Origin: Candidatus Uhrbacteria bacterium
GTDB taxonomy: Bacteria > Patescibacteriota > Patescibacteriia > UBA9934
Assembly: GCA_943359325.1 (NCBI GenBank)
Contig: CALRHD010000004.1
Coordinates: 5,836 to 69,835, forward strand
Length of the DNA: 64,000 nucleotides
Reading direction: 5' to 3'
Shown: piece by piece, positions 1 to 64,000 of the stretch
Position numbering within the stretch: position 1 is the first letter of the stretch
Layout: the number at the start of each line of letters is the position of its first letter
Notes under the pieces: generated by a model
What the model saw: the letters and a program-made list of their open reading frames with translations, nothing else
Databases searched by the model: none
Told to the model about the DNA's origin: nothing
Position numbers and translations under genes: made by a program

Positions 1-607
1 GTCGCAGGATTGAGCGTCAGTGTTCCCTGGCCAACGCTAGAGCCCTGTGGGCTTCCCGTTAATGTAAGATTTCCGCTTGAATCAAGCGCAACAACCGCCG
101 CGCTGGTGCCGCCTGTTTGTGTGGTATCGAGGCCGTCGTGAAGGCTCGAGTTTATTGCGTAAGGTGCAGCGGTGATGGCCTTACGTGGTGTAAGCGTTTC
201 TCCGTTAATAATTACTTCAAGAAAAACTGATGCGTCGTCACCAAACATCGCGTCAGAAATAGCCGCATATGGCGTTGCTGCGCCCGTGTCACCGAGATTT
301 TCGCTGAAAAGTCCATCGGTCAGTGTGACGGTTCGCGCCGTGGTCGAAGCACATGTTGCCGAGCTGTTCGACCAACCGCATGTCCCACCTGTCAATGCAC
401 TATAAAGCGCGAACGTAATGCTTGCCGTTGCATCGGCAACAGGAACGCCATTACTGTTGAGTAGTCGACCTTCATAGGTAAAAATGTTCGACGGAGCTAC
501 AGCTGCAGATGCACGAGAAAGCAAAGTAAAAAACGCTCCATACAACACAAACGACGCCAACATCATGCTGGCGAGCACTCGGAAAAGTACCGCTGTTCTA
601 CGCTGCA

Positions 608-3175
608 TCATACCTCCTCGTGTTGTGCGTCAATCGGAATATCGAACGCAAGCGCGGTTGCTTCTTGCTTCGCGCGATAGTCAACGGGCCGCACAATTTT
701 TTCGTCGTACCCTGGCTTGCTATACGTCACATAATACTCATTGGGGCCAACAAGAAATGCGTAACGACCAAGACGATCGGTAAGAACCGTCTCGATGAGT
801 TTATTATACGTCGGTTCGAACAATCTGACGATAGCGTTGCCCACAGGATTCTTCGACACACCGTCGTACACAATGCCCCAACCTTTTGGTTTACTCGTTC
901 GCACCAATCGCCGCACCAAAACATACACAAAAATCTGCACAAGCAGCATGCATGCAGTAAAAATACTTGGTGCAAGTACGAGCGTCACGAGTCCGAGCAG
1001 AACGCCAACAATTGCAACGCCGTGTTGCAGCACACGGAAAAATCGTTTGAATGCAATGCTCCGTGGCGTGTGAAGTTCAGGCGTATTCGCAGGGTCGAGC
1101 GGAATATTTGCCGAAATTGTCGCTTCTTTTTCGCTGACGGTAATTTCTTGCCCTGTATACACATCTAAAAATGTTCCGTCGTCTTTTTTGCCCTGCAAAA
1201 TTTGACTAGGGAATGCAAATCCGACTTTTTGAGCAATGATCGCGTATATTCCAGGAGCTGCACTCAGCAAATATTTACCTTGTGCATCCGTCACGACGGT
1301 ACGAAGCAAGCGGCGCTCAGGCAAAGAGAAAAGTCGTACCGTTGCCAAATCAACAGGCAATTTTGTTGCAGCGTTGTATACAGTGCCGAACGCTTTTCTG
1401 CGACGTCGGGCAAAAAAGAGAATGGGCGAGGTAAAGAGATACTGCAAAAATGGCAATAGACTAAAGGACGATGCAAGAATAATCGTAGACGCAGCCGCGA
1501 GCACAACAGTCGTGGGAATTGCGATGTCCGTACCGACCTGAATTTCTGGCAGCATACGAAGCGACGCGATGACGTTCGCAATTTTTGCAACAACAGTTGT
1601 TGACGTTAACGACGCTGGTTCTTCGGTATCTGTGATCGCTACTGGCTCCATGCGCACCATTTCAATGCTTGGACTCAGGATGTGATCCGTAACGGTGATT
1701 GTTTTAGAGGCATCATCGAACCCTGATTTTCCCGCAATCACGACGTACGTTCCATTTGGGACATACCACGCAATCAAACCATCTGCTCCTGCGACAATAG
1801 GGTTACTCTCGCCGTAATCGCTCGCGTTCCATGCGATTCGTGTACCGCCGATAATGCTGTAGACCGTCACAACTGCACCGGAAATAGGTACACGCCGACC
1901 GTCAATAATTTCGTACACCAAACCCGAACCACGCGCGTCAACAAAGTACGTTTCCTGTGTCGTTCCTGCTGCAGTCGTCACTTCAACGCTTATCGACGCA
2001 TCCGACGTAGGCACAGTAATAGTGCCCGTATATGTGCCATCATTTGACTCGGTAAGAACGTGGGCGACACCATCAACAAGTACCGAAACACCCTCGACAC
2101 GTTCGTCGCTCTCAACGTCCACGACAATCGTCGCTTCCGTGCCACCAATTGCGCCGAATGTGCTCCCGCTCGGTGCTAATACCAACCCTCCGTCCGCGAT
2201 AATTGAAACGTCGACGCTCACTTCCGCAGATGTGCTGCCACTTCCCGACGATGACGACGTATCCGACGTCCCACTATCGCCACTCGACGTTCCTGTGTCA
2301 GAGCTACTTCCCGACGCTCCTCCACTCGACGTCTCACCACTGCTCGAGTCAGTGCCAGATGTGTCACTACTCGACCCATCCGACGCATCGGTCGCGTCCG
2401 CCGTTGTTTCGCCGTCGGTCGATGTCGTATCCGTTGTTTCTGTAGTGTCCGCTGTATCACTCGTATCGGTCGTGTCTGGCGTCGTGTCTGTGCTGTCGGT
2501 CGTATCTGTTGTATCAGACGTATCTCCAGAGTCTGTAGAACCACTGTCGCTTCCTGCACCGCCACCCGACGACCCACCGCCACCGCCGCCACTCACACCC
2601 GATGGAAGAACATTTGCCGTAACATTTCCGCCGCTGTTCGTAGTAATGGCAAGTGGGATCGAACCTGACCCAGAAAATGTGCCTGCAATATTTACAAAAT
2701 AGGTTCCTACGCTACTCGGATTCGTAATACGATTTGCACCTGTCCCAGACGCCGTTGCGTTCAGGCCGATTTCAATAATCACCTGGCTGCCACTCGCAAT
2801 CGCACCGCCATCACCGCTACAAATGGTAAACGTAATGATCTGTCCTGAAATACCCGCCGACGCCTGATCGGTTCCCGAGCAATTTGCTGCGGTCGTAAGG
2901 TCGACGCCGTCGTCAGCAATGTCGATGTCGTCCTCGGTAATCGATGTCATGGTAAACCCTGTCGCAAACGTCACTGTCATTGTAGATCCTTCGCTTATTG
3001 CATTCGCAATAGTCATCACAATTTTATGGTTGCTCGCCGTCGCGATAACACTCGTTGACGGCTGGTCGTATGCATCCGTAACTGTTGTTGCATGTAAAGT
3101 GCCGAAAAAAACAAACGAGCACGCAACGAAAAGCGCGCATAGTATGCGGTTCTGCATCCCCCGACCGTTCACCAT
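608..3175 (-). CDS. large cell-surface protein: signal peptide, Gly/Ser/Thr/Asp-rich low-complexity linker, three carboxypeptidase-regulatory-like beta-sandwich repeats alternating with predicted TM segments
   Basis: 855-aa ORF. N-terminal hydrophobic leader MQNRILCALFVACSFVFFGTLHA. About 150 aa of GGGGGSSGGGAGSDSGSTDSGDTSDTTD... low complexity. Repeated units such as YVVIAGKSGFDDASKTITV, IYAIIAQKVGFAFPSQ and YYVTYSKPGYDEK resemble CarboxypepD_reg folds, each followed by a hydrophobic helix. Confidence 0.6.
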   Translation of the reverse strand: MVNGRGMQNRILCALFVACSFVFFGTLHATTVTDAYDQPSTSVIATASNHKIVMTIANAISEGSTMTVTFATGFTMTSITEDDIDIADDGVDLTTAANCSGTDQASAGISGQIITFTICSGDGGAIASGSQVIIEIGLNATASGTGANRITNPSSVGTYFVNIAGTFSGSGSIPLAITTNSGGNVTANVLPSGVSGGGGGGSSGGGAGSDSGSTDSGDTSDTTDTTDSTDTTPDTTDTSDTADTTETTDTTSTDGETTADATDASDGSSSDTSGTDSSSGETSSGGASGSSSDTGTSSGDSGTSDTSSSSGSGSTSAEVSVDVSIIADGGLVLAPSGSTFGAIGGTEATIVVDVESDERVEGVSVLVDGVAHVLTESNDGTYTGTITVPTSDASISVEVTTAAGTTQETYFVDARGSGLVYEIIDGRRVPISGAVVTVYSIIGGTRIAWNASDYGESNPIVAGADGLIAWYVPNGTYVVIAGKSGFDDASKTITVTDHILSPSIEMVRMEPVAITDTEEPASLTSTTVVAKIANVIASLRMLPEIQVGTDIAIPTTVVLAAASTIILASSFSLLPFLQYLFTSPILFFARRRRKAFGTVYNAATKLPVDLATVRLFSLPERRLLRTVVTDAQGKYLLSAAPGIYAIIAQKVGFAFPSQILQGKKDDGTFLDVYTGQEITVSEKEATISANIPLDPANTPELHTPRSIAFKRFFRVLQHGVAIVGVLLGLVTLVLAPSIFTACMLLVQIFVYVLVRRLVRTSKPKGWGIVYDGVSKNPVGNAIVRLFEPTYNKLIETVLTDRLGRYAFLVGPNEYYVTYSKPGYDEKIVRPVDYRAKQEATALAFDIPIDAQHEEV

Positions 3176-3178
3176 ACA

Positions 3179-4090
3179 CTAGGAAGCTCGACGCTTTCGC
3201 ATTGCAACGATACCCGCAATAATCAATAAGCAAAAGCTCATTGAGCGCCATGGAACAACCACCATGCGTGTCGTTCCAGACAACGTCGGCGCTACCCCAG
3301 GGTACGGTGCGGCCACCAACGTTGCCGTGAAAATGCCGAAACGATGTTCGGTAATCTCACGCCAAAGTTCGTGAAAAAAATTTTGTTGCGTTACGTCGCC
3401 AAGAAGAGACGTAAATAGGCGACGATGCCTGCTCGGCACACGATGCAACGCGGGATTCATGTCGATTTGCGCAATCGACTTTCCCCATGTGTTTTTTACG
3501 TCGATAAATCCGTATGGCTGCAATGTGCGTTCGCCGCCATTTTCAATTGTTACGACAAACTCTGTCGCAAGGTGTGACGTAAACACGGGTGCCGCAGAAA
3601 ACATGTTGAGTGTAGCTGCAACCGCTGGATCGCCAATGGTTACAAATACCAGGCTACTCACACCTGTTGCAACGGTAACTGCATTATCTCCTGCAACCTC
3701 ACGAACGACAAGCCCAACCGCAAAAGAATCTGGCTGTGACTGCATCGGTGCACTCACCGTGAGGAGCACAACGCGCGCAGCGTTCGGTGCTAGAGTGAAT
3801 TTCGAAGTATTCAGAGAAAGTATTGCCGCATGTTCAGAGGAAATAGCGGAAAATTGTGGGCTAGATCCATCGGGACTGAGTGTAACGTCATAAAGAGTTG
3901 CGATATACGTCAATGATTGTAACGTATCATTTTGAACGCTAAAATCCTGTGTCGCTACGGTACCAACTTCAACCGCAATATCGGTTGTTGTTGGCGTAAA
4001 CACCATTGCCTGTGCCTCATTGACGTGTAAAAACCATGCAAGAATCCATGCACAAAAAAGCATATACGAGGTACTAGTAATCTCCCACAA
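3179..4090 (-). CDS. secreted or anchored hypothetical protein (signal peptide, C-terminal hydrophobic segment plus basic tail)
   Basis: 303-aa ORF. Leader MLFCAWILAWFLHVNEAQA. C-terminus FCLLIIAGIVAMRKRRAS. An alternative internal ATG at 4063 would remove the 17-nt overlap with the next gene. Confidence 0.5.
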   Translation of the reverse strand: MWEITSTSYMLFCAWILAWFLHVNEAQAMVFTPTTTDIAVEVGTVATQDFSVQNDTLQSLTYIATLYDVTLSPDGSSPQFSAISSEHAAILSLNTSKFTLAPNAARVVLLTVSAPMQSQPDSFAVGLVVREVAGDNAVTVATGVSSLVFVTIGDPAVAATLNMFSAAPVFTSHLATEFVVTIENGGERTLQPYGFIDVKNTWGKSIAQIDMNPALHRVPSRHRRLFTSLLGDVTQQNFFHELWREITEHRFGIFTATLVAAPYPGVAPTLSGTTRMVVVPWRSMSFCLLIIAGIVAMRKRRAS

Positions 4091-5009
4091 AAATAACCGT
4101 CAGTGCCTGCGTATACATCGCCGACGTTGCACCTGTCGCAATCGAAGCCTTCAGCGTAAGAAAATCTCGCGTATACAAACTGTTGTCTCCGCGGCTTCCA
4201 ACTTGTTGTGGAGTTGTGGTAATCGCAGTGTCTGCTGTATCGAATGTCGATGACGCAAGTGAGGTGTCTGAAGATCGCGCGCCATATTCCGTTGCCCCAG
4301 GCGATACAGTTCCATCGCTCACGTCAGTAAGCACGTTACCCGAACTACCGGATGCCGTAATGTCTCTGTCTTCCATGACATAAATATTGTAACCCTGCGA
4401 CACATCTGCGCTCGCTTCCCAACCAACAATGAGTGTAGAGACCGCATCCGTTACCAGAGTACCAAAATCGAGGGCAGTCACTGCGCTCAACAAATACACA
4501 ACATCGTTTACCCCATCGATTGTCGGCGTTGTTCCTCCTGTGTTCAGCGCATCCACCGTCATTGTTGTCGCGGTAAGCGATGCAACCTTTCCCATTGCAG
4601 TAATCTGTGAAACACCCTCATTTTGGACAATCGCAATATAGCTACCAACCGAATATGAGGACGTTGTTGTTACTGTCACCGTTGTTCCCGAAAGTAATGT
4701 TGCGCCAACCTGATAGCTCCTTGATTCTGAGAGCACGTTAAAATTGACCGTTCGATCGTATATTCCCCCTCGATATCCTTCCTTCAGGCTATAACTCGCA
4801 CTTGTTCCCGCACCTGCAATGTTTTCGATTGAATCGTGAAGTTTATAGGACGCGGAAGATGAATCGTTCGAACCCCCCGCATCAACCGAATCCCACAAAA
4901 TCTGGTAGTTTGTCGACGTCATTGCCGCAACCGCAAAATTTGGTGAGAATCCCGAAAGAAACAACATCGATACCAAAACAAGAGATAGCGTCTTCTTCAC
5001 GCTCGCCAT
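4074..5009 (-). CDS. secreted Thr/Ser-rich hypothetical protein
   Basis: 311-aa ORF. Signal peptide MASVKKTLSLVLVSMLFLSGFSPNFAVAA. Ordinary amino-acid composition, no stops. Co-oriented with the two preceding surface-protein genes. Confidence 0.5.
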   Translation of the reverse strand: MASVKKTLSLVLVSMLFLSGFSPNFAVAAMTSTNYQILWDSVDAGGSNDSSSASYKLHDSIENIAGAGTSASYSLKEGYRGGIYDRTVNFNVLSESRSYQVGATLLSGTTVTVTTTSSYSVGSYIAIVQNEGVSQITAMGKVASLTATTMTVDALNTGGTTPTIDGVNDVVYLLSAVTALDFGTLVTDAVSTLIVGWEASADVSQGYNIYVMEDRDITASGSSGNVLTDVSDGTVSPGATEYGARSSDTSLASSTFDTADTAITTTPQQVGSRGDNSLYTRDFLTLKASIATGATSAMYTQALTVIFVGDY

Positions 5010-5207
5010 ACCTCTCTATTTTACACTATCGCGCCAACGCTGAACACAAAAATAAATGATTTTTAACAATCTTACTGAACAAGTTTGTTGTTCATCTTTA
5101 AATCAGCTATGTTTGTCCTGTCTATCGTTGACTTTTATATACATTTAAGCCTCTTTCTGGCAGTTTTTTTCCTGGAAAAATACTCCTTTTCCCCTCTTTT
5201 TTTGCAC

Positions 5208-5249
5208 TTATCCACAGTGTAAGATTCTTAAAATCACTACTTATCCACA
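5208..5249 (+). promoter_or_regulatory. two perfect DnaA-box 9-mers (TTATCCACA) 24 nt apart in the upstream region of the surface-protein operon
   Basis: ttatccaca at 5208-5216 and at 5241-5249, read directly from the sequence. Confidence 0.5.
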
Positions 5250-5279
5250 CCTCTCCTCTCAAAACTTACCCCGGTTTTC

Positions 5280-5299
5280 ATCCCCATGAAAATGGGGAT
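5280..5299. terminator. perfect hairpin atcccca-tgaaaa-tggggat
   Basis: 7-bp inverted repeat with a 6-nt loop. A similar tcccca/tgggga hairpin recurs at 34513-34536. Confidence 0.4.
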
Positions 5300-5316
5300 C
5301 CATGTTCATTCGCTCT

Positions 5317-5511
5317 GGATTCCCGCCTACGCGGGAATGACAAACCTGTGTGTTGAGGCGTCCATAAGAGCCTGTTTATAATCTCACACGTTTCCCATAA
5401 ATGCATCGCTAACGCTGTCATCCTCACGAATGTAGGGAACCGGTGTATTTCTTTGGATTTTCGCTTACGTGGGAATGACATGTCCGTCTGTTGAGGCATT
5501 TATAAGACTGC
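5317..5511. repeat. two copies of a roughly 57-nt direct repeat (5317-5374 and 5455-5511, about 75% identical), each with an internal hairpin, lying downstream of the minus-strand tRNA-Ala
   Basis: ggattcccgcctacgcgggaatgaca...gttgaggc...taaga aligns with ggattttcgcttacgtgggaatgaca...gttgaggc...taaga. Copy 1 contains the palindrome tcccgc-ctac-gcggga. Confidence 0.55.
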
Positions 5512-5593
5512 AAGGACCAAAATAACAAACACCCCTGTATTGCAGGAGTGTTTGTCTTGATTCTGCCGAGCGGATTTGAGCCGTTCAGCGGCA

Positions 5594-5669
5594 TGGTGGA
5601 CCTGAGCGGATTCGAACCGCTGACCTCTGCAATGCGAATGCAGCGCTCTACCAACTGAGCCACAGGCCC
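5594..5669 (-). tRNA. tRNA-Ala (anticodon CGC)
   Basis: Full cloverleaf read on the minus strand: GGGCCTG acceptor with a G3:U70 wobble, D-arm GCTCAGTTGGTAGAGC, anticodon loop TTCGCAT, T-loop TTCGAAT, encoded CCA. Confidence 0.85.
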
Positions 5670-5782
5670 TTATTCGTGTCTACTTTATTCTGAAAAGTGC
5701 CCATTTTAGGCCTGTTACATATGCAACAGGCTTGCCATAAGCAGTGAGCGTAGTCTCGTCCAATCGCTACATTCGCACCCCG

Positions 5783-5859
5783 TGGTGACCCCGGAGGGAG
5801 TTGAACCCCCAACCTTGTCCTTAGGACGGACCTGCTCTATCCAGTTGAGCTACGAGGTC
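5783..5859 (-). tRNA. tRNA-Arg (anticodon CCU)
   Basis: Acceptor GACCTCG/CGGGGTC, D-arm GCTCAACTGGATAGAGC, anticodon loop GTCCTAA, T-arm GGGGG-TTCAACT-CCCTC, encoded CCA. The anticodon stem has a G27-A43 mismatch. Confidence 0.7.
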
Positions 5860-5998
5860 ATGTTGTTAAACCTCAAGTGTCGTAAAATGCATTTACTGCC
5901 CACTGTGCTATACTGGAGCTTCAACAATTACCTACTACGAAATTTTGTTCACAACGAACACCGCGAAAAGTATAACGGCGCAATGCCAGAAGGTCAAT

Positions 5999-7114
5999 AT
6001 GGATAGTCAGTTTGTTGTCGTCATTTTCGCACTTCTTGCGATCGGTGTAATAATTATCCTCACATTACGTCATAATACAAAGGCCTCCTCGCGACAATTT
6101 TCAGAGGGCGTTGCAGAGCTTGTTGAAAAGGTGAGAGAAGACATGCTCAAAATGAGCGATCGTGACCGCTCAGAGATGCAGTCGCAGCTCAATCGCGTCA
6201 ACGATCAACTCTCAAGGGGCCTTAGCGACTCCAGAACGGCACTTATCCAACAGTTTGAGCAAACGTCGAAGATAGTGCAGGACGTCACCCAGAAGCTCAC
6301 AACGCTCGACAGTACAAACAAGCAAGTGCTCGATTTCTCATCACAGCTACAGAATCTACAAAATATTTTGAAAAGCCCAAAGCAACGTGGTGTTGTGGGT
6401 GAATTTTATCTTGCACAACTTCTCAGCAACGTCCTTACAAAGGAAAGCTTTGCGCTCCAGCACCATCTCGGCGTCGACGAATCAACAGGGAAGGAGCTGA
6501 TTGCCGATGCCGCAATTTTTGTTGGTGACCTCACTATTCCTATCGATGCGAAGTTCAGTCTGGAGAATTACAACCGTATAATGGAGGAATTTGATCCAGA
6601 GCGACGTGAAAAACTGGAAAAGGATTTTAAAAACGACATCAAACTCCGCATCGATGAGACTGCAAAATATATTCAACCGAATTTCAACACCATGAACTTC
6701 GCATTCATGTTTATTCCTGCGGAGGGCGTGTATTACAATCTCATGAACGCTGAGGTGGGGAGTGGCATTAACAGCCGCAGCCTTACAGAATATGCGTTTA
6801 CCAAAGGTGTTATGATTGTTTCTCCAACGTCATTTTACGCCTATCTCCAAACTGTTTTACTCGGCCTCAAACATTTACAAATCGAAAAAGGAGCGCAGGA
6901 AATCATTAAACGCGTCGCAGAACTCGGCAATCACTTCCGGAAATTCGCCGATTATCACGACAGACTTGGCAAAAATCTCGGGACGGTCGTCGGGCAATAC
7001 AATGCGTCGAACGAAGAGCTGCGAAAGGTGAGCAAAGACGTTATCCGCATCACCTCGGGTGCCTCAACCGAGCTTATCGAGCTCGACGAGGTCACGAAGC
7101 CTGCAATCGAGTAG
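5999..7114 (+). CDS. rmuC: DNA recombination protein RmuC
   Basis: N-terminal TM helix, then a coiled-coil, then a C-terminal RmuC nuclease-like domain. The internal ATG at 5999 (MDSQFVVVIFALLAIG) was chosen because the ORF's 5-prime extension overlaps the tRNA. Confidence 0.8.
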   Translation: MDSQFVVVIFALLAIGVIIILTLRHNTKASSRQFSEGVAELVEKVREDMLKMSDRDRSEMQSQLNRVNDQLSRGLSDSRTALIQQFEQTSKIVQDVTQKLTTLDSTNKQVLDFSSQLQNLQNILKSPKQRGVVGEFYLAQLLSNVLTKESFALQHHLGVDESTGKELIADAAIFVGDLTIPIDAKFSLENYNRIMEEFDPERREKLEKDFKNDIKLRIDETAKYIQPNFNTMNFAFMFIPAEGVYYNLMNAEVGSGINSRSLTEYAFTKGVMIVSPTSFYAYLQTVLLGLKHLQIEKGAQEIIKRVAELGNHFRKFADYHDRLGKNLGTVVGQYNASNEELRKVSKDVIRITSGASTELIELDEVTKPAIE

Positions 7115-7146
7115 ATAAAAAAACGGGCTCGAAGCCCGTTTTGTTC
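7115..7146. terminator. bidirectional rho-independent terminator between rmuC and rpsT
   Basis: aaaaaaa-ACGGGC-tcgaa-GCCCGT-ttttgtt, a GC stem flanked by an A-run and a T-run. Confidence 0.7.
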
Positions 7147-7416
7147 TTATTTCTTTCCTACTTTGTTGAGCTTCGTCGCCATTCGTGACTTTGTGCGCGC
7201 TGCCGTGTTCTTTTTTACTGCCTTTTTGCTCACCGCCTTGTCGAGCTGTTTGTACAGAGCGGTAATAAGCTTCTTTGCTTCGGCGACATTGCCCGCCTCG
7301 AGGGCCTTGCGGAAATTGCGGCTCAAATTGTTGATTTCGCTCGTATGTTTCTTGTTGCGGCTTGCACGCTTCACACTTTGACGAAGCGCTTTCTTAGCAT
7401 TATCGAGATTTGGCAT
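7147..7416 (-). CDS. rpsT: 30S ribosomal protein S20
   Basis: 89-aa basic protein (KKALRQSVKRASRNKKHTSEIN...) with the typical bS20 pattern. Confidence 0.85.
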   Translation of the reverse strand: MPNLDNAKKALRQSVKRASRNKKHTSEINNLSRNFRKALEAGNVAEAKKLITALYKQLDKAVSKKAVKKNTAARTKSRMATKLNKVGKK

Positions 7417-7476
7417 AAATAGTGTGGGACGAATGTAATAAGAATGAGCGAACTTTAGCGAAAAGGGGGGAATGCG

Positions 7477-8454
7477 TCAAGCCAATAGCATATCCGTGAC
7501 AATACGATCAACGGCAAGCGCGCTATCAACTCTGCCACGTTTCGCATCTCTATCCATCTGCGTAATAAGGCCGTGAAGCCTAAAAATTTGAACGAACGTG
7601 TAGCATTTTGCCTGCGCCAACGTCTTCTGCGCGACGAATGGGTGCATGGAAAGTTTTTTTGCTACCGTCCCTTTGTCTACGCTAGCGTAGCCATCCGTCA
7701 GCGTTTTAACCTGAGCGAGTAAACGAACCTGCCGCGCAATCATGGCGAGAATGTAGAGATCGGCCGAGCCTGCCGCACGTTCATCGGCAAGCATACGGAG
7801 TGCCGTTTTTGCATCGTTCCCCGCAAGCGCATCAACGAGCGCAAAAATATTCGATGCGCTATCTCGCATAACAAGCATGTCGATCGCTACTCTTGTTATA
7901 GACTCTTTTCCTGCATATGCCGCCAATTTGGCAATTTCTTGCCTCAGGCGCCACACATCATCACCAACTCGCGCCGCCAACTCAGCAGCAACGTCACGCG
8001 ATATTGTTGCACCATGCTCTTTTGCTCGTTCCACAACCCACCGCACAAGCACATCTCCTTCTAATTTTTCCTGTGCATAATGGTGTGTTTCCGCCATGTC
8101 TTTGCACCCCACGAATACCGCATGCTTCTCGATAGCCTTCGCATCCTCACAATCTGCAAGTACTACAATACTCGAAGACGGCGTACGGCGAAGGGCATCA
8201 ATCCACACATCTGATTGAGCTTTCTTGAGCGTCATGAGTAAACCCCGCACAATCACCATGCGTTTTTCACTCAAAAACGGCGCGCTTTGCACCGCCTGCA
8301 CAATGTCCCCAAATGGCAATTCTGAAGAACCTGTCGTAGGGAACTCCGCCAAATTCATGCCCGACGCATCAAATTTCTGCAAAAATCGTTTCCGCATTTC
8401 TTCAACTTTCTCGGAAACGCGTACACCGTCCGAACCGTACACAAAAATCAACAT
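7477..8454 (-). CDS. holA: DNA polymerase III delta subunit
   Basis: 325 aa. N-terminal MLIFVYGSDGVRVSEK..., AAA-lid-like middle region and delta C-terminal domain, consistent with HolA. Confidence 0.7.
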   Translation of the reverse strand: MLIFVYGSDGVRVSEKVEEMRKRFLQKFDASGMNLAEFPTTGSSELPFGDIVQAVQSAPFLSEKRMVIVRGLLMTLKKAQSDVWIDALRRTPSSSIVVLADCEDAKAIEKHAVFVGCKDMAETHHYAQEKLEGDVLVRWVVERAKEHGATISRDVAAELAARVGDDVWRLRQEIAKLAAYAGKESITRVAIDMLVMRDSASNIFALVDALAGNDAKTALRMLADERAAGSADLYILAMIARQVRLLAQVKTLTDGYASVDKGTVAKKLSMHPFVAQKTLAQAKCYTFVQIFRLHGLITQMDRDAKRGRVDSALAVDRIVTDMLLA

Positions 8455-8469
8455 AGCAGGACCATCCTA

Positions 8470-11040
8470 TCACAGGTCGCCCCAATTTTTGCCCACGGCG
8501 ACGTCAACAATAAGGGGGATCTCGAGTGCGACAACATCTGACATCAACCCTGGAATTTCTGCTTGCGCATTTTTTACATCATCTTCATGTACCTCAAACA
8601 CCAATTCATCGTGTACCTGAAGGAGCATCGTGATTCGTAGACTACTTTTTGCAATCCATGTATCAACCCGTTCCATGGCCATTTTAATAATATCGGCCTG
8701 CGCACCCTGAATTGGCATGTTTATCGCCATGCGCTCCGCAGCGGCAACAAGTTGCGGCACACCGCTATTCACGTCGGGTAAATACCTCCGACGCCCAAAC
8801 ATCGTTTGCACAAATTCATCACGATGTGCAGCGATTTTCGTTTCATCGAGATACTCTTGCACGCCATGATGCACAGAAAAATAGCGATCAATGTACTCAC
8901 GCGCTTCGTCAAAACTGACTCCTGCACTTCTTCCGAGCGACCGTGGGCCAATGCCGTACAAAATACCAAAGTTAATCGCTTTCGCCGCAAAGCGCTGGTC
9001 CTTCGTGACTCTTTCTTCGTCAATATCCCACATTTCCGCCGCAGTTCGCCTGTGAATGTCTGCACCGTCCTTAAATGCGCTGAGAAACGCTTCATCTTTC
9101 GCGACAATAGCCGCAAGCCTCAATTCGATTTGTGAATAGTCTGCTGAAAGCAGCACATGGTGTGGCTTCGCAACAAACGCCTTGCGAATTTCTCGCCCAA
9201 GTTCGGTACGGACAGGAATATTCTGCAAATTTGGGTTCGACGACGACAATCGCCCTGTCGCAGCAACACATTGATTAAACTGCGCATGAATTCTTCCATC
9301 CGCCGCAACCAATTTTGGTAATGCATCCGCATAGGTACTTTTCAACTTCGCCAACTCACGATATTCCAAAATCAAAGGAATAATCGCATGACACTCTACA
9401 AGCTTTTCAAGCTCTGGCGCAGCAGTAGAAAAACCTGTTTGTGTTTTTTTTATGCCTTTAGTTGGTATCTTTAAGTCATCAAATAATACCTCTGCAAATT
9501 GCGACGGGGAGTTGATATTAAATTCCTTGCCTGCAAGTTTATGAATCTCTTTCGTTAATTGCTCCAATCGTTCGTCAAATGTTTTTGAAAGCGACGTAAG
9601 CTTTTTGACGTCAACATGAATACCCGCATATTCCATACGGAACAAAATAGGCACAAGCGGCATTTCAATGTCGCTCGCGAGTTTTTCCATACCATCTTTT
9701 TTGAGTCGTACGTGCAGTGCGTCGGAAAGATCAAAAAGGGAAGTGAGCTGTGTTAGGGGCGACACCGCCTCATACCTCAATTCTTGCCGTACAATGTCGG
9801 TAAATGCCACTTCGCGGTCACCTGAAGAAAGGAGATACGCCGCAACCATGACGTCGAAGCATGCTTTCACACTCGGCATGCCTTTTGTTGCATGAGCCAG
9901 GGCGTGCAGCACGCCCTTCACATCGTAGCCAATAATTTCTTCTGTGACTGCAATCTTTTCTGTAATCTCTTTCAGTACACTTTCCGACGGATGCTCGGCA
10001 CAAAACATACGCTCACCATCAAAAATCCCCACCCATTCGACAGACCCACCGAACAAATCTGCTGCCTTCGGCACAAGCACAACTGCAATTCGCCTACCAG
10101 AAATTTCACCTAGAGGAGTTTTACGCACCGCACTTTTCATTCCCTTCTTTTCTCCTTCCTCTGACCCGCCCTCATACTTCTTCAATAACACCTTAAACTC
10201 TAAATCCCTCAACAACGGCAAAAGCAGAACAAGATTCGGCGTACCAACCGCTGCTTTCGATACATCAAAATCCATCAGGTCAACATCGCGAACGATTGTC
10301 ACCAGTCGACGCATCTGCTCTGCCAATTTTTCCTGCCCCTCAAGCTTCTTTGTAAACTTGGCGGGCACGTCACCCTTTTTCAGTGCGGCAAAAATTTTTT
10401 CAACGCTCCCAAACTGTTGCATTAAACTTGTCGCTGACTTTTCACCGAGGCCGCGAATCCCAGGAATGTTGTCGGATGTGTCACCGAGCATGGTCTTTAG
10501 GTCAATAAGTTGCGGAGGCAGCAGCCCATACTTCTTTTGCACCGCATCAACGTCGTACGTTGCGGTCTCTGAAAGTCCTTTCACGAAAAACACCACCTTC
10601 GTGTGGTCGTCGACCAACTGCAGCAAGTCTCTATCGCCTGTCACAATCAACGTCTCGTAGTCTTTTTTTGCGTTGTGGCTCGCAAGCGTACCAATAACGT
10701 CGTCGGCCTCAAACCCCTCAGCCGAAAGCGATGGAATACCGTATGCACGCAGAACCTCCTGAATAATCGGGATCTGGTCGTACAGCTCCTGTGCCTTTTT
10801 TTCGCGATGCGCCTTATACGGGGTAAATTCGTTGTGGCGAAACGTCGGCCCTTCCAAATCCCATGCGACTGCCATGAAGTCAGGAGAAAACATGCGCAAC
10901 ATTTTGTCGACGACATTCGTAAAGCCATAAGCGGCATTCACCATACGTCCGTCTTTTGTGGTGAGCGGCGGAACAGCATGCCACGCACGGTGCAAAAGGG
11001 CATTACCGTCGAGGATAAGGAATGTTTTTCGGTCAGTCAT
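8470..11040 (-). CDS. polA: DNA polymerase I
   Basis: 5-prime-to-3-prime exonuclease N-terminus (MTDRKTFLILDGNALLHRAWHA...), polymerase motifs (DYSQIELR, QVHDELVFE). Start moved to the internal ATG at 11040 because the upstream 46 codons look like a non-coding read-through. Confidence 0.9.
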   Translation of the reverse strand: MTDRKTFLILDGNALLHRAWHAVPPLTTKDGRMVNAAYGFTNVVDKMLRMFSPDFMAVAWDLEGPTFRHNEFTPYKAHREKKAQELYDQIPIIQEVLRAYGIPSLSAEGFEADDVIGTLASHNAKKDYETLIVTGDRDLLQLVDDHTKVVFFVKGLSETATYDVDAVQKKYGLLPPQLIDLKTMLGDTSDNIPGIRGLGEKSATSLMQQFGSVEKIFAALKKGDVPAKFTKKLEGQEKLAEQMRRLVTIVRDVDLMDFDVSKAAVGTPNLVLLLPLLRDLEFKVLLKKYEGGSEEGEKKGMKSAVRKTPLGEISGRRIAVVLVPKAADLFGGSVEWVGIFDGERMFCAEHPSESVLKEITEKIAVTEEIIGYDVKGVLHALAHATKGMPSVKACFDVMVAAYLLSSGDREVAFTDIVRQELRYEAVSPLTQLTSLFDLSDALHVRLKKDGMEKLASDIEMPLVPILFRMEYAGIHVDVKKLTSLSKTFDERLEQLTKEIHKLAGKEFNINSPSQFAEVLFDDLKIPTKGIKKTQTGFSTAAPELEKLVECHAIIPLILEYRELAKLKSTYADALPKLVAADGRIHAQFNQCVAATGRLSSSNPNLQNIPVRTELGREIRKAFVAKPHHVLLSADYSQIELRLAAIVAKDEAFLSAFKDGADIHRRTAAEMWDIDEERVTKDQRFAAKAINFGILYGIGPRSLGRSAGVSFDEAREYIDRYFSVHHGVQEYLDETKIAAHRDEFVQTMFGRRRYLPDVNSGVPQLVAAAERMAINMPIQGAQADIIKMAMERVDTWIAKSSLRITMLLQVHDELVFEVHEDDVKNAQAEIPGLMSDVVALEIPLIVDVAVGKNWGDL

Positions 11041-11119
11041 ACGGAAACATTGTAGCAGATAAAACAAGACGCCCGCCCAACCCCGAAGGATTGAGCGAGC
11101 GAGTTTTGTAGCGCGAGAG

Positions 11120-12022
11120 CTACTTGGCGGTAGCGCCGGTCGACGGGCTGTCTTGGACACGAAGGGCGAAGACGTCACGCCAGGCCAAGCCGGTCTGGAG
11201 CGTCGTCTTGCCGCTGCTCGTGTCGAAGCCGATCAGGCCGATCTTCTTCGTGACGCGTCCATCCGAGCCGAGGCTCGCGAAGGGGAGTGCATCACCGACG
11301 ACATCGTCCTGATGAGCACTGGCGTTGACGAGAAGCTTGTCACCGCTCTGCTCGGCGGTCACAGTCGTCTTCGTGTTCAGGTCGACGTAGCCCATGATGA
11401 GCTCGGCGTTCTGATTCGCGAAGCGCGGCGCGAGGATCGCGTTCTTCGGCACGTCGAGCGTGTCGGTCGAAAACTCGATCTGTCGATTGTCGACGATCGT
11501 CTGCATGACAACCCCGATTTCCATCTGCCCGAGCGTATCGGCGTAGCGGATGGCCATCTTGCCATTCTCGAGCGGCTGGAAGCCTTCAACGCCGGAACGC
11601 GCCGTCGCGTCGTAGGCGGTCCACGTCTTACCGTGAACATTCACGAACATCGTGATCGTCTTTCGGTAGGTCTGGTCCATCACGCCGGCAGTGGCGAAAT
11701 GGAAGCCCGTCGTGTGGAGCTGCGTGAGAACGCGGGCGAAATCGTTGATCTCGTCCTCATTCATTTGCAGTGCGTCGATGACGTTCTGGTTCTGCACGAA
11801 CAGCACCTTTCGATGGCCGTCGTCGATTGCCATGTAGGACACATCTACTTCCTTGAAGCCGTCCTTGACCGGACCCGAGTTGTCCTCGAGCTTGTAGAGG
11901 ATGGTGCCCGTCTGCTGGTCGCGACCGACCGCAACACGCATCTTTTTCTGCGCGGTGAAGATGTTGCTGTTGTCGTTCTCGAGGAAGCCGATGAGGGCGA
12001 TGGCGGTGAGAATGAGTTTCAT
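11120..12022 (-). CDS. hypothetical secreted protein or lipoprotein
   Basis: 300 aa. Signal peptide MKLILTAIALIGFLEN. AGGAG RBS 6 nt upstream of the ATG at 12022. The opposite-strand 291-aa ORF is Arg-rich antisense-like. Confidence 0.6.
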   Translation of the reverse strand: MKLILTAIALIGFLENDNSNIFTAQKKMRVAVGRDQQTGTILYKLEDNSGPVKDGFKEVDVSYMAIDDGHRKVLFVQNQNVIDALQMNEDEINDFARVLTQLHTTGFHFATAGVMDQTYRKTITMFVNVHGKTWTAYDATARSGVEGFQPLENGKMAIRYADTLGQMEIGVVMQTIVDNRQIEFSTDTLDVPKNAILAPRFANQNAELIMGYVDLNTKTTVTAEQSGDKLLVNASAHQDDVVGDALPFASLGSDGRVTKKIGLIGFDTSSGKTTLQTGLAWRDVFALRVQDSPSTGATAK

Positions 12023-12156
12023 GATTGACTCCTGTAAAGCACCAACCTGAGTGGCTGGCTGTCGTACACGCTGGTACGAACGAGCGAAATTATGCCTGAG
12101 GAACAAAATCGTGTCAAACTCTCCATCCCCAACTCAATAAAAAACATAGCGAATAC

Positions 12157-12185
12157 TTGCGAAAAAACACCAAAAATGCTACAAT
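12157..12185 (+). promoter_or_regulatory. sigma70-like promoter TTGCGA-17-TACAAT upstream of the tRNA-Arg/tRNA-His pair
   Basis: Hexamers read directly. 17-nt spacer. The -10 ends about 26 nt before the tRNA 5-prime end. Confidence 0.55.
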
Positions 12186-12211
12186 CGGCAAGCAAAAATC
12201 CTCTTTCTCGT

Positions 12212-12288
12212 GCCCTGATAGCTCAGTTGGATAGAGCAGGGGACTTCTAAGCCCAAGGTCGATGGTTCGATCCCATCTCAGGGCACCA
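12212..12288 (+). tRNA. tRNA-Arg (anticodon UCU)
   Basis: Acceptor GCCCTGA/TCAGGGC, D-arm GCTCAGTTGGATAGAGC, anticodon loop CTTCTAA, T-arm GATGG-TTCGATC-CCATC, CCA encoded. The anticodon stem has only 3 G-C pairs flanked by mismatches. Confidence 0.65.
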
Positions 12289-12345
12289 GAAAGGGGATTC
12301 ATTTGCCAACACTCATTTTTTTGCTACTATTGCGGCTGCAAACAT

Positions 12346-12421
12346 GGCGGTCATGGTGTAACGGTTAGCACTGAAGATTGTGGATCTTCCGGCGTGGGTT
12401 CAACTCCCACTGGTCGCCCCA
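12346..12421 (+). tRNA. tRNA-His (anticodon GUG) with encoded G-1
   Basis: The extra 5-prime G pairs with the discriminator C73, giving the 8-bp acceptor characteristic of tRNA-His. Anticodon stem GAAGA/TCTTC, loop TTGTGGA, T-arm GTGGG-TTCAACT-CCCAC, CCA encoded. Confidence 0.85.
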
Positions 12422-12426
12422 AAAAA

Positions 12427-12453
12427 GAACCTCCCGAGTGGAGGTTCTTTTTT
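12427..12453 (+). terminator. rho-independent terminator after tRNA-His
   Basis: GAACCTCC-cgagt-GGAGGTTC followed by TTTTTT. Confidence 0.8.
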
Positions 12454-12467
12454 ATGCCGAGACTGGT

Positions 12468-13385
12468 TTATTCTCCCTTTCCATGAAACTCCTTGTACAC
12501 CCGCTTGAGTTCTTTGTCGGTAATGTGGGTATAGACCTGCGTCGTCGTAATAGATGAGTGACCAAGGAGCGATTGGACACTGCGAATGTCGGCGCCGTTG
12601 CGAAGGAGATCGGTGGCGTAGGTGTGGCGAAGGGTATGAGGAGTGACGCGCTTGGTGATGCCTGCGCCGCGAGAATAGTGATCGACGAGACGTTGAATAG
12701 AGCGCGAGGTGAGTGGTGCAGCGGCAACGCCCATCTGCGCTCTGTCGTGACGCACAAACAAGTACGGTGATACATCAACACGCTTGGCAAGATATGACTT
12801 TATTGCCTGGCGTGCAGGCTCCGACAAAAATACAATCCGATGTTTACTGCCCTTACCCTTTACCGTAAATTCATCTTGTTTTAAATTCACCTGCTCAATT
12901 GGCAAGTTCGCCAACTCCGACACACGTAAGCCTGTCGAAAATAAGAGTTCAAGAATTGCACTATCGCGAAGCCCAACAATGCTCATGTCTTTTGCAGGCA
13001 GTGCGAGCATTCTCTTCAACTCGTCGGATTCAAGAAAACTTACGTGTCGCGATTCTTGTTTCGCAAGCTCAATCTTTTCCGCTGACAATGACTCAACGTC
13101 ACGCTTCGCTAAGTATTTTAAAAATGCACGAAGCGCGATAAGGTGATAATTCTGCGTATTCTTTTGCAACGTCGCTTCCTCGCGACCAGTAATGCTGCGA
13201 TTAAGGTAGAGTCGAAATCGTCGTACCTGTTCCTCGGTAATTCCTTTTGGCGACACGATTCCCGCCCACGAAAGAAATCGGTGAATATAAAAATGATAAT
13301 TTCGTACTGTTTGCGGCGTTCGACCGCGCTCTATTTCAAGGTAGTCGAGAAACTGTTGAAGATAACGGTCGATCGAAGACGCCAT
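12468..13385 (-). CDS. tyrosine site-specific recombinase, XerC/XerD family
   Basis: 305 aa. N-terminal SAM-like core-binding domain (YLQQFLDYLEIERGRTPQTVRNYHFYI). C-terminal catalytic motifs (HTLRHTYAT...LLGHSSITTTQVYTH). Confidence 0.85.
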   Translation of the reverse strand: MASSIDRYLQQFLDYLEIERGRTPQTVRNYHFYIHRFLSWAGIVSPKGITEEQVRRFRLYLNRSITGREEATLQKNTQNYHLIALRAFLKYLAKRDVESLSAEKIELAKQESRHVSFLESDELKRMLALPAKDMSIVGLRDSAILELLFSTGLRVSELANLPIEQVNLKQDEFTVKGKGSKHRIVFLSEPARQAIKSYLAKRVDVSPYLFVRHDRAQMGVAAAPLTSRSIQRLVDHYSRGAGITKRVTPHTLRHTYATDLLRNGADIRSVQSLLGHSSITTTQVYTHITDKELKRVYKEFHGKGE

Positions 13386-13442
13386 ACGCGAACAGTATAC
13401 TCTTGATTTTACATCAGCTCACTATATGTTACAGTAACATAT

Positions 13443-13729
13443 ATGAAATCAACCATCTCATATTCGCTTCCTGTCACAATTTTCCGCGAGGGGGGGCATT
13501 TGTTGCATATACTCCTTCGCTCGATTTATCATCCACAGGAAAAACTGAAAAGGCAGCAAGGCGAATGTTTGCAGAAGCCGTTGAAGCATTTTTTGAAGAG
13601 CTGGAAGCGATGGGTACCATGGACGCGGTATTAAAAAGTTTAGGTTGGACGAAGTCGAAGGGAAAGTTTGTGCCGCCACAGGTTGTTGAGCAATCGCTTA
13701 TGAATATTATGGTCCCCGCTTTCGCATAG
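13443..13729 (+). pseudogene. HicB-like (UPF0150) antitoxin gene interrupted by a frameshift at a G7 homopolymer (13490-13496)
   Basis: ATG at 13443 encodes MKSTISYSLPVTIFREGG. After the G-tract the -1 frame continues AFVAYTPSLDLSSTGKTEKAARRMFAEAVEAFFEELEAMGTMDAVLKSLGW...PAFA to 13729. The joined roughly 96-aa product matches the HicB/UPF0150 pattern (Y.v..e.eeGG.y.a.vP.l.g....G.T.eEA...a.eAie..le). One extra G would restore the frame. Confidence 0.6.
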
Positions 13730-13824
13730 TATTTATGGGAGATTTCGGATCAGAGTGATAATAATAAACAGAGCCTGTGCAAATCTCCGTTGACCCAAAC
13801 TGTACTCCTGCTATGATAGCTCGC

Positions 13825-13890
13825 GTTACATCGACTCACATCTGAGTCGGCCAATAGATCGTGGTCACCATGCTTGACCACGATCTTTTG
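13825..13890 (+). ncRNA. candidate small RNA: promoter-like TTGACC-16-TATGAT (13790-13817), then two stem-loops ending in a T-run
   Basis: Hairpins cgactca-catc-tgagtcg and gatcgtggtc-accatgctt-gaccacgatc followed by TTTTGTT. May simply be the terminator of the upstream HicB-like gene. Confidence 0.25.
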
Positions 13891-14038
13891 TTAAACAGAA
13901 CTTCCCCAGTTGGCCTATTTTCGACTCACGACATCACAAACTTCCTCACCGTACCGATTACAGTACGCCTCGGAAGCTTTGCTCGTCATTCATCGAAACT
14001 AGTCTCAACTGAAAAAGTTCTGATAGCTCGTGAGAAAG

Positions 14039-14067
14039 TTGACGAAAACGCAAGCGTTCGCTATAGT
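14039..14067 (+). promoter_or_regulatory. sigma70-like promoter TTGACG-17-TATAGT for rpsO
   Basis: Hexamers read directly. About 80-nt leader to the rpsO ATG at 14153. Confidence 0.55.
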
Positions 14068-14152
14068 CCGACCGTAATTCATACGGCTGTTCGTGGGGGC
14101 TGAGGGAGTTCAGCAACCCATACCTCCTGCGAGACAGATGATTTGTCAGACT

Positions 14153-14443
14153 ATGCTGAGCAAGAAACAAAAAGAGGGTATTATCAAAAAGTACGGCACA
14201 CATGCGTCCGACACTGGTTCGCCACAAGTACAAATCGCCATTCTCACCAAAGAAGTCGAAGAATTGACGAAGCACTTGAAGGGTCACCGTAAGGACTTCA
14301 GCTCACGCCGCGGACTCATTAAAAAAGTTTCGGAACGTCGCCGCTTGCTCAAATATTTGGAGCGCGAAGATGAAAAAGCGTTTGCAAGCATTGTCGCCGA
14401 CCTCGGCCTCAAAGCACAACAAGCAAGCGCAAAAATCGTATAA
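14153..14443 (+). CDS. rpsO: 30S ribosomal protein S15
   Basis: MLSKKQKEGIIKKYGTHASDTGSPQVQIAILTKEVEELTKHLKGHRKDFSSRRGLIKKVSERRRLLKYL... is the classic uS15 pattern. The internal ATG was chosen because the ORF 5-prime extension is non-coding leader. Confidence 0.9.
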   Translation: MLSKKQKEGIIKKYGTHASDTGSPQVQIAILTKEVEELTKHLKGHRKDFSSRRGLIKKVSERRRLLKYLEREDEKAFASIVADLGLKAQQASAKIV

Positions 14444-14511
14444 GTTTTTCCACACACCTCGCTCCGTGCGAGGTGTTGCGGTATACTGTCCTCAACATTT
14501 TTTTTTACGAT

Positions 14512-15189
14512 ATGCTCAACACTTCACAACGCCGCATTGGCGTGTTTATCGACATACAGAACATGTACTACAGCGCTCGAAACATTTACGGGCAGAAGGT
14601 CAATTTTCTGAACATCGTCAAAGCTGCAGCAGGCGACCAGCAACTTATTCGCGCTATTGCATACTGCGTTTCCACGAAAGGTGGCGACGAGCTCGCGTTT
14701 TTTGAAGCACTCCATTCCGTCGGCATTGAAGTCATGACGAAGGAACTGCTCGAATACGATTCAGGACACAAAAAAGGGGATTGGGATGTAGGGATCGCTA
14801 TCGACGTTGTACGCATGTGCGACATGTTTGACGTCGTTGTGCTCGTGTCGGGCGACGGCGACTATGTCCCTGTCGGCGAATATGTGAAGAGTCGCGGCCG
14901 TATTTTCCAAGTTATGTCGTTCCGTGAGTCAACATCCACAAGGCTCGTCGATTTTGCTGATGTGTACACAAACCTTTCCGACGACAAGGGTCGTTACCTC
15001 ATGGCAGCCTCCGGTCGCTCCCGTCCTGCAAAACATGGCGAAGCAAGCATTGACTTGACCGCAGTCGAAGACGAAGCAGGCGCTGCAGCACCAAAAAAGC
15101 CTGTTGTCGCCAAGAAAGCAACCGCTCCAGACGAAAAAGAAAAGGTCGACCAAGCACGCAAGCCACGCCGCTACAATCGTCATAAATAG
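14512..15189 (+). CDS. NYN-domain (LabA/YacP-like PIN-fold) protein with Lys/Ala/Pro-rich basic C-terminal tail
   Basis: RRIGVFIDIQNMYYSAR...NFLNIVKAAAG...AIAYCVS...VVVLVSGDGDYVP... matches the NYN/LabA family. The tail AAPKKPVVAKKATAPDEKEKVDQARKPRRYNRHK is histone-H1-like. Confidence 0.75.
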   Translation: MLNTSQRRIGVFIDIQNMYYSARNIYGQKVNFLNIVKAAAGDQQLIRAIAYCVSTKGGDELAFFEALHSVGIEVMTKELLEYDSGHKKGDWDVGIAIDVVRMCDMFDVVVLVSGDGDYVPVGEYVKSRGRIFQVMSFRESTSTRLVDFADVYTNLSDDKGRYLMAASGRSRPAKHGEASIDLTAVEDEAGAAAPKKPVVAKKATAPDEKEKVDQARKPRRYNRHK

Positions 15190-15198
15190 TTGACATAT

Positions 15199-15222
15199 CA
15201 TCATCGAACCTGTTCGATGATG
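15199..15222 (+). promoter_or_regulatory. 9-bp perfect hairpin (catcatcga-acctgt-tcgatgatg) in the pnp leader
   Basis: Inverted repeat read directly, located between the NYN gene stop and the pnp start. Confidence 0.4.
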
Positions 15223-15307
15223 CTTGTTACTTATTTATAACCTCGGCCCGGGACATCGAGATCTTCGCAATATAGCGAGAGCTCTTGTGCCTCGGGCGGA
15301 AAAAACT

Positions 15308-17476
15308 ATGCAAACACAGCGTTTTGCAATCGATTTTGGCGGAAAACCGCTTACGATTGAAGTTGGCAAATTCGCCAGCGCCGCCAACGGAAGCTGCACA
15401 GTGCAGTACGGAAACACCGTCGTGCTCGCCACGGCAGTGATTTCGAAAGACATTCGCCCTGGCATGGGATTCTTCCCGCTCATGGTCGATTTTGAAGAAA
15501 AACTCTACGCCGCAGGCCGTATTAAGGGTTCACGGTTTATTAAACGCGAAGGCCGACCGACAGACGAAGCCGTGCTCAACGCTCGCTTCATCGACCGCGC
15601 CATTCGCCCGCTTTTCGACCAACATATTCAAAATGACGTGCAAGTCATCGTCACCGTCCTCGCATTCGATGGCGAAAATGACGCCGACATTCCTGGCCTC
15701 ATTGGTGCGTCGTGTGCGCTCCACATGTCCGACATTCCGTGGAATGGCCCGATTGCCGCAGTGCGTGTGAACAACGTCGACGAAAAGCTGATCGTCAACG
15801 GAACGTATGCACAGCGTGATGCGAGCACATTCGACGTCGACGTTGCGGGAACGGCCGAGAAAGTCATCATGATGGAAGCAAGCGCAAAGGAAGCACCAGA
15901 GTCTGTGGTACTCGACGCAATTGTTTTCGGGCGCAGTCAGTTGCAGCCCGTGATTGATCTTATCGAAACCGTTCGTAAAACAGTCGGCAAAGAAAAACGT
16001 GATCTTCTCACACCGAAAACCGATGCAGAACGTGCGACCGCAGTACATCGTGCAGAAATTATCACAAAAGCGGAGAGCAAGATCACGCTGCTTGTTGACG
16101 AGCTCATGTTTGGCGCGCCAAAAGCAAGTAAAACAGAACGTGCAGTTGCAAAGGACGAAATGAAGAAACGACTTGTCGACGCACTGAAGGCAGAAGAAAT
16201 GTCCGATGACGATATCAAAATCGCAACAGGACGCATTGGTGACGTCATTGACCGCGAAGTGACGCGAATGATTTTGGACAAGGGTACGCGCGTTGACGGT
16301 CGCGGCATCGACGAAGTGCGGCCGCTTTCTGCAGAGGTTGGCGTGTTGCCATGCGTGCATGGTTCTGGGCTATTTATGCGCGGCGAAACGCAGGTGCTCT
16401 CTGTGGTGACACTCGGCGCGCCGGGCGACAAGCAGACACTCGACGGCATGGAAATTGTCGGAGAAAAACGCTACATGCACCACTACAATTTTCCACCATT
16501 CTCGGTTGGTGAGGCAAAACCACTTCGCGGTGCGGGACGCCGCGAAATTGGCCATGGTGCACTTGCAGAAAAGGCACTGGGCAACATGATTCCCCCGAAA
16601 GAGTCATTTCCATACGCAATTCGCGTTGTTTCTGAGGTATTCGGCAGCAATGGATCAAGTTCGATGGGTGCAACGTGTGGGAGTAGCTTGGCGCTCATGG
16701 ATGCAGGTGTGCAGATTGCAAACCCCGTTGCAGGCATTGCAATGGGTCTTGCGAGCGACGGAACACGTTATAAAGTCATTACCGACCTGCAGGATTTGGA
16801 AGACGGCGAGGGTGGCATGGACTTCAAAATTACGGGTACAGAAAATGGCATCACCGCTATTCAGCTCGACACGAAAACCGATGGACTTCCGCACGACGTT
16901 GTTGTTGAGACTATTACAAAAGGTCGCGTTGCACGCCTCACCGTGCTCGACGTTATGAAAAAAGCGATCGCTGCACCACGGCCAGAGCTGTCGCCAAACG
17001 CGCCACGGATTATTACCATCATGATCCACCCTGACAAAATTCGCGAAGTTATCGGCCCGGGTGGTAAAATGATTAACGAAATTATCGCAAAGACTGGTGT
17101 CACCACAATCGACATCGAGCAGGACGGACTCGTGATGATTACATCCAAAGATGGTGTGTCCGCAGAAGCGGCGAAGCAATGGGTCGCCAATCTCACACAC
17201 GACGTTGCTGCAGGCGATGTGTACGAAGGCGAGGTAGTGCGACTCATGGAGTTCGGTGCATTCGTGAACATTTTGCCCGGTAAAGACGGCCTTGTACATG
17301 TTTCCGAACTTGCACCATGGCGTGTCGAGAAAGTCACCGACATCGTGAAGCTCGGCGATAAAGTCAAAGTGAAGGTTATTGAAATCGACGACAAAGGTCG
17401 CACGAATCTTTCCATGAAACAGGCAGAGGGCAATGTGTATCCTGAACGCACGGGAAAACCAGCACCAAAAGCATAG
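15308..17476 (+). CDS. pnp: polyribonucleotide nucleotidyltransferase (PNPase)
   Basis: Two RNase PH-like domains, KH (IREVIGPGGKMINEI) and S1 (GDVYEGEVVRLMEFGAFVNIL) C-terminal domains. Start at the internal ATG (MQTQRFAIDFGGKPL). Confidence 0.95.
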   Translation: MQTQRFAIDFGGKPLTIEVGKFASAANGSCTVQYGNTVVLATAVISKDIRPGMGFFPLMVDFEEKLYAAGRIKGSRFIKREGRPTDEAVLNARFIDRAIRPLFDQHIQNDVQVIVTVLAFDGENDADIPGLIGASCALHMSDIPWNGPIAAVRVNNVDEKLIVNGTYAQRDASTFDVDVAGTAEKVIMMEASAKEAPESVVLDAIVFGRSQLQPVIDLIETVRKTVGKEKRDLLTPKTDAERATAVHRAEIITKAESKITLLVDELMFGAPKASKTERAVAKDEMKKRLVDALKAEEMSDDDIKIATGRIGDVIDREVTRMILDKGTRVDGRGIDEVRPLSAEVGVLPCVHGSGLFMRGETQVLSVVTLGAPGDKQTLDGMEIVGEKRYMHHYNFPPFSVGEAKPLRGAGRREIGHGALAEKALGNMIPPKESFPYAIRVVSEVFGSNGSSSMGATCGSSLALMDAGVQIANPVAGIAMGLASDGTRYKVITDLQDLEDGEGGMDFKITGTENGITAIQLDTKTDGLPHDVVVETITKGRVARLTVLDVMKKAIAAPRPELSPNAPRIITIMIHPDKIREVIGPGGKMINEIIAKTGVTTIDIEQDGLVMITSKDGVSAEAAKQWVANLTHDVAAGDVYEGEVVRLMEFGAFVNILPGKDGLVHVSELAPWRVEKVTDIVKLGDKVKVKVIEIDDKGRTNLSMKQAEGNVYPERTGKPAPKA

Positions 17477-17480
17477 GCAC

Positions 17481-18707
17481 ATGAACACGCCGCTCAACAT
17501 TCCACTGAACGCCGCCCCCGCAACCCGTCGTGATACACGTCGGGTTGTTTCGGTTGTGTGTGGCGTTATTATTGGCGTATTGCTCGGCGTATTGATCTTC
17601 CGTGCGCCGTTTGCCACAAGCACAACGCTTTCGCTTGCTCCACTTCACACCATCGCAACACTGCGTATCCTCAAAACGCACGCAACAGAACGTATCATCT
17701 CCACACATCTCGGCATTCAACCACTGTTCCCAGGAAGTGTGTTGACGTGGGCCGATGCAATGAGCGCTGCAAAGAGTGAAATTGCTGTCTATGTACTCGA
17801 AGATGGTTCTTTTGCCTTTGGTGTCGACGCACTATTACCGCAGGCTATCGCATCAAAAGCATCGGAATATGATCTTCACGTCCGAGAAATCGGAAATACG
17901 AGTCTCATCGGTTCAAAAAAAACCATATTCCCCACAACACCAAATGCAACACTCGTCGTTTCTTCACTCCTCCCGTGGCATCAGGGTGAAGTCGTCGAGA
18001 ATGGCCGTCGGCACAGTATTGCCGTCACCCGCAAAGGAATCACACTTCGTGGCAGTGGATTCGTTGCGGAGAAGGGCCGTGCAACTGTTCCGACTGGCTC
18101 ACATGTACGCGCTCACCTTTCGCTCCCTGCCGATGCAAACAGCATTCCCGAAGAACTCATACCCCTTGCCATTGCTCCACTCGGCAGTTTTCTCGATCAT
18201 TTTATCGAAAACGGTGGTGAGATCACTCTTTTTGACGATGCGAACAGCGAAGGGTTCTCTCTTACCACAAAAACAGGCGACATGACACAGGAAGACCTTG
18301 CCGCAGCAGGCAAAGATATTATAAACAGGCGACGTTTGTCTACGCGTGTGTTGACAAACGTCGACGGAACACGTTACTCGGAGATCTATAGCGACAGCAC
18401 AAACATTATCGTTGACATACGCGCAGAAGAAAACTTTAGCCTCATAACACTCACAGATGACACGGGGGCTACAATCCGCATGACACGGACACCGAGCACT
18501 ATTACCATCGCAAATAGTAAAATTAGCATTGAAAAAGGCGAGCAAATCTACTCTTCTTGCCTACGAAGTGCACACACATGGATGCAAACTTCACTCCTCA
18601 ACGACACACCGCTCGTTACCAACGAAAGCAGCGATGCACTTCTTGTGTTCACAAAAATGTTCTCCGAGGTCGCATTCAATGACCGCAACGCGCGCTTCTG
18701 TTGGTAA
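17481..18707 (+). CDS. hypothetical membrane-anchored protein
   Basis: 408 aa. N-terminal TM (VVSVVCGVIIGVLLGVLIF). No recognisable domain. Starts 5 nt after the pnp stop. Confidence 0.55.
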   Translation: MNTPLNIPLNAAPATRRDTRRVVSVVCGVIIGVLLGVLIFRAPFATSTTLSLAPLHTIATLRILKTHATERIISTHLGIQPLFPGSVLTWADAMSAAKSEIAVYVLEDGSFAFGVDALLPQAIASKASEYDLHVREIGNTSLIGSKKTIFPTTPNATLVVSSLLPWHQGEVVENGRRHSIAVTRKGITLRGSGFVAEKGRATVPTGSHVRAHLSLPADANSIPEELIPLAIAPLGSFLDHFIENGGEITLFDDANSEGFSLTTKTGDMTQEDLAAAGKDIINRRRLSTRVLTNVDGTRYSEIYSDSTNIIVDIRAEENFSLITLTDDTGATIRMTRTPSTITIANSKISIEKGEQIYSSCLRSAHTWMQTSLLNDTPLVTNESSDALLVFTKMFSEVAFNDRNARFCW

Positions 18708-18790
18708 CTATGTGGATAACATGAGTTTTCCACACAAGTTATCCACAGGCATACACCAAATTTATGCCAATATTTATCCACAGTTGAACA
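18708..18790. promoter_or_regulatory. cluster of four DnaA-box-like 9-mers (two perfect TTATCCACA, one perfect reverse TGTGGATAA, one TTTTCCACA), about 8.5 kb from dnaA
   Basis: tgtggataa...ttttccaca...ttatccaca...ttatccaca within 83 bp, read directly. Confidence 0.55.
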
Positions 18791-18831
18791 TCTACTCAAT
18801 GTTTGCAGGGCTTGCGTGCTGTTTACAATAG

Positions 18832-19200
18832 TTGTTCAGCAAACTATACTTATTACGTGATTCACTTCACACCTGTTCATTCCACAAATCCTACGAATCC
18901 CAAGAAGCAATTGGGACTGACATAGGGGAGGTTTCCGAAGCCCCCACGCACTGTGCTTCGGAGAACACCTCACTGCTGTACTCTTCAAGTGCACGGCGCC
19001 AGGGGGAACTCGGCTGAGCCGAAGCTGCACCACGCACGCGAGGAAACCCAAGTAAGGGTAGAGCAGGTCGTCAACGCAGTCGCTGTTGACGCCGAAGGGA
19101 CGTTGCGTCGCCTTGTTATGCACCGCATGACACGGCAACCCAACGCCCCAAACCGGTGTCCAAACACTGCCCATCTCGGGCGCAGACCATTCCGATCGAG
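18832..19200. ncRNA. GC-rich (about 60%) roughly 370-nt non-coding region with multiple hairpins; candidate structured RNA of unknown class
   Basis: No credible ORF on either strand (only W/C/R-rich short frames). Local GC is well above the flanks. Three GCCGAAG motifs and several inverted repeats (tccgaagc...gcttcgga, cggctgagccg, gtcaac...gttgac). Sits between the DnaA-box cluster and the dksA-like gene. Confidence 0.3.
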
Positions 19201-19329
19201 GAAAGGGATATATTCTATCCATCTTTCATTCTGGCTTCATTGCCTTACTCCTCCATCGCACGTCGGTTTGCGCCTTTTCTTTTTCCCACGATTTGCTATA
19301 GTGCGAAGACGATACATCTTTTTCCATAT

Positions 19330-19701
19330 ATGAACGCAAAACTTCTCAGGGAACTTCGCGCCATGCTGGACTCGGAACGCCTCAAACTCCAAAATGAGCT
19401 CGACAATATTGCACGCCGCGGAAAGTCTTCCGACGGTACTTTTGCGACAGACTTTCCGTCACACGGCGATAAAGAAGACGAAAATGCCGCGGAAGTAGCT
19501 GAGTTCAGCGACAACCTCTCATTGAGCAGCGAACTTGAGTCTGCCATGAAAGACATCGTTTCCGCCATAAAAGCAATGGAGAACGGCACTTACGGCAAAT
19601 GTAAATATTGCCAGCAGGTTATTGATGTACAACGCCTCATGGCACGCCCAACATCAACGTCGTGTATTGCATGTAAAAAGACCCTCACTCAGGAAGTATA
19701 G
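19330..19701 (+). CDS. DksA/TraR-family C4-type zinc-finger protein
   Basis: 123 aa. Coiled-coil N-terminus and C-terminal CKYCQQVI...17 aa...CIAC zinc finger. Confidence 0.7.
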   Translation: MNAKLLRELRAMLDSERLKLQNELDNIARRGKSSDGTFATDFPSHGDKEDENAAEVAEFSDNLSLSSELESAMKDIVSAIKAMENGTYGKCKYCQQVIDVQRLMARPTSTSCIACKKTLTQEV

Positions 19702-19702
19702 T

Positions 19703-20164
19703 GTGAAATTTTCATACGCCGTCTTCATATGTGTCACCGCGTTGGTCGTGGCGCTTGTCGACGGCGTTTTGAAATTCGCTGCTATCCGCACATTCCCAAG
19801 TGATAATACACCGCTCAATCCTATTTTTGATCTCGCGCTCCACAAAAACCCTGGCATTGTCTTTGATCTCAATATTCCGCTCTCAATCATCCTTCCTATC
19901 ACCGCCGTACTCTGCATTGCGCTCTTACACCAAGCCTGGACGCTTCAAAAAACCTCACCGCTCTCTGCTGCGTCGCTCGTCGTCATTGTCATTGGCGCAC
20001 TCGGCAATGCTGTCGACCGTATGGTCAATGGATTTACCACAGATTACCTCATATTTTTTCGCCTCACCGCAATCAACCTGTCAGATATCCTCATCCTCGC
20101 TGGTATCGTTTTATATTTCATCTATAATAAGGGGAGACTCCCCACGATAGGCGCAAATTTTTAA
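19703..20164 (+). CDS. lspA: lipoprotein signal peptidase (signal peptidase II)
   Basis: Four TM segments with conserved GNAVDR and DYLIFF motifs. GTG at 19703 was chosen, directly after the dksA stop. An alternative ATG at 19622 would overlap dksA by 80 nt. Confidence 0.75.
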   Translation: MKFSYAVFICVTALVVALVDGVLKFAAIRTFPSDNTPLNPIFDLALHKNPGIVFDLNIPLSIILPITAVLCIALLHQAWTLQKTSPLSAASLVVIVIGALGNAVDRMVNGFTTDYLIFFRLTAINLSDILILAGIVLYFIYNKGRLPTIGANF

Positions 20165-20182
20165 ATCACTCCCCGTACTAAT

Positions 20183-21715
20183 TTGTGTATGGGATCATTT
20201 TGCGTTTCCGCAGCAGCCGTTCTTGGGCTTTCTGCAAAAACTGTTACTGTAGAAGCAGACATTACATCGGGCTTGCCCAAATTCCTCGTTGTCGGACTCC
20301 CCGACACGGCGATTAATGAATCACGGGAGCGCGTGCGCGCGGCAATAAAAAACAGTGGGCTACCGTTTCCACGAACGCACATCACCGTAAACCTCGCGCC
20401 TGCAGACATTCGCAAACAAGGCCCTGCGTACGATCTTGCAATTGCCATAGCACTCTTGGCGTCGCACGGACACTTCGAAAATAGCGTACCACTCACACGT
20501 TACGTCTTTTTCGGCGAGCTTTCCCTCGACGGGAGGCTGCGCCCTGTGCGAGGCGCGCTCCTCGCCGCAATGATGGCGAAACGAGAAGGGTTTGCAGGAA
20601 TCATTGTCGCCGAAGAGAATGCAAACGAAGCCTCACTTGTCGAAGGTCTCGCGGTGTTCCACGCAAAAACATTACTTGAGGTGGTTACAGCATTTGTTGA
20701 CGGTACGGAACCCGCGCAATACATCCGCAAAGAAAAAGAGGACTCGGTACAGAGCTATGAACACGACTTTGCACACATCAGGGGTCAAGAAAATGTGAAG
20801 CGAGCGGTAGAAATTGCGGCAGCGGGCGGTCACAACATTCTTCTCTCGGGCTCACCGGGGTCAGGAAAAACAATGCTTGCACGTGCATTGCCATCTATCC
20901 TACCTGACCTTTCGTTCGAAGAGGCGCTCGAAGTCACCATGATTCACTCCGTAGCAGGCATTGTCGACACGCATGATGCGCTCGTGCACACCCGACCGTT
21001 CCGTTCACCGCATCATACAAGTTCTGGTATTGCGCTTGTGGGTGGCGGCACGTGGCCGCGCCCAGGAGAAATTTCGCTTGCACATCGCGGTGTGTTATTC
21101 CTTGATGAATTCCCCGAGTTCTCACGCAACGTCCTTGAAAATCTCCGTCAGCCCCTTGAAGACGGTGTAATAACCGTTGCGCGCGCTGCAGGGAGCTTGG
21201 AATTTCCCGCACGCTTCATGCTCATTGCTGCGATGAATCCATGCCCCTGCGGCTACCTTCACGACACCATTCGTCCCTGCGTCTGCACACCAAACCAGAT
21301 CATGAAGTACCAACAACGTATCTCCGGACCGCTCCTCGACCGCATTGACTTGGCGTGTGACGTTCCGCGTGTAGAATTTGAAAAACTCACCGGCACAACA
21401 GCAAGTGAGATGTCATGCGACATTCGCCTTCGCGTGCAGCAAGCGCGCGATCGCCAGCTTGCACGCAGCGGCGTCACAAAAACAAAAACAAATGCAGAAC
21501 TTCGTCCACCGCACCTTCTCACCGCGTGTCAGCTGAACGAAGAGTGTATGGCGCTGCTCCGCCAAGCCGTTGACCGCCTCGGCCTTTCCGCTCGCGCCTA
21601 CACGCGCGTCTTACGTGTTGCCCGAACAATCGCCGACTTGGCCGCAAGCAACGTCGTTCTCCTCGCTCACGTCGCCGAAGCGCTCCAATATCGCCCCCGT
21701 GTTGCCGCAGCGTAG
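20183..21715 (+). CDS. comM: YifB/ComM-family Mg-chelatase-like AAA+ ATPase
   Basis: Lon-like N-terminal domain, Walker A GSPGSGKTMLA, Mg-chelatase C-terminal region. 510 aa. Confidence 0.85.
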   Translation: MCMGSFCVSAAAVLGLSAKTVTVEADITSGLPKFLVVGLPDTAINESRERVRAAIKNSGLPFPRTHITVNLAPADIRKQGPAYDLAIAIALLASHGHFENSVPLTRYVFFGELSLDGRLRPVRGALLAAMMAKREGFAGIIVAEENANEASLVEGLAVFHAKTLLEVVTAFVDGTEPAQYIRKEKEDSVQSYEHDFAHIRGQENVKRAVEIAAAGGHNILLSGSPGSGKTMLARALPSILPDLSFEEALEVTMIHSVAGIVDTHDALVHTRPFRSPHHTSSGIALVGGGTWPRPGEISLAHRGVLFLDEFPEFSRNVLENLRQPLEDGVITVARAAGSLEFPARFMLIAAMNPCPCGYLHDTIRPCVCTPNQIMKYQQRISGPLLDRIDLACDVPRVEFEKLTGTTASEMSCDIRLRVQQARDRQLARSGVTKTKTNAELRPPHLLTACQLNEECMALLRQAVDRLGLSARAYTRVLRVARTIADLAASNVVLLAHVAEALQYRPRVAAA

Positions 21716-21727
21716 CAACAAAAATTC

Positions 21728-23059
21728 CTACCGAATATACTCAAGCGGATTTGAAAATTTTCCGTTCGCAATAACTTCGAAGTGGATGTGGGTGCCCGTT
21801 GATGTCCCTGTAGAACCACAACGGCCGATAGGTGTGCCTGCAGTAATTTGCTGGCCAGTTTGCACGTAGAGCGAATAGTGATGGCCGTAACGCGTCACCA
21901 AACCGTTTCCGTGATTGATTTCGACGACGTTGCCGTAACCGCGCTTCACCCCCGAAAACTGCACAATACCGTCGGCTGCGGCATAGTTATCGTTTGTGGA
22001 CGTGCCGTTGGCGTGACCGTTGCAGTCAATGTCCACACCCGTATGATACCAGCTCAAACCACGCACGATGTACGTCAAATCGGTCGGCCATACCATTTTG
22101 GTGCCGTTTGCGAGTTTTGGTGTTGATGTCGACGGCGTACCGCTAAAAATGCTCCCCACTGCACTCTTCCGGCTCACAGGTATTGGTGCCTTTATTTCGC
22201 CGCCCGGCACAATAACGCTCTGACTGACCTGCAGACCCTGCGCGTCGTCGATGTTGTTGTACGCAAGAATTTGATCCTCGGTGACACTATACTTTTTCGC
22301 GATCGCCGCAACGGTATCGCCGCGTTTGACGCTATGCACGACGCCAGAAACGGGAAGAATCTTCAACGACTGACCCGGTTTCACAATGGAACGCACAGAA
22401 AGACTGTTCGCCCAGAGAAGCGTATTCAAACTAATCCCATAGGACCCTGCGATCGTCGACAACGTATCGCCGTCTTTTACCGCATACTCCACAATCGCGT
22501 CACGCGGCGCAACACTCGCTCCGCTTTCGGAGATTGCAAGCGACGACAAACTCCCACCAACAACCGTCGCAGAAGATGCGTCAACGTCCTCGCCGCCTGC
22601 CGCAAGCGGAGCAGAAAGCACTCCTGCAGAAATGTACTTCACCGGCGTCGACTGCGTCACAACGTCGATATCAGCATATTCGTCGATAAGCTGCTCGGCA
22701 TTATTTGTGACCAAACCATACATAAGCGTCCGCTGGCCATATGTTTCCGCACGAACGTCAGCAAGCTGTAGATTGACCACACCTGCCGTCACCGCAATGC
22801 CAATAGCAACAACATGCAACATGTGGCGATTCGCCACCAGATACATAAGGCGGTTCTTCGCAGGGCGATACCAGTGCGAAAACCTACGGCGCACAGTGTA
22901 AAGAATGTGGTACGCGGGAATGACGATACGCGGCAGTGAAAAGCGCCAAACACCAAAAATCGGGCGAACGACCACACGGCCAACCACACGGCCGATCGCT
23001 TTTAGCCCCACGAGAGCACGAATGCCATGTAAACCTACGCGAACAAGGAGAGTTTTCAT
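21728..23059 (-). CDS. M23-family peptidase with two LysM domains
   Basis: LysM repeats (DGDTLSTIAGSYGISLNTLLWAN and KRGDTVAAIAKKYSVTEDQILAYNNI). M23 motifs (HTGVDID...HIHFEV). TM anchor MLHVVAIGIAVTAGVV. Start uncertain: ATG at 23059 (MKTLL) was used; an internal ATG at 22846 is possible. Confidence 0.75.
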   Translation of the reverse strand: MKTLLVRVGLHGIRALVGLKAIGRVVGRVVVRPIFGVWRFSLPRIVIPAYHILYTVRRRFSHWYRPAKNRLMYLVANRHMLHVVAIGIAVTAGVVNLQLADVRAETYGQRTLMYGLVTNNAEQLIDEYADIDVVTQSTPVKYISAGVLSAPLAAGGEDVDASSATVVGGSLSSLAISESGASVAPRDAIVEYAVKDGDTLSTIAGSYGISLNTLLWANSLSVRSIVKPGQSLKILPVSGVVHSVKRGDTVAAIAKKYSVTEDQILAYNNIDDAQGLQVSQSVIVPGGEIKAPIPVSRKSAVGSIFSGTPSTSTPKLANGTKMVWPTDLTYIVRGLSWYHTGVDIDCNGHANGTSTNDNYAAADGIVQFSGVKRGYGNVVEINHGNGLVTRYGHHYSLYVQTGQQITAGTPIGRCGSTGTSTGTHIHFEVIANGKFSNPLEYIR

Positions 23060-23125
23060 GCATCTCGCATTGTACGCCCAACGAGCGGCGTGGTCAAAAG
23101 AATTCTGGGCACAGAAAAATTTAAT

Positions 23126-23143
23126 TTGGCTAAAAATAGCCAA
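23126..23143. promoter_or_regulatory. palindromic motif TTGGCTA-aaaa-TAGCCAA in the divergent region between the M23 peptidase and tig genes
   Basis: Read directly. The same half-sites recur at 33032-33048 and 54717-54743. Confidence 0.45.
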
Positions 23144-23147
23144 AGAA

Positions 23148-23176
23148 TTGACATCAATTGTCAAGCTGCCTATACT
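23148..23176 (+). promoter_or_regulatory. consensus sigma70-like promoter TTGACA-17-TATACT for tig
   Basis: Perfect -35 and near-perfect -10 with a 17-nt spacer. ATG of tig at 23200. Confidence 0.65.
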
Positions 23177-23199
23177 CCTGCCATCACTTTTTTCCTCTT

Positions 23200-24489
23200 A
23201 TGTCCCATACTTTTGAAAAATTGTCCGAGAACAAAGTAAAAATCACCGTCACCATTCCTGCGGCGGCTGTTACCGACGCGTGCATCGAGGCAGCTGAACA
23301 CATGAGTAAGGAGATGTCGTTTCCGGGATTTCGTCCGGGACATGCGCCATACGACGTCGTCAAGCAAAAAGTCGGCGAGATGGCTATTTTAGAACACGCA
23401 GTCGAAGAACTCGTACGCGAAACGTTTGTCGAGGCAATGCTTGCCGAAGATTTAGAGACTGTTGGCCAGCCATATTTCACCATGAGCAAACTTGCTCCTG
23501 GGAATGACGTTGTGTACACCGCGGAAATTTCCCTCATGCCTGACATCACAAAACTCGCGGACTACACAACACTTTCTGTGTCACGAAAAGACATTGAACC
23601 AAAAGAGGAGCTTGTTGCGCAGGCCGCAAAAGATTTACTCCGCATGCAAACGCGTGAAATTCGTGCAACAAAAGACTACACGCTTGCAAAAGGCGATAAG
23701 GCGGTCGTGCATTTGCACATGAAAAAAGACGGCGTGACGCTCGAAGGCGGCGAAAGTCAAAATCATGGTGTCTACACAAACGAGGCGCACTATATTCCGG
23801 GGTTTGTCGACGAGATTGTTGGCATGAAAGAGGGCGAGGAACGCACATTCACACTGAAATTTCCAGACGAACATTACCAAAAACACATTGCAGGGCAGAG
23901 CGTTGACTTTGTCGTAAAACTCAATGAGATTTTCACGCTTGAGTCGCCAGTTATTGACGATGCGTTCGCGAAGTCGCTTGGGCTTGCCTCGGCAAGCGAT
24001 GTCAATATCAAACTCCGCGAAAATCTTCGTACGGAAAATGCAGCCGAAGAAGAACGACGCCTCGAAAAAGCGGTACTCGACGCCATTGCGGACAAATCGA
24101 CGTTCGACACCATTCCCGATCTGCTTGTAAATCAAGAAATAGAAAAGATGTTGCGCGAGCTCGAATACCACATTGAGCAGCAAGGTGGAGAATTCAAGCA
24201 ATACCTCACACACATCGGCAAAACTTTGCCTGAACTCAAGCTCGACTTTGCCGCACCTGCATTGCAACGCGTAAAAATCGGGCTCGTACTGCGCAAAATT
24301 CAACACGAACAAAAGATTACCGTCGACGCCGCAGCAGTAGATGCAGAACTCGACAAAATGGCGGCAACATTCAAGGAAACCGACGACGCCCGCAAGGAAA
24401 TCTACGAACCACAATATCGTGACTACATTGAACGCCAGCTCGTGAACCGGAAAACGATTGAGATGCTAAAAATGGCGATGGTGAAATAA
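23200..24489 (+). CDS. tig: trigger factor
   Basis: 430 aa. N-terminal ribosome-binding domain (MSHTFEKLSENKVKITVTIPAAAV), central PPIase region and C-terminal domain. Confidence 0.9.
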   Translation: MSHTFEKLSENKVKITVTIPAAAVTDACIEAAEHMSKEMSFPGFRPGHAPYDVVKQKVGEMAILEHAVEELVRETFVEAMLAEDLETVGQPYFTMSKLAPGNDVVYTAEISLMPDITKLADYTTLSVSRKDIEPKEELVAQAAKDLLRMQTREIRATKDYTLAKGDKAVVHLHMKKDGVTLEGGESQNHGVYTNEAHYIPGFVDEIVGMKEGEERTFTLKFPDEHYQKHIAGQSVDFVVKLNEIFTLESPVIDDAFAKSLGLASASDVNIKLRENLRTENAAEEERRLEKAVLDAIADKSTFDTIPDLLVNQEIEKMLRELEYHIEQQGGEFKQYLTHIGKTLPELKLDFAAPALQRVKIGLVLRKIQHEQKITVDAAAVDAELDKMAATFKETDDARKEIYEPQYRDYIERQLVNRKTIEMLKMAMVK

Positions 24490-24496
24490 CGACATG

Positions 24497-24533
24497 AAAA
24501 TCGGAGGTCACAAATTGTGACCTCCGATTTTTT
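24497..24533. terminator. rho-independent terminator: 14-bp perfect inverted repeat ATCGGAGGTCACAA/TTGTGACCTCCGAT followed by TTTTTT
   Basis: Read directly after the tig stop. Confidence 0.8.
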
Positions 24534-24552
24534 AGTGGTAAACTTGCGCTAT

Positions 24553-25065
24553 ATGAAGTCCGTCATCCCACACGAACGTATCGAGAGCCGAATTTACATC
24601 ATTCGTGGGGTAAAAGTGATGCTCGACCGCGATCTTGCAGGTCTTTATGGCGTAAAAACCATGGTGCTCAACCAGGCGGTACGAAGAAACATTGAAAGGT
24701 TTCCTGATGATTTCATGTTTCAACTTACTAAAGAAGAATTCATAAATTGGAAATCACAAATTGTGATATCCAAATCCGACCGTAAAGGCTTACGAAAGAC
24801 ACCTCTCGTCTTTACTGAACAAGGAGTCGCCATGCTTTCAAGTGTGCTAAAGAGTAGGCAAGCTGTTGCGATCAATGTTCAGATCATGCGCACATTTATG
24901 AGAATCCGTGACATGGTTCGGAGCGACGAGCAGCTTCTGCGCCGCCTCGACTACATGGAGCAGCATTACGATCAACAGTTTAAAATTGTTTTCGACGCAC
25001 TCCGCAGTATGTACACGAGTAAGGACGAGCCTTCAGAGATTGGTTTTAAGGCGAAAAAATCTTAA
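24553..25065 (+). CDS. ORF6N-domain DNA-binding protein (phage antirepressor-like)
   Basis: IYIIRGVKVMLDRDLAGLYGVKTMVLNQAVRRNIERFPDDFMFQLTKEE matches the ORF6N domain signature. C-terminal coiled-coil region. The palindrome TCACAAATTGTGA occurs upstream (24507-24519) and inside the gene (24759-24771). Confidence 0.7.
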   Translation: MKSVIPHERIESRIYIIRGVKVMLDRDLAGLYGVKTMVLNQAVRRNIERFPDDFMFQLTKEEFINWKSQIVISKSDRKGLRKTPLVFTEQGVAMLSSVLKSRQAVAINVQIMRTFMRIRDMVRSDEQLLRRLDYMEQHYDQQFKIVFDALRSMYTSKDEPSEIGFKAKKS

Positions 25066-25076
25066 ATTAGGGCTCT

Positions 25077-25934
25077 ATGCGTTTTGGTGCACACGTGTCA
25101 GCGGCGGGAGGGCTTTGGAAGGCCGGACCAGCAGGGAAGGAACTGGGATGTGAAGTCATCCAAATATTTTCGCGTTCGCCACAAATGTTCCATGCAAAGC
25201 CCATTAGCAATGAAGACGCAGAAAAGTTTAAGGAGTCGATGAAAGAAAACGGCATCGAAGACGCCTATATTCATGCACCGTACATCGTGAACCTTGCGTC
25301 GGCGAAAAACACGACGCGTTTTGGTTCCGTAAAGATTCTCCGTGACGAATTGGAGCGCGGAACACAGCTTGGTGCAAAAGCGATCATGTTTCACCCCGGA
25401 TCAGCGAAGGAAGTCGGACAGGAAGCGGGTATTGAGGCCGTTATCAAAGGTCTCGATCGAATTCTCGATGGGTACGAGGGTTCATGCCAGCTCCTCATCG
25501 AAATCTCTGCTGGTGCTGGTGCGGTGATGGGAGATGCATTCGAAGAGATCGCTGCTTTCATCAACGGCGCAAAACGTGGAAAGGAAATCGGAGTCTGTTT
25601 TGATACCCAGCATGCGTTTGCCTCTGGATACGATCTTCGAACCAAAAAAGATGTCGACCAAACATTCGAAGACTTTGATCGCATAATCGGCCTCAAGAAG
25701 CTCGTCGCGTCACACTGCAACGATTCAAAGATAGAATTCGACGGCCACAAAGACCGCCACCAACACCTTGGGCACGGCTTCATTGGCGCGGACGCTTTCA
25801 AATTCATCGTCCACCACCCCAAACTCCAACACATCGACCTCATACTTGAAACACCGTTCGACGGCGAAGAAGAAAAGGGAAGTCGTGAAGAAGATATCGC
25901 GCTCTTAAAGAAATTTCGCAATGAAATGAAGTAA
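25077..25934 (+). CDS. nfo: deoxyribonuclease IV (endonuclease IV, AP endonuclease family 2)
   Basis: 285 aa. TIM-barrel xylose-isomerase-like fold signatures (MRFGAHVSAAGGL...HAPYIVNLAS...HCNDSK). Confidence 0.85.
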   Translation: MRFGAHVSAAGGLWKAGPAGKELGCEVIQIFSRSPQMFHAKPISNEDAEKFKESMKENGIEDAYIHAPYIVNLASAKNTTRFGSVKILRDELERGTQLGAKAIMFHPGSAKEVGQEAGIEAVIKGLDRILDGYEGSCQLLIEISAGAGAVMGDAFEEIAAFINGAKRGKEIGVCFDTQHAFASGYDLRTKKDVDQTFEDFDRIIGLKKLVASHCNDSKIEFDGHKDRHQHLGHGFIGADAFKFIVHHPKLQHIDLILETPFDGEEEKGSREEDIALLKKFRNEMK

Positions 25935-25935
25935 T

Positions 25936-26187
25936 GTGATTATCACGATTCACGTCAAACCCAACGCAAAAGTCACTAGGGTCGTCGGTGTGCTCGATGT
26001 CCGAACGTTTATTATTGCGCTTCATGCCCCTGCAACAGAAGGTAAAGCGAATGATGCGCTTATCACGTTTTTAAGTGAAGCGCTCGATATTGCAAAAACG
26101 TTTATCGTCATAAAACGCGGCCACGGCAGTCGCATAAAACAGATCGAAATCCCCGACGATACAAGCCTCGCCGCACTTCGTGGATAA
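25936..26187 (+). CDS. DUF167/YggU-family small protein
   Basis: 83 aa: IHVKPNAKVTRVVGV...EGKANDALITFLSEALDIAKTFIVIKRGHGSRIKQIEI matches UPF0235. Confidence 0.8.
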   Translation: MIITIHVKPNAKVTRVVGVLDVRTFIIALHAPATEGKANDALITFLSEALDIAKTFIVIKRGHGSRIKQIEIPDDTSLAALRG

Positions 26188-26229
26188 CACTCTTGACGTG
26201 CGAGACGAAAGGGCTATCATGAAGATGAA

Positions 26230-26280
26230 GAGACTCCTCATCCTAGCGCCGTGGGATGAGGAGTCGTCTATTTTTTCGTC
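26230..26280. terminator. bidirectional terminator between yggU-like (+) and yidD (-)
   Basis: 12-bp inverted repeat AGACTCCTCATCC/GGATGAGGAGTC followed by T-runs on the plus strand. Confidence 0.7.
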
Positions 26281-26285
26281 TTTTT

Positions 26286-26549
26286 TTACGGCAAATCTAC
26301 ACCACCTTTTGTAAACGGATGGCAACGGAGAATTCGATATACACCCTTTGAAGAACCGACGACAATACCGTTTTTCATGACCGCCTGTCGCGTAAATTCC
26401 GAACACGATGGATAAAATGGACAAAATCCGTGAGGGAACATTCCCTTCATGGGTCCGTGATCAAACGACAATGTTTTTTGGTACAGCTGAATCGGGGCGC
26501 AGTAACTTCGCCTTAGTAAGGACGCGCAAAAGTCTCGACTCTTTTTCAT
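26286..26549 (-). CDS. yidD: membrane protein insertion efficiency factor YidD
   Basis: LYQKTLSF...CPFYPSCSEFTRQAVMKNGIVVGSSKGVYRILRCHPFTKGGVDLP matches the YidD signature. The start at 26549 overlaps the rnpA 3-prime end by about 89 nt, so the true start may be further downstream. Confidence 0.7.
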   Translation of the reverse strand: MKKSRDFCASLLRRSYCAPIQLYQKTLSFDHGPMKGMFPHGFCPFYPSCSEFTRQAVMKNGIVVGSSKGVYRILRCHPFTKGGVDLP

Positions 26550-26835
26550 GATAGTCGAGATCGATCGCAAGTTTTGACGTGAGAAGAAGGACGTCATAGC
26601 CGGGAAGGATACGTGGGAGAAAAAGGCGAATGATTTCTCGATATTGTCGCCGAACGCGGTTGCGGACAACTGCGCTTTTACTCACTTTTGTTCCCACGAC
26701 AACTGCAAAGCGCGAATGCTTTTGTTTGTTCGGCGTAACCTTCGCACCACACGCGTCGTCGAACACACTCAACTTTGCTCGAAGGGTGCGAGCAATATCC
26801 TGATCATGGCGAAGCCGGTGCTGCATGGTCAACAT
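26461..26835 (-). CDS. rnpA: ribonuclease P protein component
   Basis: 124 aa: MLTMQHRLRHDQDIARTLR...FAVVVGTKVSKSAVVRNRVRRQYREIIRL... matches RnpA. Only the C-terminal third of the 323-aa ORF is real. Confidence 0.85.
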   Translation of the reverse strand: MLTMQHRLRHDQDIARTLRAKLSVFDDACGAKVTPNKQKHSRFAVVVGTKVSKSAVVRNRVRRQYREIIRLFLPRILPGYDVLLLTSKLAIDLDYHEKESRLLRVLTKAKLLRPDSAVPKNIVV

Positions 26836-26878
26836 AGAGGGAGTATACACAAAACCGCGCAAACGCGCGGCAGTGTGA

Positions 26879-27031
26879 TTATCGTGGGCGTGCAACAACT
26901 GTAAGACGCTTTCGACCCTTTGCGCGACGGCGCTTGAGTGTGGCGCGACCATCCTTTGTGAGCATCCGCTTTCGGAAGCCGTGCACCCTCGCACGAGCTC
27001 GCTTTTTTGGTTGATAGGTTCGCTTAGGCAT
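26879..27031 (-). CDS. rpmH: 50S ribosomal protein L34
   Basis: 50 aa: [50 protein letters not shown]. Confidence 0.9.
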
Positions 27032-27103
27032 AAAAGTAGAGTGAGTATAGGTCGCCCGCAAATAAATGTCAAAGTTTCTGCGTGTTGTGTACAAGTTCCG
27101 ACT

Positions 27104-27182
27104 TTATCCACATATTTTACCGAGTTATCCACAGTTACAATGATTTTAAGCAAAATTCTGTGGGGTTGAGGGGTGTGGATAT
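27104..27182. promoter_or_regulatory. DnaA boxes upstream of dnaA (two perfect TTATCCACA at 27104-27112 and 27125-27133, a near-perfect reverse box at 27174-27182); candidate -10 TACAAT at 27135-27140 overlapped by a box
   Basis: Read directly. Typical autoregulated dnaA promoter architecture. Confidence 0.6.
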
Positions 27183-27258
27183 GTAGGCTATGATGTGCCC
27201 AGTCGTTGGAATGAGGTCGCTTTTTTTCGCGACCTAGCCATCGCGTACTCCGCCAATT

Positions 27259-28644
27259 ATGAACACCCATGAACTCTGGCAGGCCGTACTCGGAGACCTT
27301 GAGCTGAAGACAAGCAAGGCAAATTTCTCTGCGTGGTTTCATAACACGTTTGTCAGTGAGTATTGTGCCGGCGAAGTGATCATTGGCGTTCCCAACACCA
27401 TTTGTAAGGATTGGATGGAAAAGCGTCACCATCGCGACATTATCGAAGCGATACAGAATGCAACAAACATCGCCGTGCGTAGCCTCGTCTACCGCGTTGA
27501 AACAAAAAACTCCCTCCCCACACCTATTATTCTCCGCGTTGAAACGCCCGTGGCAAAACAGGAGGACTATGGTTTTGTCACCACGCAGGGTGGTGTTGTC
27601 GATGCACCGCCCACAAGCAACATTTCGCTCAACAGCACATACTCATTCAGCAATTTCGTTGTTGGTAAGCAAAACGAGCTCGCGCATGCTGCGGCTCAGG
27701 CCGTTGCCGCACAACCCGGAGGCACCTACAATCCGCTTTTTGTGTATGGCGGTGTCGGACTGGGTAAAACCCATCTTCTTCACGCGATTGCGAATGAAAT
27801 GCGCCGTAAAAACCCGAATGTCCGCGTTGTGTATGTCACCTGCGAGCATTTTACAAACGACTTCATTCACTCCGTCCGTATTGGAAAGGGCAAGGAGTTC
27901 AAAGATCGCTATCGTGGTGCTGATCTGCTCTTAATCGACGATATTCAATTTATTACCGGCAAAGAGGGAACGCAGGAAGAATTTTTTCACACGTTTAACA
28001 CCCTCCACCAAGAAAACAAACAAATCGTCATTTCGTCAGACCGTCCTCCGAAAGCAATCCCGTCACTCGAAAAACGCCTCCAATCGCGCCTTGAGTGGGG
28101 AATGCTCGTCGACGTTGGCACGCCCGACCTTGAAACACGCATCGCGATTCTCCAAAAAAAGTGTATGGAGAAAGGGGTGGCACTCGACCATGAAATTCTG
28201 CACTACGCCGCATCCACAATCTATTCAAACATTCGTGAGCTCGAGGGCGCACTCAATAAAATTATCGCATACCACCAGTTCAAAAACATATTGCCAACGC
28301 TCGAGAGCGTCAAACCCATTCTTGCGAGCTTCGAGTCCGAGAATACAAAAAAAACGGTCACACCACGTCAGCTCATTCACATCGTTTCGGAATATTTCGA
28401 CCTTGCAATAGAAGAAATTCTCGGAAAAAGTCGCGAAAAACGTCTTGCCTTCCCACGACAAATCATCATGTATCTCCTTCGTGAAGAAATGAAGAGTTCG
28501 TATCCGTCGATTGGCAGCGAGCTTGGTGGTCGCGACCATACCACCGCAATGCACGCCTACACAAAAATCTCTGGCCTCATGCATAAGGACGATCGCCTGC
28601 AAAAAGATATGGAGCTAATTAAACAGCGCCTCTACACATCATGA
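27259..28644 (+). CDS. dnaA: chromosomal replication initiator protein DnaA
   Basis: 461 aa. Domain I (MNTHELWQAVLGDLELK), AAA+ Walker A GGVGLGKTHLL, domain IV HTH (MYLLREEMKSSYPSIGSELGGRDHTTAMHA). Confidence 0.95.
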   Translation: MNTHELWQAVLGDLELKTSKANFSAWFHNTFVSEYCAGEVIIGVPNTICKDWMEKRHHRDIIEAIQNATNIAVRSLVYRVETKNSLPTPIILRVETPVAKQEDYGFVTTQGGVVDAPPTSNISLNSTYSFSNFVVGKQNELAHAAAQAVAAQPGGTYNPLFVYGGVGLGKTHLLHAIANEMRRKNPNVRVVYVTCEHFTNDFIHSVRIGKGKEFKDRYRGADLLLIDDIQFITGKEGTQEEFFHTFNTLHQENKQIVISSDRPPKAIPSLEKRLQSRLEWGMLVDVGTPDLETRIAILQKKCMEKGVALDHEILHYAASTIYSNIRELEGALNKIIAYHQFKNILPTLESVKPILASFESENTKKTVTPRQLIHIVSEYFDLAIEEILGKSREKRLAFPRQIIMYLLREEMKSSYPSIGSELGGRDHTTAMHAYTKISGLMHKDDRLQKDMELIKQRLYTS

Positions 28645-28902
28645 CCTATCCACAGAATTTGTGGATAATGCTGTGGGCAACACCGTGTACAACTATGTGT
28701 GTTCGCCTGTGACAGAAAAGCACATAACGTGCGTCGCAAAACATCTCAAGAGTTATCCCTTCCCTCACCACCACATTCATCGCCGCTTACACACAGTCGC
28801 CTACGCCATTTTCAAAAAGCAGAGTAGGCCGGAATCCACTTATGAGACTTATCCCCCTCCTTACAAGTTACTGTTACTAAAAAGTTTTAAAATATCACTC
28901 AC
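28645..28902. other. putative oriC between dnaA and dnaN: DnaA boxes (TATCCACA at 28647, perfect reverse TGTGGATAA at 28660-28668, weaker boxes) plus an AT-rich stretch before dnaN
   Basis: Boxes and the AT-rich tract ttactgttactaaaaagttttaaaatatcac read directly. Position is conserved in many bacteria. Confidence 0.55.
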
Positions 28903-30039
28903 ATGAAATTTTCCTGTACGAGAGAGAACCTTTATCAGGGTCTCGCTATCACAAGTCACCTAGGAGCGAGGGCAGTAAACCTTCCCATTCTTAATAATGT
29001 TCTTTTAAAGGCAGATAACGTCGGACTTAAACTTACTGCAACAACAATAGACCTTACGGTTACCTGTCTTGTTCGCGGAAAAGTCGACCAGCAAGGGGAA
29101 TATACTGTTCCTGCGAAACTTTTTTATGATTACGTGAATCTTTTGCCGAGTGAGCGTGTGGACCTTGATTTGCTCGACAAGGCGATTTCCGTTGTGTGCA
29201 CAGGGTCGAAAACGAAAATCGTTGGTATGCCCGCTGCAGACTTTCCGTTTGTGCCGCAGGTGACGGGAGGAGCGATCTTTCACGTTCCTGTTGCGGCGTT
29301 CGATGTGGCGCTCTCACAGGTGTTATTTGCGATTGCGACAAACGAATCACGACCCGACATTACGGGCGTGTGCATGAAATTTTCGACAGAGGGTGGTATA
29401 CGGACGCTGACGCTTGCGGCGACAGATAGTTATAGGCTCGCAGAGCGTGTTGTGCCTGTTGCGGATGGCGCCGACGACACGCGGCAGATTATCATGCTCG
29501 GGAGAGCGCTCGCTGAGCTTCGTGTGATTTTCAGTGTCCTTCGTGACAGTGTCGACGCACCAGAAAACATAGAACTTGAAGTGACCGACAGTCAGGTTGC
29601 GTTCCGCTTTGGGAACGTTGAACTTATTTCCCGTACTATCGACGGAAAGTATCCTGACTACAAACAGATTATTCCAACAAAATCACAAACTGAGATTATT
29701 TTGTCGCGCCAAGCACTCGTGCAGGCGGTGAAACGGGCAAGCCTCTTCTCGAAAATTGGGCTTTTTGATGTTCGTCTCGAGATTCAGCCCGACGTAAGGG
29801 GTATTGTGCTTTCTGCAACCGATGCAGATAGAGGAGAAAACACCGTGACACTCGAAGGCGACGTGACCGGCCCTGTAAATGTCATGGTTTTGAACTATCG
29901 CTATCTCCTCGACGGCCTGAACGCCATTTCAACCGAAAAAGTTGCCGTTCGCATGGTCGACGGCTTCAGCCCGTGCGTTCTTGTCCCACAGGGCTCAACA
30001 GACGCCTACCTCTACATCATCATGCCGATTCGGCAGTAG
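28903..30039 (+). CDS. dnaN: DNA polymerase III beta sliding clamp
   Basis: 378 aa. Three-domain beta-clamp pattern (MKFSCTRENLYQGLAITSHLGARAVNLPILNNVLLKA...). Confidence 0.9.
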   Translation: MKFSCTRENLYQGLAITSHLGARAVNLPILNNVLLKADNVGLKLTATTIDLTVTCLVRGKVDQQGEYTVPAKLFYDYVNLLPSERVDLDLLDKAISVVCTGSKTKIVGMPAADFPFVPQVTGGAIFHVPVAAFDVALSQVLFAIATNESRPDITGVCMKFSTEGGIRTLTLAATDSYRLAERVVPVADGADDTRQIIMLGRALAELRVIFSVLRDSVDAPENIELEVTDSQVAFRFGNVELISRTIDGKYPDYKQIIPTKSQTEIILSRQALVQAVKRASLFSKIGLFDVRLEIQPDVRGIVLSATDADRGENTVTLEGDVTGPVNVMVLNYRYLLDGLNAISTEKVAVRMVDGFSPCVLVPQGSTDAYLYIIMPIRQ

Positions 30040-30045
30040 GGAAGG

Positions 30046-32946
30046 TTACGGCACTACGGTTTCAACGATCGACGTCACTGTACCTGAGATGGATTCCCTT
30101 ACGAACACACGGACAGGTGTAGCGTCGGCAGTTGTGGTGTCGTTGTAGGTGGCAGTTGCGCTTATGACATACTCCGCCTCGCTGGGTAGCGACCACGACA
30201 CCGCATTAATCGACGACGGGCTCACAACGATTGCAATCTCTGATATCGCGCCCGTCCAGAGGTTTTTTGCGCTCACCGTTAGCGCCGTCGCATTCGCTGC
30301 ATTCGCGAGCTCTACGGAAATCGTGTAGGTCGCCGATGTTTTCTCGATGGTTTGATTGCTGAACGGATTTGTTATCAGTGGTCCTTCGATACCATTGCCC
30401 GCCTCAGTAACGGTCACTGTAACATCGTCGCTCGCATTGTTATCAACATCATCGTATACGGTTGCGGAAAGCGTGTGGTTGCCTTGTGCGACCCACGACG
30501 GAAGCGTCACGATGTCGCCATCCATGTTTGTGCTGCTCCCCACATACGTTCCGTCGACGTTGAATTCGATACGCGAAAACTCTCTGTGCAACTCAACGCG
30601 ATATTCGACGCCAAACGAGCGGCCAACATCGCTATGGTTGTTCGGATTTTTTATGGTGATTTCAGGAGTATTTCGCGGGGTATGGATATCATCTTCTTCG
30701 GTCGGCACCGTGCAACTTTCATACGGCACCTCGCCGTCCTTCAGCGTCGCATTGTGGCGCGTAATAAAGTCGGCAATGGCTGCTTCCCACGTTGCGTAGT
30801 ACGGATCGCGGCTTGGGTCGAGCGGCGCCATGCCACGCGGATCGTCCTTGTTGATGTAGTGAAGAATGCTGTGGTACTCGCCGCACGCCACGGTTTTGCG
30901 GAATCGTTCAGGCGTGTGTTCTGTTGCTAATTTGCCAGAAACGGTGTCGATCGTGACGGTTTGCGTAGGCATAACGCCGTCAAGGACGGGTTTTCCTGTC
31001 ATGGGGATTTCTGCAGCGGGGAATGACTCTACGGCCGTTCCTGCAAGCGCTTTTTGCATGTACTGGTGCCAAATTGGTGCAGCGACAATACTGCCGTCGG
31101 CGCGGTTATTCATCTGTGTGCCGTCGGTGTTCCCAACCCAAACGCCCGCAACGAGAGACGGTGTGTAGCCCATTGTCCACGCGTCGTTGTAATCGTTTGT
31201 TGTACCCGTTTTTGCGGCAATAGGGCGGTCGGAAAGGTAGAGGAGATTACTTGCACCGAAAACATATTCGCGACTCGCTTCGTCGGAAAGCACATTCGAG
31301 GTGATGGCGGTAATCGCACTATCAAGCACGCGTTCGCCTTCATGTTCCTCGGGCTTGAATTCGTCGATTACATTGCCGTCCGAATCTTCGACCTTGAGAA
31401 TCCCGACGATGTCACGTTTTGTGCCGTTGTTCGCAAGCGTTGCGTAAGCGCGTGCATGCTCGATGAGCTCGACTTCACCGCCACCGAGCACAAGCGAGAG
31501 ACCGTAGTTTGAACGGTCGGTAAGCGTGGTGTAACCCATGCGGTTGAGGAAATCGAGCGCGCGATTTACGCCGACCAAATACAGTGTCTGAACCGCGGGG
31601 AGGTTGAGAGAGCCTTGGAGCGCTTTTCGCATGGTAAGCGGCCCGCGCTCGCCACCGTCATAATTATGTGGCGCATACGGACCAGTTGCAGTGGGGTATG
31701 TGGTGTTTACATCCCATAAAATGGTGTTTGGCGTGTACCCCTTTTCAAACGCAGCGGTATAAATAAGCGGTTTCATGCTTGAACCAGGCTGGAGTGGACG
31801 CAAGGTGACGTTCACTTGCCCCTGTATATCGTCGTTAAAATAGTCCGCACTTCCCACCATCGCAAGGACTTCTCCGGTTTTCGGGTCGAGCGATACAAGT
31901 CCCGCGTTGTTGAAGCCGTATCGTTCGCTGTTGAGTCCCATGCCGTATGCAACCGCGTCCTGTGCGATGGTTTGTTTGTTATAGTCGAGTGTTGTCGTGA
32001 CACGCAGCCCGCCTGTTTCAATATTACGGTCAGGGTACGTTTCTTCAAGAAGCTGTTTGACCCACATGACGAAGTGTGGCGCAGTTTTAAGACCAGCTTC
32101 TTTGGGAATAATCGTTGTATCTTCCGTTTTTGCAACGTCAACATCGGCTTGTGATGCGTAACCAAGTTCGGCCATGCCGTCGAGCACCCAGTCGCGACGT
32201 GCGGTGAGCATGTCGGGGTTGTTCAGATAACGCGTGGGTTGGCGAACGATCGCGGAAAGTGTCGCACACTCGGCGAGATCGAGGTCCTTCGCGCTTTTAT
32301 CAAAATACGCATTCGATGCAGCCTCAATTCCGTAGTTAGTGGAACCGTATCCGATTTCGTTAAAATACATCTGAAGAATCTGCTCCTTTGAAAAATTACG
32401 CTCAATCGCAAGAGATAAAATAATTTCCTTGAATTTGCGAGTAAACGTGCGTTCGTTGGTGAGAATGGCATTTTTGACGAGCTGCTGCGTGATTGTTGAT
32501 GCACCTTGTGCGCGGTTGAGGTGAACGATGTCGCTAAAAATTGCACGGGCAATACCTCGGAGATCGATGCCGTTGTGCGTGAGAAAGCTGCGATCCTCGG
32601 CGGTAATAGTTGCGTCAATGAGGTTGGCGGGAAGCTCGTCGTATGTGATAAGCGTGCGTTTTTCGTCGCCCGAAACTTCGTAGAGCAAATGCTCGCCCGT
32701 GCGATCGTAGATTTTGGTAGTCTGGGAGACGTCCTGGAAAAGGAGTGAATTAGGGTCAGGAAGGGTGTGTGAAATCCATGCGTAGGCAAGGAGAAAGAGA
32801 ATAGCAAAGCCGAAAAACGCGACAAAAGCTGTAAGGATGACGTTTTTTATGAGTGTTTTTTTGTCGACTTTGATAAATGCCGCCTTGAAGAGTCGCCCGA
32901 AGCGGGATTTGGAAAGATGGGAACGGTATTGCGAATATCGCTGCAT
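30046..32946 (-). CDS. class A penicillin-binding protein (PBP1A: transglycosylase plus transpeptidase) with a roughly 250-aa C-terminal Ig-like extension
   Basis: GT51 motifs (EDRSFLTHNGIDL, GASTITQQLVKN). Transpeptidase SSMKP motif. N-terminal TM. ATG at 32946 was preferred over the TTG at 33027 given by the ORF track. Confidence 0.85.
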   Translation of the reverse strand: MQRYSQYRSHLSKSRFGRLFKAAFIKVDKKTLIKNVILTAFVAFFGFAILFLLAYAWISHTLPDPNSLLFQDVSQTTKIYDRTGEHLLYEVSGDEKRTLITYDELPANLIDATITAEDRSFLTHNGIDLRGIARAIFSDIVHLNRAQGASTITQQLVKNAILTNERTFTRKFKEIILSLAIERNFSKEQILQMYFNEIGYGSTNYGIEAASNAYFDKSAKDLDLAECATLSAIVRQPTRYLNNPDMLTARRDWVLDGMAELGYASQADVDVAKTEDTTIIPKEAGLKTAPHFVMWVKQLLEETYPDRNIETGGLRVTTTLDYNKQTIAQDAVAYGMGLNSERYGFNNAGLVSLDPKTGEVLAMVGSADYFNDDIQGQVNVTLRPLQPGSSMKPLIYTAAFEKGYTPNTILWDVNTTYPTATGPYAPHNYDGGERGPLTMRKALQGSLNLPAVQTLYLVGVNRALDFLNRMGYTTLTDRSNYGLSLVLGGGEVELIEHARAYATLANNGTKRDIVGILKVEDSDGNVIDEFKPEEHEGERVLDSAITAITSNVLSDEASREYVFGASNLLYLSDRPIAAKTGTTNDYNDAWTMGYTPSLVAGVWVGNTDGTQMNNRADGSIVAAPIWHQYMQKALAGTAVESFPAAEIPMTGKPVLDGVMPTQTVTIDTVSGKLATEHTPERFRKTVACGEYHSILHYINKDDPRGMAPLDPSRDPYYATWEAAIADFITRHNATLKDGEVPYESCTVPTEEDDIHTPRNTPEITIKNPNNHSDVGRSFGVEYRVELHREFSRIEFNVDGTYVGSSTNMDGDIVTLPSWVAQGNHTLSATVYDDVDNNASDDVTVTVTEAGNGIEGPLITNPFSNQTIEKTSATYTISVELANAANATALTVSAKNLWTGAISEIAIVVSPSSINAVSWSLPSEAEYVISATATYNDTTTADATPVRVFVRESISGTVTSIVETVVP

Positions 32947-33010
32947 AAAGCGGAAGTCCCGATCTACGGGAAGGATACGTTTGACTCGTGGATGGAGTAT
33001 AGAAAATTTT

Positions 33011-33058
33011 TTGCGAAAATGCAACAAAAGATAGCCAAAATTTGGCTAATATTCGCAA
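33011..33058. promoter_or_regulatory. nested palindrome TTGCGAA...TAGCCAA-aat-TTGGCTA...TTCGCAA between the PBP1A and 3D-domain genes
   Basis: Inner 17-bp perfect palindrome at 33032-33048 flanked by outer inverted repeats TTGCGAA/TTCGCAA. Shares half-sites with the motif at 23126. Confidence 0.45.
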
Positions 33059-33076
33059 AGTCAAGCCCTGTTTTGA

Positions 33077-33105
33077 TTGACGATTAGGGGTTAAAATGCT
33101 AGAAT
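33077..33105 (+). promoter_or_regulatory. sigma70-like promoter TTGACG-17-TAGAAT for the 3D-domain gene
   Basis: Hexamers read directly. A GGAGG RBS 8 nt before the GTG at 33134. Confidence 0.5.
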
Positions 33106-33133
33106 GACAAAGTCATCTCGGAGGAGTTCTGAG

Positions 33134-33682
33134 GTGTTTTTGTTTCAGTCTATGAAAAATCTTCGCATACAGTCATTCGTCCATACCGCAAAGCAGTCTC
33201 CTATCGAGATTGCTATTGTGGCGGTCATGGTATTCGCACTGTTTGTCGGCATTATGCCGAACATAGTAGAGGCAGACGAACGTCCTGCGGAGTTTGCTTT
33301 TATCGATAAATTGACGTCGCTCCGCATTGCGTCCATGCAGAACCAGGTCAAACAATACGGTGTATTTCCGAAGTCTGATCTTCGTGGTCCGTCGTATACA
33401 ATGACTGTTCCTGCAACGGCGTATAATAGTGAGATTGGCCAAACGGACAGCACGCCATTTATTACGGCGTCTGGGACACATGTTCGCCCAGGAGTGATTG
33501 CGGCAAACTTTTTGCCTATCGGTACGCGTGTGAAGATCCCCGATCTTTACGGCGATCAGGTGTTCGTTGTTGAAGACCGTATGAACGCCCGTTACCACAA
33601 ACGTGTCGACATTTGGATGGAACATCATGCGGACGCCATTGCATTTGGTGTGAAAAACATTGCCATCGAGGTTTACAACTAA
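33134..33682 (+). CDS. 3D-domain (MltA/RlpA-like double-psi barrel) protein, membrane-anchored
   Basis: TAYNSEIGQTDSTPFITASGTHVRPGVIAANFLPIGTRVKIPDLYGDQVFVVEDRMNARYHKRVDIWM is a typical 3D domain. The ORF-track ATG at 33104 lies inside the -10 element, so GTG 33134 or ATG 33152 is the likely start. Confidence 0.75.
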   Translation: MFLFQSMKNLRIQSFVHTAKQSPIEIAIVAVMVFALFVGIMPNIVEADERPAEFAFIDKLTSLRIASMQNQVKQYGVFPKSDLRGPSYTMTVPATAYNSEIGQTDSTPFITASGTHVRPGVIAANFLPIGTRVKIPDLYGDQVFVVEDRMNARYHKRVDIWMEHHADAIAFGVKNIAIEVYN

Positions 33683-33782
33683 CAACAAAGCAGGCGCTTC
33701 GGCGCCTGTTTTGTTTTACGCGTCTCGGACGCGAATACTCGACTCTTGTAGGGTTATTTGTTGTCGGGTATCATTTCTATAT

Positions 33783-34343
33783 ATGAAAAATCTATTGTTT
33801 GCAGCAGCGGTGGTGTTGGTCTTAGGAGGATTTGGGTGCAAAACAGTAGAACCTGCAGCTGTCCCGGACACGAGTGCGAATGGTACGTCGTTAAAGGCGG
33901 AAGAGAAGGTTGAGGGCGTGTGGCATTTGACGTTTAATTTGCCAAAGGACTGGGTCATGGTTCCGCAATACGCAGAAGATTTTGAGAAACCCATCACGAG
34001 CCGCCCCATCAACTCTCAGCTGACCGACGTTGTGGTGCAGAGCACGAATAAGGTTATTGCATTAACCGGACACTCTGATTTGCCCGAGGGAACGTTTATC
34101 ACAGACGACTACACGTATATTCGTGCGTTCAGGATGGATAAAGCGAGCATCGTGCCTGCGGAAGCCGAAGATATTGGCAATGGTTTTTCTCGTCTCGTGC
34201 AAGGAGTGAACGCGACATTTTACATGAAGGGGCAGTATGCGAACTACAAATTTGTTGTATACCGCGACAATGCCGACCTTTCTGTTGCCGAGAATGTTGT
34301 GAAAAGTGCAAAAGAAGTAACTGACTTTGTTGCCACACCGTAA
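33783..34343 (+). CDS. hypothetical lipoprotein
   Basis: Signal peptide MKNLLFAAAVVLVLGGFGC with a lipobox (LGGFGC). 186 aa. Confidence 0.6.
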   Translation: MKNLLFAAAVVLVLGGFGCKTVEPAAVPDTSANGTSLKAEEKVEGVWHLTFNLPKDWVMVPQYAEDFEKPITSRPINSQLTDVVVQSTNKVIALTGHSDLPEGTFITDDYTYIRAFRMDKASIVPAEAEDIGNGFSRLVQGVNATFYMKGQYANYKFVVYRDNADLSVAENVVKSAKEVTDFVATP

Positions 34344-34390
34344 GTTTTTTGATAGCCTTGAGCGGCTGACGGCACTGCCACCAGCACCAC

Positions 34391-34466
34391 GGCCGCATGG
34401 CGAAGTGGTTAACGCGGCGGTCTGCAAAACCGCTATGCGCCGGTCCGACTCCGGCTGCGGCCTCCA
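34391..34466 (+). tRNA. tRNA-Cys (anticodon GCA)
   Basis: Acceptor GGCCGCA/TGCGGCC, discriminator U73, anticodon stem GCGGT/ACCGC with loop CTGCAAA, encoded CCA. T-loop reads TCCGACT (C at position 55), which is unusual. Confidence 0.7.
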
Positions 34467-34512
34467 TCCCCCTTTGCCCAATATGAATTGGGCTACGGAG
34501 GGATGTAAAATG

Positions 34513-34540
34513 AAATCCCCAATAAAGTGGGGATTTTATT
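34513..34540 (+). terminator. rho-independent terminator after tRNA-Cys
   Basis: AAATCCCCA-ataaag-TGGGGATTT followed by a T-rich stretch. Confidence 0.6.
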
Positions 34541-34707
34541 GTTTCAGGAGGGAGCGAATCGGCACAGATAGCACGCGTTGCCCACCGGTTGCCCAAACTT
34601 CTGATTTTGCCCTCGGATTTTCGAGAACCATGACTGCGTCACGGAGGCAGGAGGGCCGCTTTTTTATTTGCCACATCGTAGTATAATCAACCTTGGAGGA
34701 AGATAAC

Positions 34708-35163
34708 ATGACCATCGATTTGCTCAAGTTCGCCGCTCCGTGGGAGCGCCCGGACCATCAGCCTGATTTCCGTTTCGGAGGAGCCGCAACGCCAGCGACC
34801 ATGGACTTACCGGTGCCCGAGTGGGCACTGCGGCACATAGTAACCGCGGTTTCATCGTTCCCAATGGCGGAAGCCCGAATCCCTGATCGCGCAATTACTT
34901 CCAATAAACTCTCAACTGCCGACGGCCAGATCATCGAATTTCCGTTCGAAGGTCCCGCCTGGGTGTTCTTCCTGGACCTCGCTCCTGGTGCGCCGTGGGC
35001 ACATGAATGCAGGTATATCGCTGTCGTGAAGGGCCGCGATCCTTACCTCATCGAGGCTTGGAGCATGCCAGATCGGCGCGCGGACGGAATCCGCTTCATA
35101 CACCAGCGTGCTCTCCCGCACATCATGCACAGGCGGACGCCCAGCGCTGCAAGTCGTGGGTAA
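34708..35163 (+). CDS. hypothetical protein; GC-rich (about 60%) gene with strong SD (GGAGGA 8 nt upstream)
   Basis: 151 aa (MTIDLLKFAAPWERPDHQPDF...). Composition and RBS differ from neighbouring genes. Immediately downstream of tRNA-Cys. Confidence 0.55.
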   Translation: MTIDLLKFAAPWERPDHQPDFRFGGAATPATMDLPVPEWALRHIVTAVSSFPMAEARIPDRAITSNKLSTADGQIIEFPFEGPAWVFFLDLAPGAPWAHECRYIAVVKGRDPYLIEAWSMPDRRADGIRFIHQRALPHIMHRRTPSAASRG

Positions 35164-35262
35164 GAGGCTTCGCGGTACGTAGACGGGGCGGACAACTAGC
35201 GCTTCGTCGAGTGTCCCCATGGGCACTCATTTGTTTTTGCAAGGTACAAAACAAAAGGCAAA

Positions 35263-35682
35263 TTACGTCTCAAACAAAATCCGCATGACTTGCGGCAGCT
35301 CCATGGAGGCAAGATTTTTGGGGATAGTAGAAATAATATGCTTCACGACGTCGGTGTGAAGCGCATCGACAAGTTCGTTTTTGTTGGCTTCTGGAACGCA
35401 AAGAATGATGTCGACAAATTCATCTCGTGTGAGCTCTTGCAGTGCATTGGAAAGTGCATGGTATAGCTCGAGGCGGCGGTGTTGCTTTGCGGCGTCGAGG
35501 TCGGGCATTCCCGTGCCATTCGGTCGCGTTTCACGTTCGACGGGCTCTAATTCCGACGTTTCAATGACGCTATGCGCGATGATTTCGCGGTCATCAAGTG
35601 CAAAAAGTTTTGCGAGTTCGTTGTTCGTGAGAACGAGTAGCGTCTTTTGTGCAAAAGCAGGGTAGTGCTCCGAAATGTGCAT
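35263..35682 (-). CDS. hypothetical protein (about 139 aa)
   Basis: Only the C-terminal 139 codons (MHISEHYPAFAQKTLLVLTNNELAKLF...) look coding. The upstream part of the 267-aa ORF is Pro/Arg-rich antisense of the VIT gene. AAGGG immediately precedes the ATG. Confidence 0.5.
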   Translation of the reverse strand: MHISEHYPAFAQKTLLVLTNNELAKLFALDDREIIAHSVIETSELEPVERETRPNGTGMPDLDAAKQHRRLELYHALSNALQELTRDEFVDIILCVPEANKNELVDALHTDVVKHIISTIPKNLASMELPQVMRILFET

Positions 35683-35744
35683 ACCCTTATAGTATAAAGC
35701 CGAAAGCCGAAAGAGGAAAGCAAAACGTGATACAATGTGTGCGT

Positions 35745-36446
35745 ATGAGGCAACGGAGGCGCCGAGATTTTCTTGGCGGTGCAGTGAGGGAGGTTGTGTT
35801 TGGACTGGAGGACAGTCTGGTTTCCACGCTCGGCGCGGTGGCGGGGGTTTCGATTGGCAGCGGCGATCGCGGCGTGGTGATACTTGCGGGGCTTGTGCTC
35901 GTGACTGTAGAAGCGATTTCCATGGCAGCAGGAAGTTTTTTGTCGACGGAATCCGCACAACAAGTGTCAAAGGAGCGTCATGCGCAAGACTCTGCACGTA
36001 TTTTGCAGGAACGAGTGAGCGACGATGAGTCGATTGAAGCATTATTCCAGCGGAAAGGGTTTTCAAAAAACGAAATCACCTCTGCGCTTGATGCGCTGAA
36101 GCGAGAACGTCATATTTGGTTGAAAGAGATTACACGAGTTGAGCGTCGACTCTTTACCGCAGGTATTCACCCCACGTTTGCCGCCCTTGTGATGGGTATC
36201 ACATACTTTTTTGGCGGCGCCGTTACTCTTTTACCATATTTCTTTCTGCCCGTTGGTGCGGCAACACTCGTCGCCTTTTTCATCGCAATCTGCCTTCTGT
36301 TTTTCGTCGGCGTTTGGAAGGCGCGTATTGCGGGCCTTTCGCAGCTACGAAGTGGTGCCGAAATGGTTGCCGTTTCGCTCTTTGCTGCAGCGATAGGTAT
36401 GGCAGTCGGAAGAATCGCCGCAATGTCGCTTGGCGTCCAAACATAG
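35745..36446 (+). CDS. VIT1/CCC1-family (DUF125) membrane protein, putative iron/manganese transporter
   Basis: REVVFGLEDSLVSTLGAVAGVSIGSGDRGVVILAGLVLVTVEAISMAAGSFLSTES plus C-terminal TM helices, typical of the VIT family. Confidence 0.75.
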   Translation: MRQRRRRDFLGGAVREVVFGLEDSLVSTLGAVAGVSIGSGDRGVVILAGLVLVTVEAISMAAGSFLSTESAQQVSKERHAQDSARILQERVSDDESIEALFQRKGFSKNEITSALDALKRERHIWLKEITRVERRLFTAGIHPTFAALVMGITYFFGGAVTLLPYFFLPVGAATLVAFFIAICLLFFVGVWKARIAGLSQLRSGAEMVAVSLFAAAIGMAVGRIAAMSLGVQT

Positions 36447-36449
36447 CCT

Positions 36450-37442
36450 ATGTTGCTGCACCGTTTTACAAAAATACACGCGCCAGAATTTCCCACAGGC
36501 ATGGAGTGGCTTGGCGGCGCACCTTTGACGATGCAGCACTTGCGCGGCAAGCCTGTGCTCATCGATTTTTGGACATTCTCGTGTGTGAATTGCCTTCGTA
36601 CGCAACCTCACCTCACGTCGTGGCACGAAAAGTATGCGAAGCTCGGCCTGCAGATTATCGGCGTTCACACGCCCGAATTTGCGTTTGAGAAAGACGTTAC
36701 GAATGTGAAAAAAGCTATTGCACAGCTTGGTGTGCCGTACCCTGTGGTGCTTGATAATGACTATGCCATTTGGAACCTGTATGCAAACCGCTGGTGGCCG
36801 AGAAAATTCCTCATCGACAAGAACGGTACGATTGTGTACGACCATGTCGGTGAAGGCGGCTACGGCGAAACCGAAATGGCTATTCAAAAGGCGCTCATGG
36901 ATGCAGGCGTCAAAAAGCTGCCGCGTATCGACGCAGACACGTCTGGCGATGGCGGAGTGTGCTACAAAACAACGGCCGAAACGTATCTGGGCTATCTCCG
37001 CGGGAAGATTGGCAACGCAGAGGCCTTTTTGCCTGACGCCGAAGAAGCATTTACTGACCGCGGCATGCACGATGATGATGCGGTATATCTCCACGGTCAT
37101 TGGCGACTCGCAGGCGAATTTGTGGAGCACACGCGGCGTGTTGCTACGGCGTCGGAGTATTTACTTCTCACATACAGCGCATTTGGTGTGAACCTCGTCA
37201 TGGAGACTGCAGACGGGAAAGCGGCAACTATTGACGTTGAGCTCGACGGCTTACCCATTGCGCCCGACATGGCTGGCGAGGACGTCACATTCGTAAAAGG
37301 TCGCGCCATTGTTACGGTCAAAGAAGCAAGAATGTATCGCCTTGTGAAGGCAGACGTTTACCACCGGGGCGCTCTTAAACTTTCAACCGGCTCTTCAGGG
37401 TTGCGAATGTATGCGTTTACGTTTGATGGGTGTGCGCAGTGA
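36450..37442 (+). CDS. thioredoxin-like (redoxin/DipZ C-terminal-like) protein
   Basis: LRGKPVLIDFWTFSCVNCLRTQPHLTSWHEKYAKLGLQIIGVHTPEF (CxxC redoxin fold) followed by a roughly 180-aa beta-rich C-terminal domain. Confidence 0.7.
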   Translation: MLLHRFTKIHAPEFPTGMEWLGGAPLTMQHLRGKPVLIDFWTFSCVNCLRTQPHLTSWHEKYAKLGLQIIGVHTPEFAFEKDVTNVKKAIAQLGVPYPVVLDNDYAIWNLYANRWWPRKFLIDKNGTIVYDHVGEGGYGETEMAIQKALMDAGVKKLPRIDADTSGDGGVCYKTTAETYLGYLRGKIGNAEAFLPDAEEAFTDRGMHDDDAVYLHGHWRLAGEFVEHTRRVATASEYLLLTYSAFGVNLVMETADGKAATIDVELDGLPIAPDMAGEDVTFVKGRAIVTVKEARMYRLVKADVYHRGALKLSTGSSGLRMYAFTFDGCAQ

Positions 37443-37472
37443 CAAAATATTCGCAATACACTACACTCGGCG

Positions 37473-38633
37473 GTGATTATGCCTGCACGCCGAATATATT
37501 TGGACTATGCTGCGGCGACGCCTATGGACGCGCGGGTTTTGGCGGCGATGACACCGTTTTTTGCAGAGTTGTTTGGAAATCCGTCGTCGGTGTACGCCGA
37601 AGGTCGAGTAGCACGAAAGGCGATGAACGATGCAAGAAAAAGCGTTGCAGTGGCGCTCAATGCTCGTTCTGACGAGATTATTTTTACGAATGGCGTGACT
37701 GAGGCGATAAACATTGCGTTGCAAGGAGTTTTACGCGCCGCATCAGAGAAAAAGCATGTTGTGACGATTGCGACAGAGCATAAAGCAACCCTCAATGCAC
37801 TCGAAAGAGAGGACATTGACGTGACGTTTGTTTCGGTCGCCTCGATTGGCAGTGTTGCAGTGAACGATATCGTTGCCGCAATCCGTCCTGACACTGCGCT
37901 CGTCACCATGATGTATGCAAACAATGAGATCGGCACCATTGCGCCGATTGCAGAAATTGGAAAGGCAATTGCGAAGCATCGCCGCACCACAAAGTCGGCG
38001 TACCCACTTTTTCATATTGACGCTGCACAGGCAGGAAATTATCTCGATCTCGATGTTGAGGGTCTTCATGTTGACATGATGAGTCTTTCGGCAGGAAAAA
38101 TGGGTGGTCCAAAAGCGAGCGGTGTGCTGTATATAAAAAAAGGTACGGCAATTTCGCCAATTTTGTTTGGGGGCAATCAAGAGCACGGGTTACGTCCAGG
38201 AACAGAAAATGTTGCAGGCATTGTAGGCTTCGCGATTGCACTGACGACTGCCATTTCAGAGCGTGAAAAAAATACGGCTCATGTTGCGATATTACGCGAT
38301 GCGCTGAAAAACGGCATTCTTTCTCTTGCACCGAATGCGACCGTGAACGGTGGCATGGAAAACCGTTTACCGAATAATGTGAACATCGCATTTCATGGCG
38401 TCGACGGCGAGGCGCTTGTGATGTACCTTGATGAGCGTGGCATTGCTGCGTCGACCGCGTCGTCGTGTGCAGGAGCGCAGTCAATGAGTCATGTGCTGAT
38501 TGCGCTTGGTATGGGCATTGACGCCGTAAAAAGCAGTGTGCGTTTTACACTCGGTGCCGCGACAACACAGGCTGACGTCGACGAAACCCTTGCCGCACTT
38601 GCAGATATTTTGACTATCCTTCCCCGTATATGA
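37473..38633 (+). CDS. iscS: cysteine desulfurase (class V aminotransferase, IscS/NifS family)
   Basis: IYLDYAAATPMD...NPSSVYAEGR..., PLP-lysine region SLSAGKMGGPKASGVLYIKKG, active-site Cys region ASTASSCAGA. Confidence 0.9.
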   Translation: MIMPARRIYLDYAAATPMDARVLAAMTPFFAELFGNPSSVYAEGRVARKAMNDARKSVAVALNARSDEIIFTNGVTEAINIALQGVLRAASEKKHVVTIATEHKATLNALEREDIDVTFVSVASIGSVAVNDIVAAIRPDTALVTMMYANNEIGTIAPIAEIGKAIAKHRRTTKSAYPLFHIDAAQAGNYLDLDVEGLHVDMMSLSAGKMGGPKASGVLYIKKGTAISPILFGGNQEHGLRPGTENVAGIVGFAIALTTAISEREKNTAHVAILRDALKNGILSLAPNATVNGGMENRLPNNVNIAFHGVDGEALVMYLDERGIAASTASSCAGAQSMSHVLIALGMGIDAVKSSVRFTLGAATTQADVDETLAALADILTILPRI

Positions 38634-38896
38634 AACTTCGCATCGTTGTCGACCCTGACCTGTGCATTGGCGCTGCAAGCTGCGTCACTATTGCGCCCGA
38701 AACATTTCAGTTGAACGTTGAAAACAAGGCAGAAGTGCTTGACCACGGCGTACAAGAAGGTGAGCCGTCGTACGAACGGACAATCGAATGTACCGAGTCA
38801 GAAAAAGACGCCATCATCCTCGGTGCCCAGTCTTGCCCTACGCTTGCCATTACTATTTTTGATGAAGCAGGAGCACAGCTCTATCCAGAAGTTTAG
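38630..38896 (+). CDS. small ferredoxin (single [4Fe-4S]/[3Fe-4S] type)
   Basis: 88 aa: VDPDLCIGAASCVTIAPETF...AQSCPTLAI. ATGA overlap with iscS. Confidence 0.7.
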   Translation: MKLRIVVDPDLCIGAASCVTIAPETFQLNVENKAEVLDHGVQEGEPSYERTIECTESEKDAIILGAQSCPTLAITIFDEAGAQLYPEV

Positions 38897-38903
38897 TAAA
38901 GAT

Positions 38904-40082
38904 ATGCGTTATCTCATTATCGGCGGAGGTATTGCAGGAACGACCGCAGCAGAGGAGCTGCGGAAGATTGACGCTGCTGCCGAGATTACGATTATTGATC
39001 ACGAGGATAACGTCTGCTATTCGCGCGTGCTGTTGCCGCACTATGTGAAAGGCGTCGTGCCGCGCGAGAAAGTTTTTTTGCGAAAGCCTGAGTGGTATGG
39101 TGCGCAACGGATCGAGGCGTTTTTCGGCACGATCGTCATGTCGATTGATACAAAAAATAAACATGTTGTCGTCGATAGTGGGCGCGAAATTCCCTACGAC
39201 GTGTTGCTGATTACAACAGGCGGCGAAGTAAACACCGCGCCAGAAGACATGCGCGGCGTTTCATATCTGCACACACTTGGTGACGCCGACCATTTCTTGG
39301 AACTTTTGCGTGAAGTGACACAACTTCCAAAAGAGGAGCAATGCGCGACGGTATTGGGTGGGGGATTTATCGCCCTTGAGTACATCAATATTTTTTCACA
39401 CTTCGGCATTCCGACGACGGTGATAAAACGGAGCAGCGGCTTTTGGTCACGGACGCTTTCGGAACACGCGCAAGCGGTGCTGGCGAATCATGCAACATCT
39501 CATGGCGTTACTTTGCTCACGAACGAGTTGAACCCGAAACTTGAGGGTAAAAAAACGCTCGAGTCGGTTGTAACGGCGAGTGGCAAGCGCATTCCCACAC
39601 GTATTCTTGGGGTCGGCATAGGCATTCACGCCGATACCGCGCTTTTTATTGACGCAGGAATTTTTTGTGGTGAGGGTATTCTCGCGTCCTCAACGCTCGA
39701 AACCAATGTGGATGGCGTGTATACTGCAGGAGACGTTGCAGAGCCGGAACACCCGCTCTATGGCCGTCCTGTGCAGATCGGCAATTGGCAAAGCGCGCAA
39801 ATGCAGGGCAGGGCAGTGGCGAAAACAATGTCAGGGGCTTCTACGGTGTTTGAGGCGGTGACGTCGTATGCGACAAATCTGCTTGGTATGCACGTCGTGT
39901 TTGTTGGCGACACGAGTAGGGCTCATGCCGAACGTGTGGAGTCACATAAGGCAACGCCAACGTCGTCGGTCGACCTCTTTTTCCGCGACAACCGCATTGT
40001 TGGCGCAACACTCGTTGGCGATGTGAGCGACCGTGCAGCAATTACGAAGGCGATTCAAGAGAAATATGCTCGACTCGCATAA
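38904..40082 (+). CDS. FAD-dependent pyridine-nucleotide-disulfide oxidoreductase (ferredoxin/rubredoxin-reductase-like)
   Basis: MRYLIIGGGIAGTTAAEELRK (FAD GxGxxG), second NAD(P) fold VLGGGFIALE, motif TAGDVA. Start at the internal ATG 8 nt after the ferredoxin stop. Confidence 0.8.
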   Translation: MRYLIIGGGIAGTTAAEELRKIDAAAEITIIDHEDNVCYSRVLLPHYVKGVVPREKVFLRKPEWYGAQRIEAFFGTIVMSIDTKNKHVVVDSGREIPYDVLLITTGGEVNTAPEDMRGVSYLHTLGDADHFLELLREVTQLPKEEQCATVLGGGFIALEYINIFSHFGIPTTVIKRSSGFWSRTLSEHAQAVLANHATSHGVTLLTNELNPKLEGKKTLESVVTASGKRIPTRILGVGIGIHADTALFIDAGIFCGEGILASSTLETNVDGVYTAGDVAEPEHPLYGRPVQIGNWQSAQMQGRAVAKTMSGASTVFEAVTSYATNLLGMHVVFVGDTSRAHAERVESHKATPTSSVDLFFRDNRIVGATLVGDVSDRAAITKAIQEKYARLA

Positions 40083-41115
40083 AACCTACGCGGCCTACGA
40101 CCCCGATGGGGTTGGTTTTCAGATTGAGCATTTGGCGGAGCAAGTGCGCATGGCGTGGCGGGATAGTCGTGGTGTTGCGTTGCCAAGCCGCTACAAGAAA
40201 GTGTCGCGTGTACTTGTTGTCGCGCTCGGAAGTTCGGCATTGAGTGCGGAGTTGCTTGCGTCGGCATTTACAAAAAAACTTTCAGTTCCTGTCGACATTC
40301 TTCGCAGCTATGCACTGCCGTTGTGGGTTGGAAAGGACACACTTATCGTGCTTTTGAGCTTTTCGGGTAGCACTGAAGAAGTTTTATCTGTGGCGCACGA
40401 GGCACGGCGACGTCGGTTGACTGTTGCAGTGTGTACGACAGGTGGTGCGCTTGCGGAAATTGCTGCGGACGCAAAATGGCCGATTATCCATTTTACGTCC
40501 AATGAATTTGCAGGTGAGGCGCGATATGGACAGGGGTTTTCGTCCATGAGTGTACTCGGCATTCTTCGCGCAGCAGGGTTATGCAGTGTTCAGGATGACG
40601 ACGTACGGCGAATGCGCCAAGCAATGGGCGATGTGCTCGATACGTGTGCCGTTGACGTACCAACGAAGGATAATCCTGCGAAAACTGTCGCCGAGGCGCT
40701 CGTTGGTCGCACCGTATTTGTCGTCGGTACAGAACATCTCACTGGCAATACGCGTATTTTCCAAGATCAGATTCACACGAGCGCGAAACAGTTTGCGTTT
40801 TCGCTTCCTGAGTTAAACAACCATTTTCTTGAAGCGTTTACGTTCCCAAAGAATTTTGTGAAAAATATTACGATCGTCATGTTGCGTTCTGCGCACTATG
40901 ATGCCCGTATCCAAAAGCGTTTCGACGTTATCGCGGAAGTATTCGAGACGATGGGCATGGAAGTTGTTGACTATGTCGCAGGAGGCAAAGACGCCATTGA
41001 AGAATGTGCGGAAGTGCTTCAGTTTAGCAGTTTTGTTTCGTACTATCTCGCGATGTGTAATAAAATAAATCCTCGCAATTTGCCTGTTGTCACCGCGTTC
41101 AAAAAACGTTTATAG
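40066..41115 (+). CDS. bifunctional phosphoglucose/phosphomannose isomerase (SIS domain)
   Basis: MLDSHKTYAAYDPDG...VVALGSSALSAELLAS...LLSFSGSTEEVL... is the archaeal-type PGI/PMI pattern. Overlaps the upstream gene by 17 nt. Confidence 0.7.
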   Translation: MLDSHKTYAAYDPDGVGFQIEHLAEQVRMAWRDSRGVALPSRYKKVSRVLVVALGSSALSAELLASAFTKKLSVPVDILRSYALPLWVGKDTLIVLLSFSGSTEEVLSVAHEARRRRLTVAVCTTGGALAEIAADAKWPIIHFTSNEFAGEARYGQGFSSMSVLGILRAAGLCSVQDDDVRRMRQAMGDVLDTCAVDVPTKDNPAKTVAEALVGRTVFVVGTEHLTGNTRIFQDQIHTSAKQFAFSLPELNNHFLEAFTFPKNFVKNITIVMLRSAHYDARIQKRFDVIAEVFETMGMEVVDYVAGGKDAIEECAEVLQFSSFVSYYLAMCNKINPRNLPVVTAFKKRL

Positions 41116-41273
41116 AGCCTGTTTATTATCTTTCTTCCGACTCCCTTTGGCGCTGTTTTGGCTGCAAAATTTTCAGATCTCCTCAACGTAGCTATGGCTA
41201 TGTTTCGTCGATCTTCAAATTTTTCGCTCAAAACATCATCCAAATGTCTCTGGAAGCAAGATTATAAATAGGC

Positions 41274-41319
41274 TCTAAAAGAAGAGGCGCGGCGACTGTA
41301 TTGCTACAGCCACCGCGCC
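41274..41319 (-). terminator. terminator of the 745-aa membrane-protein gene
   Basis: On the minus strand: GGCGCGGTGG-ctgtagcaatacag-TCGCCGCGCC followed by TCTTCTTTT. Confidence 0.5.
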
Positions 41320-41326
41320 ACGATTG

Positions 41327-43561
41327 TCACCCCTTGAACCACCAGCCGCACTCCGCCTTTTTCGTGGCGCACTGCTTGGCGATCTCGACGAACGGGTACT
41401 TGCCATCTTCTGCTGGCATCGTGAGGAGTTCACGGTGTTGTTCAACCTCTTTGCAGAGGTCGATTACATTGCCGTCTGACCTCGGGTCGCTGTACAGGAT
41501 TGGCCCGTATAACGCCTGAGTTTCTGCGAGCTTCCGTGTTGCCACGTTGCACGCGTCGCCGACAGGTTCCTTTTTCTCCGCCAATACAGAGACCGATCGG
41601 TCGCGCAAGGCTTCCCACCGTACCGTATTGTCGACGTAAGTGGCAAAACCACCAGCGGCAACGTTACACTCTGCTGTTTCCTCGTATCCACGACACACCT
41701 TGTACCACCCGTAGCCATTGTGCGCTACAGATACCACGAGACTGGATGCGTAGATCATTATGCCGATTACTCCGATGAGTGGCGCCAGCTTCTTCAGCAT
41801 GGAGACACGTTGTCCTGCGAGGGTCTTTTTCAAGTCCCCCGGAGCATCTTCGGAATCGCCCGCAAGCATACGACTTGCGAGAATCACTGCCAGCCCGAGA
41901 GCCAGCGAAGTGAGTGCCATGGTCGTGAGTGTCCAGAACTTTGGTGCGACCATCGTCAGGATCGCGTACAGAAACGGCGTTGCAAGCACGACGATCATGA
42001 GCGTCCCCGTGATTCGGTGCACACGCGTCGGTACTCCGACCGTTGCTGCATGTCCGACTGCCGCCAGACGGTTGTTGCCCCCTGCCAGACGGAGGAATAA
42101 CCCTGCAAAGTCGTCCGCAGGCCAGAGCAGATGCCCGGCGATGACGGTGACAACCACCGTTTCGACGAGCGTCAGCCACTGAAACTGCCACGCCATTGCC
42201 ACAAGACCGAAGACGAAGATGATCACAGGCAGCACCGAGGTGCTCCATGCAATCACTGCGACTCGTTTCACAATGTCGACGAGGTAACGCCGCCGCCATG
42301 CATCAAACTCCTTGGCGTTGTCGCCCTCGTCCTTGCCACTGGGTGGGGAAGGACGACTGCGTGCCACGTAGATGGCACTCGTGAGATAGGATGCTCCCAC
42401 GAAGAACCAAAACATGATGTTCGCGCCGAGGCCGCTCCATCGCATGAAGTACTCAGCCGGCGAAAGCGCTGCTTTGGACAGCACGCTCTCCGAGGTGAGC
42501 CAGACCCATCGTACTTGCGCCACGGCCAGCACCAAGAGCACAAGGCTCATGAAGCCGACGGGCACACTGTACGTTGCACGACCAGCAGCCAAGACGCTGG
42601 GGTAGACGACGTTCTCCACGTCATCAACTATGGTTTCGATGCCTCCTGGACTGAGAACCTTCTTCAAAGGTCCACGTAGCGCTTCTGGCACGCCCGCTCC
42701 ATTGAAGAAGGCGTCGAACCGATCGACGACTGCAACAGGGATCGATGAACCGTGGCGCCCGTAGTGATCGTTGATGAGGTCGCCGATGAGCGCAACGGTC
42801 TTCGGGTCCTTGAGGAAGTCGACTGGCGTCAGGTGAACAAGATCACCGAGGCGATCGAGTTCACCATTTCCCCAGAACGAGATGAGCTCGTTCATCGATT
42901 CGGCTGCGTTGTGCTGCACGGCTTCAACAGTCGCCTTGCGCAGCTCTGCGGCGATGCCGACAATTGCATACTTGTCGACGCCCGCCCGCTGTTCTTCATC
43001 TGCAAGTTCGGCAAGCCGCTTGTAGATGCTGCGTTGCGGTTTTGCGATGAGCGTGAGCGCATCGATAAATTCCGGTAGGTTCTTCACCGGCGGGGTTGTG
43101 CCGCCTCCGGTTTGGGTTGTGGTGTCCACATTGCCTCCTGAGAGAATGGTGGTGAGTGTTTGTTGGAATGTCGGCTTCATGCCGTCCTCCAGGTTCTTCT
43201 GGTTTGTTGCCGCATTTTGCAGCATCGTGCCAATTGTGATTCTTGCGGCGGGAAACGCCACAACCGCCGTGTTGCGGAGTGCACTGCCTTCGGGCAGCCA
43301 CCGAATTATTGCATCTTCGACAGCCTCGTGAAGTATGAATCGCACCGGAAACGGAACTGCCATATAGGCAGCCGCCGCGATCGCGACCAATTCTTCTGCA
43401 CCTCGGACGAACTCAGGCTTGTAGAAACGGTTCAGTGCCGATGTTGTTGCATCTTCAACAACCTTCGCTCTATTGATCGCTCCTGCAGCGCTGAAGGCCT
43501 TTAGGCCCATGTCTACTGCAAATTTTGTCAGTCGTTCGGCCGGGGTCATTTTTCCAGCCAT
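41327..43561 (-). CDS. large polytopic membrane protein: roughly 340-aa cytoplasmic N-domain, at least 7 TM helices, Cys-rich extracytoplasmic C-terminal domain; GC-rich; possibly T4SS-associated (VirB6/TrbL-like is speculative)
   Basis: 745 aa from ATG 43561 (MAGKMTPAERL...), with AGGAG 7 nt upstream. TM runs include LVLLVLAVAQVRWVWL, IMFWFFVGASYLTSAIYVA, VIIFVFGLVAMAWQF, LMIVVLATPFLYAILTMVA and LIGVIGIMIYASSLVVSVA. C-terminus has 6 Cys (CRGYEETAECN...CNVATRK...CKEV...CATKKAECGWWFKG). Confidence 0.65.
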   Translation of the reverse strand: MAGKMTPAERLTKFAVDMGLKAFSAAGAINRAKVVEDATTSALNRFYKPEFVRGAEELVAIAAAAYMAVPFPVRFILHEAVEDAIIRWLPEGSALRNTAVVAFPAARITIGTMLQNAATNQKNLEDGMKPTFQQTLTTILSGGNVDTTTQTGGGTTPPVKNLPEFIDALTLIAKPQRSIYKRLAELADEEQRAGVDKYAIVGIAAELRKATVEAVQHNAAESMNELISFWGNGELDRLGDLVHLTPVDFLKDPKTVALIGDLINDHYGRHGSSIPVAVVDRFDAFFNGAGVPEALRGPLKKVLSPGGIETIVDDVENVVYPSVLAAGRATYSVPVGFMSLVLLVLAVAQVRWVWLTSESVLSKAALSPAEYFMRWSGLGANIMFWFFVGASYLTSAIYVARSRPSPPSGKDEGDNAKEFDAWRRRYLVDIVKRVAVIAWSTSVLPVIIFVFGLVAMAWQFQWLTLVETVVVTVIAGHLLWPADDFAGLFLRLAGGNNRLAAVGHAATVGVPTRVHRITGTLMIVVLATPFLYAILTMVAPKFWTLTTMALTSLALGLAVILASRMLAGDSEDAPGDLKKTLAGQRVSMLKKLAPLIGVIGIMIYASSLVVSVAHNGYGWYKVCRGYEETAECNVAAGGFATYVDNTVRWEALRDRSVSVLAEKKEPVGDACNVATRKLAETQALYGPILYSDPRSDGNVIDLCKEVEQHRELLTMPAEDGKYPFVEIAKQCATKKAECGWWFKG

Positions 43562-43694
43562 GTTGGCTCCTGTTGTTTGTTTCAAGGGGTGAAAACAGCA
43601 TTCAGCATCGCTGCTGGCTGTCGTTGTGAGGGAACAGAGTCGCCCATGCATTTTACACCAAAAATGGTGAAAAATGTGCATAAAGTGACTGGCA

Positions 43695-43723
43695 AATATA
43701 GCAAAAAAGTGGCTTTTTGTCAA
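43695..43723 (-). promoter_or_regulatory. consensus promoter TTGACA-17-TATATT (minus strand) for the 745-aa membrane-protein gene
   Basis: Read on the reverse complement: ttgacaaaaagccacttttttgctatatt. Confidence 0.6.
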
Positions 43724-43757
43724 TGGGAATAGTGGAGAAATGGAGAAGAGGGAGAGA

Positions 43758-43786
43758 TTGACAAAACCGTCATTTTATGCTATAGT
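43758..43786 (+). promoter_or_regulatory. consensus promoter TTGACA-17-TATAGT (plus strand) for the secreted-protein genes
   Basis: ttgacaaaaccgtcattttatgctatagt. Divergent from the previous promoter. Confidence 0.6.
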
Positions 43787-43876
43787 AAGACGTTGCGAAA
43801 ATGGCTGAAATAGGCCAAAATACAGGCTTTGGGGCCTGTTTCGCAATCCACCCACCCCAAGACCTTAGGAGGCAAC

Positions 43877-44509
43877 ATGTTCGCGATTCTTGTTCTCATT
43901 ACTGGCGCTTTCGCCGAAGACTACGGCACGGGCAATCTGCCGTGCGCCAATGTCGATGCGCCTGCCCCCGTGGTGCTGGTGGCAAAGACCCGCTGGCCAT
44001 TCCGCGCCATCACGGCGCAGATCAACGAGCGGCACGAAAGGCTCGCTTATCAGCACATCGAGGAATGCAGCCGCATTGCGGCGGCGAGTCTCGACAATCA
44101 GGCTGTGCACAATTCGGCCTATCGCATCGCGAATGTCGCGGTGCAGAAGGGGCAGCCTGTCGTTCTCGACGTTGAGAACGGGCGCGTGGTGACGGCCGAC
44201 GCTGCCGTCGCGCACGAATTGCCGGCCAGTGCATTCGGCGGCTACGGATATGGTGGCGGCTACTACGACTCTGAGCCGGGTAGCACGATCGGTCGAGACA
44301 TGGCGTTCATCAACAGCCAATTCGGCGTGGACGTGAGCAATGTTCGCGGCATGAGCGGCCACGGCGGAGGATCGTCCAAGGCAAAAAAGGCTGCGGACGA
44401 AAAAGCCAAGGCTGACGCTGAAGCCGCGGCTGCCAAAACGGCTGCGGACGCAAACGCGGCAAAGGTCGACGCCGCGAACAAGTCGATGGCGCCGATCGAA
44501 GGGAGCTAG
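43877..44509 (+). CDS. secreted hypothetical protein with Gly/Tyr-rich segment and Ala/Lys-rich C-terminus
   Basis: Signal peptide MFAILVLITGAFA. AGGAGG SD 5 nt upstream. 210 aa. GC-rich. Confidence 0.65.
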   Translation: MFAILVLITGAFAEDYGTGNLPCANVDAPAPVVLVAKTRWPFRAITAQINERHERLAYQHIEECSRIAAASLDNQAVHNSAYRIANVAVQKGQPVVLDVENGRVVTADAAVAHELPASAFGGYGYGGGYYDSEPGSTIGRDMAFINSQFGVDVSNVRGMSGHGGGSSKAKKAADEKAKADAEAAAAKTAADANAAKVDAANKSMAPIEGS

Positions 44510-44633
44510 TCACTCCCAACTCTTCCTCCTGCAGTCATCCGAAAGGGTGTACTGCAGGAGGCAGCTCACTCTGCAGAAAAATGTTCTGCATGGCGAGCTG
44601 CCAATCACGGTAGCAACATCTCACGAGGTCAAC

Positions 44634-45179
44634 ATGATTCTTTCACTCCTTTTCTCGCTCATGATACCGGTCGCACCTGCAGCCGACGAAGCGAAGCAAC
44701 CCTGCTATATGAGCGTCTCGATGCCAACGGGGTGCGAAGGCAACGGTGACTGCATGGTCATCGAAAATGCGCACAGCAGCATCGCCATCGCGCCGATCAT
44801 TGAGGGGCTGTGTCCTGTCACTGTCGTGAAAGCGAGTGCGAGCGGTCCGATTCAGGCGATCATCAGCCCGACGAGGGGGAGGAATGGTGCGACCTTCATT
44901 CCCGTCATTCCGCCCCATGGCATCGCGTACATGTTCTTCCCTGCGGGTACGACGCAGTTTCGGATTTCCGGTGTGGCGTATAGTGGCAGCTTTGGTGCTA
45001 CCATGCCCATGAATCAGGGTGGAGTGGCGATCAGCGTCTTCGACGACGACGAAGCGGTCGACATCTCTGATCATCAGCGGGTAGGCAGGTGTCTTTGGCA
45101 GACGATACAGCGTGGCACCAAGAAGGTGCAGTACGGCGCGGTGTGCTCTGGTCCCGAGCTCGAGAAGAGCAGGCGGTAG
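44634..45179 (+). CDS. secreted Cys-containing hypothetical protein
   Basis: Signal peptide MILSLLFSLMIPVAPAADEA. GAGGT SD. 181 aa. Confidence 0.6.
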   Translation: MILSLLFSLMIPVAPAADEAKQPCYMSVSMPTGCEGNGDCMVIENAHSSIAIAPIIEGLCPVTVVKASASGPIQAIISPTRGRNGATFIPVIPPHGIAYMFFPAGTTQFRISGVAYSGSFGATMPMNQGGVAISVFDDDEAVDISDHQRVGRCLWQTIQRGTKKVQYGAVCSGPELEKSRR

Positions 45180-45209
45180 GAGCGAATCGCCATTCTCGGC
45201 GAAACAAAC

Positions 45210-45265
45210 AAGCGGCAGTTGCGTTCTCGGGTCTCCGAGACGCACCTGCCGCTGTTTTCTTTTTT
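45210..45265. terminator. bidirectional terminator between the secreted-protein genes (+) and the pilin array (-)
   Basis: GCGGCAG...(loop)...CTGCCGC followed by TTTTCTTTTTTTT. Confidence 0.6.
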
Positions 45266-45270
45266 TTGGG

Positions 45271-45657
45271 TTAGCCTGTTGACGTTGCCGTACCGAGCTG
45301 GTCGATAACGAACGACGAAATGGCGTAAGCCGAGAGCAAGATGATGAGACCAATGACCGAGTTGAGCAAAATGCCGCGTGCCTTTTTGACGTTGTCTTCG
45401 TTTCCTCCCGCAGTCATCCAGAGGAGTCCTGCGTAGATGATGAGAATGAGGAAGATAACACCGAGGAAGCCGAGCAGTACGCTAATGAGCGAACCGATCG
45501 TCGTTGTGAGACTTCCTGCGTCACCACCAAGACCGGCGGAGTCGTTGACTTCATCGAGCTGGCCTGAGAGGTCAACGGCGTGTGCACTTTGCAGTGCGAT
45601 GGGTGCGAGTGGCAAGGCAGCCATTGCTGCCGCCATGAGTGCGTGTTTGAGCTTCAT
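45271..45657 (-). CDS. TrbC/VirB2-like pilin family protein (paralog 6 of 6)
   Basis: Signal peptide ending AHA. Conserved core LISVLLGFLGVIFLILIIYAGLLWMTAGGNEDNVKKARGILLNSVIGLIILLSAYAISSFVI (two TM helices around the WMTAGGN motif). Confidence 0.7.
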   Translation of the reverse strand: MKLKHALMAAAMAALPLAPIALQSAHAVDLSGQLDEVNDSAGLGGDAGSLTTTIGSLISVLLGFLGVIFLILIIYAGLLWMTAGGNEDNVKKARGILLNSVIGLIILLSAYAISSFVIDQLGTATSTG

Positions 45658-45666
45658 AGCAAAAAA

Positions 45667-46041
45667 TTAATATGTGTTAGTACCTACATAGCGTATCACG
45701 GTTGCCGAAATCGCATAAGAGGATAACACGATTACGAGTCCAATAACCGCGTTGAGCAAAATGCCGCGTGCCTTTTTTACTTGATCGGCGTTCCCTGCAG
45801 CCGTCATCCACAAGAGTCCTGCGTAAATCGTAAGAAAGAGAAAAATAACACCAAGAAATCCGAGCAGTACGCTAATGAGTGTACCGATCATTGGCAGCAA
45901 TCCTTCAGACGAAAATGCGGCGTCTTGCGTTGCACCCGCAGCAACTGTTGCACTGTCGTAACTTATTGCATGCACCAAAAGAGGAGTTGCTGCAACGAAC
46001 AGACAGGCATATAACGTTGCGGTGAGAAGGGGGCGACGCAT
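45667..46041 (-). CDS. TrbC/VirB2-like pilin family protein (paralog 5)
   Basis: Internal ATG (MRRPLLTATLYACLFVAATPLLVHA) chosen to avoid overlap with the upstream paralog. Same conserved core LISVLLGFLGVIFLFLTIYAGLLWMTAAGNADQVKKARGILLNAVIGLVIVLSSYAISA. Confidence 0.7.
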   Translation of the reverse strand: MRRPLLTATLYACLFVAATPLLVHAISYDSATVAAGATQDAAFSSEGLLPMIGTLISVLLGFLGVIFLFLTIYAGLLWMTAAGNADQVKKARGILLNAVIGLVIVLSSYAISATVIRYVGTNTY

Positions 46042-46042
46042 A

Positions 46043-46435
46043 TTACGGTGATCCGTTAATATCTCCAACGGTGAGCGCATTGAAAATCGCCGCAGTGAGC
46101 GCGTACGCTGCAGTAACGATCACAAGACCAATTACAGAATTGACCATTATTTCTCGAGCTTTTTTGACCTGGTCGCTGTTACCTGCCGCAGTCATCCACA
46201 AGAGTCCGGCGTAGAGCATGAGGAGAAGGAATATGACGCCGATCAGCGCAAGAATGGGGGCAATGATGTATGTGCCGATAAAGACGGTAATGCCACCCGT
46301 CGCATTGTTTGTGTCGTAGTTTGCAACCTCTCCAGTGCTAATGAGCCCCGTGTCGCTGAGTGCGATTCTCGCTGAAGCAAGCGCCGGCAGAGAAAGCGTG
46401 AACACGAACAGAAGGGTGACGAGGAGTTTTCGCAT
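46043..46435 (-). CDS. TrbC/VirB2-like pilin family protein (paralog 4)
   Basis: Signal peptide MRKLLVTLLFVFTLSLPALASA. Core ILALIGVIFLLLMLYAGLLWMTAAGNSDQVKKAREIMVNSVIGLVIVTAAYA. Confidence 0.7.
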   Translation of the reverse strand: MRKLLVTLLFVFTLSLPALASARIALSDTGLISTGEVANYDTNNATGGITVFIGTYIIAPILALIGVIFLLLMLYAGLLWMTAAGNSDQVKKAREIMVNSVIGLVIVTAAYALTAAIFNALTVGDINGSP

Positions 46436-46436
46436 A

Positions 46437-46847
46437 CTAGCTTTGTGTCGACGTGATAATGGAGCTAATAACGAAGCTCGCGATGGCGTACGCCGAGAGA
46501 ATAATCGCCAAACCGATGATACCTGCGATAATGAGGTTCTTTGCTTCGGTGACTTTTTCGTCGTTGCCTCCTGCAGTCATCCATTTAAAACCGCCGAGAA
46601 GAATAATGACGACCGCAATAACGCCGAGGAATCCGAGGAGTACACGAATAAGTTGGCCGATGGTCGTTTTGATGTCTGCTTGGCCGAGGCCTGCAGTGTC
46701 GCCGAAGTCGGACGGCAAAATGTCTTCTGCTTCAAGCTGTTGTGCATGTGCAGGAACTGCCTGCATGAGCATTGCACCGCCAAACGGCAGGGCAAGGAGT
46801 GCCGCAACGCTTGCGCCGACCAAGAACCGTGTAAAGGTTTGTGTCAT
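46437..46847 (-). CDS. TrbC/VirB2-like pilin family protein (paralog 3)
   Basis: Signal peptide ending AHA. Core LIRVLLGFLGVIAVVIILLGGFKWMTAGGNDEKVTEAKNLIIAGIIGLAIILSAYAIASFVI. Confidence 0.7.
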   Translation of the reverse strand: MTQTFTRFLVGASVAALLALPFGGAMLMQAVPAHAQQLEAEDILPSDFGDTAGLGQADIKTTIGQLIRVLLGFLGVIAVVIILLGGFKWMTAGGNDEKVTEAKNLIIAGIIGLAIILSAYAIASFVISSIITSTQS

Positions 46848-46890
46848 ACGAAAAAAATAATGAATGGATGTATAAAGTATAGCACATTAA

Positions 46891-47268
46891 CTATAGAGCA
46901 GTCGCACTGCCTGTTGTAAGCGCGTTTATGAGTGCGCTGACAATTGCGTATGCAGCAAACACAACGACAAGTCCGAGTGTTGCCCACACAATAATTTCAC
47001 GACCTTTTTTAATGCGGTCGGGATTTCCGGCACTCGTGAGCCAAAACATGCCACCATAAATAAACATGACAAGTGCGAGCGAACCGATAATAGACAAAAA
47101 GCCTTTGATAACCGTACCGAGAATAATACGCACATCGGTTTCGCCGAGCGGATTGTAGAGTGTGACGTCGGCGGCGTGGACAGGGGAGGCGAAAAGAGAT
47201 CCTGCAAGGCCGGAAACGAGAAAAGAGAAAAGGAGAACGAGGAGTGATGCGGAGAGAAACTTTTTCAT
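46891..47268 (-). CDS. TrbC/VirB2-like pilin family protein (paralog 2, more divergent)
   Basis: Signal peptide MKKFLSASLLVLLFSFLVSGLAGSLFASPVHA. Core FLSIIGSLALVMFIYGGMFWLTSAGNPDRIKKGREIIVWATLGLVVVFAAYAIVSALI. Confidence 0.65.
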   Translation of the reverse strand: MKKFLSASLLVLLFSFLVSGLAGSLFASPVHAADVTLYNPLGETDVRIILGTVIKGFLSIIGSLALVMFIYGGMFWLTSAGNPDRIKKGREIIVWATLGLVVVFAAYAIVSALINALTTGSATAL

Positions 47269-47275
47269 ATCAAAA

Positions 47276-47797
47276 TTATTCTGTCTGTATAATGTCGCTC
47301 GCTTCGGTGCCGATGGTATCTTCTATATTTGTTGTTGCAGGTTCGCCAGTTTTGAGGATGGAAATGACGAGGTTAATGAATGCGTATGCACCAAAGACAA
47401 TGACGAGTCCGATTGCGGCGCCAGTGATAGCATCTTTGCCGCGTTGTACCCGTTCAGGGTAGCCAGCGGAAAGAATCCATTCAAACCCGCCGTATACAAA
47501 TGCGATCAACGCTGCGCTGCCCGAAAGTGCGAGAATAAGATAGCTAATGTTCACCGCTACCTGTAGCGCCTGTTCGACTGTGCACCTTCCTGAATCTTTG
47601 CATGCACAGTGGGCGGTGTCGGCGTCGGTTTCGAATGGCGCGGAACAGATGTTTGCGAAAATAATGCCGTCGCGGCGAATGTCGCTGTATTCGGTGCTGA
47701 TGGTGAGAGCGTGAGCAGAGAATGGAGAAACAAAAAAACCGACGGAGAGAACAAGCCCGAACATGATAGGCGCAAACAAGCGACGGATTGCGTGCAT
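47276..47797 (-). CDS. TrbC/VirB2-like pilin family protein (paralog 1, longest, with Cys-rich insert)
   Basis: Signal peptide ending SAHA. Insert ANICSAPFETDADTAHCACKDSGRCTV. Core LILALSGSAALIAFVYGGFEWILSAGYPERVQRGKDAITGAAIGLVIVFGAYAFINLVISIL. Confidence 0.65.
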   Translation of the reverse strand: MHAIRRLFAPIMFGLVLSVGFFVSPFSAHALTISTEYSDIRRDGIIFANICSAPFETDADTAHCACKDSGRCTVEQALQVAVNISYLILALSGSAALIAFVYGGFEWILSAGYPERVQRGKDAITGAAIGLVIVFGAYAFINLVISILKTGEPATTNIEDTIGTEASDIIQTE

Positions 47798-47839
47798 AAC
47801 TATAAAGAGTATAGCACATCTCTGCTCGCTTCACTGATC

Positions 47840-47970
47840 ACCGAAGTGTGGGGTAGTCCGCTCCTCGCTGCGACCCTCCGAGCCGCAGTCCCTGCAGCAG
47901 GGCCTCGGCGTTACTCGGCCATGGACTGACGGGTCGGGTCTCGCTCGATCGCGAACCACCCCACACTTTT
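47840..47970. repeat. structured GC-rich palindromic element, copy A (roughly 125 nt, closed by agtgtggggt/accccacact), immediately upstream of the pilin operon
   Basis: The core ccgagccgcagtccctgcagcagggcctcggcgttactcggccatggactgacgggtcg is about 80% identical to the reverse complement of 50330-50410. A -10-like TATACT (minus strand) sits about 12 nt upstream of the paralog-1 ATG. Confidence 0.55.
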
Positions 47971-48003
47971 GGTGAGCCTACTCGATACTCGGTTACTTGT
48001 TAC

Positions 48004-49389
48004 TTATTTGTACGTCTGCGCGACAATTCTCGCCGTTGTTTCAATGTCATTTGCAGGGTCTTCTGCACCGCCCAAAATAGTATCGATCAAACTCATCATC
48101 GCATTTTCCATCGCAGCGACGTCGTTTCCGTGGTACCACGTTCGTGCGGTCAAAAGTTGCTCGGCAAAAATGCCCGTGTCTTCGTTATCGAGCGTGTTGT
48201 TAATAAGGCCGCGAAGGGCGGGCGGCTTTCCTGCCTTATCCAAATATGTCTGCACATTTTCCTCTTTTGCTTGGTACTGTAAAAAGTCCCACGCCCAATC
48301 TGCAAATTCGGTGTCTTTTGAAACGCCCTCAACCCAATAATTGGCGATGTTCACCTCGCGGCCGCCGTCGATTTGCGGGAGTTTAGAAATGCCGAAGTTG
48401 AGTTTTGGTGACATGGTACGCAAAAGCGGAATGTCGTAGCTATAGCCGAAGAAAATTGCCGTTTGCCCGTTTGCAAATGCTTGGAGTGAGTTCGGGAACG
48501 AATCATTCCATGTGTAGACTTCTTTTGTGGGATTTGCGAAGTCAGTGAAGAAATTTACGGCGTCAAGACCAGGAAATATGTTGTCGGGCGTGCCGTCGGG
48601 AATGGTGTGGAACGCAACGCGGCCACGGCTGTCCGTCATGTTTGTGCCGTTTTGCATCATGAGGACAGAGAGAATGTCAGTGACACGTTCGACGTTGTCC
48701 GATGTGCCGATTGCGGCGCCCGACTGCGCAATATCGCCCTTGCTGTTGATGTCGGTGAGCTTTATGATGTCGGCCTGAAAGTCTTGCCATGTTGTGGGTG
48801 ACGTTGCTATGCCCGCAGCATTGAACAAATCTTTGTTGACGAACATCGCGAGCGTATCGACCGAAAGCGGAAGGCCGAAAATGCGTTGCTCGGCGTCTAC
48901 ACTCGGGTCGGGTTGATAGTCGCGAACGACGTCTTCAGCGACCACGTCAACAAAGTCATTCTTAAGCGTTTTTTGGCTCATGCCTGGAGTTTCTTTGTTG
49001 ACGATCACCGTTTGCTTGCGAATTGCGCCTTGCGTTTGAAGGAAGCTCACTGTTGTCGATGCGGGCATTGGCATGAGCAGGTTTTTGAATTGCTCGACTT
49101 CGTCGTTATGCACTGCAAAAATATCAGGACCTTCGCCTTCGGCTAATGCGCGCACCAATTCATCTTCGTATTCATCCCCGCGGAGTTTTTTGTAGTTTAT
49201 TTTGACGTTTGGGTGGAGCGCGGTGTAGCTCTTTATGACGTCGCGGAATGCGTCGTCGTTGTCAAAAACGCGCCAGTAAGAAAGCGTAACGTCTTCCAAA
49301 CTACTCTTGTCGGCGGCAGCACCGCAGCCCGACGTAATGAGCAGCGTTCCCAAAAGTGCAAGCGCGGTAAAACGGGCGGAGTAGGTCAT
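48004..49389 (-). CDS. ABC transporter extracellular solute-binding lipoprotein (carbohydrate type, family 1)
   Basis: Lipoprotein signal MTYSARFTALALLGTLLITSGC. 461 aa with a periplasmic-binding-protein fold pattern. Confidence 0.75.
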   Translation of the reverse strand: MTYSARFTALALLGTLLITSGCGAAADKSSLEDVTLSYWRVFDNDDAFRDVIKSYTALHPNVKINYKKLRGDEYEDELVRALAEGEGPDIFAVHNDEVEQFKNLLMPMPASTTVSFLQTQGAIRKQTVIVNKETPGMSQKTLKNDFVDVVAEDVVRDYQPDPSVDAEQRIFGLPLSVDTLAMFVNKDLFNAAGIATSPTTWQDFQADIIKLTDINSKGDIAQSGAAIGTSDNVERVTDILSVLMMQNGTNMTDSRGRVAFHTIPDGTPDNIFPGLDAVNFFTDFANPTKEVYTWNDSFPNSLQAFANGQTAIFFGYSYDIPLLRTMSPKLNFGISKLPQIDGGREVNIANYWVEGVSKDTEFADWAWDFLQYQAKEENVQTYLDKAGKPPALRGLINNTLDNEDTGIFAEQLLTARTWYHGNDVAAMENAMMSLIDTILGGAEDPANDIETTARIVAQTYK

Positions 49390-49394
49390 ACGGG

Positions 49395-50264
49395 TTATTT
49401 CAATGACTGCAAATAGTGCTGCAAATCGTTTTTGACTTCAGGGTGGGTGAGGCCGAGTTCGATCTGCGCGATGATAAATTGGACTTTATTGCCGCAATCG
49501 TAGCGGCGACCGTCGAACTTGCAGCCGTAGAGCGGCTTGCCGTTTTCGAGGTGCGTGGCGAATGCGTCGGCGAGGCGAATTTCTTCATCTTTTCCGGGTT
49601 GCTGTTCGGCGAGAATGCGCAAAATTTCTGGTGTAATGACGTAACGACCGACGACTGCGAGGTTCGACGGCGCGTCGTCAACAGCAGGTTTTTCTACGAA
49701 CTTTTTAATTTCCCATGTGTTTTTGCCCGTTTCAATGCCGCCAATGACGCCATAGCGCGATACTTCTGCGTGCGGTACTTCTTGGATGGCGATCACAGGG
49801 TCGCCGTACTTTTCGAATGTCTTGATAAGCTGGCCAATCGCAGGAACCTTTCCCGTAATAATATCGTCGCCAAAAAGAATTGCAACAGATTCGTCGGCAC
49901 CAATGAACGGTGCGGCGGCGAGCACGGCGTGGCCGTCTCCAAGCGGTTTTTGTTGGCGAACGAATGCAAATTTTGCGAGTTTTCCGACCTCGCGGATTGC
50001 CTCAAGCTCCTTCATTTTATTTTTTTGCTCAAGTCGGTACTCGAGCTCGAAGTTTCGGTCGAAATGGTCCTCAATGGCGCGTTTGCCCATTGCGGTAACG
50101 AAGATAATTTCTTCAATGCCTGCTGCAACAGCTTCCTCTACAATATATTGAATGACGGGTTTGTCGACGACGGGCAACATTTCTTTTGGTTGCGCTTTTG
50201 TGGCAGGGAGAAACCGCGTTCCCATGCCTGCGACGGGAATAATCGCTTTGCGAATTTTTATCAT
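49395..50264 (-). CDS. galU: UTP--glucose-1-phosphate uridylyltransferase
   Basis: MIKIRKAIIPVAGMGTRFLPATKAQPKEMLPVVDKPVIQYIVEEA is the classic GalU N-terminus. Start at the internal ATG at 50264. Confidence 0.9.
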   Translation of the reverse strand: MIKIRKAIIPVAGMGTRFLPATKAQPKEMLPVVDKPVIQYIVEEAVAAGIEEIIFVTAMGKRAIEDHFDRNFELEYRLEQKNKMKELEAIREVGKLAKFAFVRQQKPLGDGHAVLAAAPFIGADESVAILFGDDIITGKVPAIGQLIKTFEKYGDPVIAIQEVPHAEVSRYGVIGGIETGKNTWEIKKFVEKPAVDDAPSNLAVVGRYVITPEILRILAEQQPGKDEEIRLADAFATHLENGKPLYGCKFDGRRYDCGNKVQFIIAQIELGLTHPEVKNDLQHYLQSLK

Positions 50265-50286
50265 ACTTTTTTCAGTATAACGCAAA

Positions 50287-50447
50287 AACTGTACCCGCAC
50301 CATATGTCCTGCGACGTCGTTCGGCACCGCCCGTCGCGCTGAGCGCGACCCGTCAGTCCCTGGCCGGCGTAAGCCGAGGCCTTGCTGTACGGACTGCGGC
50401 TGCGGGGCTGAACAAGGAGCGGGATATGTGGTGCGGGTACAGTTTTA
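50287..50447. repeat. structured GC-rich palindromic element, copy B (roughly 160 nt, closed by a 19-bp inverted repeat aaaactgtacccgcaccatat/atatgtggtgcgggtacagtttt), immediately upstream of galU
   Basis: Core homologous to copy A in inverted orientation. A TATACT on the minus strand about 10 nt upstream of the galU ATG. Confidence 0.55.
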
Positions 50448-51314
50448 TTAAAAACTTCCGCTACTTCCACCACCACCAAAACTGCCTCCTCCAAAACCAC
50501 CAAAGCTGCTGCCTCCGCCCGATGAACCACCCCGACCGCCACCGAGCCACCAGAATCCGGGACTATTAAAATTTTTGCCATGTAAAAGTTTCGACAATAT
50601 AAAGTCGATGAGCAGGCCCGCAGCAACACCGATTCCGAGCCCCAAAAGTCCTGCAACAAGTACACCGACTCCTGCGCCGAGCACGCCGCCCAGCCACCAC
50701 GACTTTGTGCTGCCAAGCCAGCGGCCAATGAGAAAGAGAAAAATGAGTGCGAATGGGCCAAACGTATTGAGCAGCGCGGGGAGCACGTTGTTGCCTTTCT
50801 CTATTTGCGCAAATGTTTCGCCACGAGCAAGGCTGTTGAGCGCCACAACGCCGTTTAAGACCGCTGCGTCATAGTTGTTCGCGTGCAAAGATGGCGTCAT
50901 CACGTCGTCAATAATTCTCCATGCTTCGGCGTCGGGAATAACACCTTCCAATCCATACCCTACTTCAATACGCACCTTTCGTTCGGTTGGGGCAATGAGA
51001 AGCAAAACGCCGTTGTCGCTCCCTTGCTGGCCAATGCCCCAGCTTCGCGCAAGCGCAATCGCATAATCTTCAATGGCGTAGTCCTGCAAACTCGACACGG
51101 TCACAACCGCGATTTGCGTCGATGTTTCTTGGTTGAGGAGTGCAATTTCTTGCTGAATTGCCGATTCTGTTTCGGGTGACAAGACGTTTGCTTGGTCGAG
51201 AATGTAACTTTGCGGGGCAAGAGGCAGTGAAAGGGCTGCAAAACACAACTCCGCGTTCGCAAAAAAAGCAAACGCTGCGAGTGCTACGATGCCATTGCGT
51301 ACAAAATTACTCAT
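50448..51314 (-). CDS. TPM-domain (YgcG/TLP18.3-like) membrane protein with Gly/Ser-rich C-terminus
   Basis: Signal peptide. TPM domain pattern (VLSPETESAIQQEIALLNQETSTQIAVVTV...). TM segment. C-terminal GGGSSGGGSSFGGFGGGSFGGGGSS. Confidence 0.75.
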   Translation of the reverse strand: MSNFVRNGIVALAAFAFFANAELCFAALSLPLAPQSYILDQANVLSPETESAIQQEIALLNQETSTQIAVVTVSSLQDYAIEDYAIALARSWGIGQQGSDNGVLLLIAPTERKVRIEVGYGLEGVIPDAEAWRIIDDVMTPSLHANNYDAAVLNGVVALNSLARGETFAQIEKGNNVLPALLNTFGPFALIFLFLIGRWLGSTKSWWLGGVLGAGVGVLVAGLLGLGIGVAAGLLIDFILSKLLHGKNFNSPGFWWLGGGRGGSSGGGSSFGGFGGGSFGGGGSSGSF

Positions 51315-51891
51315 TGCTGAAGTCGATCACTGGGGCTGTTGCACTCCCTTCAATCGACGTAAAGAGTGGGAAGACGTCAAAGCCAAATAAGTTCGCAATA
51401 ATGTTGCCGGGGAAACGTTGTACTTTGACGTTATATGTTGTTGCGGCGTCATTAAAGTCTTTTCGTGCAACAGCGATGCGATTTTCCGTTCCCTCGATTT
51501 GCGCTTGGAGCGTTTGGAAGCTCGCGGTCGCCGTCAAATTTGGGTATGCCTCAACGCTCACAAGGAGTCGCGACATTGCAGAGTCGAACGTTTGGCTTGC
51601 GGCAATTTGGTCGCCAATCGTCGCGCTGGCGTTTTGCGTTGTGTTCAGCCAGTTTGTTCGTGCTTCCGTGACTGCCGTTAACGTCGACTGTTCGAAATTC
51701 GCTGCACCTTTTACGGTCGCAACAAGCTGTGGCACGACATCTGCACGACGTTGGTACTGCACCTCGACATTGCCCCACGCGTTGTCGACGCTCGCTTTTC
51801 CGCTCACGAGGCCGTTGTATGACCCCATGACCCACAACGCAATAACGACGACAACACCGAGTACAATTGCCCACACGGGAATTTTTTTCAT
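51307..51891 (-). CDS. LemA-family protein
   Basis: N-terminal TM, then NGLVSGKASVDNAWGNVEVQYQRRADVVPQLV... matches the LemA pattern. 8-nt overlap with the TPM gene (the usual LemA-TPM pair). Confidence 0.8.
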   Translation of the reverse strand: MKKIPVWAIVLGVVVVIALWVMGSYNGLVSGKASVDNAWGNVEVQYQRRADVVPQLVATVKGAANFEQSTLTAVTEARTNWLNTTQNASATIGDQIAASQTFDSAMSRLLVSVEAYPNLTATASFQTLQAQIEGTENRIAVARKDFNDAATTYNVKVQRFPGNIIANLFGFDVFPLFTSIEGSATAPVIDFSNE

Positions 51892-52040
51892 ATCAAGAAA
51901 TGGTTAAGACTGATGATAGGGTAGCATGCCCGAGTTGAAAATTCTAATGTTAGCAAAGTCGTTTCCAGCTTACTCACCTTGACTTGCTGGAACTTTGTTA
52001 ATCGTATATAATCTCCCATAGTCATAGTATAAGATTACCT

Positions 52041-53114
52041 ATGAATCTACGAACCAACAATATCCCCGAATCCGTTTGGTCGCTGATTAATCAAATCGAC
52101 CATCTGAAGGGGCGATGGATTGGAGGAGCAAAACTCAACCCGCAGGCGCTTGGGCGCTTGAAGCGGTCGGTTTTGGTGACATCGACCGGCGCGTCAACGC
52201 GTATCGAAGGATCGAAGCTGTCCGACGAAGACGTGGAGAAGTTCATGCGAGGTTTGTCGCTACAAAAATTTACCGATCGCGACAAACAGGAAGTACAAGG
52301 GTATTTTGAGCTGCTAGAAAATGTCTTTACTTCGTGGAAGCACATCCCATTTACAGAAGGCGTTATCAAACAGCTGCATCGAGAGCTGTTACAGTACACA
52401 AAGAAGGACGAACGGCATCGTGGCGAGTATAAAAAGATGGAGAATTCGGTGGAGGTGTTCGACGAATCGGGTAAATCTGTGAGCGTAATTTTTGAGACTA
52501 CTCCCGCCTATCTTACGCCAAAACGGATGGAGGAGCTCGTTGAACGGACAGCGGGCGCGCTATCCGGCAAAGTCGGATCCGGCTCCGCCGGAAAGCGAAA
52601 AGAGGTTCATTCGCTTATCGTCATTGGAAACTTCCTCGTCGAATTTCTCGCGATCCATCCGTTCCAAGATGGCAATGGGCGTCTTTCACGCATCCTCACG
52701 AATTTATTTTTGTTAAAAGCAGGGTACGAATATGTACCGTACGTCTCCCACGAAAAGCTCATCGAGGACAACAAGACGGATTACTACGTCGCGCTCCGCA
52801 AGAGTCAGTCATCGCTAAGAACCGAGCGCGAGAATGTCACGCCTTGGTTGGAATTCTTCCTAACCGTTTCGCTTGAACAGGCGCGACAGGCTATTGAGTT
52901 ACTTTCGCATGAGAATATTGAAAAGATTCTCTCACCAAAACAGCTTGCGGTGTGGCGGTATCTTGAAACAGTCGACGAAGCAACGGCGGGAGATGTCGCC
53001 AAGGCAGCTGGCGTTGCCCGCCCGACTGTCTCGCAGGCAATTGACGTATTGTTGCGATTGAAGAAGATCGAACGTATTGGGCAGGGACGAACGACGAGAT
53101 ATCGGAAAATTTAG
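52041..53114 (+). CDS. Fic-family protein (Fic/DOC AMPylation fold) with C-terminal winged-HTH
   Basis: Fic motif HPFQDGNGRLSR present. 357 aa. Confidence 0.85.
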   Translation: MNLRTNNIPESVWSLINQIDHLKGRWIGGAKLNPQALGRLKRSVLVTSTGASTRIEGSKLSDEDVEKFMRGLSLQKFTDRDKQEVQGYFELLENVFTSWKHIPFTEGVIKQLHRELLQYTKKDERHRGEYKKMENSVEVFDESGKSVSVIFETTPAYLTPKRMEELVERTAGALSGKVGSGSAGKRKEVHSLIVIGNFLVEFLAIHPFQDGNGRLSRILTNLFLLKAGYEYVPYVSHEKLIEDNKTDYYVALRKSQSSLRTERENVTPWLEFFLTVSLEQARQAIELLSHENIEKILSPKQLAVWRYLETVDEATAGDVAKAAGVARPTVSQAIDVLLRLKKIERIGQGRTTRYRKI

Positions 53115-53216
53115 AAAGCAAAATGACTCCAATATGGAGTCATTTTGTTATGGGACACATCCCTATTGGTCGCCTCGCTTATATGAGTAAGCGCATTGCA
53201 CGATAAGAAATTGTCC

Positions 53217-53306
53217 TGGCGGAGAGGGTGGGATTCGAACCCACGTTACCCTTTCGAGTAAACCACATTTCGAGTGTGGCGCGTTCGACCACTCTGCCAC
53301 CTCTCC
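53217..53306 (-). tRNA. tRNA-Ser (anticodon CGA), long variable arm
   Basis: GGAGAGG acceptor, D-arm GCAGAGTGGTCGAACGC, anticodon stem CCACA/TGTGG with loop CTCGAAA, variable arm TTTACTCGAAAGGGTAACG, T-arm GTGGG-TTCGAAT-CCCAC, discriminator G, CCA encoded. Confidence 0.85.
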
Positions 53307-53316
53307 GTATTTATTC

Positions 53317-53586
53317 TCATTTTTCTGTTCGGTTGCCATGAGCGATCGTATCCCTATATTGCTGGTTAAGCAATCTTCTCCCCTCCGTTGTTTTGAGAAA
53401 TTGCTCCCTTCTTATTGCGTCACTTTCACATTGATAGGCTTCGTAGCCTACGAGAACGGTGGGTCGATATGGTTTCGTTGATTGCACGAGTCCTCTGGAA
53501 TGTTCGTCGAGGCGACGTCGTAAATCTCTTGTCATTCCCTTGTAAAGATCCCCATTTTTCAGTTTGAGAATGTAGACGTACCACAT
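53317..53586 (-). CDS. GIY-YIG-domain nuclease family protein
   Basis: MWYVYILKLKNGDLYKGMTRDLRRRLDEHSRG carries the GIY...YIG/R/E signature. 89 aa. Confidence 0.75.
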   Translation of the reverse strand: MWYVYILKLKNGDLYKGMTRDLRRRLDEHSRGLVQSTKPYRPTVLVGYEAYQCESDAIRREQFLKTTEGRRLLNQQYRDTIAHGNRTEK

Positions 53587-53638
53587 ATAAGAAAGATTCG
53601 TCCGGTCATTCGACCGGACGCCCCGTCGGATGACGGGG

Positions 53639-53729
53639 CGAACCCACGTTACCCTTTCGAGTAAACCACATTTCGAGTGTGGCGCGTTCGACCCCTGCCT
53701 GCCGGCAGGCAGGACTCTGCCACCTCTCC
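53639..53729 (-). pseudogene. disrupted second copy of tRNA-Ser(CGA): 5-prime two-thirds identical to the intact gene, a 20-nt perfect palindrome (CCTGCCTGCCGGCAGGCAGG, 53694-53713) inserted in the D-loop, and 3-prime end truncated within the T-loop
   Basis: Identity to 53233-53290 read directly. Divergence begins after GTGGGTTCG. No acceptor 3-prime strand or CCA. Confidence 0.7.
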
Positions 53730-53802
53730 GGGTTTGCTTGTTGGTCGTTCCAACTTTTGAAGCAGTGAAATGGTAACAAAATCAACAGGAAATGCAAATG
53801 TA

Positions 53803-54066
53803 TCATTCGTATATTTCATGATCACCAACGGCAATGAGGGTTATGCGTCTTGGTTTTCCCTTTGGATAAAAAAAGATCATACGAATTTTATAGTTTACTG
53901 AGGCGCTGTAGGCATCGCGAAGCTTTCCTTGTAGTTTATGGACTCCAATGGATTTGTGGTTGGTTTCGTCCTTGAGCTTGTCGACAGCGATAAAGATCTC
54001 GTTTTGTAGGATTTTTGGCAGCGCACGAAGTTGTCGAAGAAAGCGACGTTCGTATTCAATCTGCAT
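53803..54066 (-). CDS. RelE/ParE-family type II toxin
   Basis: 87 aa (MQIEYERRFLRQLRALPKILQNEIFIAVDKL...ITLIAVGDHEIYE), typical RelE/StbE fold pattern. Overlaps the upstream antitoxin gene by 11 nt. Confidence 0.75.
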   Translation of the reverse strand: MQIEYERRFLRQLRALPKILQNEIFIAVDKLKDETNHKSIGVHKLQGKLRDAYSASVNYKIRMIFFYPKGKPRRITLIAVGDHEIYE

Positions 54067-54292
54067 ACTCTTTTGCCATTCGTTTCACGATAGTGCGGAG
54101 ATCGCCCCTCACTACGTCACCTTCGCTGGCATTCCGCATAGATCGGAGGAGTTCTTCGGTTTCCTGTTCTTCCGAGTACCACGATAAGGCCTGCCGAACT
54201 ACCTCAGCTTTTGTTGATGCGCGACCACGTTTGACCATGGTGTTGATAAAACTCTCTAGTCGTGCGGGAAGGGGAACAGAAAGTGTTGCCAT
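54056..54292 (-). CDS. ribbon-helix-helix (CopG/ParD-like) antitoxin
   Basis: 78 aa. N-terminal RHH (MATLSVPLPARLESFINTMVKRGRASTKAEVVRQALSWY). Confidence 0.7.
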   Translation of the reverse strand: MATLSVPLPARLESFINTMVKRGRASTKAEVVRQALSWYSEEQETEELLRSMRNASEGDVVRGDLRTIVKRMAKEYAD

Positions 54293-54415
54293 ATGAGATT
54301 ATAATATGATGATCTCTTTTGTTCGTCAATCGAAGTGATATAGGGGCGAATGTAAAAAACAAAAAGTCCATCGTAAGGAGCCGATAGCGACTCGCGATGG
54401 ACAGTGGAGTGATCA

Positions 54416-54697
54416 TTATCGACGGAGCGTGGTAATGCGACGAGACTCGATGACGTTGACGCGGACATGGATCTGCATGGGGTTTGGGTCATCGGGCTCT
54501 TGTGTGAGCGAGAAGTGTGCTGAACGGACTGTTTGCGTGAAAACGACTTGTGGTTGGTCGAGAAACCGCACGCCTGTCGGCAAGTGAACACCGTGCATGA
54601 TGTTTAGTTGTGTTCGTGCTGACTCTTTTGTTTCAGCGCGGTTGAGAATGTTGCGAACCGCGGTTTCTACTGCTTCACGTTCATACGGTATGGCCAT
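54416..54697 (-). CDS. hypothetical protein (93 aa)
   Basis: ATG with GAGGAG SD 6 nt upstream. No recognisable domain. Confidence 0.5.
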   Translation of the reverse strand: MAIPYEREAVETAVRNILNRAETKESARTQLNIMHGVHLPTGVRFLDQPQVVFTQTVRSAHFSLTQEPDDPNPMQIHVRVNVIESRRITTLRR

Positions 54698-54716
54698 GAT
54701 TTACTCCTCGGTTGAG

Positions 54717-54743
54717 TAGCCAAAACTTACGGGTTATTGGCTA
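54717..54743. promoter_or_regulatory. third occurrence of the TAGCCAA...TTGGCTA inverted-repeat motif (13-nt spacer), in the divergent region between the 93-aa gene and the DnaA-C-like gene
   Basis: Read directly: TAGCCAAAActtacgggttaTTGGCTAAAAA. Confidence 0.4.
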
Positions 54744-54784
54744 AAAAAGCAAGTTTCTGCTACCGTCCCTGCACCTCTGGAGGA

Positions 54785-55111
54785 ATGATGACGTTGGAAG
54801 GGAAAGCTCGTGTGGTTATTGTATTGGTTTCAGAATGTTATGACGTGCCCGTGGAAGATATCTTAAGCATTCAGAAGACGGCGCGAGTTTTTCGGCCGCG
54901 GCACGTTGCGATGTACTTGTGTCGGAATGACGTGCTCATGTCGTTTCCCGCCATCGGGAGGCTCTTTGTTCGAGACAACTCGACCGTGCAGAATGGATGT
55001 GGGCAGATACGGCGGGCTTTGAAGAAGGAGCCGAAACTCGTGGGGGTCATTGCCGCGTTGCGCAGTCGATATGCCGAATGCATGCAGGAAGGGGCACTGG
55101 CTGTCGCATAA
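54785..55111 (+). CDS. stand-alone DnaA domain-IV-like (DnaA C-terminal HTH) protein
   Basis: 108 aa. VPVEDILSIQKTARVFRPRHVAMYLCRNDVLMSFPAIGRLFVRDNSTVQNGCGQIRRAL aligns with the DnaA DNA-binding domain IV signature (RQ.AMYL...S...IG..FG.RDH.TV). ATG-ATG with TGGAGG SD. The ORF-track TTG start at 54737 lies inside the palindromic motif. Confidence 0.7.
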   Translation: MMTLEGKARVVIVLVSECYDVPVEDILSIQKTARVFRPRHVAMYLCRNDVLMSFPAIGRLFVRDNSTVQNGCGQIRRALKKEPKLVGVIAALRSRYAECMQEGALAVA

Positions 55112-55165
55112 CCCTCGAAAGAAGTATCATCGGCGCACAGCTCCTTGTGCGCCGAAAATGTTTTT

Positions 55166-55744
55166 ATGATGACTGCAAAATTTATCACAAGCGCAACGAA
55201 CGGAGCCGGTTTGCCTGTTTCGGATAAGCCACAGATTGCACTTGTGGGGCGGTCGAATGTGGGGAAGTCGTCACTCATTAATCATCTCACTCAACAAAAA
55301 AGCCTCGCCCGTGTCAGTTCGGCTCCCGGAAGAACACAAACGATGAATGTGTACGAAATCGACAGGCGCTATTTTCTTGTCGACCTTCCCGGCTATGGCT
55401 ATGCGAAAACGTCGAAAGAAAAACGCGCAGGTTTCGCAGAAATGATTGAGCGATATCTCACGGACACGCCGCAACTGGCACTTGTGCTTGTGGTGATTGA
55501 CGCTTTCGTTGGGCCGACGGATTTAGATCACGATATGCTCGAGCTCCTTCATTCGCTTGGAAGGCCTGTGATTATTGTTGTGAATAAAATTGATAAACTT
55601 TCAAAAAGTGAATCTGTCTTACTCATGCAGAAACTTTCTGCTGAATATGTGGATGCAAAATTTATTCCGCATTCCGTCGAAACAGACAAGCATCGTGGAG
55701 AAATTTTAGAGTCGATTGATGTTGCTATTCGTGCAGCGCGATAG
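55166..55744 (+). CDS. engB: ribosome-biogenesis GTPase YihA/YsxC (EngB)
   Basis: G1 motif GRSNVGKSS, G3 DLPGYG, G4 NKID. 3-prime end overlaps the convergent ligase gene by about 20 nt. Confidence 0.85.
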   Translation: MMTAKFITSATNGAGLPVSDKPQIALVGRSNVGKSSLINHLTQQKSLARVSSAPGRTQTMNVYEIDRRYFLVDLPGYGYAKTSKEKRAGFAEMIERYLTDTPQLALVLVVIDAFVGPTDLDHDMLELLHSLGRPVIIVVNKIDKLSKSESVLLMQKLSAEYVDAKFIPHSVETDKHRGEILESIDVAIRAAR

Positions 55745-56987
55745 CGTCGTCGCTACGGGAACGAATGATGAGGAGCGCAAGAAGCCCGGCGGTGAAGATT
55801 GCGAGGTCGTTTTTGAAAAATGGTACGTCGACAAGGCCGTGGATGAGCATGGTGAGGAACGCGGCGCAGACAGCGAGTACGACAGAGTCTTCACGGTGCC
55901 TCCAGACTGTTTTTGCAACCTGCATTGTGAGAAGAATGGTGGCTAAAACGCCGAGAAGCCCGAGTTCAACCCAAATGTTGAGGAGAACGCTGTGCGGGTA
56001 CTGAAAAATTTCGAAATACGTTGCATCGTGGTAGGGCGCAATCGCGGCGGGGAAGCCGGAAAGCCCAGCGCCAAGGAGCCAATGGTCGTTGAGATATGTG
56101 GCGGTTTCGTGCCATATTGCAATGCGGGCATGGCCGGAAACGTCGGCAAGGAGCAGTTTTTCGCGTACGGTCGATGAGAGCCCAAATGCGGCAGTGCTAA
56201 ATACGATGGCAAGAAGAATAACGAGTATTTTTGTTCGTCGCGGTGTATGAGAAATGCAGAGAGTGATGAGCAGCGCAGCAGGAATCGCAACGAGAGCCGC
56301 TTCGGTTTTTGAAAGTATGATTGCGGTGAGCATGAGTGTAAGAGAGGAAAGAGGAAAGAGGAAAGAGGAAAGTTTCTGGTTGTGCTTTGTCCACAAAAAT
56401 ACGACGAGCATGGCGACGATCGGCGCAAGAAAGAGCCCTACCGCATTCGGAAAGTCGAAGATGGATGTGATGCGACCTTCGACGTCCCATGGTGCAGGAA
56501 TGCCGAGTTTGGTGATGTATTGCAAAATACCAAGCACCGCGACGAGAACACCGCTTGTCGCGAGCGGCCAAATGTAATTTTGTTGTACCTGTCGCTTCGT
56601 GTCATTTGTAAGTGCTCCGTAACAAAGAAGAAGCACGAGCAGTGGTTCGACATAATAGGCTTTGAGAATGCCGAGGGCTGCGAAAATGTCGGGGGCATGG
56701 GCTGCGGAAAAACATGCAGCAGCAAACATGAGTAACATTGGTACGCGCCATGGTTTCAACATTCGCCAGCTGACAGGGTAAATAGTAGGTTGGCGCACGA
56801 GTTTTATTGCGACGAGAGTCAAGATGAAAATTTCGAGCGCGGTTGTAGGGACGGGGCCAATGGAGAAGCGCAAAAGATATGTGGGAAGCAGACCAAAGAG
56901 CAGTGTGAGCGCAAAGCGAAAGTCTCGCCACGCAACGACTGCGAACGTCACGAATATGATGACGAGAAGGAGCATGTACATCGTCAT
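55725..56987 (-). CDS. O-antigen ligase/polymerase-like (Wzy_C family) polytopic membrane protein
   Basis: About 10 TM helices with a large periplasmic loop. The start MTMYMLLLV overlaps the wzx stop in an ATGA arrangement. Confidence 0.65.
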   Translation of the reverse strand: MTMYMLLLVIIFVTFAVVAWRDFRFALTLLFGLLPTYLLRFSIGPVPTTALEIFILTLVAIKLVRQPTIYPVSWRMLKPWRVPMLLMFAAACFSAAHAPDIFAALGILKAYYVEPLLVLLLCYGALTNDTKRQVQQNYIWPLATSGVLVAVLGILQYITKLGIPAPWDVEGRITSIFDFPNAVGLFLAPIVAMLVVFLWTKHNQKLSSFLFPLSSLTLMLTAIILSKTEAALVAIPAALLITLCISHTPRRTKILVILLAIVFSTAAFGLSSTVREKLLLADVSGHARIAIWHETATYLNDHWLLGAGLSGFPAAIAPYHDATYFEIFQYPHSVLLNIWVELGLLGVLATILLTMQVAKTVWRHREDSVVLAVCAAFLTMLIHGLVDVPFFKNDLAIFTAGLLALLIIRSRSDDAIALHE

Positions 56988-58411
56988 AATCGTGATGGCA
57001 TCGCGAGCAGCATGAGTTTTTTGGGGCTTGGGCCGCCGCATGCCCAGAGAGTGAGGAGGTATATGGTGATGCCGAGGACGACGGAAATGACGACGCTTGA
57101 GAATGTGATAAAGACGATTGCTACAAACATGACGACGCTCGCAAGTGTTGCGCGCAAAAACATTGCGAAGTTGAGCTGTGTATTACTAACGCGTAGCACC
57201 ACAACAGCGGTGATGAGTGTGATAAGCATTTCTGAAAATAGCGTTACCCATGCCGCAGCAAGAATACCCGACATGGGGATGAAGACGACATATCCTATCG
57301 TCGAAAGGACGGCGACGACGAAATAGCCCCACAGCATTGGCCGTTGTTTTTGTACGGCGACAATCGCGTGGCCAAACAGGCTACCGAAGAATACGACCGA
57401 CGTTGCCGTGCCGAGAATGGCCATAATCGTCCCTGCGGCAGCAAGTTCGGGTTTGATGAGCGAGAGCACGCGACCGCCTTCTACGATAGCGCCAAATGCA
57501 AATGGAATCGCGAGTAAGGAAAATGCATCAAACCCCTGTTGCAAATGATTTTTGAATGAGGATGCGTCATTTTTCGCCCATGCGTGAGCCAAAAGTGGCA
57601 GTAAAAGTCCCATGAACATTATGGGTACTGTTGTCATAACGTCAACAACCTTGTACGACGCGCCGTACAGGCCGATTGCGGCATCGGGAACATGAAAGAT
57701 CGACATAAAGAAAATGTCTCCCTTCAAATATATGAGGTTGAATGCGATAGAAACGCCAATGGGCCAGCTCTTTCCAATGATACGTTGCCACACCGACCAT
57801 GAAATTTGCGGACGAATGGTGACGTGGCGACGCACGAACAGAAGTGTGATGACGAGTTGTACGAATGCGCCAACGGCAAAAATGCTTGCGGCAAGAATAA
57901 TTGACGGCGCAACGATCGTGACGAGCACGGCAAGAAGCGTCACGGCGCCGCGGTTGAGGTTTTCGGCGAGAACGGCACGGCCAAGGGCGAGGCGTTTTTG
58001 GAATACGCCAATGCACATCGTTGCAACGCTTCCGAAAAAGAAAGAAAGGCAGGTGATTGCAGCTGCGATTTTTACGTCATTTTGATAAGGAAGTGCAAAA
58101 GCGATCGCGGCGCCTGTCGAGAGAAACGTGAATGCAGAAATAGCGCGAAGCGTGAGGAGATTGCCAAGAAGTTTTTCTTCGTCTGCTCCGGGTTCCGAAA
58201 TCATCTGTGTTGTTGTCAGCGTGAGTCCAAAGTCGACAAGAACGGCAAAAATTGCTGCGAAATTGAGCGCAATCGTGAGTGCGCCAAACCGCTCGATGTC
58301 GAGGTGGTTCACGAGAATTGCGAATGTCGCGAGGCTCAATGCCGTCCCTATACCTTTGCCCATGATTTGTATTGCCGTATTTTGGGCAAGTTTTTGTGTG
58401 ATGTGGGACAT
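56984..58411 (-). CDS. polysaccharide biosynthesis flippase (MOP/Wzx family)
   Basis: 475 aa, about 12 TM helices. N-terminal MSHITQKLAQNTAIQIMGKGIGTALSLATFAILVN is typical of Wzx-like proteins. Confidence 0.75.
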   Translation of the reverse strand: MSHITQKLAQNTAIQIMGKGIGTALSLATFAILVNHLDIERFGALTIALNFAAIFAVLVDFGLTLTTTQMISEPGADEEKLLGNLLTLRAISAFTFLSTGAAIAFALPYQNDVKIAAAITCLSFFFGSVATMCIGVFQKRLALGRAVLAENLNRGAVTLLAVLVTIVAPSIILAASIFAVGAFVQLVITLLFVRRHVTIRPQISWSVWQRIIGKSWPIGVSIAFNLIYLKGDIFFMSIFHVPDAAIGLYGASYKVVDVMTTVPIMFMGLLLPLLAHAWAKNDASSFKNHLQQGFDAFSLLAIPFAFGAIVEGGRVLSLIKPELAAAGTIMAILGTATSVVFFGSLFGHAIVAVQKQRPMLWGYFVVAVLSTIGYVVFIPMSGILAAAWVTLFSEMLITLITAVVVLRVSNTQLNFAMFLRATLASVVMFVAIVFITFSSVVISVVLGITIYLLTLWACGGPSPKKLMLLAMPSRL

Positions 58412-58449
58412 AAGAAGATTGTAGCGAGTATGCTATACTCTATCCATCT

Positions 58450-60258
58450 ATGCAATTTCGCCTTTTGCGACACGTTGCCCTGTGTTTTGTACTGCTTTTT
58501 GGCGTGCTCTTTGGTGCTTCTCGTGTCGACGCTGCGTCGCAATTGGCCGCATTGCGCGTCACTACAACAGGGAGTGGTGTACTTGTTCTGCAACCAGGAG
58601 AAGTAAAAGAGGTGACTGTGTCGTTTCAGAATATTGGGACGTCGACATGGAAAAATGATGGTGTGGGCTATATTTCTGTTTACACATACGGCCCGAAGTA
58701 TCGAAAGAGCAGTTTTGACCCCGGAACATGGCTTTCGCCGACACAGGTGAAGCGCATTCGCGAAGTGAGTGTTGTGCCAAGCGCAACGGCAACAATCGCG
58801 TTTCAGCTCCACGCTCCCACAACTGAAGGCACGTACACCGAAACATTTGCATTAGCTTCTGAAGGCATTGCGTGGGTCGACGGCGGTGAATTTTCGTTCG
58901 TGATTAACGTGAAGAAATCTGCCGCGGTAAATCCTGAGCCTGTCGAAGGGGTTGATGATAAAGGACTTTCTGCTGCGCTTGCCATGCAGTCGGCAAAGGC
59001 GATCAAGCTTGTTGCAGGCCGTTCGGCCATGGTGACGGCGGGGTTCACGAACACGGGAACAAAGGCGTGGAATAGTTTTGGCCTACGTACGCCAAGCGTG
59101 AATATGGCAACAACGACATCGGCGATCGAATTCGCACATTCCTCTTGGAGTGGATCGCAGCTCGCCTATAACGACGAAACAACAATTGCTCCAGGAAAAA
59201 CGGCGTATGTGACGTTTTCGATTACTGCACCAAAAATGAACGGAACGCATACTGCGCAATTTCAGTTTGCTGCGAATGACATTGCCATTGATGACGCATT
59301 TGTGGAGCTTCCTATTGAGGTAACGGGCGGTGCGGCGGAAGCAGTTTTTGCAGAAAGAATCGTTGACACGACGCATTTTATCGACGAACCGATTATCCGT
59401 GTTGGCGTCATTACTGTCGATGAAGAAACGCAAAATGAAGTTGTTATTACGTCGACAGAAAGCGATTTCGACCTCCGTGATGTGAACGGCAACCTGCTTG
59501 CCGAACTCACGAAGGGAAGTAGTGTCACGGCGTCCTTTGATGGCAGCAGATATGTGTACGACCGTGGTCGCGGCGCAGAATTTTCGTCGTATGCGCTTCG
59601 ATTTGTGCCAAAGGTCGACTATGCGGTCATGAAGATTGCGAATTTCGACCGCAGAGTGACGCGCGGTTCGGCAAACGCCGACAACACATTTCGTGGCGTG
59701 CTCGAATTCCGCTACAACGACACGCATGAACGAGCGTGGATTATCGATGAGCTGCCCATGGAGTATTACTTGCGCGGTTTAGCGGAGACGTCGAACATTT
59801 CGCACATGGAATTTCAGAAATCGTTGATGACGGCGGCACGGACGTATGCATTTTATCACTGGACGCGTGCAACGAAGCACGCAAAAGAGTTTTATCATGT
59901 CGACGCATATTTTGATCAAGTTTATAAGGGTTACGGGCAAGAAGAGCGCACGCCAAGGGTGACACAGGCCATTCAAGAAACGCGAGGGAAAGTGGTGACG
60001 TATGCGGGCGACATTGCCATTACGCCGTACTTTTCGCGCAGTGATGGCCAAACACGTAATTGGAGCGATGTGTGGGGTGGCGATATTCCATGGGCAATCG
60101 CAGTTGCGGTTCCATGCGACGACGGTAAAGTGTTGTGGGGTCACGGCGTGGGTATGTCGGCGTCGGGCGCACTTTGCATGGCAAATAACGGCATGTTGTG
60201 GGAGGAAATTGTGAAATATTTCTACACCGGCGTTGCAATTGAACAGCGATGGGAGTGA
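58450..60258 (+). CDS. SpoIID/LytB-domain protein with N-terminal Ig-like repeats
   Basis: Signal peptide. C-terminal SpoIID domain (EYYLRGLAETSNISHMEFQKSLMTAARTYAFYHW...YFSRSDGQTRNWSDVWGG). Confidence 0.8.
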   Translation: MQFRLLRHVALCFVLLFGVLFGASRVDAASQLAALRVTTTGSGVLVLQPGEVKEVTVSFQNIGTSTWKNDGVGYISVYTYGPKYRKSSFDPGTWLSPTQVKRIREVSVVPSATATIAFQLHAPTTEGTYTETFALASEGIAWVDGGEFSFVINVKKSAAVNPEPVEGVDDKGLSAALAMQSAKAIKLVAGRSAMVTAGFTNTGTKAWNSFGLRTPSVNMATTTSAIEFAHSSWSGSQLAYNDETTIAPGKTAYVTFSITAPKMNGTHTAQFQFAANDIAIDDAFVELPIEVTGGAAEAVFAERIVDTTHFIDEPIIRVGVITVDEETQNEVVITSTESDFDLRDVNGNLLAELTKGSSVTASFDGSRYVYDRGRGAEFSSYALRFVPKVDYAVMKIANFDRRVTRGSANADNTFRGVLEFRYNDTHERAWIIDELPMEYYLRGLAETSNISHMEFQKSLMTAARTYAFYHWTRATKHAKEFYHVDAYFDQVYKGYGQEERTPRVTQAIQETRGKVVTYAGDIAITPYFSRSDGQTRNWSDVWGGDIPWAIAVAVPCDDGKVLWGHGVGMSASGALCMANNGMLWEEIVKYFYTGVAIEQRWE

Positions 60259-60261
60259 TAT

Positions 60262-61317
60262 ATGATTTACAAAAAACTACTCATATTCAGCTTTTTCATC
60301 GCATCTCTTCCTACGCAGGTTTTTGCAACGAACGACGCCGATCCATTGCAAACTGTTTACGAATCTCGGGGCGATTTGCAGTCTGCATTTAACGTAGACG
60401 GAACACCCGTTGGCAATGCTGCGGGATTCTTGATGAACCTTAAGGACTGGGCACGGCAATACGGTTGGCAGGAATATCCTGAACTCATTTCTTATGCTCC
60501 TCTTACAGTGCCACCTTCCCGTTTACAACCTACAAGCTACCAGCTACAACCTCCCACATCATCCATGTACATCGTCATCGACAATGCTTCAGGCGCAATT
60601 CTTGCCGCTGAACATGCAGAAGAACCGTGGCCGATAGCGTCGATAACAAAGTTGATGACGGCGAGCGTTGCGCTCGATAGTGGCATTGACGCGGGTGGCA
60701 CGGGGAGCATTGTTGCCGCAGATGACGTAGGTGGTGCACGGCTTAATGTGTTTTCGGGGACGACGTTTACGACGCGTGACTTGCTTGCGGCTACACTCGT
60801 CGGTAGTGCCAATAACGCCGCGAATGCCATTGCTCGCATGACGGGTTTTTCTCGAGAGAGTTTTGTCGAAAAGATGAATGCGTATGCTGCATTACTTGGC
60901 ATGACACGTGCACACTTTGTCGACCCTACAGGTATTGAACTTGGAAACACGGCAAATGCTCGCGAAGTTGCTGCACTTGCACGTTCGGCATTCGGCCGCG
61001 AAAATATTCGTAAATTTGCAGGATCATCAACAACGCACATCGCGGCGTTGAGCGACGCTGCGTATATTCGCGACATTAAAAGTACGAATTGGCTTCTGTA
61101 CGACCATGCCTACGATGACCTTTATGTGACGGCAGGAAAGACGGGTTTTTTGAATGAGTCAGGCTGGAACTTGGTTGTGGAGCTTCACCCCATGCATGAC
61201 GACGACACGCACCGTTCTCTTACTATCGTTACCCTTGGTGCTGCAGGCCGCCGCGAAAGTTTCGACGACGCCGCCGCATTAGCACGGTGGACGTGGGGGA
61301 ATTTTGAATGGAGATAG
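60262..61317 (+). CDS. D-alanyl-D-alanine carboxypeptidase (peptidase S11, PBP5-like)
   Basis: Signal peptide. SxxK motif SITKLMTASVAL. SGT and KTG-like (AGKTGF) motifs. Confidence 0.8.
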   Translation: MIYKKLLIFSFFIASLPTQVFATNDADPLQTVYESRGDLQSAFNVDGTPVGNAAGFLMNLKDWARQYGWQEYPELISYAPLTVPPSRLQPTSYQLQPPTSSMYIVIDNASGAILAAEHAEEPWPIASITKLMTASVALDSGIDAGGTGSIVAADDVGGARLNVFSGTTFTTRDLLAATLVGSANNAANAIARMTGFSRESFVEKMNAYAALLGMTRAHFVDPTGIELGNTANAREVAALARSAFGRENIRKFAGSSTTHIAALSDAAYIRDIKSTNWLLYDHAYDDLYVTAGKTGFLNESGWNLVVELHPMHDDDTHRSLTIVTLGAAGRRESFDDAAALARWTWGNFEWR

Positions 61318-61322
61318 GAATC

Positions 61323-61670
61323 TTAACTTTTTGTGTCCATAATCCATTTTCCGTCAATGAAATCTGCGACGTTTTTCCCTCCGACGGGCATGCCGTCCTC
61401 AAAATTCGTGATGGTGATGCCGTTATAGTTGGTTTTCCCCTGAAGATCACGGCGATACGCGTATTCAGTCGTTTCACCAGATAGCTTTCCAGGAATTTCA
61501 ACTTCCCAGAGATATAAACCTTTCTCATCTGCAATTTTTCTTCGTTCTACGAACGCGCCATCGATGAGTTTATTGAAAATTTCGCGTACCTCGGCCTCAT
61601 TTGGTAGGTGTTCGGCAGCAGTCTCAATATTTTTTTGCTTTTCTTCATGCCCAGGTCCTTTCTCACCCAT
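61323..61670 (-). CDS. hypothetical protein (115 aa)
   Basis: Ordinary composition. No recognisable domain. Confidence 0.45.
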   Translation of the reverse strand: MGEKGPGHEEKQKNIETAAEHLPNEAEVREIFNKLIDGAFVERRKIADEKGLYLWEVEIPGKLSGETTEYAYRRDLQGKTNYNGITITNFEDGMPVGGKNVADFIDGKWIMDTKS

Positions 61671-61713
61671 ATAATAAAATTATATTTCTTTCACTGTTCA
61701 ATGCGTTTAAAGT

Positions 61714-62289
61714 TCATGTGTCGCCCTGCTGCACCTCTTGCCCAAGTACGCCATCGCCGTGGCGTTTTTTACATTCAGTGACGAGTCGTGCAATGCGGAG
61801 TTTTACTTCGTCGGGATTGTCGATGTTTTTGAAATGAAATTCCACTTTTTCGCCTGCAGTTTGAATAATGACGTCACCGTAGGTCAAAAACGTTTCTAAA
61901 AATCCTTTCATTTCGCTCGTGATGTCTTGCACTTGGTTGAGTCGCATCTCGGAAATTTTTCTACTGAAGAGCCCCATTTGTTCTATGTTGATAATGCGTT
62001 CGTTCGTCACAATCCACGAGTCCAAATAGTAGTCGGAAATTTGCGCCATGGTAATAACGGCAACAACAAGCAGGTATGTCGACAAGATGAGTGTGCCGAC
62101 AGGTCCCCAAAATGCATTGTCGAAAATGTTTGCGCCTGACTTCGTGAGTGCAAAGATAATTGCGACAGGAACACACAAGAGTACGGCGCTAAAGAGAAAC
62201 GCCGTTGCCAAGTCAATCCAATATCGACGCATGAACAAAATAGTTTGCTCGTTGCGTTCTTGGTTAGGAAGATTTGCGAGGCTCATCAT
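61714..62289 (-). CDS. bacterial PH-domain (YdbT/DUF304-like) membrane protein
   Basis: Two TM helices, then a roughly 100-aa PH-like domain (IINIEQMGLFSRKISEMRLNQVQDITSEMKGFLETFLTYGDVIIQTAG). Confidence 0.65.
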   Translation of the reverse strand: MMSLANLPNQERNEQTILFMRRYWIDLATAFLFSAVLLCVPVAIIFALTKSGANIFDNAFWGPVGTLILSTYLLVVAVITMAQISDYYLDSWIVTNERIINIEQMGLFSRKISEMRLNQVQDITSEMKGFLETFLTYGDVIIQTAGEKVEFHFKNIDNPDEVKLRIARLVTECKKRHGDGVLGQEVQQGDT

Positions 62290-62552
62290 AGGCCGAGGTG
62301 GACGTTAGTGCCGACGAACGGGAGGACATCGGAGAGTGCAATGGTTGCCGACCAGTTGTAAGCACCGATGAGGGCTGCCGAGAAGACGAGCACGCCGAGG
62401 TACATGAGGACGTAGAAGAGAAGAACGACAGTTGTGGTAAATGACTCAATGCCGAATTTTGCAATGTGATAGACGTTAAAAAACATGAATATGCCCGTAC
62501 CAAGGAGGACAACGGCGTAGGGGATGAGAAAATACCAGAGGGGGAAGGTCAT
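62286..62552 (-). CDS. small integral membrane protein (88 aa, 3 TM)
   Basis: ATGA overlap with ruvB stop. Hydrophobic throughout. Confidence 0.5.
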
Positions 62553-63574
62553 AGATGCAGATGGTCGTATGCTCGTTTTGTGACAACGCGGCCGCGGGGC
62601 GTGCGCTCCAAAAAGCCGAGCTGGAGTAAAAACGGCTCGTAGATTTCTTCTATTGTAGCAGTTTCTTCCTGTGTTGCGGCGGCGAGTGTCGTGATACCCA
62701 CAGGGCCACCACTAAATTTTTCGATAATTGTTCTAAGGAGTCGGCGGTCGACGTGATCGAGGCCGAGAGGATCGATGGCGAGCATGTCGAGCGCGGCGTC
62801 GGCGATTGCAGTGTTCACGGAGCCATCGTGAACGATTTCGGCGTAATCGCGAACGCGCTTTAATAAGCGGTTTGCAATACGCGGTGTTCGGCGGGCACGA
62901 GTTGCAATGCGCATTGCGGCATCGTCGTCTACCGGGATGCCGAGAATGCTTGCACTGCGTATGAGGATTTTTGCAATGTCGGCGTCTTCGTAAAAATTGA
63001 GGTGATACGTGACGCCAAAGCGGTCACGGAGTGGCGCCGAGAGGAGCGAGAGGCGTGTAGTGGCGCCGATAATGGTGAATGGAGCAAGGTCGAGGCGGAG
63101 TGTGCGTGCGCTTGGTCCTTTGCCGACGACGAGGTCGAGCGCAAAGTCTTCCATTGCGGGGTAAAGGACTTCTTCGATTGCATGATTCATGCGGTGAATT
63201 TCGTCGATAAACAAGACGTCGCCTGCCTCGAGGTTACTCAAAATCGCCGCCAAGTCGCCGACGCGCTCTAACGCAGGGCCGCTTGTCACCTTCACGTTCG
63301 CACCCATTTCCTTGCCAATAATGTGCGCAAGTGTTGTTTTACCAAGCCCCGGATTGCCATACAATAAAACGTGCTCAAGTGAACGTTCGCGTTTTTTTGC
63401 TGCAGAAAGAAAAATGCTCAAGCTATTTTTAAGCTCTTCTTGCCCCACGAAGTCGTTCAACGCCGTTGGTCGCAGTCCTGCCTCGAAACGCTGTTCTTCA
63501 ACATTTGCAGCAGGTGCTGTCGCTCGTTCTGCTTCAGGAGCGTCGTCTGCTATTTGTTCATCTTCCACAATCAT
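62549..63574 (-). CDS. ruvB: Holliday junction branch migration ATPase RuvB
   Basis: Walker [19 protein letters not shown], Walker B LFIDEIHR, sensor and winged-helix C-terminus. 341 aa. Confidence 0.95.
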
Positions 63575-63631
63575 ACCAAGGTCATTATACGGCCTTGTAT
63601 GCCTTTTTGACTATGTTACACTTTGGCACGT

Positions 63632-63718
63632 GCCGGGATGGCGAAGCTGGTATACGCGGAAGACTTAAGATCTTCTTCCCGAAAGGGATCGTGGGTTCGA
63701 GTCCCACTCCCGGCACCA
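63632..63718 (+). tRNA. tRNA-Leu (anticodon UAA), long variable arm
   Basis: Acceptor GCCGGGA/TCCCGGC, anticodon stem GAAGA/TCTTC with loop CTTAAGA, variable arm TTCCCGAAAGGGATC, T-arm GTGGG-TTCGAGT-CCCAC, CCA encoded. Confidence 0.85.
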
Positions 63719-63726
63719 CTCACACT

Positions 63727-64000
63727 ATGCCTATTTCGCGACCACTTATCATTGGCCTTGCGGGTCCGAGCGGCGCGGGGAAGTCGACGTTATGTGCGGC
63801 GATTGCTGCAGAACGAAGTGATGTCGGCCATTTTAAGCTCGACGATTTTTTTAAGGATGCGACGGAATTTTCTTACTATAAACACTGGCTCAATCGTGAA
63901 GTGCCGACGAATTTAAAATTTGATGATTTTATTTCTGCTCTTTCTCAACTGCGTAATGGTTATTCTGTCGATGTCCCCGACTACTCAATGAAGGCCGATA
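63727..64000 (+). CDS. P-loop nucleoside/nucleotide kinase (uridine-kinase-like), 5-prime partial at window end
   Basis: MPISRPLIIGLAGPSGAGKSTLCAAIAAE... has a Walker A. Continues past the end of the window. Confidence 0.6.
   Translation, partial: MPISRPLIIGLAGPSGAGKSTLCAAIAAERSDVGHFKLDDFFKDATEFSYYKHWLNREVPTNLKFDDFISALSQLRNGYSVDVPDYSMKAD

Follow-up and report, generated by a model that had tools for sequence, protein, structure and literature searches.

A gap in the genome of a Candidatus Uhrbacteria bacterium probably holds a stand-alone gene for a large, multi-domain structured non-coding RNA, which would represent a new family (~330–480 nt) in Uhrbacteria-like bacteria of the candidate phyla radiation (CPR). 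We analysed this gap within a stretch of 64,000 nucleotides (the window) and in related loci. No expression data are available, and sequence is the only basis for the transcript, its ends and its abundance. The novelty lies with the family; orphan structured non-coding RNAs as a broad category are already known.

The gap measures 622 bp, from the stop codon of the upstream gene (18707) to the ATG of the dksA-like gene (19330), in agreement with the ~600 bp given in an initial annotation of this DNA. That annotation had placed a GC-rich region at 18832–19200, and the composition is as described: GC content is 55.8% over this interval and 60.1% over 18900–19200, versus 44.5% and 47.5% in the 400-nt flanks and 50.6% in the whole window. 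The limits must be redrawn. The element is longer, and the inferred transcript (~18857–19284) starts 25 nt inside the proposed start and ends 84 nt past the proposed end. The motif GCCGAAG, said to recur three times, has only two exact copies (19018 and 19091), and the third reads TCCGAAG (18934). The shorter CCGAAG is found four times within 165 nt, including a minus-strand copy at 18956; this copy and the one at 18935 form opposite strands of a single helix. The initial annotation did not mention the conserved promoter, the DnaA boxes or the true 3' end. The features of the locus are:

17481–18707, + strand: upstream neighbour, an orphan protein of 408 aa with an N-terminal hydrophobic segment, evolving fast.
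18711–18782: DnaA box cluster upstream of the RNA promoter, with perfect boxes (TTATCCACA) at 18711–18719 (−), 18739–18747 (+) and 18774–18782 (+).
18726–18734: DnaA box with one mismatch (TTTTCCACA).
18822–18850, + strand: predicted sigma-70-type promoter, with −35 TTTACA (18822–18827), a 17-nt spacer and −10 TATACT (18845–18850).
18857–19284, + strand: putative RNA gene, ~428 nt, its 5' end inferred from the −10 and its 3' end from the U-run.
18875–18887, + strand: conserved 5' block GUUCAUUCCACAA (family consensus GUUCUUUCC).
18890–18926, + strand: clade-specific hairpin CCUA..UCCCAA-loop-UUGGGA..UAGG.
18925–18971, + strand: long 5' hairpin, GGGGAGGUUUCCGAAGC (18925–18941) with GCUUCGGAGAACACCUC (18955–18971).
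18971–18982, + strand: 5' strand of the long-range helix, CACUGCUGUACU (family consensus C.CUUCUCUACUGU).
19038–19055, + strand: 3' side of the central arm and junction, GCGAGGAAACCCAAGUAA (family consensus CGAGUAAAACCAAUGA).
19056–19066, + strand: 3' strand of the long-range helix, GGGUAGAGCAG, in which GGUAGAG is nearly invariant.
19069–19091, + strand: hairpin CGUCAAC-loop-GUUGACG, in a region that is variable in the family.
19097–19149, + strand: 3'-domain arm, GGGACGUUGCGUCGCC (19097–19112) with GGCAACCCAACGCCCC (19134–19149), variable at its tip.
19179–19284, + strand: terminator-like 3' end, a long-range GC helix of GGCGCAGACC (19179–19188) with GGUUUGCGCC (19265–19274), followed by the U-run UUUUCUUUUU (19275–19284).
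19294–19302, + strand: extended −10 TGCTATAGT of the dksA-like gene's own predicted promoter.
19330–19701, + strand: downstream neighbour, a TraR/DksA-type zinc-finger protein of 123 aa.

The element appears to carry its own start and end signals. The predicted promoter matches the consensus at 10 of 12 positions, its −35 and −10 columns are conserved across 58 homologues as TTGACn-17-TAnnAT, and an equivalent site was found in locus L026. At the 3' end, most family members have a GC helix of 5–10 bp that ends 0–1 nt before the U-run, and L005 and L006 show a compensatory G-C to A-U change in this helix. It is not a canonical terminator hairpin and was not flagged by a simple terminator scan, because the stem encloses 36–100 nt. 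Between the U-run and the dksA ATG, an extended −10 (TGnTAnnnT) was found in 38 of 51 loci versus 2 of 102 control windows, and a promoter was called between the RNA and the dksA-like gene in L026.

At least 60 distinct loci of relatives carry the element with synteny preserved; by the source names of their DksA homologues, these relatives are Candidatus Uhrbacteria or Patescibacteria. In iterated nhmmer searches, 63 distinct sequences carried it ahead of the dksA-like gene. With a covariance model seeded by 48 sequences, 64 of the 75 sources searched gave a plus-strand copy, one in each locus; at least eight of these loci lay outside the seed, and the 64-kb window gave a single copy. Synteny extends over the whole rpsO-to-comM block, and the RNA element is the most conserved part of the locus. 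Between the window and L004, identity is 98.8% for the RNA, versus 93.5% for lspA, 92.8% for pnp, 88.5% for comM, 86.8% for dksA and 72.9% for the orphan gene, whose product has no Pfam match. Between the window and L005, the RNA is 81% identical and dksA 64.5%. The only genome contig that matched an invariant 20-mer (GGGGGAACTCGGCTGAGCCG), a Fimbriimonadaceae assembly (L007), was set aside as a chance match inside a 1017-aa ORF, and a scan of viral contigs with the pattern AAAACCANNGAATGGTAGAG gave no match.

The plus strand is predicted to fold with a minimum free energy of −131.6 kcal/mol (z = −4.1), which none of 100 shuffled sequences equalled; the minus strand gives z = −2.6. Covariation across 43–54 homologous sequences, the check that the initial annotation had called for, supports several helices. 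Two domains covary strongly, with 89–92% of alignment cells paired versus 33–50% in slid controls and a score that none of 500 shuffles reached. One is built on the long-range helix (helix 1; CUCUACU with GGUAGAG), which encloses a conserved arm and junction: it has 12 pairs, of which eight are changed on both sides, and 90.1% of cells are paired. The central arm within it (helix 2) has nine pairs in the main clade, six of them changed on both sides; in the window clade its 5' partner could not be placed with confidence. The other strong domain is the 3' arm, where 18 of 20 pairs show compensatory changes, 91.6% of cells are paired versus 36–45% when slid, and the covariation score is 0.699 versus 0.12–0.15 (0 of 500 shuffles). 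Two G-C pairs of this arm are invariant in the 54-sequence alignment; they flank an A/C mismatch (GAG/CCC) in most members, with C in place of this A in the window clade (GCG). In the window clade, a helix of GACGCCG with CCGGUGUC closes the 3' arm; a MAFFT alignment gave no in-register closing helix across the family.

Support for the long 5' hairpin is weaker than for these two domains, with compensatory changes in seven of its 10 predicted pairs. Its loop carries a family-invariant CCCCAC (18941–18947), and in the main clade the CCCCA loop sits on a small hairpin of its own at the tip. We searched for a covarying partner that would place the CCCCA loop in a pseudoknot and found none. The GGG just 5' of the hairpin was rejected as a partner, as it pairs at the hairpin base and is GAG in some members with the loop unchanged. 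The clade-specific hairpin at 18890–18926 shows compensatory changes among the window, L005 and L006 and is missing from most of the family, including the main clade. In the window clade, ACCUGUUC (18871–18878) can also pair with GAGCAGGU (19061–19068), a prediction of RNAalifold from four close sequences with one-sided changes only. This pairing, plausible in some subclades, is in competition with the long-range helix in others and has not been established for the family as a whole. An ACC/GGU mini-hairpin proposed by RNAalifold from four sequences was superseded, because the long-range helix uses the GGU.

Taken literally, the region is not ORF-free, as had been claimed: frames of 128 aa on the minus strand (18836–19222) and 126 aa on the plus strand (18953–19333) are open in the window. 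Both are broken in close relatives (L005, L006 and L008), so the statement that no plausible ORF is present stands. We give next to no weight to the idea that the region encodes a small protein, for which these open frames are the only argument. Neither frame has a Pfam match, the longest stop-free stretch ranges from 38 to 153 aa among members with no common frame, and substitutions are pairwise compensatory. Gene callers left the region empty in most contigs examined, the exception being a 63-aa minus-strand call in L008 and L009. The conserved short protein gene that would have refuted the RNA proposal was not found.

The RNA could not be assigned to a known family. None of the 4,227 families of Rfam 15 matched at the gathering score. 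With the isolated RNA of the window and of two main-clade members (L023 and L026; a reach of ~14–15 bits), and with 18 further loci, no known family matched even at E ≤ 10; the proposal of a structured non-coding RNA of unknown class therefore holds, with covariation behind it and no conserved ORF against it, and the class stays new to Rfam 15. These searches included RNase P RNA (RF00010 and RF00011, scores above ~14 bits), SRP RNA and 6S RNA, and the OLE, GOLLD, ROOL and raiA models, which matched neither the window nor 20 related loci at E ≤ 10. No Rfam cis-regulatory family or known riboswitch aptamer fold matched the element. The absence of RNase P, tmRNA and SRP signatures, noted in the initial annotation, extends to motif counts over 58 members. 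For RNase P, the motif GGAAAGUCC occurs in 0/58, the CR-I sequence GAGGAAAGUCC, searched as GGAAAGTCC, in 0/58 (3/58 with one mismatch), and CR-V (ACAGAAnCCGGCUUA) and likewise ACAGAAnCCGGCTTA in 0/58 with up to two mismatches. The tmRNA T-arm GGUUCGAnUCC (up to one mismatch) and UCCACCA each occur in 1/58, and the SRP domain IV motif GGAAGCAGC (up to one mismatch) in 0/58. ARAGORN reported no tRNA-like or tmRNA sequence in the window or in any of the 58 members, and smpB was not found in the window or the loci with an approximate E. coli SmpB sequence as the query. We found no description of this Uhrbacteria RNA in the open-access literature.

Upstream of the RNA promoter lies a cluster of DnaA boxes. 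The window contains eight perfect boxes versus 0.42 expected. All 56 of the 56 related loci whose upstream sequence is long enough have at least two boxes, which in most main-clade loci lie at −122/−123 and −91/−92 from the −35. Across the same loci, 102 perfect boxes fall in the 7,081 nt upstream of the promoters versus three in 176,105 nt elsewhere, an enrichment of ~725-fold. A DnaA-regulated promoter is expected to adjoin consensus boxes that are kept in relatives, and this one does. RNA transcription is probably tied to DnaA, with the binding of DnaA and its effect on transcription both inferred from sequence alone. From the boxes to the inferred start downstream is ~120–155 nt, a long distance for a classical activator or repressor; alternatively, the boxes could serve to titrate DnaA near the origin and merely happen to share the spacer.

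The last point can be pushed further: selection might act on the DNA alone. The spacer would then bind or titrate DnaA, or be an auxiliary element of the origin, close to oriC, and the transcript would be incidental. In line with this, the three to four boxes are accompanied by an AT-rich stretch (38% GC) and lie ~8.4 kb away from the expected site of oriC, the rpmH-dnaA spacer; the box pairs are conserved in all loci, and titration clusters close to origins are known (PMC12371093). We nevertheless consider this reading very unlikely. Compensatory changes keep Watson-Crick or G-U pairs on one strand, which shows that RNA structure is under selection downstream of the boxes, and the structured region is framed by a conserved promoter and U-run. 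A secondary origin at the gap was rejected, the cumulative GC-skew minimum lying at 24–30 kb and not at 18.7 kb. As regards the boxes themselves, an RNA gene and a DNA element are not exclusive. We likewise think it unlikely that the RNA is a cis-acting leader of dksA-lspA-comM, of the riboswitch or attenuator type, in which the 3' helix and U-run would be a conditional terminator and read-through would set expression. The element does resemble riboswitches and long 5' leaders (T-box, cobalamin) in being structured, always directly upstream of and co-oriented with the dksA-like gene, and closed by a helix and U-run; in several members a distal and a proximal GGGC are both complementary to the strand just before the U-run, which has the look of alternative pairing. 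Yet an attenuating leader calls for the absence of a promoter between element and gene, and this is not met, given the extended −10 found in most loci. Moreover, at 330–480 nt with several ornate domains the RNA is far above known leaders in size, it is more conserved than the gene that it would regulate, it lies 180–650 nt from the gene in some loci, and it lacks a riboswitch or leader match in Rfam. The suggestion of a long dksA leader in the initial annotation is therefore disfavoured; our results neither demonstrate nor rule out its riboswitch and ribozyme options.

The remaining explanations accept a stand-alone RNA and differ on its identity. A polymerase-binding RNA resembling 6S RNA or Ms1, with the neighbouring DksA-type factor acting on the same target, would suit an RNA that stands alone and is probably abundant (an inference) beside a DksA/TraR-type zinc-finger gene in all loci. 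This adjacency is not specific, because the whole rpsO-to-comM block is syntenic, and the fold is multi-domain and not a rod with a central bubble; with no 6S match either, we regard this idea as quite improbable. We are still more sceptical of a highly diverged RNase P RNA, tmRNA, SRP RNA or 6S RNA that the models missed. The ~430-nt length, a promoter this strong, the presence of only one copy and the very high conservation would all suit a housekeeping RNA. RNase P RNA in particular shares the size, the very strong conservation and a long-range helix of invariant sequence, and rnpA lies in the window ~7 kb away. We also counted on this side GAGGAAACCC and AAUGAAU by the long-range helix, which we take to be loosely reminiscent of CR-I and J18/2. 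Diverged CPR RNase P RNAs have elsewhere been found only at very low score thresholds, which for RF00010 had to be lowered to as little as 5 bits in 10 of 35 genomes (Lui et al. 2021, PMC8172020). Against this stand the empty model and ARAGORN searches, the virtual absence of signature motifs and the topology. Threading the RNA as RNase P, with the long-range helix taken for P2 and the central arm for P3, or separately with the 3' arm taken for P4, failed: the helix order is incompatible, complementary strands for P4 are lacking and the motif counts speak against it. The GAGNAAACC block is placed immediately between an arm and the 3' strand of the long-range helix, leaving no room for a P5–P18 core, and the GAACCC block pairs locally around a ~30-nt hairpin and forms no P4-type pseudoknot. 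With tmRNA (RF00023 and permuted forms), the RNA shares its size and, in the main clade, an A-rich single-stranded stretch after a structured 5' part, but it lacks a tRNA-like domain, a conserved tag frame and a conserved stop codon. The frame of the A-rich stretch relative to the nearest UAG differs between members, one of which has no UAG, and the window clade lacks the stretch altogether; tmRNA was rejected.

A stand-alone RNA of a new family, which we favour, has its closest counterparts in the OLE, GOLLD, ROOL and raiA motif RNAs. These too are several hundred nucleotides long, with many conserved helices and invariant loop and junction nucleotides, are restricted to one lineage, have an apparent promoter and terminator of their own and do not reveal their function from sequence. 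The Uhrbacteria RNA differs in occurring in Patescibacteria, in being preceded by DnaA boxes and in matching none of their Rfam models; it is single-copy, in a fixed housekeeping synteny near the origin, and not beside tRNAs or prophages. Large, highly conserved and heavily structured RNAs are rare in bacteria, and those with a solved function are ribozymes, ribonucleoprotein cores or unusual assemblies. In its genomic setting, the RNA recalls CcnA of Caulobacter crescentus (PMC8959179), another origin-proximal non-coding RNA with promoter sites for a master regulator of the cell cycle or replication. CcnA, however, belongs to an alphaproteobacterium and is a short sRNA that acts by base-pairing and is described as a modulator of the master regulators CtrA and GcrA (PMC8959179), whereas the Uhrbacteria RNA is ~430 nt long, multi-domain and unrelated in sequence, and has DnaA boxes.

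Together, these observations suggest how the locus may work. The near-consensus sigma-70 promoter would drive the RNA, and the GC helix and U-run would end it before the separate promoter of the dksA-like gene. The RNA would not be a leader of dksA. DnaA would bind the conserved upstream box pair, and RNA transcription would then follow the replication-initiation state of the cell. The RNA itself may act in trans through its invariant loops and junctions, although no partner or target has been identified; it would most likely be the RNA part of a ribonucleoprotein, or a ribozyme-like housekeeping RNA.

Across the small genomes of at least 60 uncultured bacteria, no sequence of the locus is conserved better than the element, which has no Rfam match. 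The family supplies a covariance-model seed for annotating genomes in which the gap now stands empty. The DnaA box pair, at its fixed spacing, is a clear regulatory clue and makes a link between replication initiation and RNA function directly testable. We can only tentatively propose what this may mean for the lineage: an undescribed class of large, ornate RNA, universal in Uhrbacteria-like CPR bacteria and with a promoter hard-wired to DnaA, might be a component of a cell-cycle-coupled ribonucleoprotein or ribozyme and supply a function that these minimal genomes do not cover with proteins.

The initial annotation had proposed a GC-rich, hairpin-dense and ORF-free structured RNA at 18832–19200. 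We re-measured the spacer, which covers 622 bp between the orphan gene that follows pnp (stop at 18707) and the dksA-like gene (ATG at 19330). GC content is 55.8% across 18832–19200 and 60.1% across 18900–19200; it is 44.5% and 47.5% in the flanks and 50.6% in the whole window. The plus strand folds at −131.6 kcal/mol (z = −4.1 versus dinucleotide shuffles) and the minus strand at z = −2.6. The GC-rich, hairpin-dense region is real, with small corrections. The motif GCCGAAG, said to recur three times, has two exact copies; the third reads TCCGAAG. The region was not strictly ORF-free, as mechanical ORFs of 128 aa (minus strand) and 126 aa (plus strand) cross it, but both are broken in the relatives L005, L006 and L008 and neither has a Pfam match. 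The longest stop-free stretch ranges across the family from 38 to 153 aa, without a common frame. Among the contigs examined, the gap contains a called gene only in L008 and L009, where it is a minus-strand ORF of 63 aa. Judged from sequence, the element is not coding.

We searched for relatives of the locus. Homologues of the orphan protein, read from the ATG at 17481, form only four clusters (among 5.8 billion). The order orphan gene, ∼600-nt gap, dksA-like gene is kept in the close relatives L004, L005 and L006, and the spacer alignment with them runs end to end: L004 is almost identical to the window, and L005 and L006 share ∼80% identity with it and show clear compensatory changes. Homologues of the dksA-like protein number in the hundreds, with source names of Candidatus Uhrbacteria or Patescibacteria. 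Three exact-protein look-ups supplied further loci, as did a single scan of metagenomes based on an alignment of DksA. The arrangement pnp, orphan gene, gap, dksA-like gene is found in every locus extending far enough, within a wider conserved block (xerC ... rpsO, NYN, pnp, orphan gene, RNA, dksA, lspA, comM, LysM/M23 ... tig). The features of the window are as follows.

14473–15189, plus strand: NYN-domain gene (predicted RNase)
17481–18707, plus strand: orphan gene, 408 aa
18822–18850, plus strand: sigma-70-type promoter of the RNA (TTTACA-17-TATACT, 10/12 consensus)
18925–18971, plus strand: 5′ hairpin
18970–19069, plus strand: central domain, the single copy found in the window by its covariance model
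19097–19149, plus strand: 3′ arm
19179–19188 with 19265–19274, plus strand: 3′ helix (GGCGCAGACC with GGUUUGCGCC), then U-run UUUUCUUUUU

Iterated nhmmer gave 63 distinct sequences with the element, 58 of them near full length (370–540 nt including the promoter). Of 75 sources, 64 had exactly one plus-strand copy per locus when searched with a covariance model restricted to the central domain and built on 48 sequences; at least eight of the loci recovered were outside the seed (L034, L063, L071, L076, L082, L092, L093 and L096). The RNA is the most conserved part of the locus. Between the window and L004, identity is 98.8% for the RNA, 92.8% for pnp, 93.5% for lspA, 88.5% for comM, 86.8% for dksA and 72.9% for the orphan gene; with L005 it is 81% for the RNA, 64.5% for dksA and 53% for the orphan gene (no value for pnp, lspA and comM).

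A hydrophobic segment lies at the N-terminus of the orphan protein, which matches no Pfam family. Its gene evolves much more quickly than the genes around it (73% nucleotide identity versus 93% for pnp), yet is always found between pnp and the RNA. The NYN-domain gene lies between rpsO and pnp wherever the locus extends there. The invariant 20-mer of the RNA was carried by none of the representative genomes of a GTDB-based collection; its one exact match (3947–3966 of L007, a Fimbriimonadaceae MAG) lies inside a 1017-aa ORF and was rejected as a chance match.

Covariation was scored on the homologous spacers. In the 3′ arm (54 sequences), 18 of 20 pairs have changes on both sides (one pair is UA in 28 and CG in 25) and 91.6% of cells are paired, versus 36–45% when slid by 1–3 columns; the covariation score is 0.699 versus 0.12–0.15 slid. 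In the central domain (48 sequences), 14 of 21 pairs change on both sides and 89.3% of cells are paired (33–50% slid), with a score of 0.332 versus 0.07–0.11. None of 500 shuffles reached the score in either domain. The 5′ hairpin (43 sequences) is less strongly supported, with 10 predicted pairs, 7 of them with changes on both sides.

The central domain consists of a long-range helix, C.CUUCUCUACUGU with AUGGUAGAGGAG (18971–18982 with 19056–19066), and an arm, GGUU-C-GCUCG...CGAGU-AA-AACC, bearing a variable tetraloop hairpin. CCCCA(C) is always at the tip of the 5′ hairpin; members of the main clade carry this loop on a separate small hairpin with a covarying stem. Blocks that are invariant or almost so are GUUCUUU, GGGAGG..UCCGAAG, CCCCAC, UUCGG, CUCUACUG, GAGUAAAACC and GGUAGAG. 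The G-C pairs of the 3′ arm are also (nearly) invariant and in most members flank an A/C mismatch, whose A is replaced by C in the clade of the window. That clade has an extra hairpin (18890–18926) and lacks a single-stranded linker of the main clade, AAAACAAAAACAAAAGC. The linker joins the 5′ strand of the long-range helix to the central arm, consists of five A-R-N triplets and is conserved in L022, L023, L026, L057 and most main-clade loci.

We wondered whether such a structure belongs to a known family. At gathering scores, cmscan of the whole window returned seven tRNAs only; a permissive scan of 18600–19400 (E ≤ 10) gave only noise outside the element and one miRNA match of 14.9 bits. Because low-scoring RNase P RNAs are known in the candidate phyla radiation, whose diverged forms need RF00010 thresholds down to 5 bits (PMC8172020), a diverged RNase P was examined closely. 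There was no sub-threshold RNase P, tmRNA, SRP or 6S match in a permissive scan of the whole window, none in the isolated RNA of the window, L023 and L026 (weakest listed matches ∼14–15 bits), and none in 18 further loci. The RNase P, tmRNA and SRP signature motifs, which the initial annotation had sought on both strands without success, occur in none or almost none of the 58 members, and the order of helices is incompatible with RNase P, which we rejected. ARAGORN found no tmRNA in the window and nothing in the 58 members, and the A-rich stretch has no conserved frame; tmRNA was likewise rejected. No published description of the RNA was found in open-access full-text literature. The proposal of a structured non-coding RNA outside known classes thus held, with covariation present and no Rfam match.

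Elsewhere in the window, two sub-threshold matches were seen: a fluoride riboswitch aptamer at 46470–46532 (plus strand; 22.5 bits versus a gathering score of 34, E = 0.068) and AsdA, the antisense RNA of dnaA mRNA, at 27745–27795 (minus strand; 29.7 bits versus 52). The latter lies inside dnaA and may merely reflect coding-sequence conservation.

The RNA is predicted to be a separate plus-strand transcription unit, with inferred ends and no expression data. Both hexamers of its promoter form conserved columns across all 58 sequences (TTGACn-17-TAnnAT). Most members end in a 5–10 bp GC helix closing 0–1 nt ahead of a U-run, with a G-C to A-U compensatory change in L005 and L006; this helix encloses 36–100 nt, so a simple terminator scan gives no call. 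Between the U-run and the dksA ATG, an extended −10 (TGnTAnnnT) occurs in 38 of 51 loci versus 2 of 102 control windows, mostly 30–45 nt 5′ of the ATG; in L026 a promoter is called there. The −35 hexamer and the spacer of the RNA promoter form a palindrome (18822–18842; TTGACCnnnGGTCAA or GTTGACtttttgtGTTCAAC), with equivalents in L017–L096, and most loci have a third copy, TTGAACAC, some 60 nt further upstream (18783–18790 in the window); together they look like an operator for an unknown factor.

Upstream of this promoter lie DnaA boxes. Perfect TTATCCACA boxes number 8 in the window versus 0.42 expected, three of them at 18711–18782, just past the orphan gene stop and 40–111 nt 5′ of the −35. 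Two or more boxes (≤1 mismatch) are present in each of the 56 loci whose upstream sequence reaches 150 nt; in most main-clade loci they lie at −122/−123 and −91/−92 from the −35, with variable intervening sequence. Upstream segments hold 102 perfect boxes in 7,081 nt versus 3 in the other 176,105 nt of these loci, a ∼725-fold enrichment. DnaA would bind these boxes and control the RNA promoter, an inference from sequence alone.

Boxes also occur in the rpmH–dnaA spacer (∼27030–27260) at 27104 and 27125, with another after dnaA at 28660, and the cumulative GC-skew minimum falls at 24–30 kb. The boxes and skew make oriC more likely in that spacer than at the RNA locus, and therefore ∼8.4 kb from the RNA-locus boxes. 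Transcription of the pnp-to-comM block, the RNA with it, runs towards this probable oriC, head-on to the leftward fork. A second perfect box pair, 33 nt apart (5208–5216 and 5241–5249), adjoins two hairpin-like repeats, ggattcccgcctacgcgggaatgaca and ggattttcgcttacgtgggaatgaca (∼5310–5345 and 5455–5485), near tRNA-Ala and tRNA-Arg.

Taken together, our analysis demonstrates that the family exists, is conserved and is structured, and that it is bounded by the sequence signals of a separate transcription unit. The RNA represents a genuine, new family of structured, stand-alone RNA, to which the orphan ornate RNAs OLE, GOLLD, ROOL and raiA are the closest analogues. The biochemical role of this RNA is unknown; we infer that it acts in trans and is coupled to DnaA, and the nearest analogy for its regulatory logic is CcnA, an origin-proximal cell-cycle ncRNA (PMC8959179).

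Follow-up and report, generated by a model that had tools for sequence, protein, structure and literature searches.

The window (the whole stretch of Candidatus Uhrbacteria DNA analysed, 64,000 nucleotides) contains, beside an array of VirB2-like pilin genes, a gene for a large membrane protein, BIG, and two genes for small exported proteins, S1 and S2 (Table 1). The promoter layout and the open reading frames define the three genes as one divergently transcribed unit. The block described in an earlier sequence-only reading is thus real: its membrane protein, two exported proteins and back-to-back promoters were all found again, with strong terminators at both ends.

Table 1. Features of the BIG/S1/S2 locus (positions in the window).
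Feature	Position	Strand	Remarks
BIG	41327-43561	-	744 aa (745 codons counting the stop); ATG at 43561 behind AGGAG
S1	43877-44509	+	210-aa exported protein
S2	44634-45179	+	181-aa exported protein, 6 Cys
BIG terminator	41286..41319	-	15-bp GC-rich hairpin, then U-tract UCUUCUUUUA
BIG 5' leader	43562..43694	-	about 127 nt
BIG promoter	43723..43695	-	TTGACA-17-TATATT, TG extension
S1-S2 promoter	43758..43786	+	TTGACA-17-TATAGT, TG extension
S1 5' leader	43787..43876	+	about 84 nt
Long hairpin with T-rich tails	45206..45267	.	S1-S2 terminator; end of pilin operon
Six VirB2-like pilin genes (PF18895)	45271..47797	-	convergent with S2

BIG had been described as a Cys-rich polytopic protein of 745 aa, of which the seven TM segments and six C-terminal Cys stand while the length is corrected by one residue. 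By hydropathy, the TM segments span residues 332-613, and all six Cys fall within residues 623-738. From the K/R counts of the loops we infer an N-in/C-out topology, with a predicted helical, cytoplasmic N-domain of ~330 aa and a predicted Cys-rich, extracytoplasmic C-domain of ~130 aa. Alignment of seven homologues revealed W480-x2-DD, R513 and RW-x-A-x-RDRS as invariant, together with five of the Cys, the sixth being aligned within 2-3 columns. Searches of Pfam, NCBIfam, PHROG, PADLOC and PDB sequences with BIG gave no match. Its AF2 model (mean pLDDT 59.9) reaches 70-88 in the N-domain and is poor in the membrane and C-terminal parts, so that the lack of a match in fold comparison carries little information.

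The two downstream proteins are exported, as had been proposed, with the N-termini MFAILVLITGAFA followed by ED for S1 and MILSLLFSLMIPVAPAA followed by DE for S2. S1 has two conserved Cys, a GGYG motif and an Ala/Lys/Glu-rich C-terminal tail ending in an invariant Gly-Ser; S2 has six conserved Cys and an invariant FDDD-x3-DI-x2-H motif. Neither protein matched anything in family or PDB-sequence searches. In a set of 5.8 billion proteins the S2 family forms 14 clusters, and no Pfam domain occurs in any of them.

Both promoters match 11 of 12 consensus positions, carry the TG extension and outscore every other promoter match in a scan of 8 kb, bearing out their description as back-to-back and near-perfect; their -35 hexamers lie 34 bp apart. 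They have in common a 29-nt consensus, TTGACAAAAnnnnCATTTTnTGCTAnnnT, which is kept in seven other loci. The canonical Shine-Dalgarno (SD) sites claimed for the block are present ahead of BIG and S1 (AGGAG or GGAGG), but S2 has the weaker GAGG only. Most other genes do lack such a site: a 5-mer SD was found at 2 of the 36 other gene starts tried, both of them doubtful starts, and genes elsewhere in the genome rely on extended -10 promoters, have short leaders or none, and lack an SD. Strong hairpins equivalent to the BIG terminator follow BIG in L001, L004, L007 and L093. The bidirectional terminator proposed at the other end is convincing for the S1-S2 strand, where a T-run follows the hairpin (45206-45257), and less so for the pilin strand, where a weaker T-rich stretch lies directly 3' of the last pilin gene; relatives have two separate hairpins between S2 and the pilins.

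A new finding here is that the two 5' leaders are conserved and have predicted structure, with covariation support for a hairpin in that of BIG. In transcript order, the BIG leader consists of hairpin 1 (43681-43646), a pyrimidine anti-SD stretch (about 43639-43634), a UCACAAC-hairpin-UUCACCCCUUGAA core (43629-43588) and the SD AGGAG (43571-43567). It is conserved in eight loci, and its motif occurs once per locus, always at this position. The core hairpin has an outer stem in which both partners have changed in four of five pairs, and pairing is kept in 92.5% of cells; neither the paired fraction nor the covariation score was reached by any of 500 shuffles, and the count of both-side-changed pairs was reached by 4/500. 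The inner stems vary in sequence and always keep their pairing. The folding z of the leader is -2.2, and a comparison with Rfam gave no match. The leader probably controls translation by pairing of the pyrimidine stretch with the SD, a helix predicted from single-sequence MFE folds only. In the S1 leader, a predicted closing helix (GUUGCGAAA/UUUCGCAAU) surrounds one to three hairpins; next come a C-rich stretch and then the SD AGGAGG. This architecture recurs in single-sequence MFE folds of seven loci, with a folding energy z of only -0.98.

The module is a clear outlier in composition, as the earlier reading had anticipated. GC is 0.571 in BIG, 0.621 in S1 and 0.584 in S2 (57-62%) against 0.506 for the window (50.6%), and GC3 is 0.644, 0.730 and 0.709, respectively, against 0.522±0.043 in the 36 other genes (z = 2.9, 4.9 and 4.4), the highest of which reaches 0.628. 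The trio exceeds its neighbours in GC3 by +0.15 to +0.25 in every lineage and locus. Such values, a general shift to GC-ending codons, and SD-led translation from full -35/-10 promoters, both unusual for this genome, would suit an island acquired horizontally from a high-GC donor, for example an actinobacterial host, with GC, SD sites and promoters all foreign. The distribution of the module argues otherwise. It occurs in at least six lineages of relatives, with BIG, S1 and S2 always together, and the order PGI (phosphoglucose isomerase) or PAP2, BIG, S1-S2, six pilin genes, solute-binding protein (SBP) gene and nucleotidyltransferase gene is common to the window, L004+L101, L006, L007, L093/L094, L095, L099 and L100. 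Every relative recovered carries the module at one and the same chromosomal place, and the divergence of BIG is congruent with that of PGI, their identities rising and falling together (BIG/PGI 70/91, 75/94, 35-44/75-80 and 31-36/56-59%). No mobility genes flank the module and no integrase, tRNA or repeat marks its borders, the nearest integrase being 28 kb away. No homologue outside the clade was found in 1.84 billion representative proteins (six representatives, all from the clade), 185,579 species genomes or 241 million metagenome records. In its -10 element, TGCTATAnT, the module follows the native type found at other window genes, and the GC3 offset is kept in every lineage although amelioration should erase it. 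The island reading, which the sequence-only reading had favoured, therefore has very little left to recommend it, and a recent acquisition is largely refuted. From these comparisons the module is best regarded as ancestral, inherited from the ancestor of a small clade of groundwater Patescibacteria.

Sequence evolution in the module is several times as fast as in the neighbouring genes. Between the window and L001, BIG residues 1-160 are 18-35% identical (dS 2.3) and the rest of BIG 62-100% (dS about 0.95), compared with a dS of 0.26 in the adjacent PGI; between L093 and L006, dS is 0.05 in PAP2 and 0.21, 0.85, 0.52 and 0.45 along BIG. The most variable part is the predicted cytoplasmic N-domain, a hypervariability that an adhesin model does not predict and that counts against such a model. 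The unevenness of dS along the locus points to allele exchange within the clade. At four-fold sites, both G and C are raised in the module, including codons that are otherwise rare (CGG from 0.10 to 0.22, AGG from 0.03 to 0.11 and CTG from 0.10 to 0.27). Together, the mosaic dS and the general GC shift suggest GC-biased gene conversion as the likeliest cause of the excess. An alternative to recombination, in which very high expression is favoured by selection acting on codon usage or on mRNA properties, would be in keeping with the module promoters being the strongest, its SD sites being the only canonical ones in the window and the GC3 excess being stable across lineages. We consider this unlikely, since G- and C-ending codons rise alike, rare ones too; the pilins, presumably abundant, show a rise in C alone and a fall in G; trigger factor and PNPase, likely well expressed, have no GC3 enrichment; and the mosaic dS independently favours recombination.

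All six open reading frames of the neighbouring array exceed the Pfam PF18895 (T4SS_pilin) threshold, and the module lies against the distal end of the array. The proposed link between module and pilins was borne out: a convergent PF18895 array follows S2 in all eight loci with visible DNA beyond S2, as a full six-gene array in L006, L093, L094, L095, L100 and L101 and as cut-off parts in L096 and L099. In these eight informative loci, the last pilin gene runs towards S2, and their terminators are shared or abut one another. The adjacency is kept across an inversion of the block, no locus with the module or the array alone was found, and the pilin array is likewise missing from this site in L010, the nearest relative without the module. 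These observations speak against an envelope or host-contact module unrelated to the pilus (e.g. a variable surface antigen, a receptor or a cell-wall-associated complex) that adjoins the pilins by synteny. That reading nevertheless retains a real, if smaller than even, chance. The linkage is weak as evidence: the relatives are fairly close (PGI 56-94% identical), the neighbourhood from nifS to SpoIID is wholly conserved and the inverted block also includes the ABC solute-binding protein and nucleotidyltransferase genes, so the pilin adjacency may be inherited rather than functional. Moreover, the module has its own promoters, terminators and expression style, unlike the pilins in these and in composition, and its proteins have no sequence or profile similarity to pilus or T4SS proteins. 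Since it is confined to a tiny clade and pilin arrays are widespread, the module is no core pilus component.

We tentatively favour, as a possibility still short of probable, that BIG, S1 and S2 form a lineage-specific envelope complex working with the VirB2-like pilus. With its predicted N-in/C-out topology, BIG would display a disulfide-bonded C-domain outside the cell, where the exported S1 and S2 would bind it. The complex would then comprise a membrane anchor or assembly platform and secreted tip or adhesin subunits, in a role analogous to that of VirB6 and VirB5 elsewhere and without homology to either; in the R388 T4SS structure, VirB6 is reportedly the platform for assembly of VirB5 and VirB2. 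The fast, mosaic evolution would reflect allele exchange within the clade, plausibly selected by host or phage contact, and this recombination would keep silent sites GC-rich via GC-biased gene conversion.

Compared with VirB6-type subunits (TrbL/VirB6 PF04610, PrgH of pCF10 and TcpH/Tn916 Orf15), BIG is likewise large and polytopic and carries soluble extensions of the kind seen in TcpH and in extended VirB6 proteins; its gene adjoins VirB2-type pilin genes. In some Patescibacteria classes VirB6 is found rarely or escapes detection, which PMC12102498 takes to suggest extreme sequence divergence. BIG might thus be a true but extremely diverged VirB6/TrbL/PrgH/TcpH channel subunit, with S1 or S2 as a diverged VirB5. 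We regard this as highly improbable, and the VirB6-like channel first suggested for BIG found no support: none of seven BIG family members matched the TrbL/VirB6 Pfam family at E up to 10, and hhalign gave probabilities <1% against PrgH and the Tn916 Orf15/TcpH-type protein. BIG also differs in that it is not beside virB4, the 64-kb window having no VirB4, VirD4 or VirB6 gene, and its six-Cys extracytoplasmic C-domain and hypervariable cytoplasmic N-domain are not VirB6 features. S1 and S2 resemble VirB5-type minor pilins or pilus-tip adhesins in being small (about 180-210 aa), exported and fast-evolving, and in being encoded between a polytopic membrane protein and VirB2-like genes. They differ in having no sequence match, in the Cys-rich nature of S2 and in the Ala/Lys-rich tail of S1.

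The array itself resembles the VirB2-like arrays described in the consulted passages of PMC12102498, which report arrays of 2-11 genes in 383 Patescibacteria assemblies, an essential array in Southlakia epibionticum and T4SS genes often near dnaA: it is a chromosomal set of tandem, divergent PF18895 paralogues, 17 kb from dnaA. Those passages describe no module of the BIG/S1/S2 type beside such arrays, and the module is limited to one small clade. The BIG leader is comparable to SD-sequestering leaders (translational riboswitches, RNA thermometers and protein-bound leaders): it is long and conserved, contains a hairpin that covaries as well as single-stranded motifs that do not vary, and has a pyrimidine stretch predicted to pair with the SD. 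It differs in that no Rfam family matches it. Finally, the module resembles surface loci diversified by recombination whose GC3 is locally raised (GC-biased gene conversion in bacteria): its alleles are mosaic, its dS is uneven and changes at sharp borders, and G and C are both generally increased at silent sites. Given how small the genome is, the size and stability of its excess are unusual.

Relative to the window (50.6% GC), the three genes beside the pilin array, which encode the predicted membrane protein BIG and the exported proteins S1 and S2, are GC-rich (57.1, 62.1 and 58.4%, respectively), and their GC at third codon positions (GC3) is 0.64–0.73 against 0.522±0.043 for 36 other genes (z = 2.9–4.9). 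The deviant composition reported in the sequence-only reading is thereby borne out. Strong hairpin terminators stand at both ends of the module, where its neighbours are the phosphoglucose isomerase gene (PGI) and the pilins. Elsewhere the window carries ordinary chromosomal genes (among them polA, pnp, dnaA, dnaN, ruvB and those for trigger factor and a class A PBP) and none for a T4SS ATPase. A second GC-rich patch at 11120–13385 (58.6% at 11001–12000) contains a 328-aa ORF, which gave no family match and adjoins tRNA-Arg, tRNA-His and a tyrosine recombinase (12468–13385), with AT-richer DNA beyond; this patch is possibly a small integrated element, or else no more than an XerC/D-type gene.

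Features of the module and its surroundings (window positions unless a relative is named)
Feature	Position	Strand	Description
BIG	41327–43561	-	744-aa protein; ATG start six bases behind AGGAG
BIG leader	43562–43694	-	conserved structured RNA; also in relatives' loci L002, L004–L008 and L093–L095
S1 leader	43787–43876	+	closed multi-branch fold, same shape in 7 single-sequence folds
S1	43877–44509	+	210 aa; short hydrophobic N-terminus ending Ala-x-Ala
S2	44634–45179	+	181 aa, six Cys; short hydrophobic N-terminus ending Ala-x-Ala
Six pilin ORFs	45271–47797	-	all six PF18895 (T4SS_pilin), 28.4–40.4 bits against a Pfam gathering threshold of 26.6
Inverted block (BIG to NTP-transferase gene)	41327–50327; L093 6572–15691		inverted in L093 and L008

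Hydropathy analysis of BIG places seven membrane segments within residues 332–613, and helices occur at the same places in its AF2 model; all six cysteines fall within the last 122 residues. Since Lys/Arg-rich loops (401–435, 481–520 and 567–594) alternate with poor ones, the 330-residue N-domain is predicted to be cytoplasmic and the Cys-rich C-domain (614–744) to lie outside, a putative N-in/C-out topology with seven TM helices. Residues 58–76 were considered as an eighth TM helix, which would place the Cys-rich domain in the cytoplasm. This was dropped, as the K/R-rich loops fit the seven-helix N-in/C-out arrangement and the model shows this segment confidently as a helix of the N-domain bundle. 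The earlier description of a polytopic Cys-rich protein with two secreted companions therefore holds, but not the length of 745 aa. The public record of the BIG gene (P0026, NCBI/ENA, 95-kb contig) gives 784 aa (41327–43681, minus strand), starting at MHIFHHFW inside the conserved BIG leader, just downstream of the promoter. The start at 43561 is preferred on account of the Shine-Dalgarno (SD) position and because the homologues share a conserved MA- N-terminus, and the public gene model is thus corrected from 784 to 744 aa. The signal-like N-termini of S1 and S2 are only 11–17 residues long and are without the customary positive charge; the pilin signal peptides differ. In every S1 protein an Ala/Lys/Glu-rich tail leads up to a terminal Gly-Ser.

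Neither single proteins nor family alignments of BIG, S1 and S2 matched anything in Pfam, NCBIfam, PHROGs, PADLOC or PDB sequences, the PDB sequence search giving nothing below E = 0.7 for S1 and S2. Searched in full with a HMMER profile, 1.84 billion representatives yielded six proteins in total, and a repeat word-index search with the 7-sequence BIG alignment found the same 3 proteins only. The BIG alignment detected no relative in the genome-contig and metagenome-contig collections, the S2 family amounts to 14 clusters among 5.8 billion proteins, and hhalign found no domain in common between the BIG C-domain and S1 or S2. Named family records are "Patescibacteria group bacterium" MAGs annotated "hypothetical protein", and their names point to groundwater (e.g. 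Hainich site H52). Hypothetical envelope proteins confined to one lineage are no rarity in such genomes. A diversity-generating retroelement or a defence system was rejected, with no reverse transcriptase or PADLOC match nearby. Neither the three protein families nor the leader motif described below has a known relative of any kind.

In every locus recovered from the relatives, the trio occurs together in the identical divergent arrangement. The gene order, whose comparison the sequence-only reading had called for, is kept throughout: PGI (or PAP2, an alternative neighbour abutting BIG) / BIG / S1 S2 / six pilins / ABC solute-binding protein / nucleotidyltransferase. Between loci of the window/L004 type and those of the L093/L095 type, the whole block is inverted with respect to the flanking genes (nifS-fdx-oxidoreductase-PGI at one end, Wzy-PST-SpoIID at the opposite end) and remains intact. 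One contig, L096 (GCA_040960175.1, 1–2613), carries an S2 identical to that of L095 together with pilins, and has LysR, CCG-domain and short-chain dehydrogenase genes upstream in place of S1 and BIG; it is probably a chimeric metagenome contig.

The same reading had proposed that the block was imported horizontally. Of the marks of a recent genomic island, atypical composition was found, whereas absence from the relatives' site and phylogenetic incongruence were not: the module occupies the same site in all clade members, and BIG and PGI identities run in parallel (70/91, 75/94, 35–44/75–80 and 31–36/56–59%). Mobility genes, tRNA genes and direct repeats are absent from the module borders (the nearest integrase is the tyrosine recombinase at 12468–13385), and no homologue was found in a donor lineage or anywhere outside the clade. 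Patescibacteria with 47% PGI identity have neither module nor pilin array at the site within the DNA compared. The GC3 excess over neighbouring genes recurs in L093 (0.81 vs 0.63), L095 (0.83 vs 0.60), L004 and L007 (0.85–0.94 vs 0.64–0.70), and likewise in L006, L099, L100 and L101. Because a single high-GC transfer would have ameliorated long ago, because donor homologues and mobility genes are lacking, and because the promoters have a native −10 element (TGCTATAnT) of a type common to other window genes, we reject horizontal transfer except as a very old event.

Silent sites suggest another source of the GC-richness. In the module, G and C alike are raised at four-fold sites; in the pilins C is up and G down, as expected from codon selection. 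Between the window and L001, residues 1–160 of BIG are 18–35% identical (dS 2.3, dN 0.87) and residues 161–744 are 62–100% identical (dS about 0.95), while dS in the adjacent PGI is 0.26. Between L093 and L006, dS is 0.05 in PAP2, which abuts BIG, and 0.21, 0.85, 0.52 and 0.45 along BIG. Such uneven silent-site divergence with sharp borders points to allele exchange by recombination, which would sustain GC-biased gene conversion and thereby a stable, general GC3 excess; we infer that this is how the excess arose. The module thus offers a clean case of a compositional "island" that is a stable local property and not a trace of horizontal transfer, with recombination probably the driver.

The module also differs from its surroundings in its expression signals. 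The BIG/S1 intergenic region holds two divergent promoters, each with a perfect −35 box, 11 of 12 consensus positions and a TG extension, in agreement with the near-perfect pair described earlier, and their transcripts, with putative starts near 43688 (-) and 43793 (+), would have leaders of about 127 nt (BIG) and 84 nt (S1) with AGGAG(G). Almost none of the 36 other starts in the window has an SD site, which upholds the claim of unusual ribosome-binding sites. Many window genes have an extended −10 box (TGnTAnAnT) 5–30 nt ahead of the start and lack a −35 element, a layout that suggests short or absent leaders; examples are at 47816 (-), 46884 (-), 58431 (+), 5906 (+) and 62660 (-). The organism appears to depend chiefly on mRNAs that have a short leader or none. 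The intergenic DNA of the module is more conserved than its proteins, and a 29-nt consensus common to both promoters across loci has two matches only in the window, none being expected by chance.

In the BIG leader, hairpin 1 is followed in turn by a pyrimidine stretch, UUCACAAC, a hairpin that covaries, UUCACCCCUUCAA, a variable linker and the SD site; UUCACC(C/U)CUUCAA comes after the covarying hairpin. In the outer stem of this hairpin, both partners have changed in four of the five pairs, and the paired fraction of cells is 92.5%, against 20–57% when the partner is slid by 1–3 columns; the inner stems differ in sequence and always keep their pairing. The motif occurs once per locus, always at this site. 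By the generic standard for structured leaders, the BIG leader is a structured RNA with compensatory changes. In MFE folds the pyrimidine stretch just upstream of the core motif pairs with the SD region, which suggests translational control of BIG through its leader. The closing helix of the S1 leader is GUUGCGAAA/UUUCGCAAU in the window and GUUACA/UGUGAC in others; neither alignment-based nor energy tests reached significance for this leader, and RNAalifold on it and on the full BIG leader was largely unsuccessful, as leader lengths differ. A conserved leader RNA is thus newly recognized in a genome that hardly uses leaders or SD sites elsewhere.

A search of the whole window against Rfam returned tRNAs only, and 41000–48200 gave two sub-threshold matches, both taken as chance: a fluoride riboswitch at 46470–46532 (+; 22.5 bits, cut-off 34), antisense within a pilin gene, and a "Bacillus-plasmid RNA" at 43716–43774 (+; 25.6 vs 31) over the promoter pair. 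The leader pattern TTCACAAC-N18-38-TTCACCYCTTCA had 81 metagenome matches and 1 viral match, likewise taken as chance; none of these 82 loci encodes BIG, S1, S2, a pilin or PGI.

In every one of the 8 informative loci the module lies against the distal end of the array of pilins, so that the proposed pilin linkage stands. The pilin gene beside S2 (45271–45657, minus strand) has a GC3 of 0.63 (about 0.68–0.72 in L006, L093, L095, L099, L100 and L101), consistently the highest or near-highest among the pilins, and, with 82% identity to L008, is the best conserved of the three pilins that were compared. Patescibacteria spend their lives attached to host bacteria. Given that the trio is co-regulated, includes extracytoplasmic Cys-containing domains (one predicted in BIG, with S1 and S2 predicted to be such), evolves fast and abuts the array in all eight loci, we tentatively favour, at somewhat less than even confidence, an envelope complex working with the VirB2-like pilus. 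In such a complex BIG would serve as anchor or platform, with S1 and S2 as the secreted tip or contact subunits. Permanently beside the pilins, predicted to be strongly expressed, fast-evolving and without known relatives, the module is a candidate for the missing pilus assembly or contact parts. Against that constant adjacency, the relatives carrying the module are fairly close, so that synteny may simply be inherited; the module is also far rarer than pilin arrays, and the most variable part of BIG is predicted to be cytoplasmic. A pilus-independent surface module is accordingly the main rival, only slightly less probable, and would make the trio a candidate new surface system.

The envelope-complex reading does not require BIG to be a VirB6 protein, and VirB6 membership is not supported. 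TrbL/VirB6 (PF04610) did not match BIG at E up to 0.1 for the window protein or up to 10 for all 7 members, and hhalign with the 7-sequence profile gave probabilities of 0.09% against PrgH and 0.7% against Tn916 Orf15, so that the profile searches envisaged in the sequence-only reading were negative; diderm VirB6 (R388) was covered through Pfam and PDB only. The AF2 model of BIG is of low quality in its membrane region and C-terminal part, so that a fold resemblance to VirB6 (TrwI, R388 T4SS) may have escaped the comparison. Core T4SS domains (VirB4, VirD4, VirB8) are absent from the 39 larger window ORFs and from the called genes of L093 and L095, and Pfam, searched at E up to 10 with 7 sequences of S1 and 6 of S2, gave no match, the VirB5 minor pilin included. 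Overall, the pilin linkage of the earlier interpretation survives, but its horizontal origin and its VirB6-like channel do not.

What sets this pilin locus apart is its combination of mosaic alleles and a persistent GC3 island with conserved leaders and expression signals of its own. These features could be read jointly: BIG, S1 and S2 would be a non-homologous VirB6/VirB5 replacement, a hypervariable host-range determinant and the bearer of a new class of SD-sequestering leader RNA. They would supply a membrane platform and secreted tip proteins to the "orphan" VirB2-like pilin arrays of these Patescibacteria, with diversity kept by allele exchange, GC-richness through biased gene conversion, and the module switched on through the leader RNA. 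We regard this joint reading as unlikely in its entirety.

According to the relevant passages of PMC12102498, VirB2 arrays of 2–11 genes occur in 383 Patescibacteria assemblies, T4SS genes tend to lie near dnaA, and the VirB2-like array of Southlakia epibionticum, the one cultivated species tested, was reported essential; its passages on VirB2, pilin, VirB6 and cysteine describe no module of the BIG/S1/S2 kind. The window array fits that description, with dnaA and dnaN (27259–30039) about 17 kb away. BIG itself resembles VirB6 in being polytopic (seven TM segments, where at least five are expected), in its soluble extensions and in its place beside VirB2-like genes, and shares nothing else with it. 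We tentatively favour the view that BIG, S1 and S2 would be analogous, and not homologous, to VirB6 and VirB5.

Follow-up and report, generated by a model that had tools for sequence, protein, structure and literature searches.

Fixed order and conserved paralogs in a six-gene array of VirB2-like pilins from an Uhrbacteria genome

A large part of bacterial diversity belongs to the Patescibacteria, which apparently live at the expense of host cells. To our knowledge, T4SSs of monoderm bacteria normally lack pilins, which makes the pilin arrays the oddest feature of the Patescibacteria T4SS. So far, 441 arrays of 2-11 VirB2-like pilin genes have been reported from 383 Patescibacteria assemblies (PMC12102498; Quinonero-Coronel et al. 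2025). A 'VirB2 array' was defined there as two to eleven divergent pilin genes, arranged in tandem or with one non-pilin gene between them (PMC12102498), and identity within the published arrays averages 25% with a maximum of 54% (Quinonero-Coronel et al. 2025). VirB2-like pilins are present in 1,948 VirB4-containing Patescibacteria assemblies and are located near virB4 in 1,135 of these (PMC12102498). In Southlakia epibionticum (ML1) a six-pilin cluster lies inside the T4SS locus and is essential (PMC10633639; PMC12857230). This is the only species in which the Patescibacteria T4SS was tested, and there the system proved essential. No pilus has been observed on any Patescibacteria T4SS, and reviews treat a pilus as a possibility (PMC12857230).

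The locus described here is a further member of this array type and not a new kind of element. It is contained in a window of 64 kb, the whole stretch of DNA that was analysed, from an Uhrbacteria-like organism (class ABY1) rather than from the Saccharibacteria setting evoked in the initial annotation. The six co-oriented minus-strand genes of 124-173 aa noted there between 45271 and 47797 were confirmed as ORFs (Table 1). Six pilin genes in tandem, with 27-56% identity to the last copy g1, agree with the definition of Quinonero-Coronel et al. 2025. As in the arrays of S. epibionticum and Nanosynbacter lyticus TM7x ('Sec secreted array'), the products are divergent PF18895 proteins with a signal peptide and two helices, and the pilin count equals that of the S. 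epibionticum cluster. The published Patescibacteria arrays are likewise chromosomal and near dnaA, which is ~17 kb away in our case. The locus differs from them in its host class (ABY1/Uhrbacteria), in having no virB4 cluster alongside, in the galU and SBP genes upstream, and in an identity within the array of up to 56% (g1 versus g2), compared to the published maximum of 54%. Six paralogs in a row had been regarded as unusual, a view not compatible with 441 published arrays (PMC12102498) and an array in almost every genome of the lineage. The comparison with 80 relatives adds that the behavior of the copies is that of parts of a single conserved multi-subunit structure rather than that of a variable repertoire. 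This shifts the questions towards stoichiometry and assembly, away from antigenic variation.

Table 1. Features of the array and its upstream region in window coordinates. Array positions are counted from 1 (g6, first pilin) to 6 (g1), in the order g6-g5-g4-g3-g2-g1.
Feature	Position	Strand	Remarks
GalU-like UTP-glucose-1-phosphate uridylyltransferase	49395..50264	-	289 aa; NTP_transferase 1.6e-33; 5 nt upstream of SBP gene
Orphan sugar-type solute-binding lipoprotein (SBP)	48004..49389	-	461 aa; immediately upstream of array, co-oriented; SBP_bac_1 9e-26
Extended -10-like motif TGTGCTATACT	47808..47818	-	10 nt upstream of g6 ATG
g6, first pilin	47276..47797	-	173 aa; predicted signal peptide 1-30, 4-Cys N-terminal ectodomain, two-helix core, acidic C-tail; PF18895 34.7 bits
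g5 pilin	46891..47268	-	125 aa; mature N-terminus YNPLGE.D conserved; PF18895 38.0 bits; TrbC 20.4 bits
Second TGTGCTATACT motif, internal promoter candidate	46876..46886	-	28 nt upstream of g4 ATG; repeat family D7
g4 pilin, candidate major subunit	46437..46847	-	136 aa; PF18895 40.4 bits; TrbC 20.4 bits
g3 pilin	46043..46435	-	130 aa; PF18895 28.4 bits
g2 pilin	45667..46041	-	124 aa; PF18895 29.8 bits
g1, last pilin	45271..45657	-	128 aa; PF18895 36.9 bits
Terminator candidate closing array	45206..45257	-	long GC-rich hairpin, then TTGTTTGTTT, after g1 stop

All six proteins carry an N-terminal signal peptide of basic and hydrophobic character that ends, as annotated, in an AxA-type site of the form AHA, VHA or ASA (SAHA, LVHA, LASA, PAHA, PVHA and SAHA in the six copies). 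The segment that follows differs completely between the paralogs and cannot be aligned among them; its length is 16-49 aa instead of the 20-60 aa given initially. The two-helix core is conserved in every copy. Its consensus in the six-copy alignment, ...IGxLIxVLLGFLGVIFLxLxIYAGLLWMTAAGNxDxVKKAR..VIGLVIVLSAYAI, includes nine invariant columns, and AF2 modelled it as a hairpin in g4 and g6. From g6 to g1 the intergenic gaps measure 7, 43, 1, 1 and 9 nt, and gaps of 1-9 nt indicate co-expression. The start of g2 is probably the internal ATG at 46041, because the mechanically derived ORF reaches 46080 and overlaps g3. A 210-nt direct repeat is common to g1, g2, and g3. The single operon assumed before holds in part only: a promoter-like TGTGCTATACT precedes g6, and a second one precedes g4.

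In Pfam, all six copies exceeded the gathering cut-off of PF18895 (T4SS_pilin; 28.4-40.4 bits versus 26.6), and no further ORF of at least 70 aa in the window matched a profile built from the six pilins. The array is thus real and no product of chance, since six proteins separately pass one Pfam family and no other ORF of the window matches. These profile matches support placing the six genes in PF18895, the Patescibacteria family of VirB2-like pilins. The TrbC/VirB2 family proposed initially (PF04956, cut-off 27.9 bits) was reached below threshold only, by g4 and g5 (Table 1) and by g6 with 15.5 bits, and g1-g3 were unmatched. The sub-threshold matches span nearly the whole profile, that of g5 covering positions 8-98 of 98. 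In a set of 54 sequences, composed of 48 g4 relatives and the six window copies, PF18895 was matched by 54/54 and TrbC by 22/54 at E<=0.01 (lowest E-value 1.2e-5). This pattern indicates remote homology to TrbC rather than membership. NCBIfam NF045849 (Mbov_0395 pilin-like conjugal transfer protein) scored 19.9-37.0 bits with the six copies, all below its 40-bit cut-off.

A long signal peptide, a two-helix hairpin, a short basic loop, and a size of 100-150 aa are shared with the TrbC/VirB2/TraA pilins (Agrobacterium VirB2, RP4 TrbC, F TraA). In contrast to these diderm systems, the host here is monoderm, a VirB5, VirB7, VirB9 and VirB10 context is missing, and six distinct subunits are encoded instead of one major pilin. 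The Mycoplasma ICE protein Mbov_0395/MMCAP2_0565 (NF045849) is also a small two-helix protein and belongs to monoderm conjugation. The six copies match nearly its full model, but it is encoded by a single gene in a mobile element, whereas the genes studied here form a chromosomal core array.

The individual copies have distinct profiles. The Cys-rich copy noted in the initial annotation is g6, whose insert contains C51, C64, C66, and C72. In the g6 orthogroup alignment C51 is invariant, and C64, C66, C72, the motif GxIFANIC and the tail IE.TIG...I.TE occur in at least 90% of the sequences. The AF2 model of g6 contains a hairpin (74-108/114-150) and a Cys-rich N-terminal domain of low confidence (pLDDT ~50). 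For g4 (pLDDT 78.8), helices were predicted at 2-27 (signal peptide), 56-91, and 96-135; a disordered linker follows the signal-peptide helix, and the two long helices, connected by a 4-residue loop, form a hairpin with pLDDT >90. Orthologs of g4 share 50-82% identity over the full length, and with a core identity of 0.80 this is the most conserved copy. In g5 orthologs the variable segment is conserved like the core (0.62 versus 0.55). The g3 orthogroup was found in most Uhrbacteria six-gene arrays, core identity in the g1 orthogroup is 0.65, and the cores of g2 and g1 are 77% identical. A sequence-profile search of the PDB gave no match, solved pilins included, and the fold, a generic hairpin, speaks neither for a pilin nor against one.

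Paralog number was compared across related genomes, as the initial annotation had suggested, and nearly every locus among 80 species-level genomes was found to contain an array of 5-12 genes. Alignment of the six-gene arrays from 31 species revealed that best-hit order is kept for g6-g5-g4-g3 and g1. Position 5 is ambiguous, its best match being split between g2 and g1. Core identity between genomes was 0.50-0.80 at the same position and 0.29-0.54 off the diagonal. Among orthologs, mean pairwise identity was 0.50-0.80 in the core, 0.24-0.62 in the N-terminal segment, and 0.12-0.39 in the signal peptide, and the N-terminal segment of each paralog carries its own motifs that are conserved across the 31 species. 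A conserved order together with paralog-specific motifs marks these genes as ancient paralogs without redundancy, rather than as copies that are still diversifying to evade immunity. Hence, the term hypervariable applies between paralogs and not among orthologs, and the suggested diversification of the exposed part finds no support in the 31 six-gene arrays. A lineage-specific, fast-evolving exposed part, by which antigenic variation would be recognized, was not found; orthogroups and order are conserved over these species. We found no report in the literature of fixed order and orthology of an array across species.

It has been proposed, by analogy with the amplification of Bartonella trwL and Anaplasma virB2, that such arrays constitute a repertoire of variants (PMC12102498). 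According to this idea a single surface subunit exists in several alternative forms, the paralogs, whose exposed segment has diversified to widen the host range or to escape recognition. We consider this unlikely for the present locus. Segments that cannot be aligned within the array while the cores are 27-56% identical overall, and a copy number varying among lineages, would fit, but a repertoire does not account for the order and paralog identity kept in 31 arrays or for a g5 N-terminal segment as conserved as its core. Gaps of a few nucleotides speak for co-expression, not alternate expression. Two assemblies of the source species from different samples encode identical pilins, and the nearest other species are only ~60-80% identical in protein, so that synonymous sites would be saturated. 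In a repeat search no copy was found to be flanked by recombination repeats or to lie in an invertible element, and the only inverted repeat of the kind expected for phase variation was a long hairpin between the SBP gene and g6. A further argument for a repertoire comes from the last two genes. The cores of positions 5 and 6 share a mean identity of 0.62 within a genome (0.77 here) versus 0.50 to orthologs, a sign of concerted evolution or recurrent duplication; such within-genome homogenisation was seen only for g1/g2. Bartonella Trw (trwL) and Anaplasma/Ehrlichia virB2 share with our array the tandem multiplication, the divergent exposed parts, and a proposed role at the host surface. They differ in that, except for the last two, our copies form ancient orthogroups whose sequence and order persist in dozens of species.

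Ancient distinct subunits in a fixed order make one heteromeric structure most likely. The six genes probably encode VirB2-like pilins of the Patescibacteria type that are such subunits of a single T4SS-linked structure. Export of the precursors would proceed through Sec, with signal peptidase I cleaving behind AHA, VHA or ASA. The mature protein would be a two-helix membrane hairpin with the short basic loop W-M-T-A-G-G-N-x-D-x-V-K-K-A-R facing the cytoplasm, while the C-tail and the N-terminal segment, which is acidic and specific to each copy, would face outward. A VirB4-type machine, whose genes would lie at another genomic site, may then pull the hairpins out and assemble a pilus- or channel-like surface structure used in host-cell contact. 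One or two abundant subunits would be combined with specialised ones, g6 presumably being a disulfide-bonded first subunit that in many species may be translationally coupled to the SBP. Conservation and promoter-like motifs suggest specific roles for g4, g1, and g6. Our candidate for the major subunit is g4, because it is the most conserved copy and often has its own promoter-like motif; in relatives a stem-loop follows it. In type IV pili and type II pseudopili, related small subunits that are distinct orthologs are encoded together and form one fibre with one abundant and several minor components, and the gene of the abundant subunit often has its own promoter. This is a functional analogy only, since fold and machine are unrelated and the pilins described here have neither the N-methylation motif nor the prepilin peptidase site.

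The Pfam scan covered every plausible ORF of at least 150 aa in the window and was extended to ~10 kb past its left end and to the contig end 3.4 kb to the right. No VirB4, VirB11, VirD4, VirB6-like or VirB3-like gene was found in the window or these flanks, in agreement with the initial annotation, which had noted the absence of VirB4 and VirB11 and placed the remainder of any T4SS outside the window. The same holds for T4SS ATPases, VirB6-like and VirB3-like genes within ~10 kb of the arrays in the 80 related loci. Because none of these genes is located near the arrays here or in relatives, the link to a T4SS rests on co-occurrence at the family level in other classes. Related ABY1 genomes do encode VirB3/VirB4/TrsD, far from their VirB2 matches (published Table S3).

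What accompanies the arrays instead is a block of galU, SBP gene and array, present in 65-69/80 loci with both outer flanks variable. The SBP gene is upstream of the array on the same strand in ~65/68 loci, and galU is upstream of SBP and array in 65/80 loci, with genes further out varying by species. The best PDB relatives of the SBP are sugar SBPs (4qrz, 1e-16), and the inspected orthologs retain its signal peptide and the Cys behind it. The Pfam scan of the window detected neither an ABC permease nor an ATPase as a partner. In at least 13 species the SBP stop codon overlaps the start of the first (Cys-rich) pilin gene as ATGA. We found no report of an array following galU and an orphan SBP, nor of the ATGA overlap.

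This arrangement might mean that the hairpins and the SBP, possibly with GalU-derived UDP-glucose, form a T4SS-independent envelope module, either a membrane oligomer that anchors the orphan SBP or takes over its cargo, or a device for glycan sensing or uptake, in each case without polymerisation by VirB4. The conserved block, the ATGA overlap, the SBP without transporter partners, the absence of virB4 near any array, and an MGDG-synthase-like glycosyltransferase encoded inside the Magasanikbacteria arrays all point in this direction. Nevertheless, we judge it improbable. The same family adjoins virB4 in over 1,100 assemblies of Patescibacteria, its members in the S. epibionticum T4SS cluster are essential, and synteny can persist without physical interaction. 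Falkowbacteria-like arrays occur without an SBP, which is thus not required for the array. Furthermore, between the SBP gene and g6 of this window lies a structured spacer of 206 nt that has a promoter-like motif of its own.

A different use of the same observations keeps the pilin reading. Very tentatively, Uhrbacteria and Magasanikbacteria (ABY1) might possess a fixed-order, multi-subunit pilin surface device that is genetically detached from virB4 and coupled instead to an orphan SBP and GalU, with an SBP that functions together with the pilus or channel and with g4 as main structural subunit; we would sooner expect this proposal to fail than to hold. If true, the SBP could be a host-glycan receptor or adhesin at the base or tip of the pilus or channel, or alternatively the capture step of pilus-linked sugar uptake. 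The conserved coupling to SBP and GalU provides a concrete candidate partner for a system without known adhesin or substrate.

A non-pilin family of small membrane proteins, e.g. holin-like or bacteriocin-immunity proteins, is hardly credible: the two-TM hairpin is generic and fold searches, which returned only generic helical hairpins (ATP-synthase subunit c, ESCRT-III, chemoreceptors), cannot tell hairpin families apart, but the six predicted cleavable signal peptides, six matches to a curated pilin family, the linkage of this family to virB4, the absence of lysin, bacteriocin and phage genes near the array in the Pfam scan, and the location among chromosomal core genes beside housekeeping genes in 80 species argue against it.

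Neighbors on the other side of the array are not part of the system. The adjacent 798-aa membrane protein (41327-43723), considered in the initial annotation as a possible part of the apparatus, was tried as a VirB6-like component and rejected. Neither Pfam nor NCBIfam gave a match for it, two plus-strand genes lie between it and the array, a homolog beside an array occurs in just one further species, and the large membrane proteins downstream of arrays in other species bear no relation to it. The two plus-strand genes (43829-44509 and 44547-45179) encode secreted proteins of no family that are present in 3-5 loci only; they belong to a variable region outside the system.

Rfam matched only 7 tRNAs in the whole window and gave no hit within the array and the spacers. 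A generic sigma-70 and terminator scan of 45000-50500 resulted in no more sites than in shuffled sequences. In contrast to 0.48 expected matches, TGTGCTATACT occurred 4 times in the window, each time a short distance before a gene start and in the matching orientation. Judged from the position of its motif, the g6 transcript may be leaderless. A related motif was found before position 1 in 16/31 relatives and before g4 (position 3) in 19/31, 18 of the latter at a conserved distance between -28 and -45 nt (in most cases -34 to -40) and one at -59. Before g1 (position 6) it occurred in 19/31 relatives and is absent in this window, and before positions 4 and 5 it occurred in 0/31. The enrichment is thereby confined to positions 1, 3, and 6; no report of promoter-like motifs recurring before g6, g4, and g1 was found in the literature. 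Stable stem-loops are present after g4-like genes of relatives, none of which (0/31) combines a hairpin with a T-rich tail, and therefore we refer to them as stem-loops and not as terminators; g4 of this window has none downstream. For the hairpin following g1, RNAfold calculated an MFE of -35.5 kcal/mol (45190-45273), and in relatives the 60 nt after the last pilin gene reach a median of -20.5 kcal/mol.

In the ORF reading of the window, six back-to-back minus-strand genes, g6 to g1 in the order of transcription, are separated by spacers of 7, 43, 1, 1 and 9 nt. Each product carries a basic/hydrophobic signal peptide (ending in SAHA, LVHA, LASA, PAHA, PVHA and SAHA), an acidic, copy-specific N-terminal segment of 16-49 residues, and a core of two hydrophobic helices which in the six-copy alignment are joined by W-M-T-A-(A/G)-G-N-x-D-x-V-K-K-A-R. 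In the g6 product, the N-terminal segment contains four cysteines and the C-tail is longer. On the 3' side of g1 there is a long hairpin (-35.5 kcal/mol) with a T-rich run behind it. The initial annotation described this array accurately.

Features of the array and its surroundings (window positions)
Feature	Position	Strand	Remark
g6	47276-47797	-	173 aa
g5	46891-47268	-	125 aa
g4	46437-46847	-	136 aa
g3	46043-46435	-	130 aa
g2	45667-46041	-	124 aa, internal ATG start; longer ORF to 46080 overlaps g3
g1	45271-45657	-	128 aa
g1/g2 DNA repeat	within 45271-46041		210 nt, 77% identity
SBP	48004-49389	-	SBP_bac_1 protein, 461 aa, immediately upstream of array
GalU-like gene	49395-50264	-	immediately upstream block
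SBP-g6 spacer	47798-48003	-	206 nt
Inverted recurrence of spacer centre	50346-50422		in galU-TPM spacer
TGTGCTATACT	5904-5914	+	upstream of gene start
TGTGCTATACT	46876-46886	-	28 nt before g4 ATG
TGTGCTATACT	47808-47818	-	10 nt before g6 ATG
TGTGCTATACT	58429-58439	+	10 nt before ATG of SpoIID-domain gene at 58450
Variable region	41327-45179		between array and pgi/oxidoreductase genes
Membrane protein	41327-43723		798 aa, polytopic
Secreted protein	43829-44509	+	Ala/Lys-rich tail
Secreted protein	44547-45179	+	Cys-containing; has a signal peptide; called in public assembly L002
Antisense ORF	44643-45353	-	Arg-rich, directly downstream of g1; called in public assembly L001
Fic/DOC + winged-helix gene	52041-53114	+	

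The six proteins are almost certainly members of the VirB2-like pilin family, as had been proposed. All of them matched PF18895 "Type IV secretion system pilin" with 28.4-40.4 bits, above the curated cut-off of 26.6 bits, so that the refuting outcome named beforehand, a lack of significant profile hits, did not arise. In the suggested comparison with TrbC/VirB2 (PF04956), g4, g5 and g6 were matched over nearly the whole model but at sub-threshold scores of 15-20 bits. All six likewise hit the NCBIfam model "Mbov_0395 family pilin-like conjugal transfer protein" below its threshold. In an alignment of 54 sequences, comprising 48 relatives of g4 and the six window copies, PF18895 matched every sequence and TrbC matched 22 at E<=0.01. 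A sequence-profile search of the PDB with the pilins was uninformative.

At family level the array is correctly classified and belongs to a published kind of element. Quinonero-Coronel et al. 2025 applied PF04956, PF18895 and CONJScan pilin profiles to 3,035 Patescibacteria genomes and reported 441 "VirB2 arrays" from 383 assemblies, each comprising 2-11 pilin genes, with a mean within-array identity of 25% and a maximum of 54%; they likened them to Bartonella and Anaplasma and suggested adaptation to different host strains (PMC12102498). According to a 2025 review, the T4SS cluster of Southlakia epibionticum contains six VirB2-like pilins that are conserved in structure and divergent in sequence (PMC12857230). 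Hence, six copies in a row, initially regarded as unusual, are typical for the phylum, and both this array type and its interpretation as diversification are already published. SBP, ABC transporter and galU are not mentioned by Quinonero-Coronel et al. (PMC12102498), and a literature text search for Uhrbacteria and pilin returned nothing relevant. The named homologs and related loci belong to Candidatus Uhrbacteria, with Magasanikbacteria and Falkowbacteria more distant, which places the source organism in class ABY1 of Patescibacteria and not in Saccharibacteria. Two ABY1 genomes in Table S3 of PMC12102498 have only 1-3 VirB2 hits each, none near virB4, with VirB3/VirB4/TrsD present elsewhere in the genome. 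As far as these two table entries go, ABY1 arrays appear under-detected in that survey; they are also detached from virB4.

One scan of species-representative genomes resulted in 80 related loci. Using a profile built from the six pilins, co-oriented arrays were found in nearly all sufficiently long loci. The comparison of paralog numbers that had been called for gave 5-6 genes in Uhrbacteria, 8-12 in Magasanikbacteria, and 5-6 in Falkowbacteria-like genomes. By best-hit assignment, the gene order g6-g5-g4-g3-(g2/g1)-g1 was constant in the six-gene arrays of Uhrbacteria. For genes at corresponding positions, counted from the g6-like gene, core identity across genomes was 0.59, 0.55, 0.80, 0.55, 0.50 and 0.65 for positions 1-6, compared to 0.29-0.54 between different positions. 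This fixed-order orthologous organisation of the arrays in ABY1 is worth keeping.

The exposed segment had been called hypervariable. It is indeed unlike in every paralog, but within orthogroups (31 species and the window) the mean pairwise identity was 0.24-0.62 for the N-terminal segment, 0.50-0.80 for the core, and 0.12-0.39 for the signal peptide. The g5 segment, with the motif YNPLGE.D, is conserved to the same degree as its core, and the g4 segment contains D.AGLGQ.D. The g6 orthogroup shares GxIFANIC and four cysteines (C51 invariant, C64/C66/C72 in at least 90% of the sequences) as well as a conserved C-tail, IE.TIG...I.TE. In the two available assemblies of the window species the pilins are identical. 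Judged from these sequences, the segments are wholly different between paralogs, yet not hypervariable over evolutionary time, because each keeps its paralog-specific motifs across orthologs. A repertoire of six variants serving host range or immune evasion is therefore improbable, since it is contradicted by ortholog conservation and by the order fixed across species, and the hypervariable or diversifying interpretation is not supported. The g1/g2 pair and the copy-number differences between lineages leave room for such a repertoire at the 3'-end of the array. Within one genome, g2-like and g1-like cores share a mean identity of 0.62 (0.77 in the window), above the 0.50 found for g2-like cores between genomes. 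Together with the 210-nt repeat, this indicates gene conversion or recurrent duplication that is restricted to the g2/g1 pair at the 3'-end.

The Magasanikbacteria arrays contain a gap of ~1.4 kb ahead of the last pilin (L036, L055, L057, L058, L065, L066, L070, L075, L081), which in L081 (12345-13433, minus strand) encodes an MGDG-synthase/GT28-like glycosyltransferase (PF06925, 5e-15). Type IV pilin-like genes with an N_methyl motif were located upstream of the arrays in L075 and L082, at a distance of a few kb.

The extended -10-like motif TGTGCTATACT occurred four times in the window versus 0.48 expected, always just upstream of a correctly oriented gene start. Since the motif ends 10 nt before the ATG of g6 and of the SpoIID-domain gene, leaderless or near-leaderless mRNAs are suggested for both. 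In 31 related six-gene arrays, regions of up to 60 nt upstream of each position were scanned for TGnTAnWnT, for which roughly 0.03 chance matches are expected per 60-nt region. Matches preceded position 1 in 16, position 2 in 5, position 3 (g4) in 19 (mostly at -34 to -40), and position 6 in 19 loci; positions 4 and 5 had none. Median spacers between successive genes of these arrays were 4, 41, 48, 5 and 62 nt. The 60 nt following g4-like and last genes in relatives had median folding energies of -21.4 and -20.5 kcal/mol, compared to -4.7 after g5-like genes and -5.4 after position 5. Together, these patterns point to a usual layout [g6 g5] [g4] [g3 g2] [g1]; in the window, the last four genes (g4-g1) are fused into a single compact unit. 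We infer from sequence that g4 is the best candidate for the abundant subunit: no other copy is as strongly conserved, a promoter-like motif of its own precedes it, and in relatives a stem-loop flanks it. The internal promoter pattern that sets g4 apart also merits retention.

The stem-loops after g4-like and last genes in relatives lack a T-tail and are therefore not classed as terminators. In most Uhrbacteria (L004-L063) a stable GC-rich stem-loop between the g4-like and g3-like genes ends at the g3 start codon (e.g. L005:10409-10480 and L023:10397-10470); a role in mRNA stabilisation or in the control of translation is conceivable. It is absent in the window, where the g4-g3 gap is 1 nt.

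Of the 80 loci, 65-69 share the order galU-SBP-array, among them those of Magasanikbacteria, whose SBP is just 35% identical, and the genes beyond this block vary between species on both sides. SBP is of the sugar/oligosaccharide type (best PDB relative 4qrz, 1e-16; weak NCBIfam match to GanS), and its lipoprotein signal peptide and lipobox cysteine were conserved in 20 of 20 orthologs inspected. The window encodes no permease or ATPase partner for it. The SBP stop overlaps the start of the first, Cys-rich pilin as ATGA in at least 13 species, and many others have 2-30 nt between the two genes; the window spacer contains a strongly structured element and the promoter-like motif of g6. The conserved upstream sugar-binding lipoprotein and GalU, with coupling that is sometimes translational, are a further point to retain, and the array gains in interest only if SBP proves a functional partner. 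Such close coupling, together with the lack of virB4 in the vicinity, would fit a T4SS-independent module acting with SBP. Such a module is nevertheless unlikely, because the pilin family is associated with virB4 elsewhere and some arrays lack SBP, as in Falkowbacteria-like genomes, where the first gene is g4-like.

The SBP-g6 spacer forms a long GC-rich hairpin (-89.4 kcal/mol, z = -4.3) with 18-nt outer arms and had no match in Rfam. Its central 80 nt recur inverted with 81% identity between galU and TPM, so that the galU-SBP pair is bracketed by a palindromic repeat, which was not found in the loci of other species.

The AlphaFold2 model of g4, based on the 54 sequences, comprises a signal-peptide helix, a disordered linker, and helices 56-91 and 96-135 with a four-residue joint, the hairpin having pLDDT >90. 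The g6 model shows the same hairpin plus an N-terminal domain at low confidence. Fold searches were uninformative, as the hairpin resembled ATP-synthase subunit c, ESCRT-III, chemoreceptors and designed bundles to the same extent, and the fold speaks neither for nor against a pilin. A holin or immunity protein, favored by nothing beyond this generic fold, is very unlikely. PF18895 membership, hairpin architecture, fixed order, paralog-specific conservation and synteny are direct observations to which mechanistic steps established for VirB2/TraA pilins can be transferred by homology. Precursors would be exported by Sec and cut after AxA by signal peptidase I. The mature pilin would adopt a hairpin topology upon insertion, its basic loop on the inner side and its two termini on the outer side, and a VirB4-type machine encoded elsewhere would extract and polymerise the hairpins into an assembly whose outer surface probably displays the acidic N-terminal segments. 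One heteromeric structure may combine abundant subunits (g4, possibly g1) with specialised ones, among them g6 with disulfides and a link to SBP. A single structure is favored over a repertoire, because six orthogroups are kept in order in dozens of species and are tightly co-encoded. We regard the full mechanism as probable with moderate confidence, because T4SS genes are lacking in the vicinity and a T4SS pilus has not been observed in Patescibacteria.

The window represents ordinary chromosomal sequence and includes dnaA and dnaN at 27-30 kb, rnpA, polA, pnp, PBP1, trigger factor, ruvB and others. Homologs of VirB4, VirB11, VirD4, VirB6 and ABC permeases were absent among the scanned plausible ORFs of at least 150 aa, which agrees with the earlier statement on VirB4 and VirB11, and also from ~10 kb to the left of the window and the 3.4 kb to the right up to the contig end. 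The adjacent 798-aa membrane protein, considered initially as a possible part of the apparatus, was rejected: it has no family match, is cut off from the array by the two plus-strand genes for small secreted proteins, and is represented by a homolog next to the array in just one further species.

The region 41327-45179 is species-specific. None of its three products matches a known family, and none has homologs in more than one other species; elsewhere unrelated genes occupy this place. The minus-strand call in L001 looks spurious. The Fic/DOC gene is 85-89% identical to genes in the related loci L043 and L044, compared to just 52-54% for the SBP nearby, suggesting that it was recently transferred horizontally. 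Beside it (~53.3-55.1 kb) are a tiny-ORF cluster, a GIY-YIG gene, and a stand-alone 108-aa DnaA C-terminal-domain gene. The distance from dnaA/dnaN to the array is ~15-17 kb, and in the Falkowbacteria-like locus L083 a DnaN-like gene (3858-4973) lies ~5 kb from the array (9923-12221), which fits the published remark that T4SS genes of Patescibacteria are often near the replication origin. Many species-representative records among L005-L083 titled 'uncultured Gammaproteobacteria bacterium' carry the galU-SBP-pilin array and cluster with Uhrbacteria; the taxonomy given in these titles is apparently a placeholder or an error.
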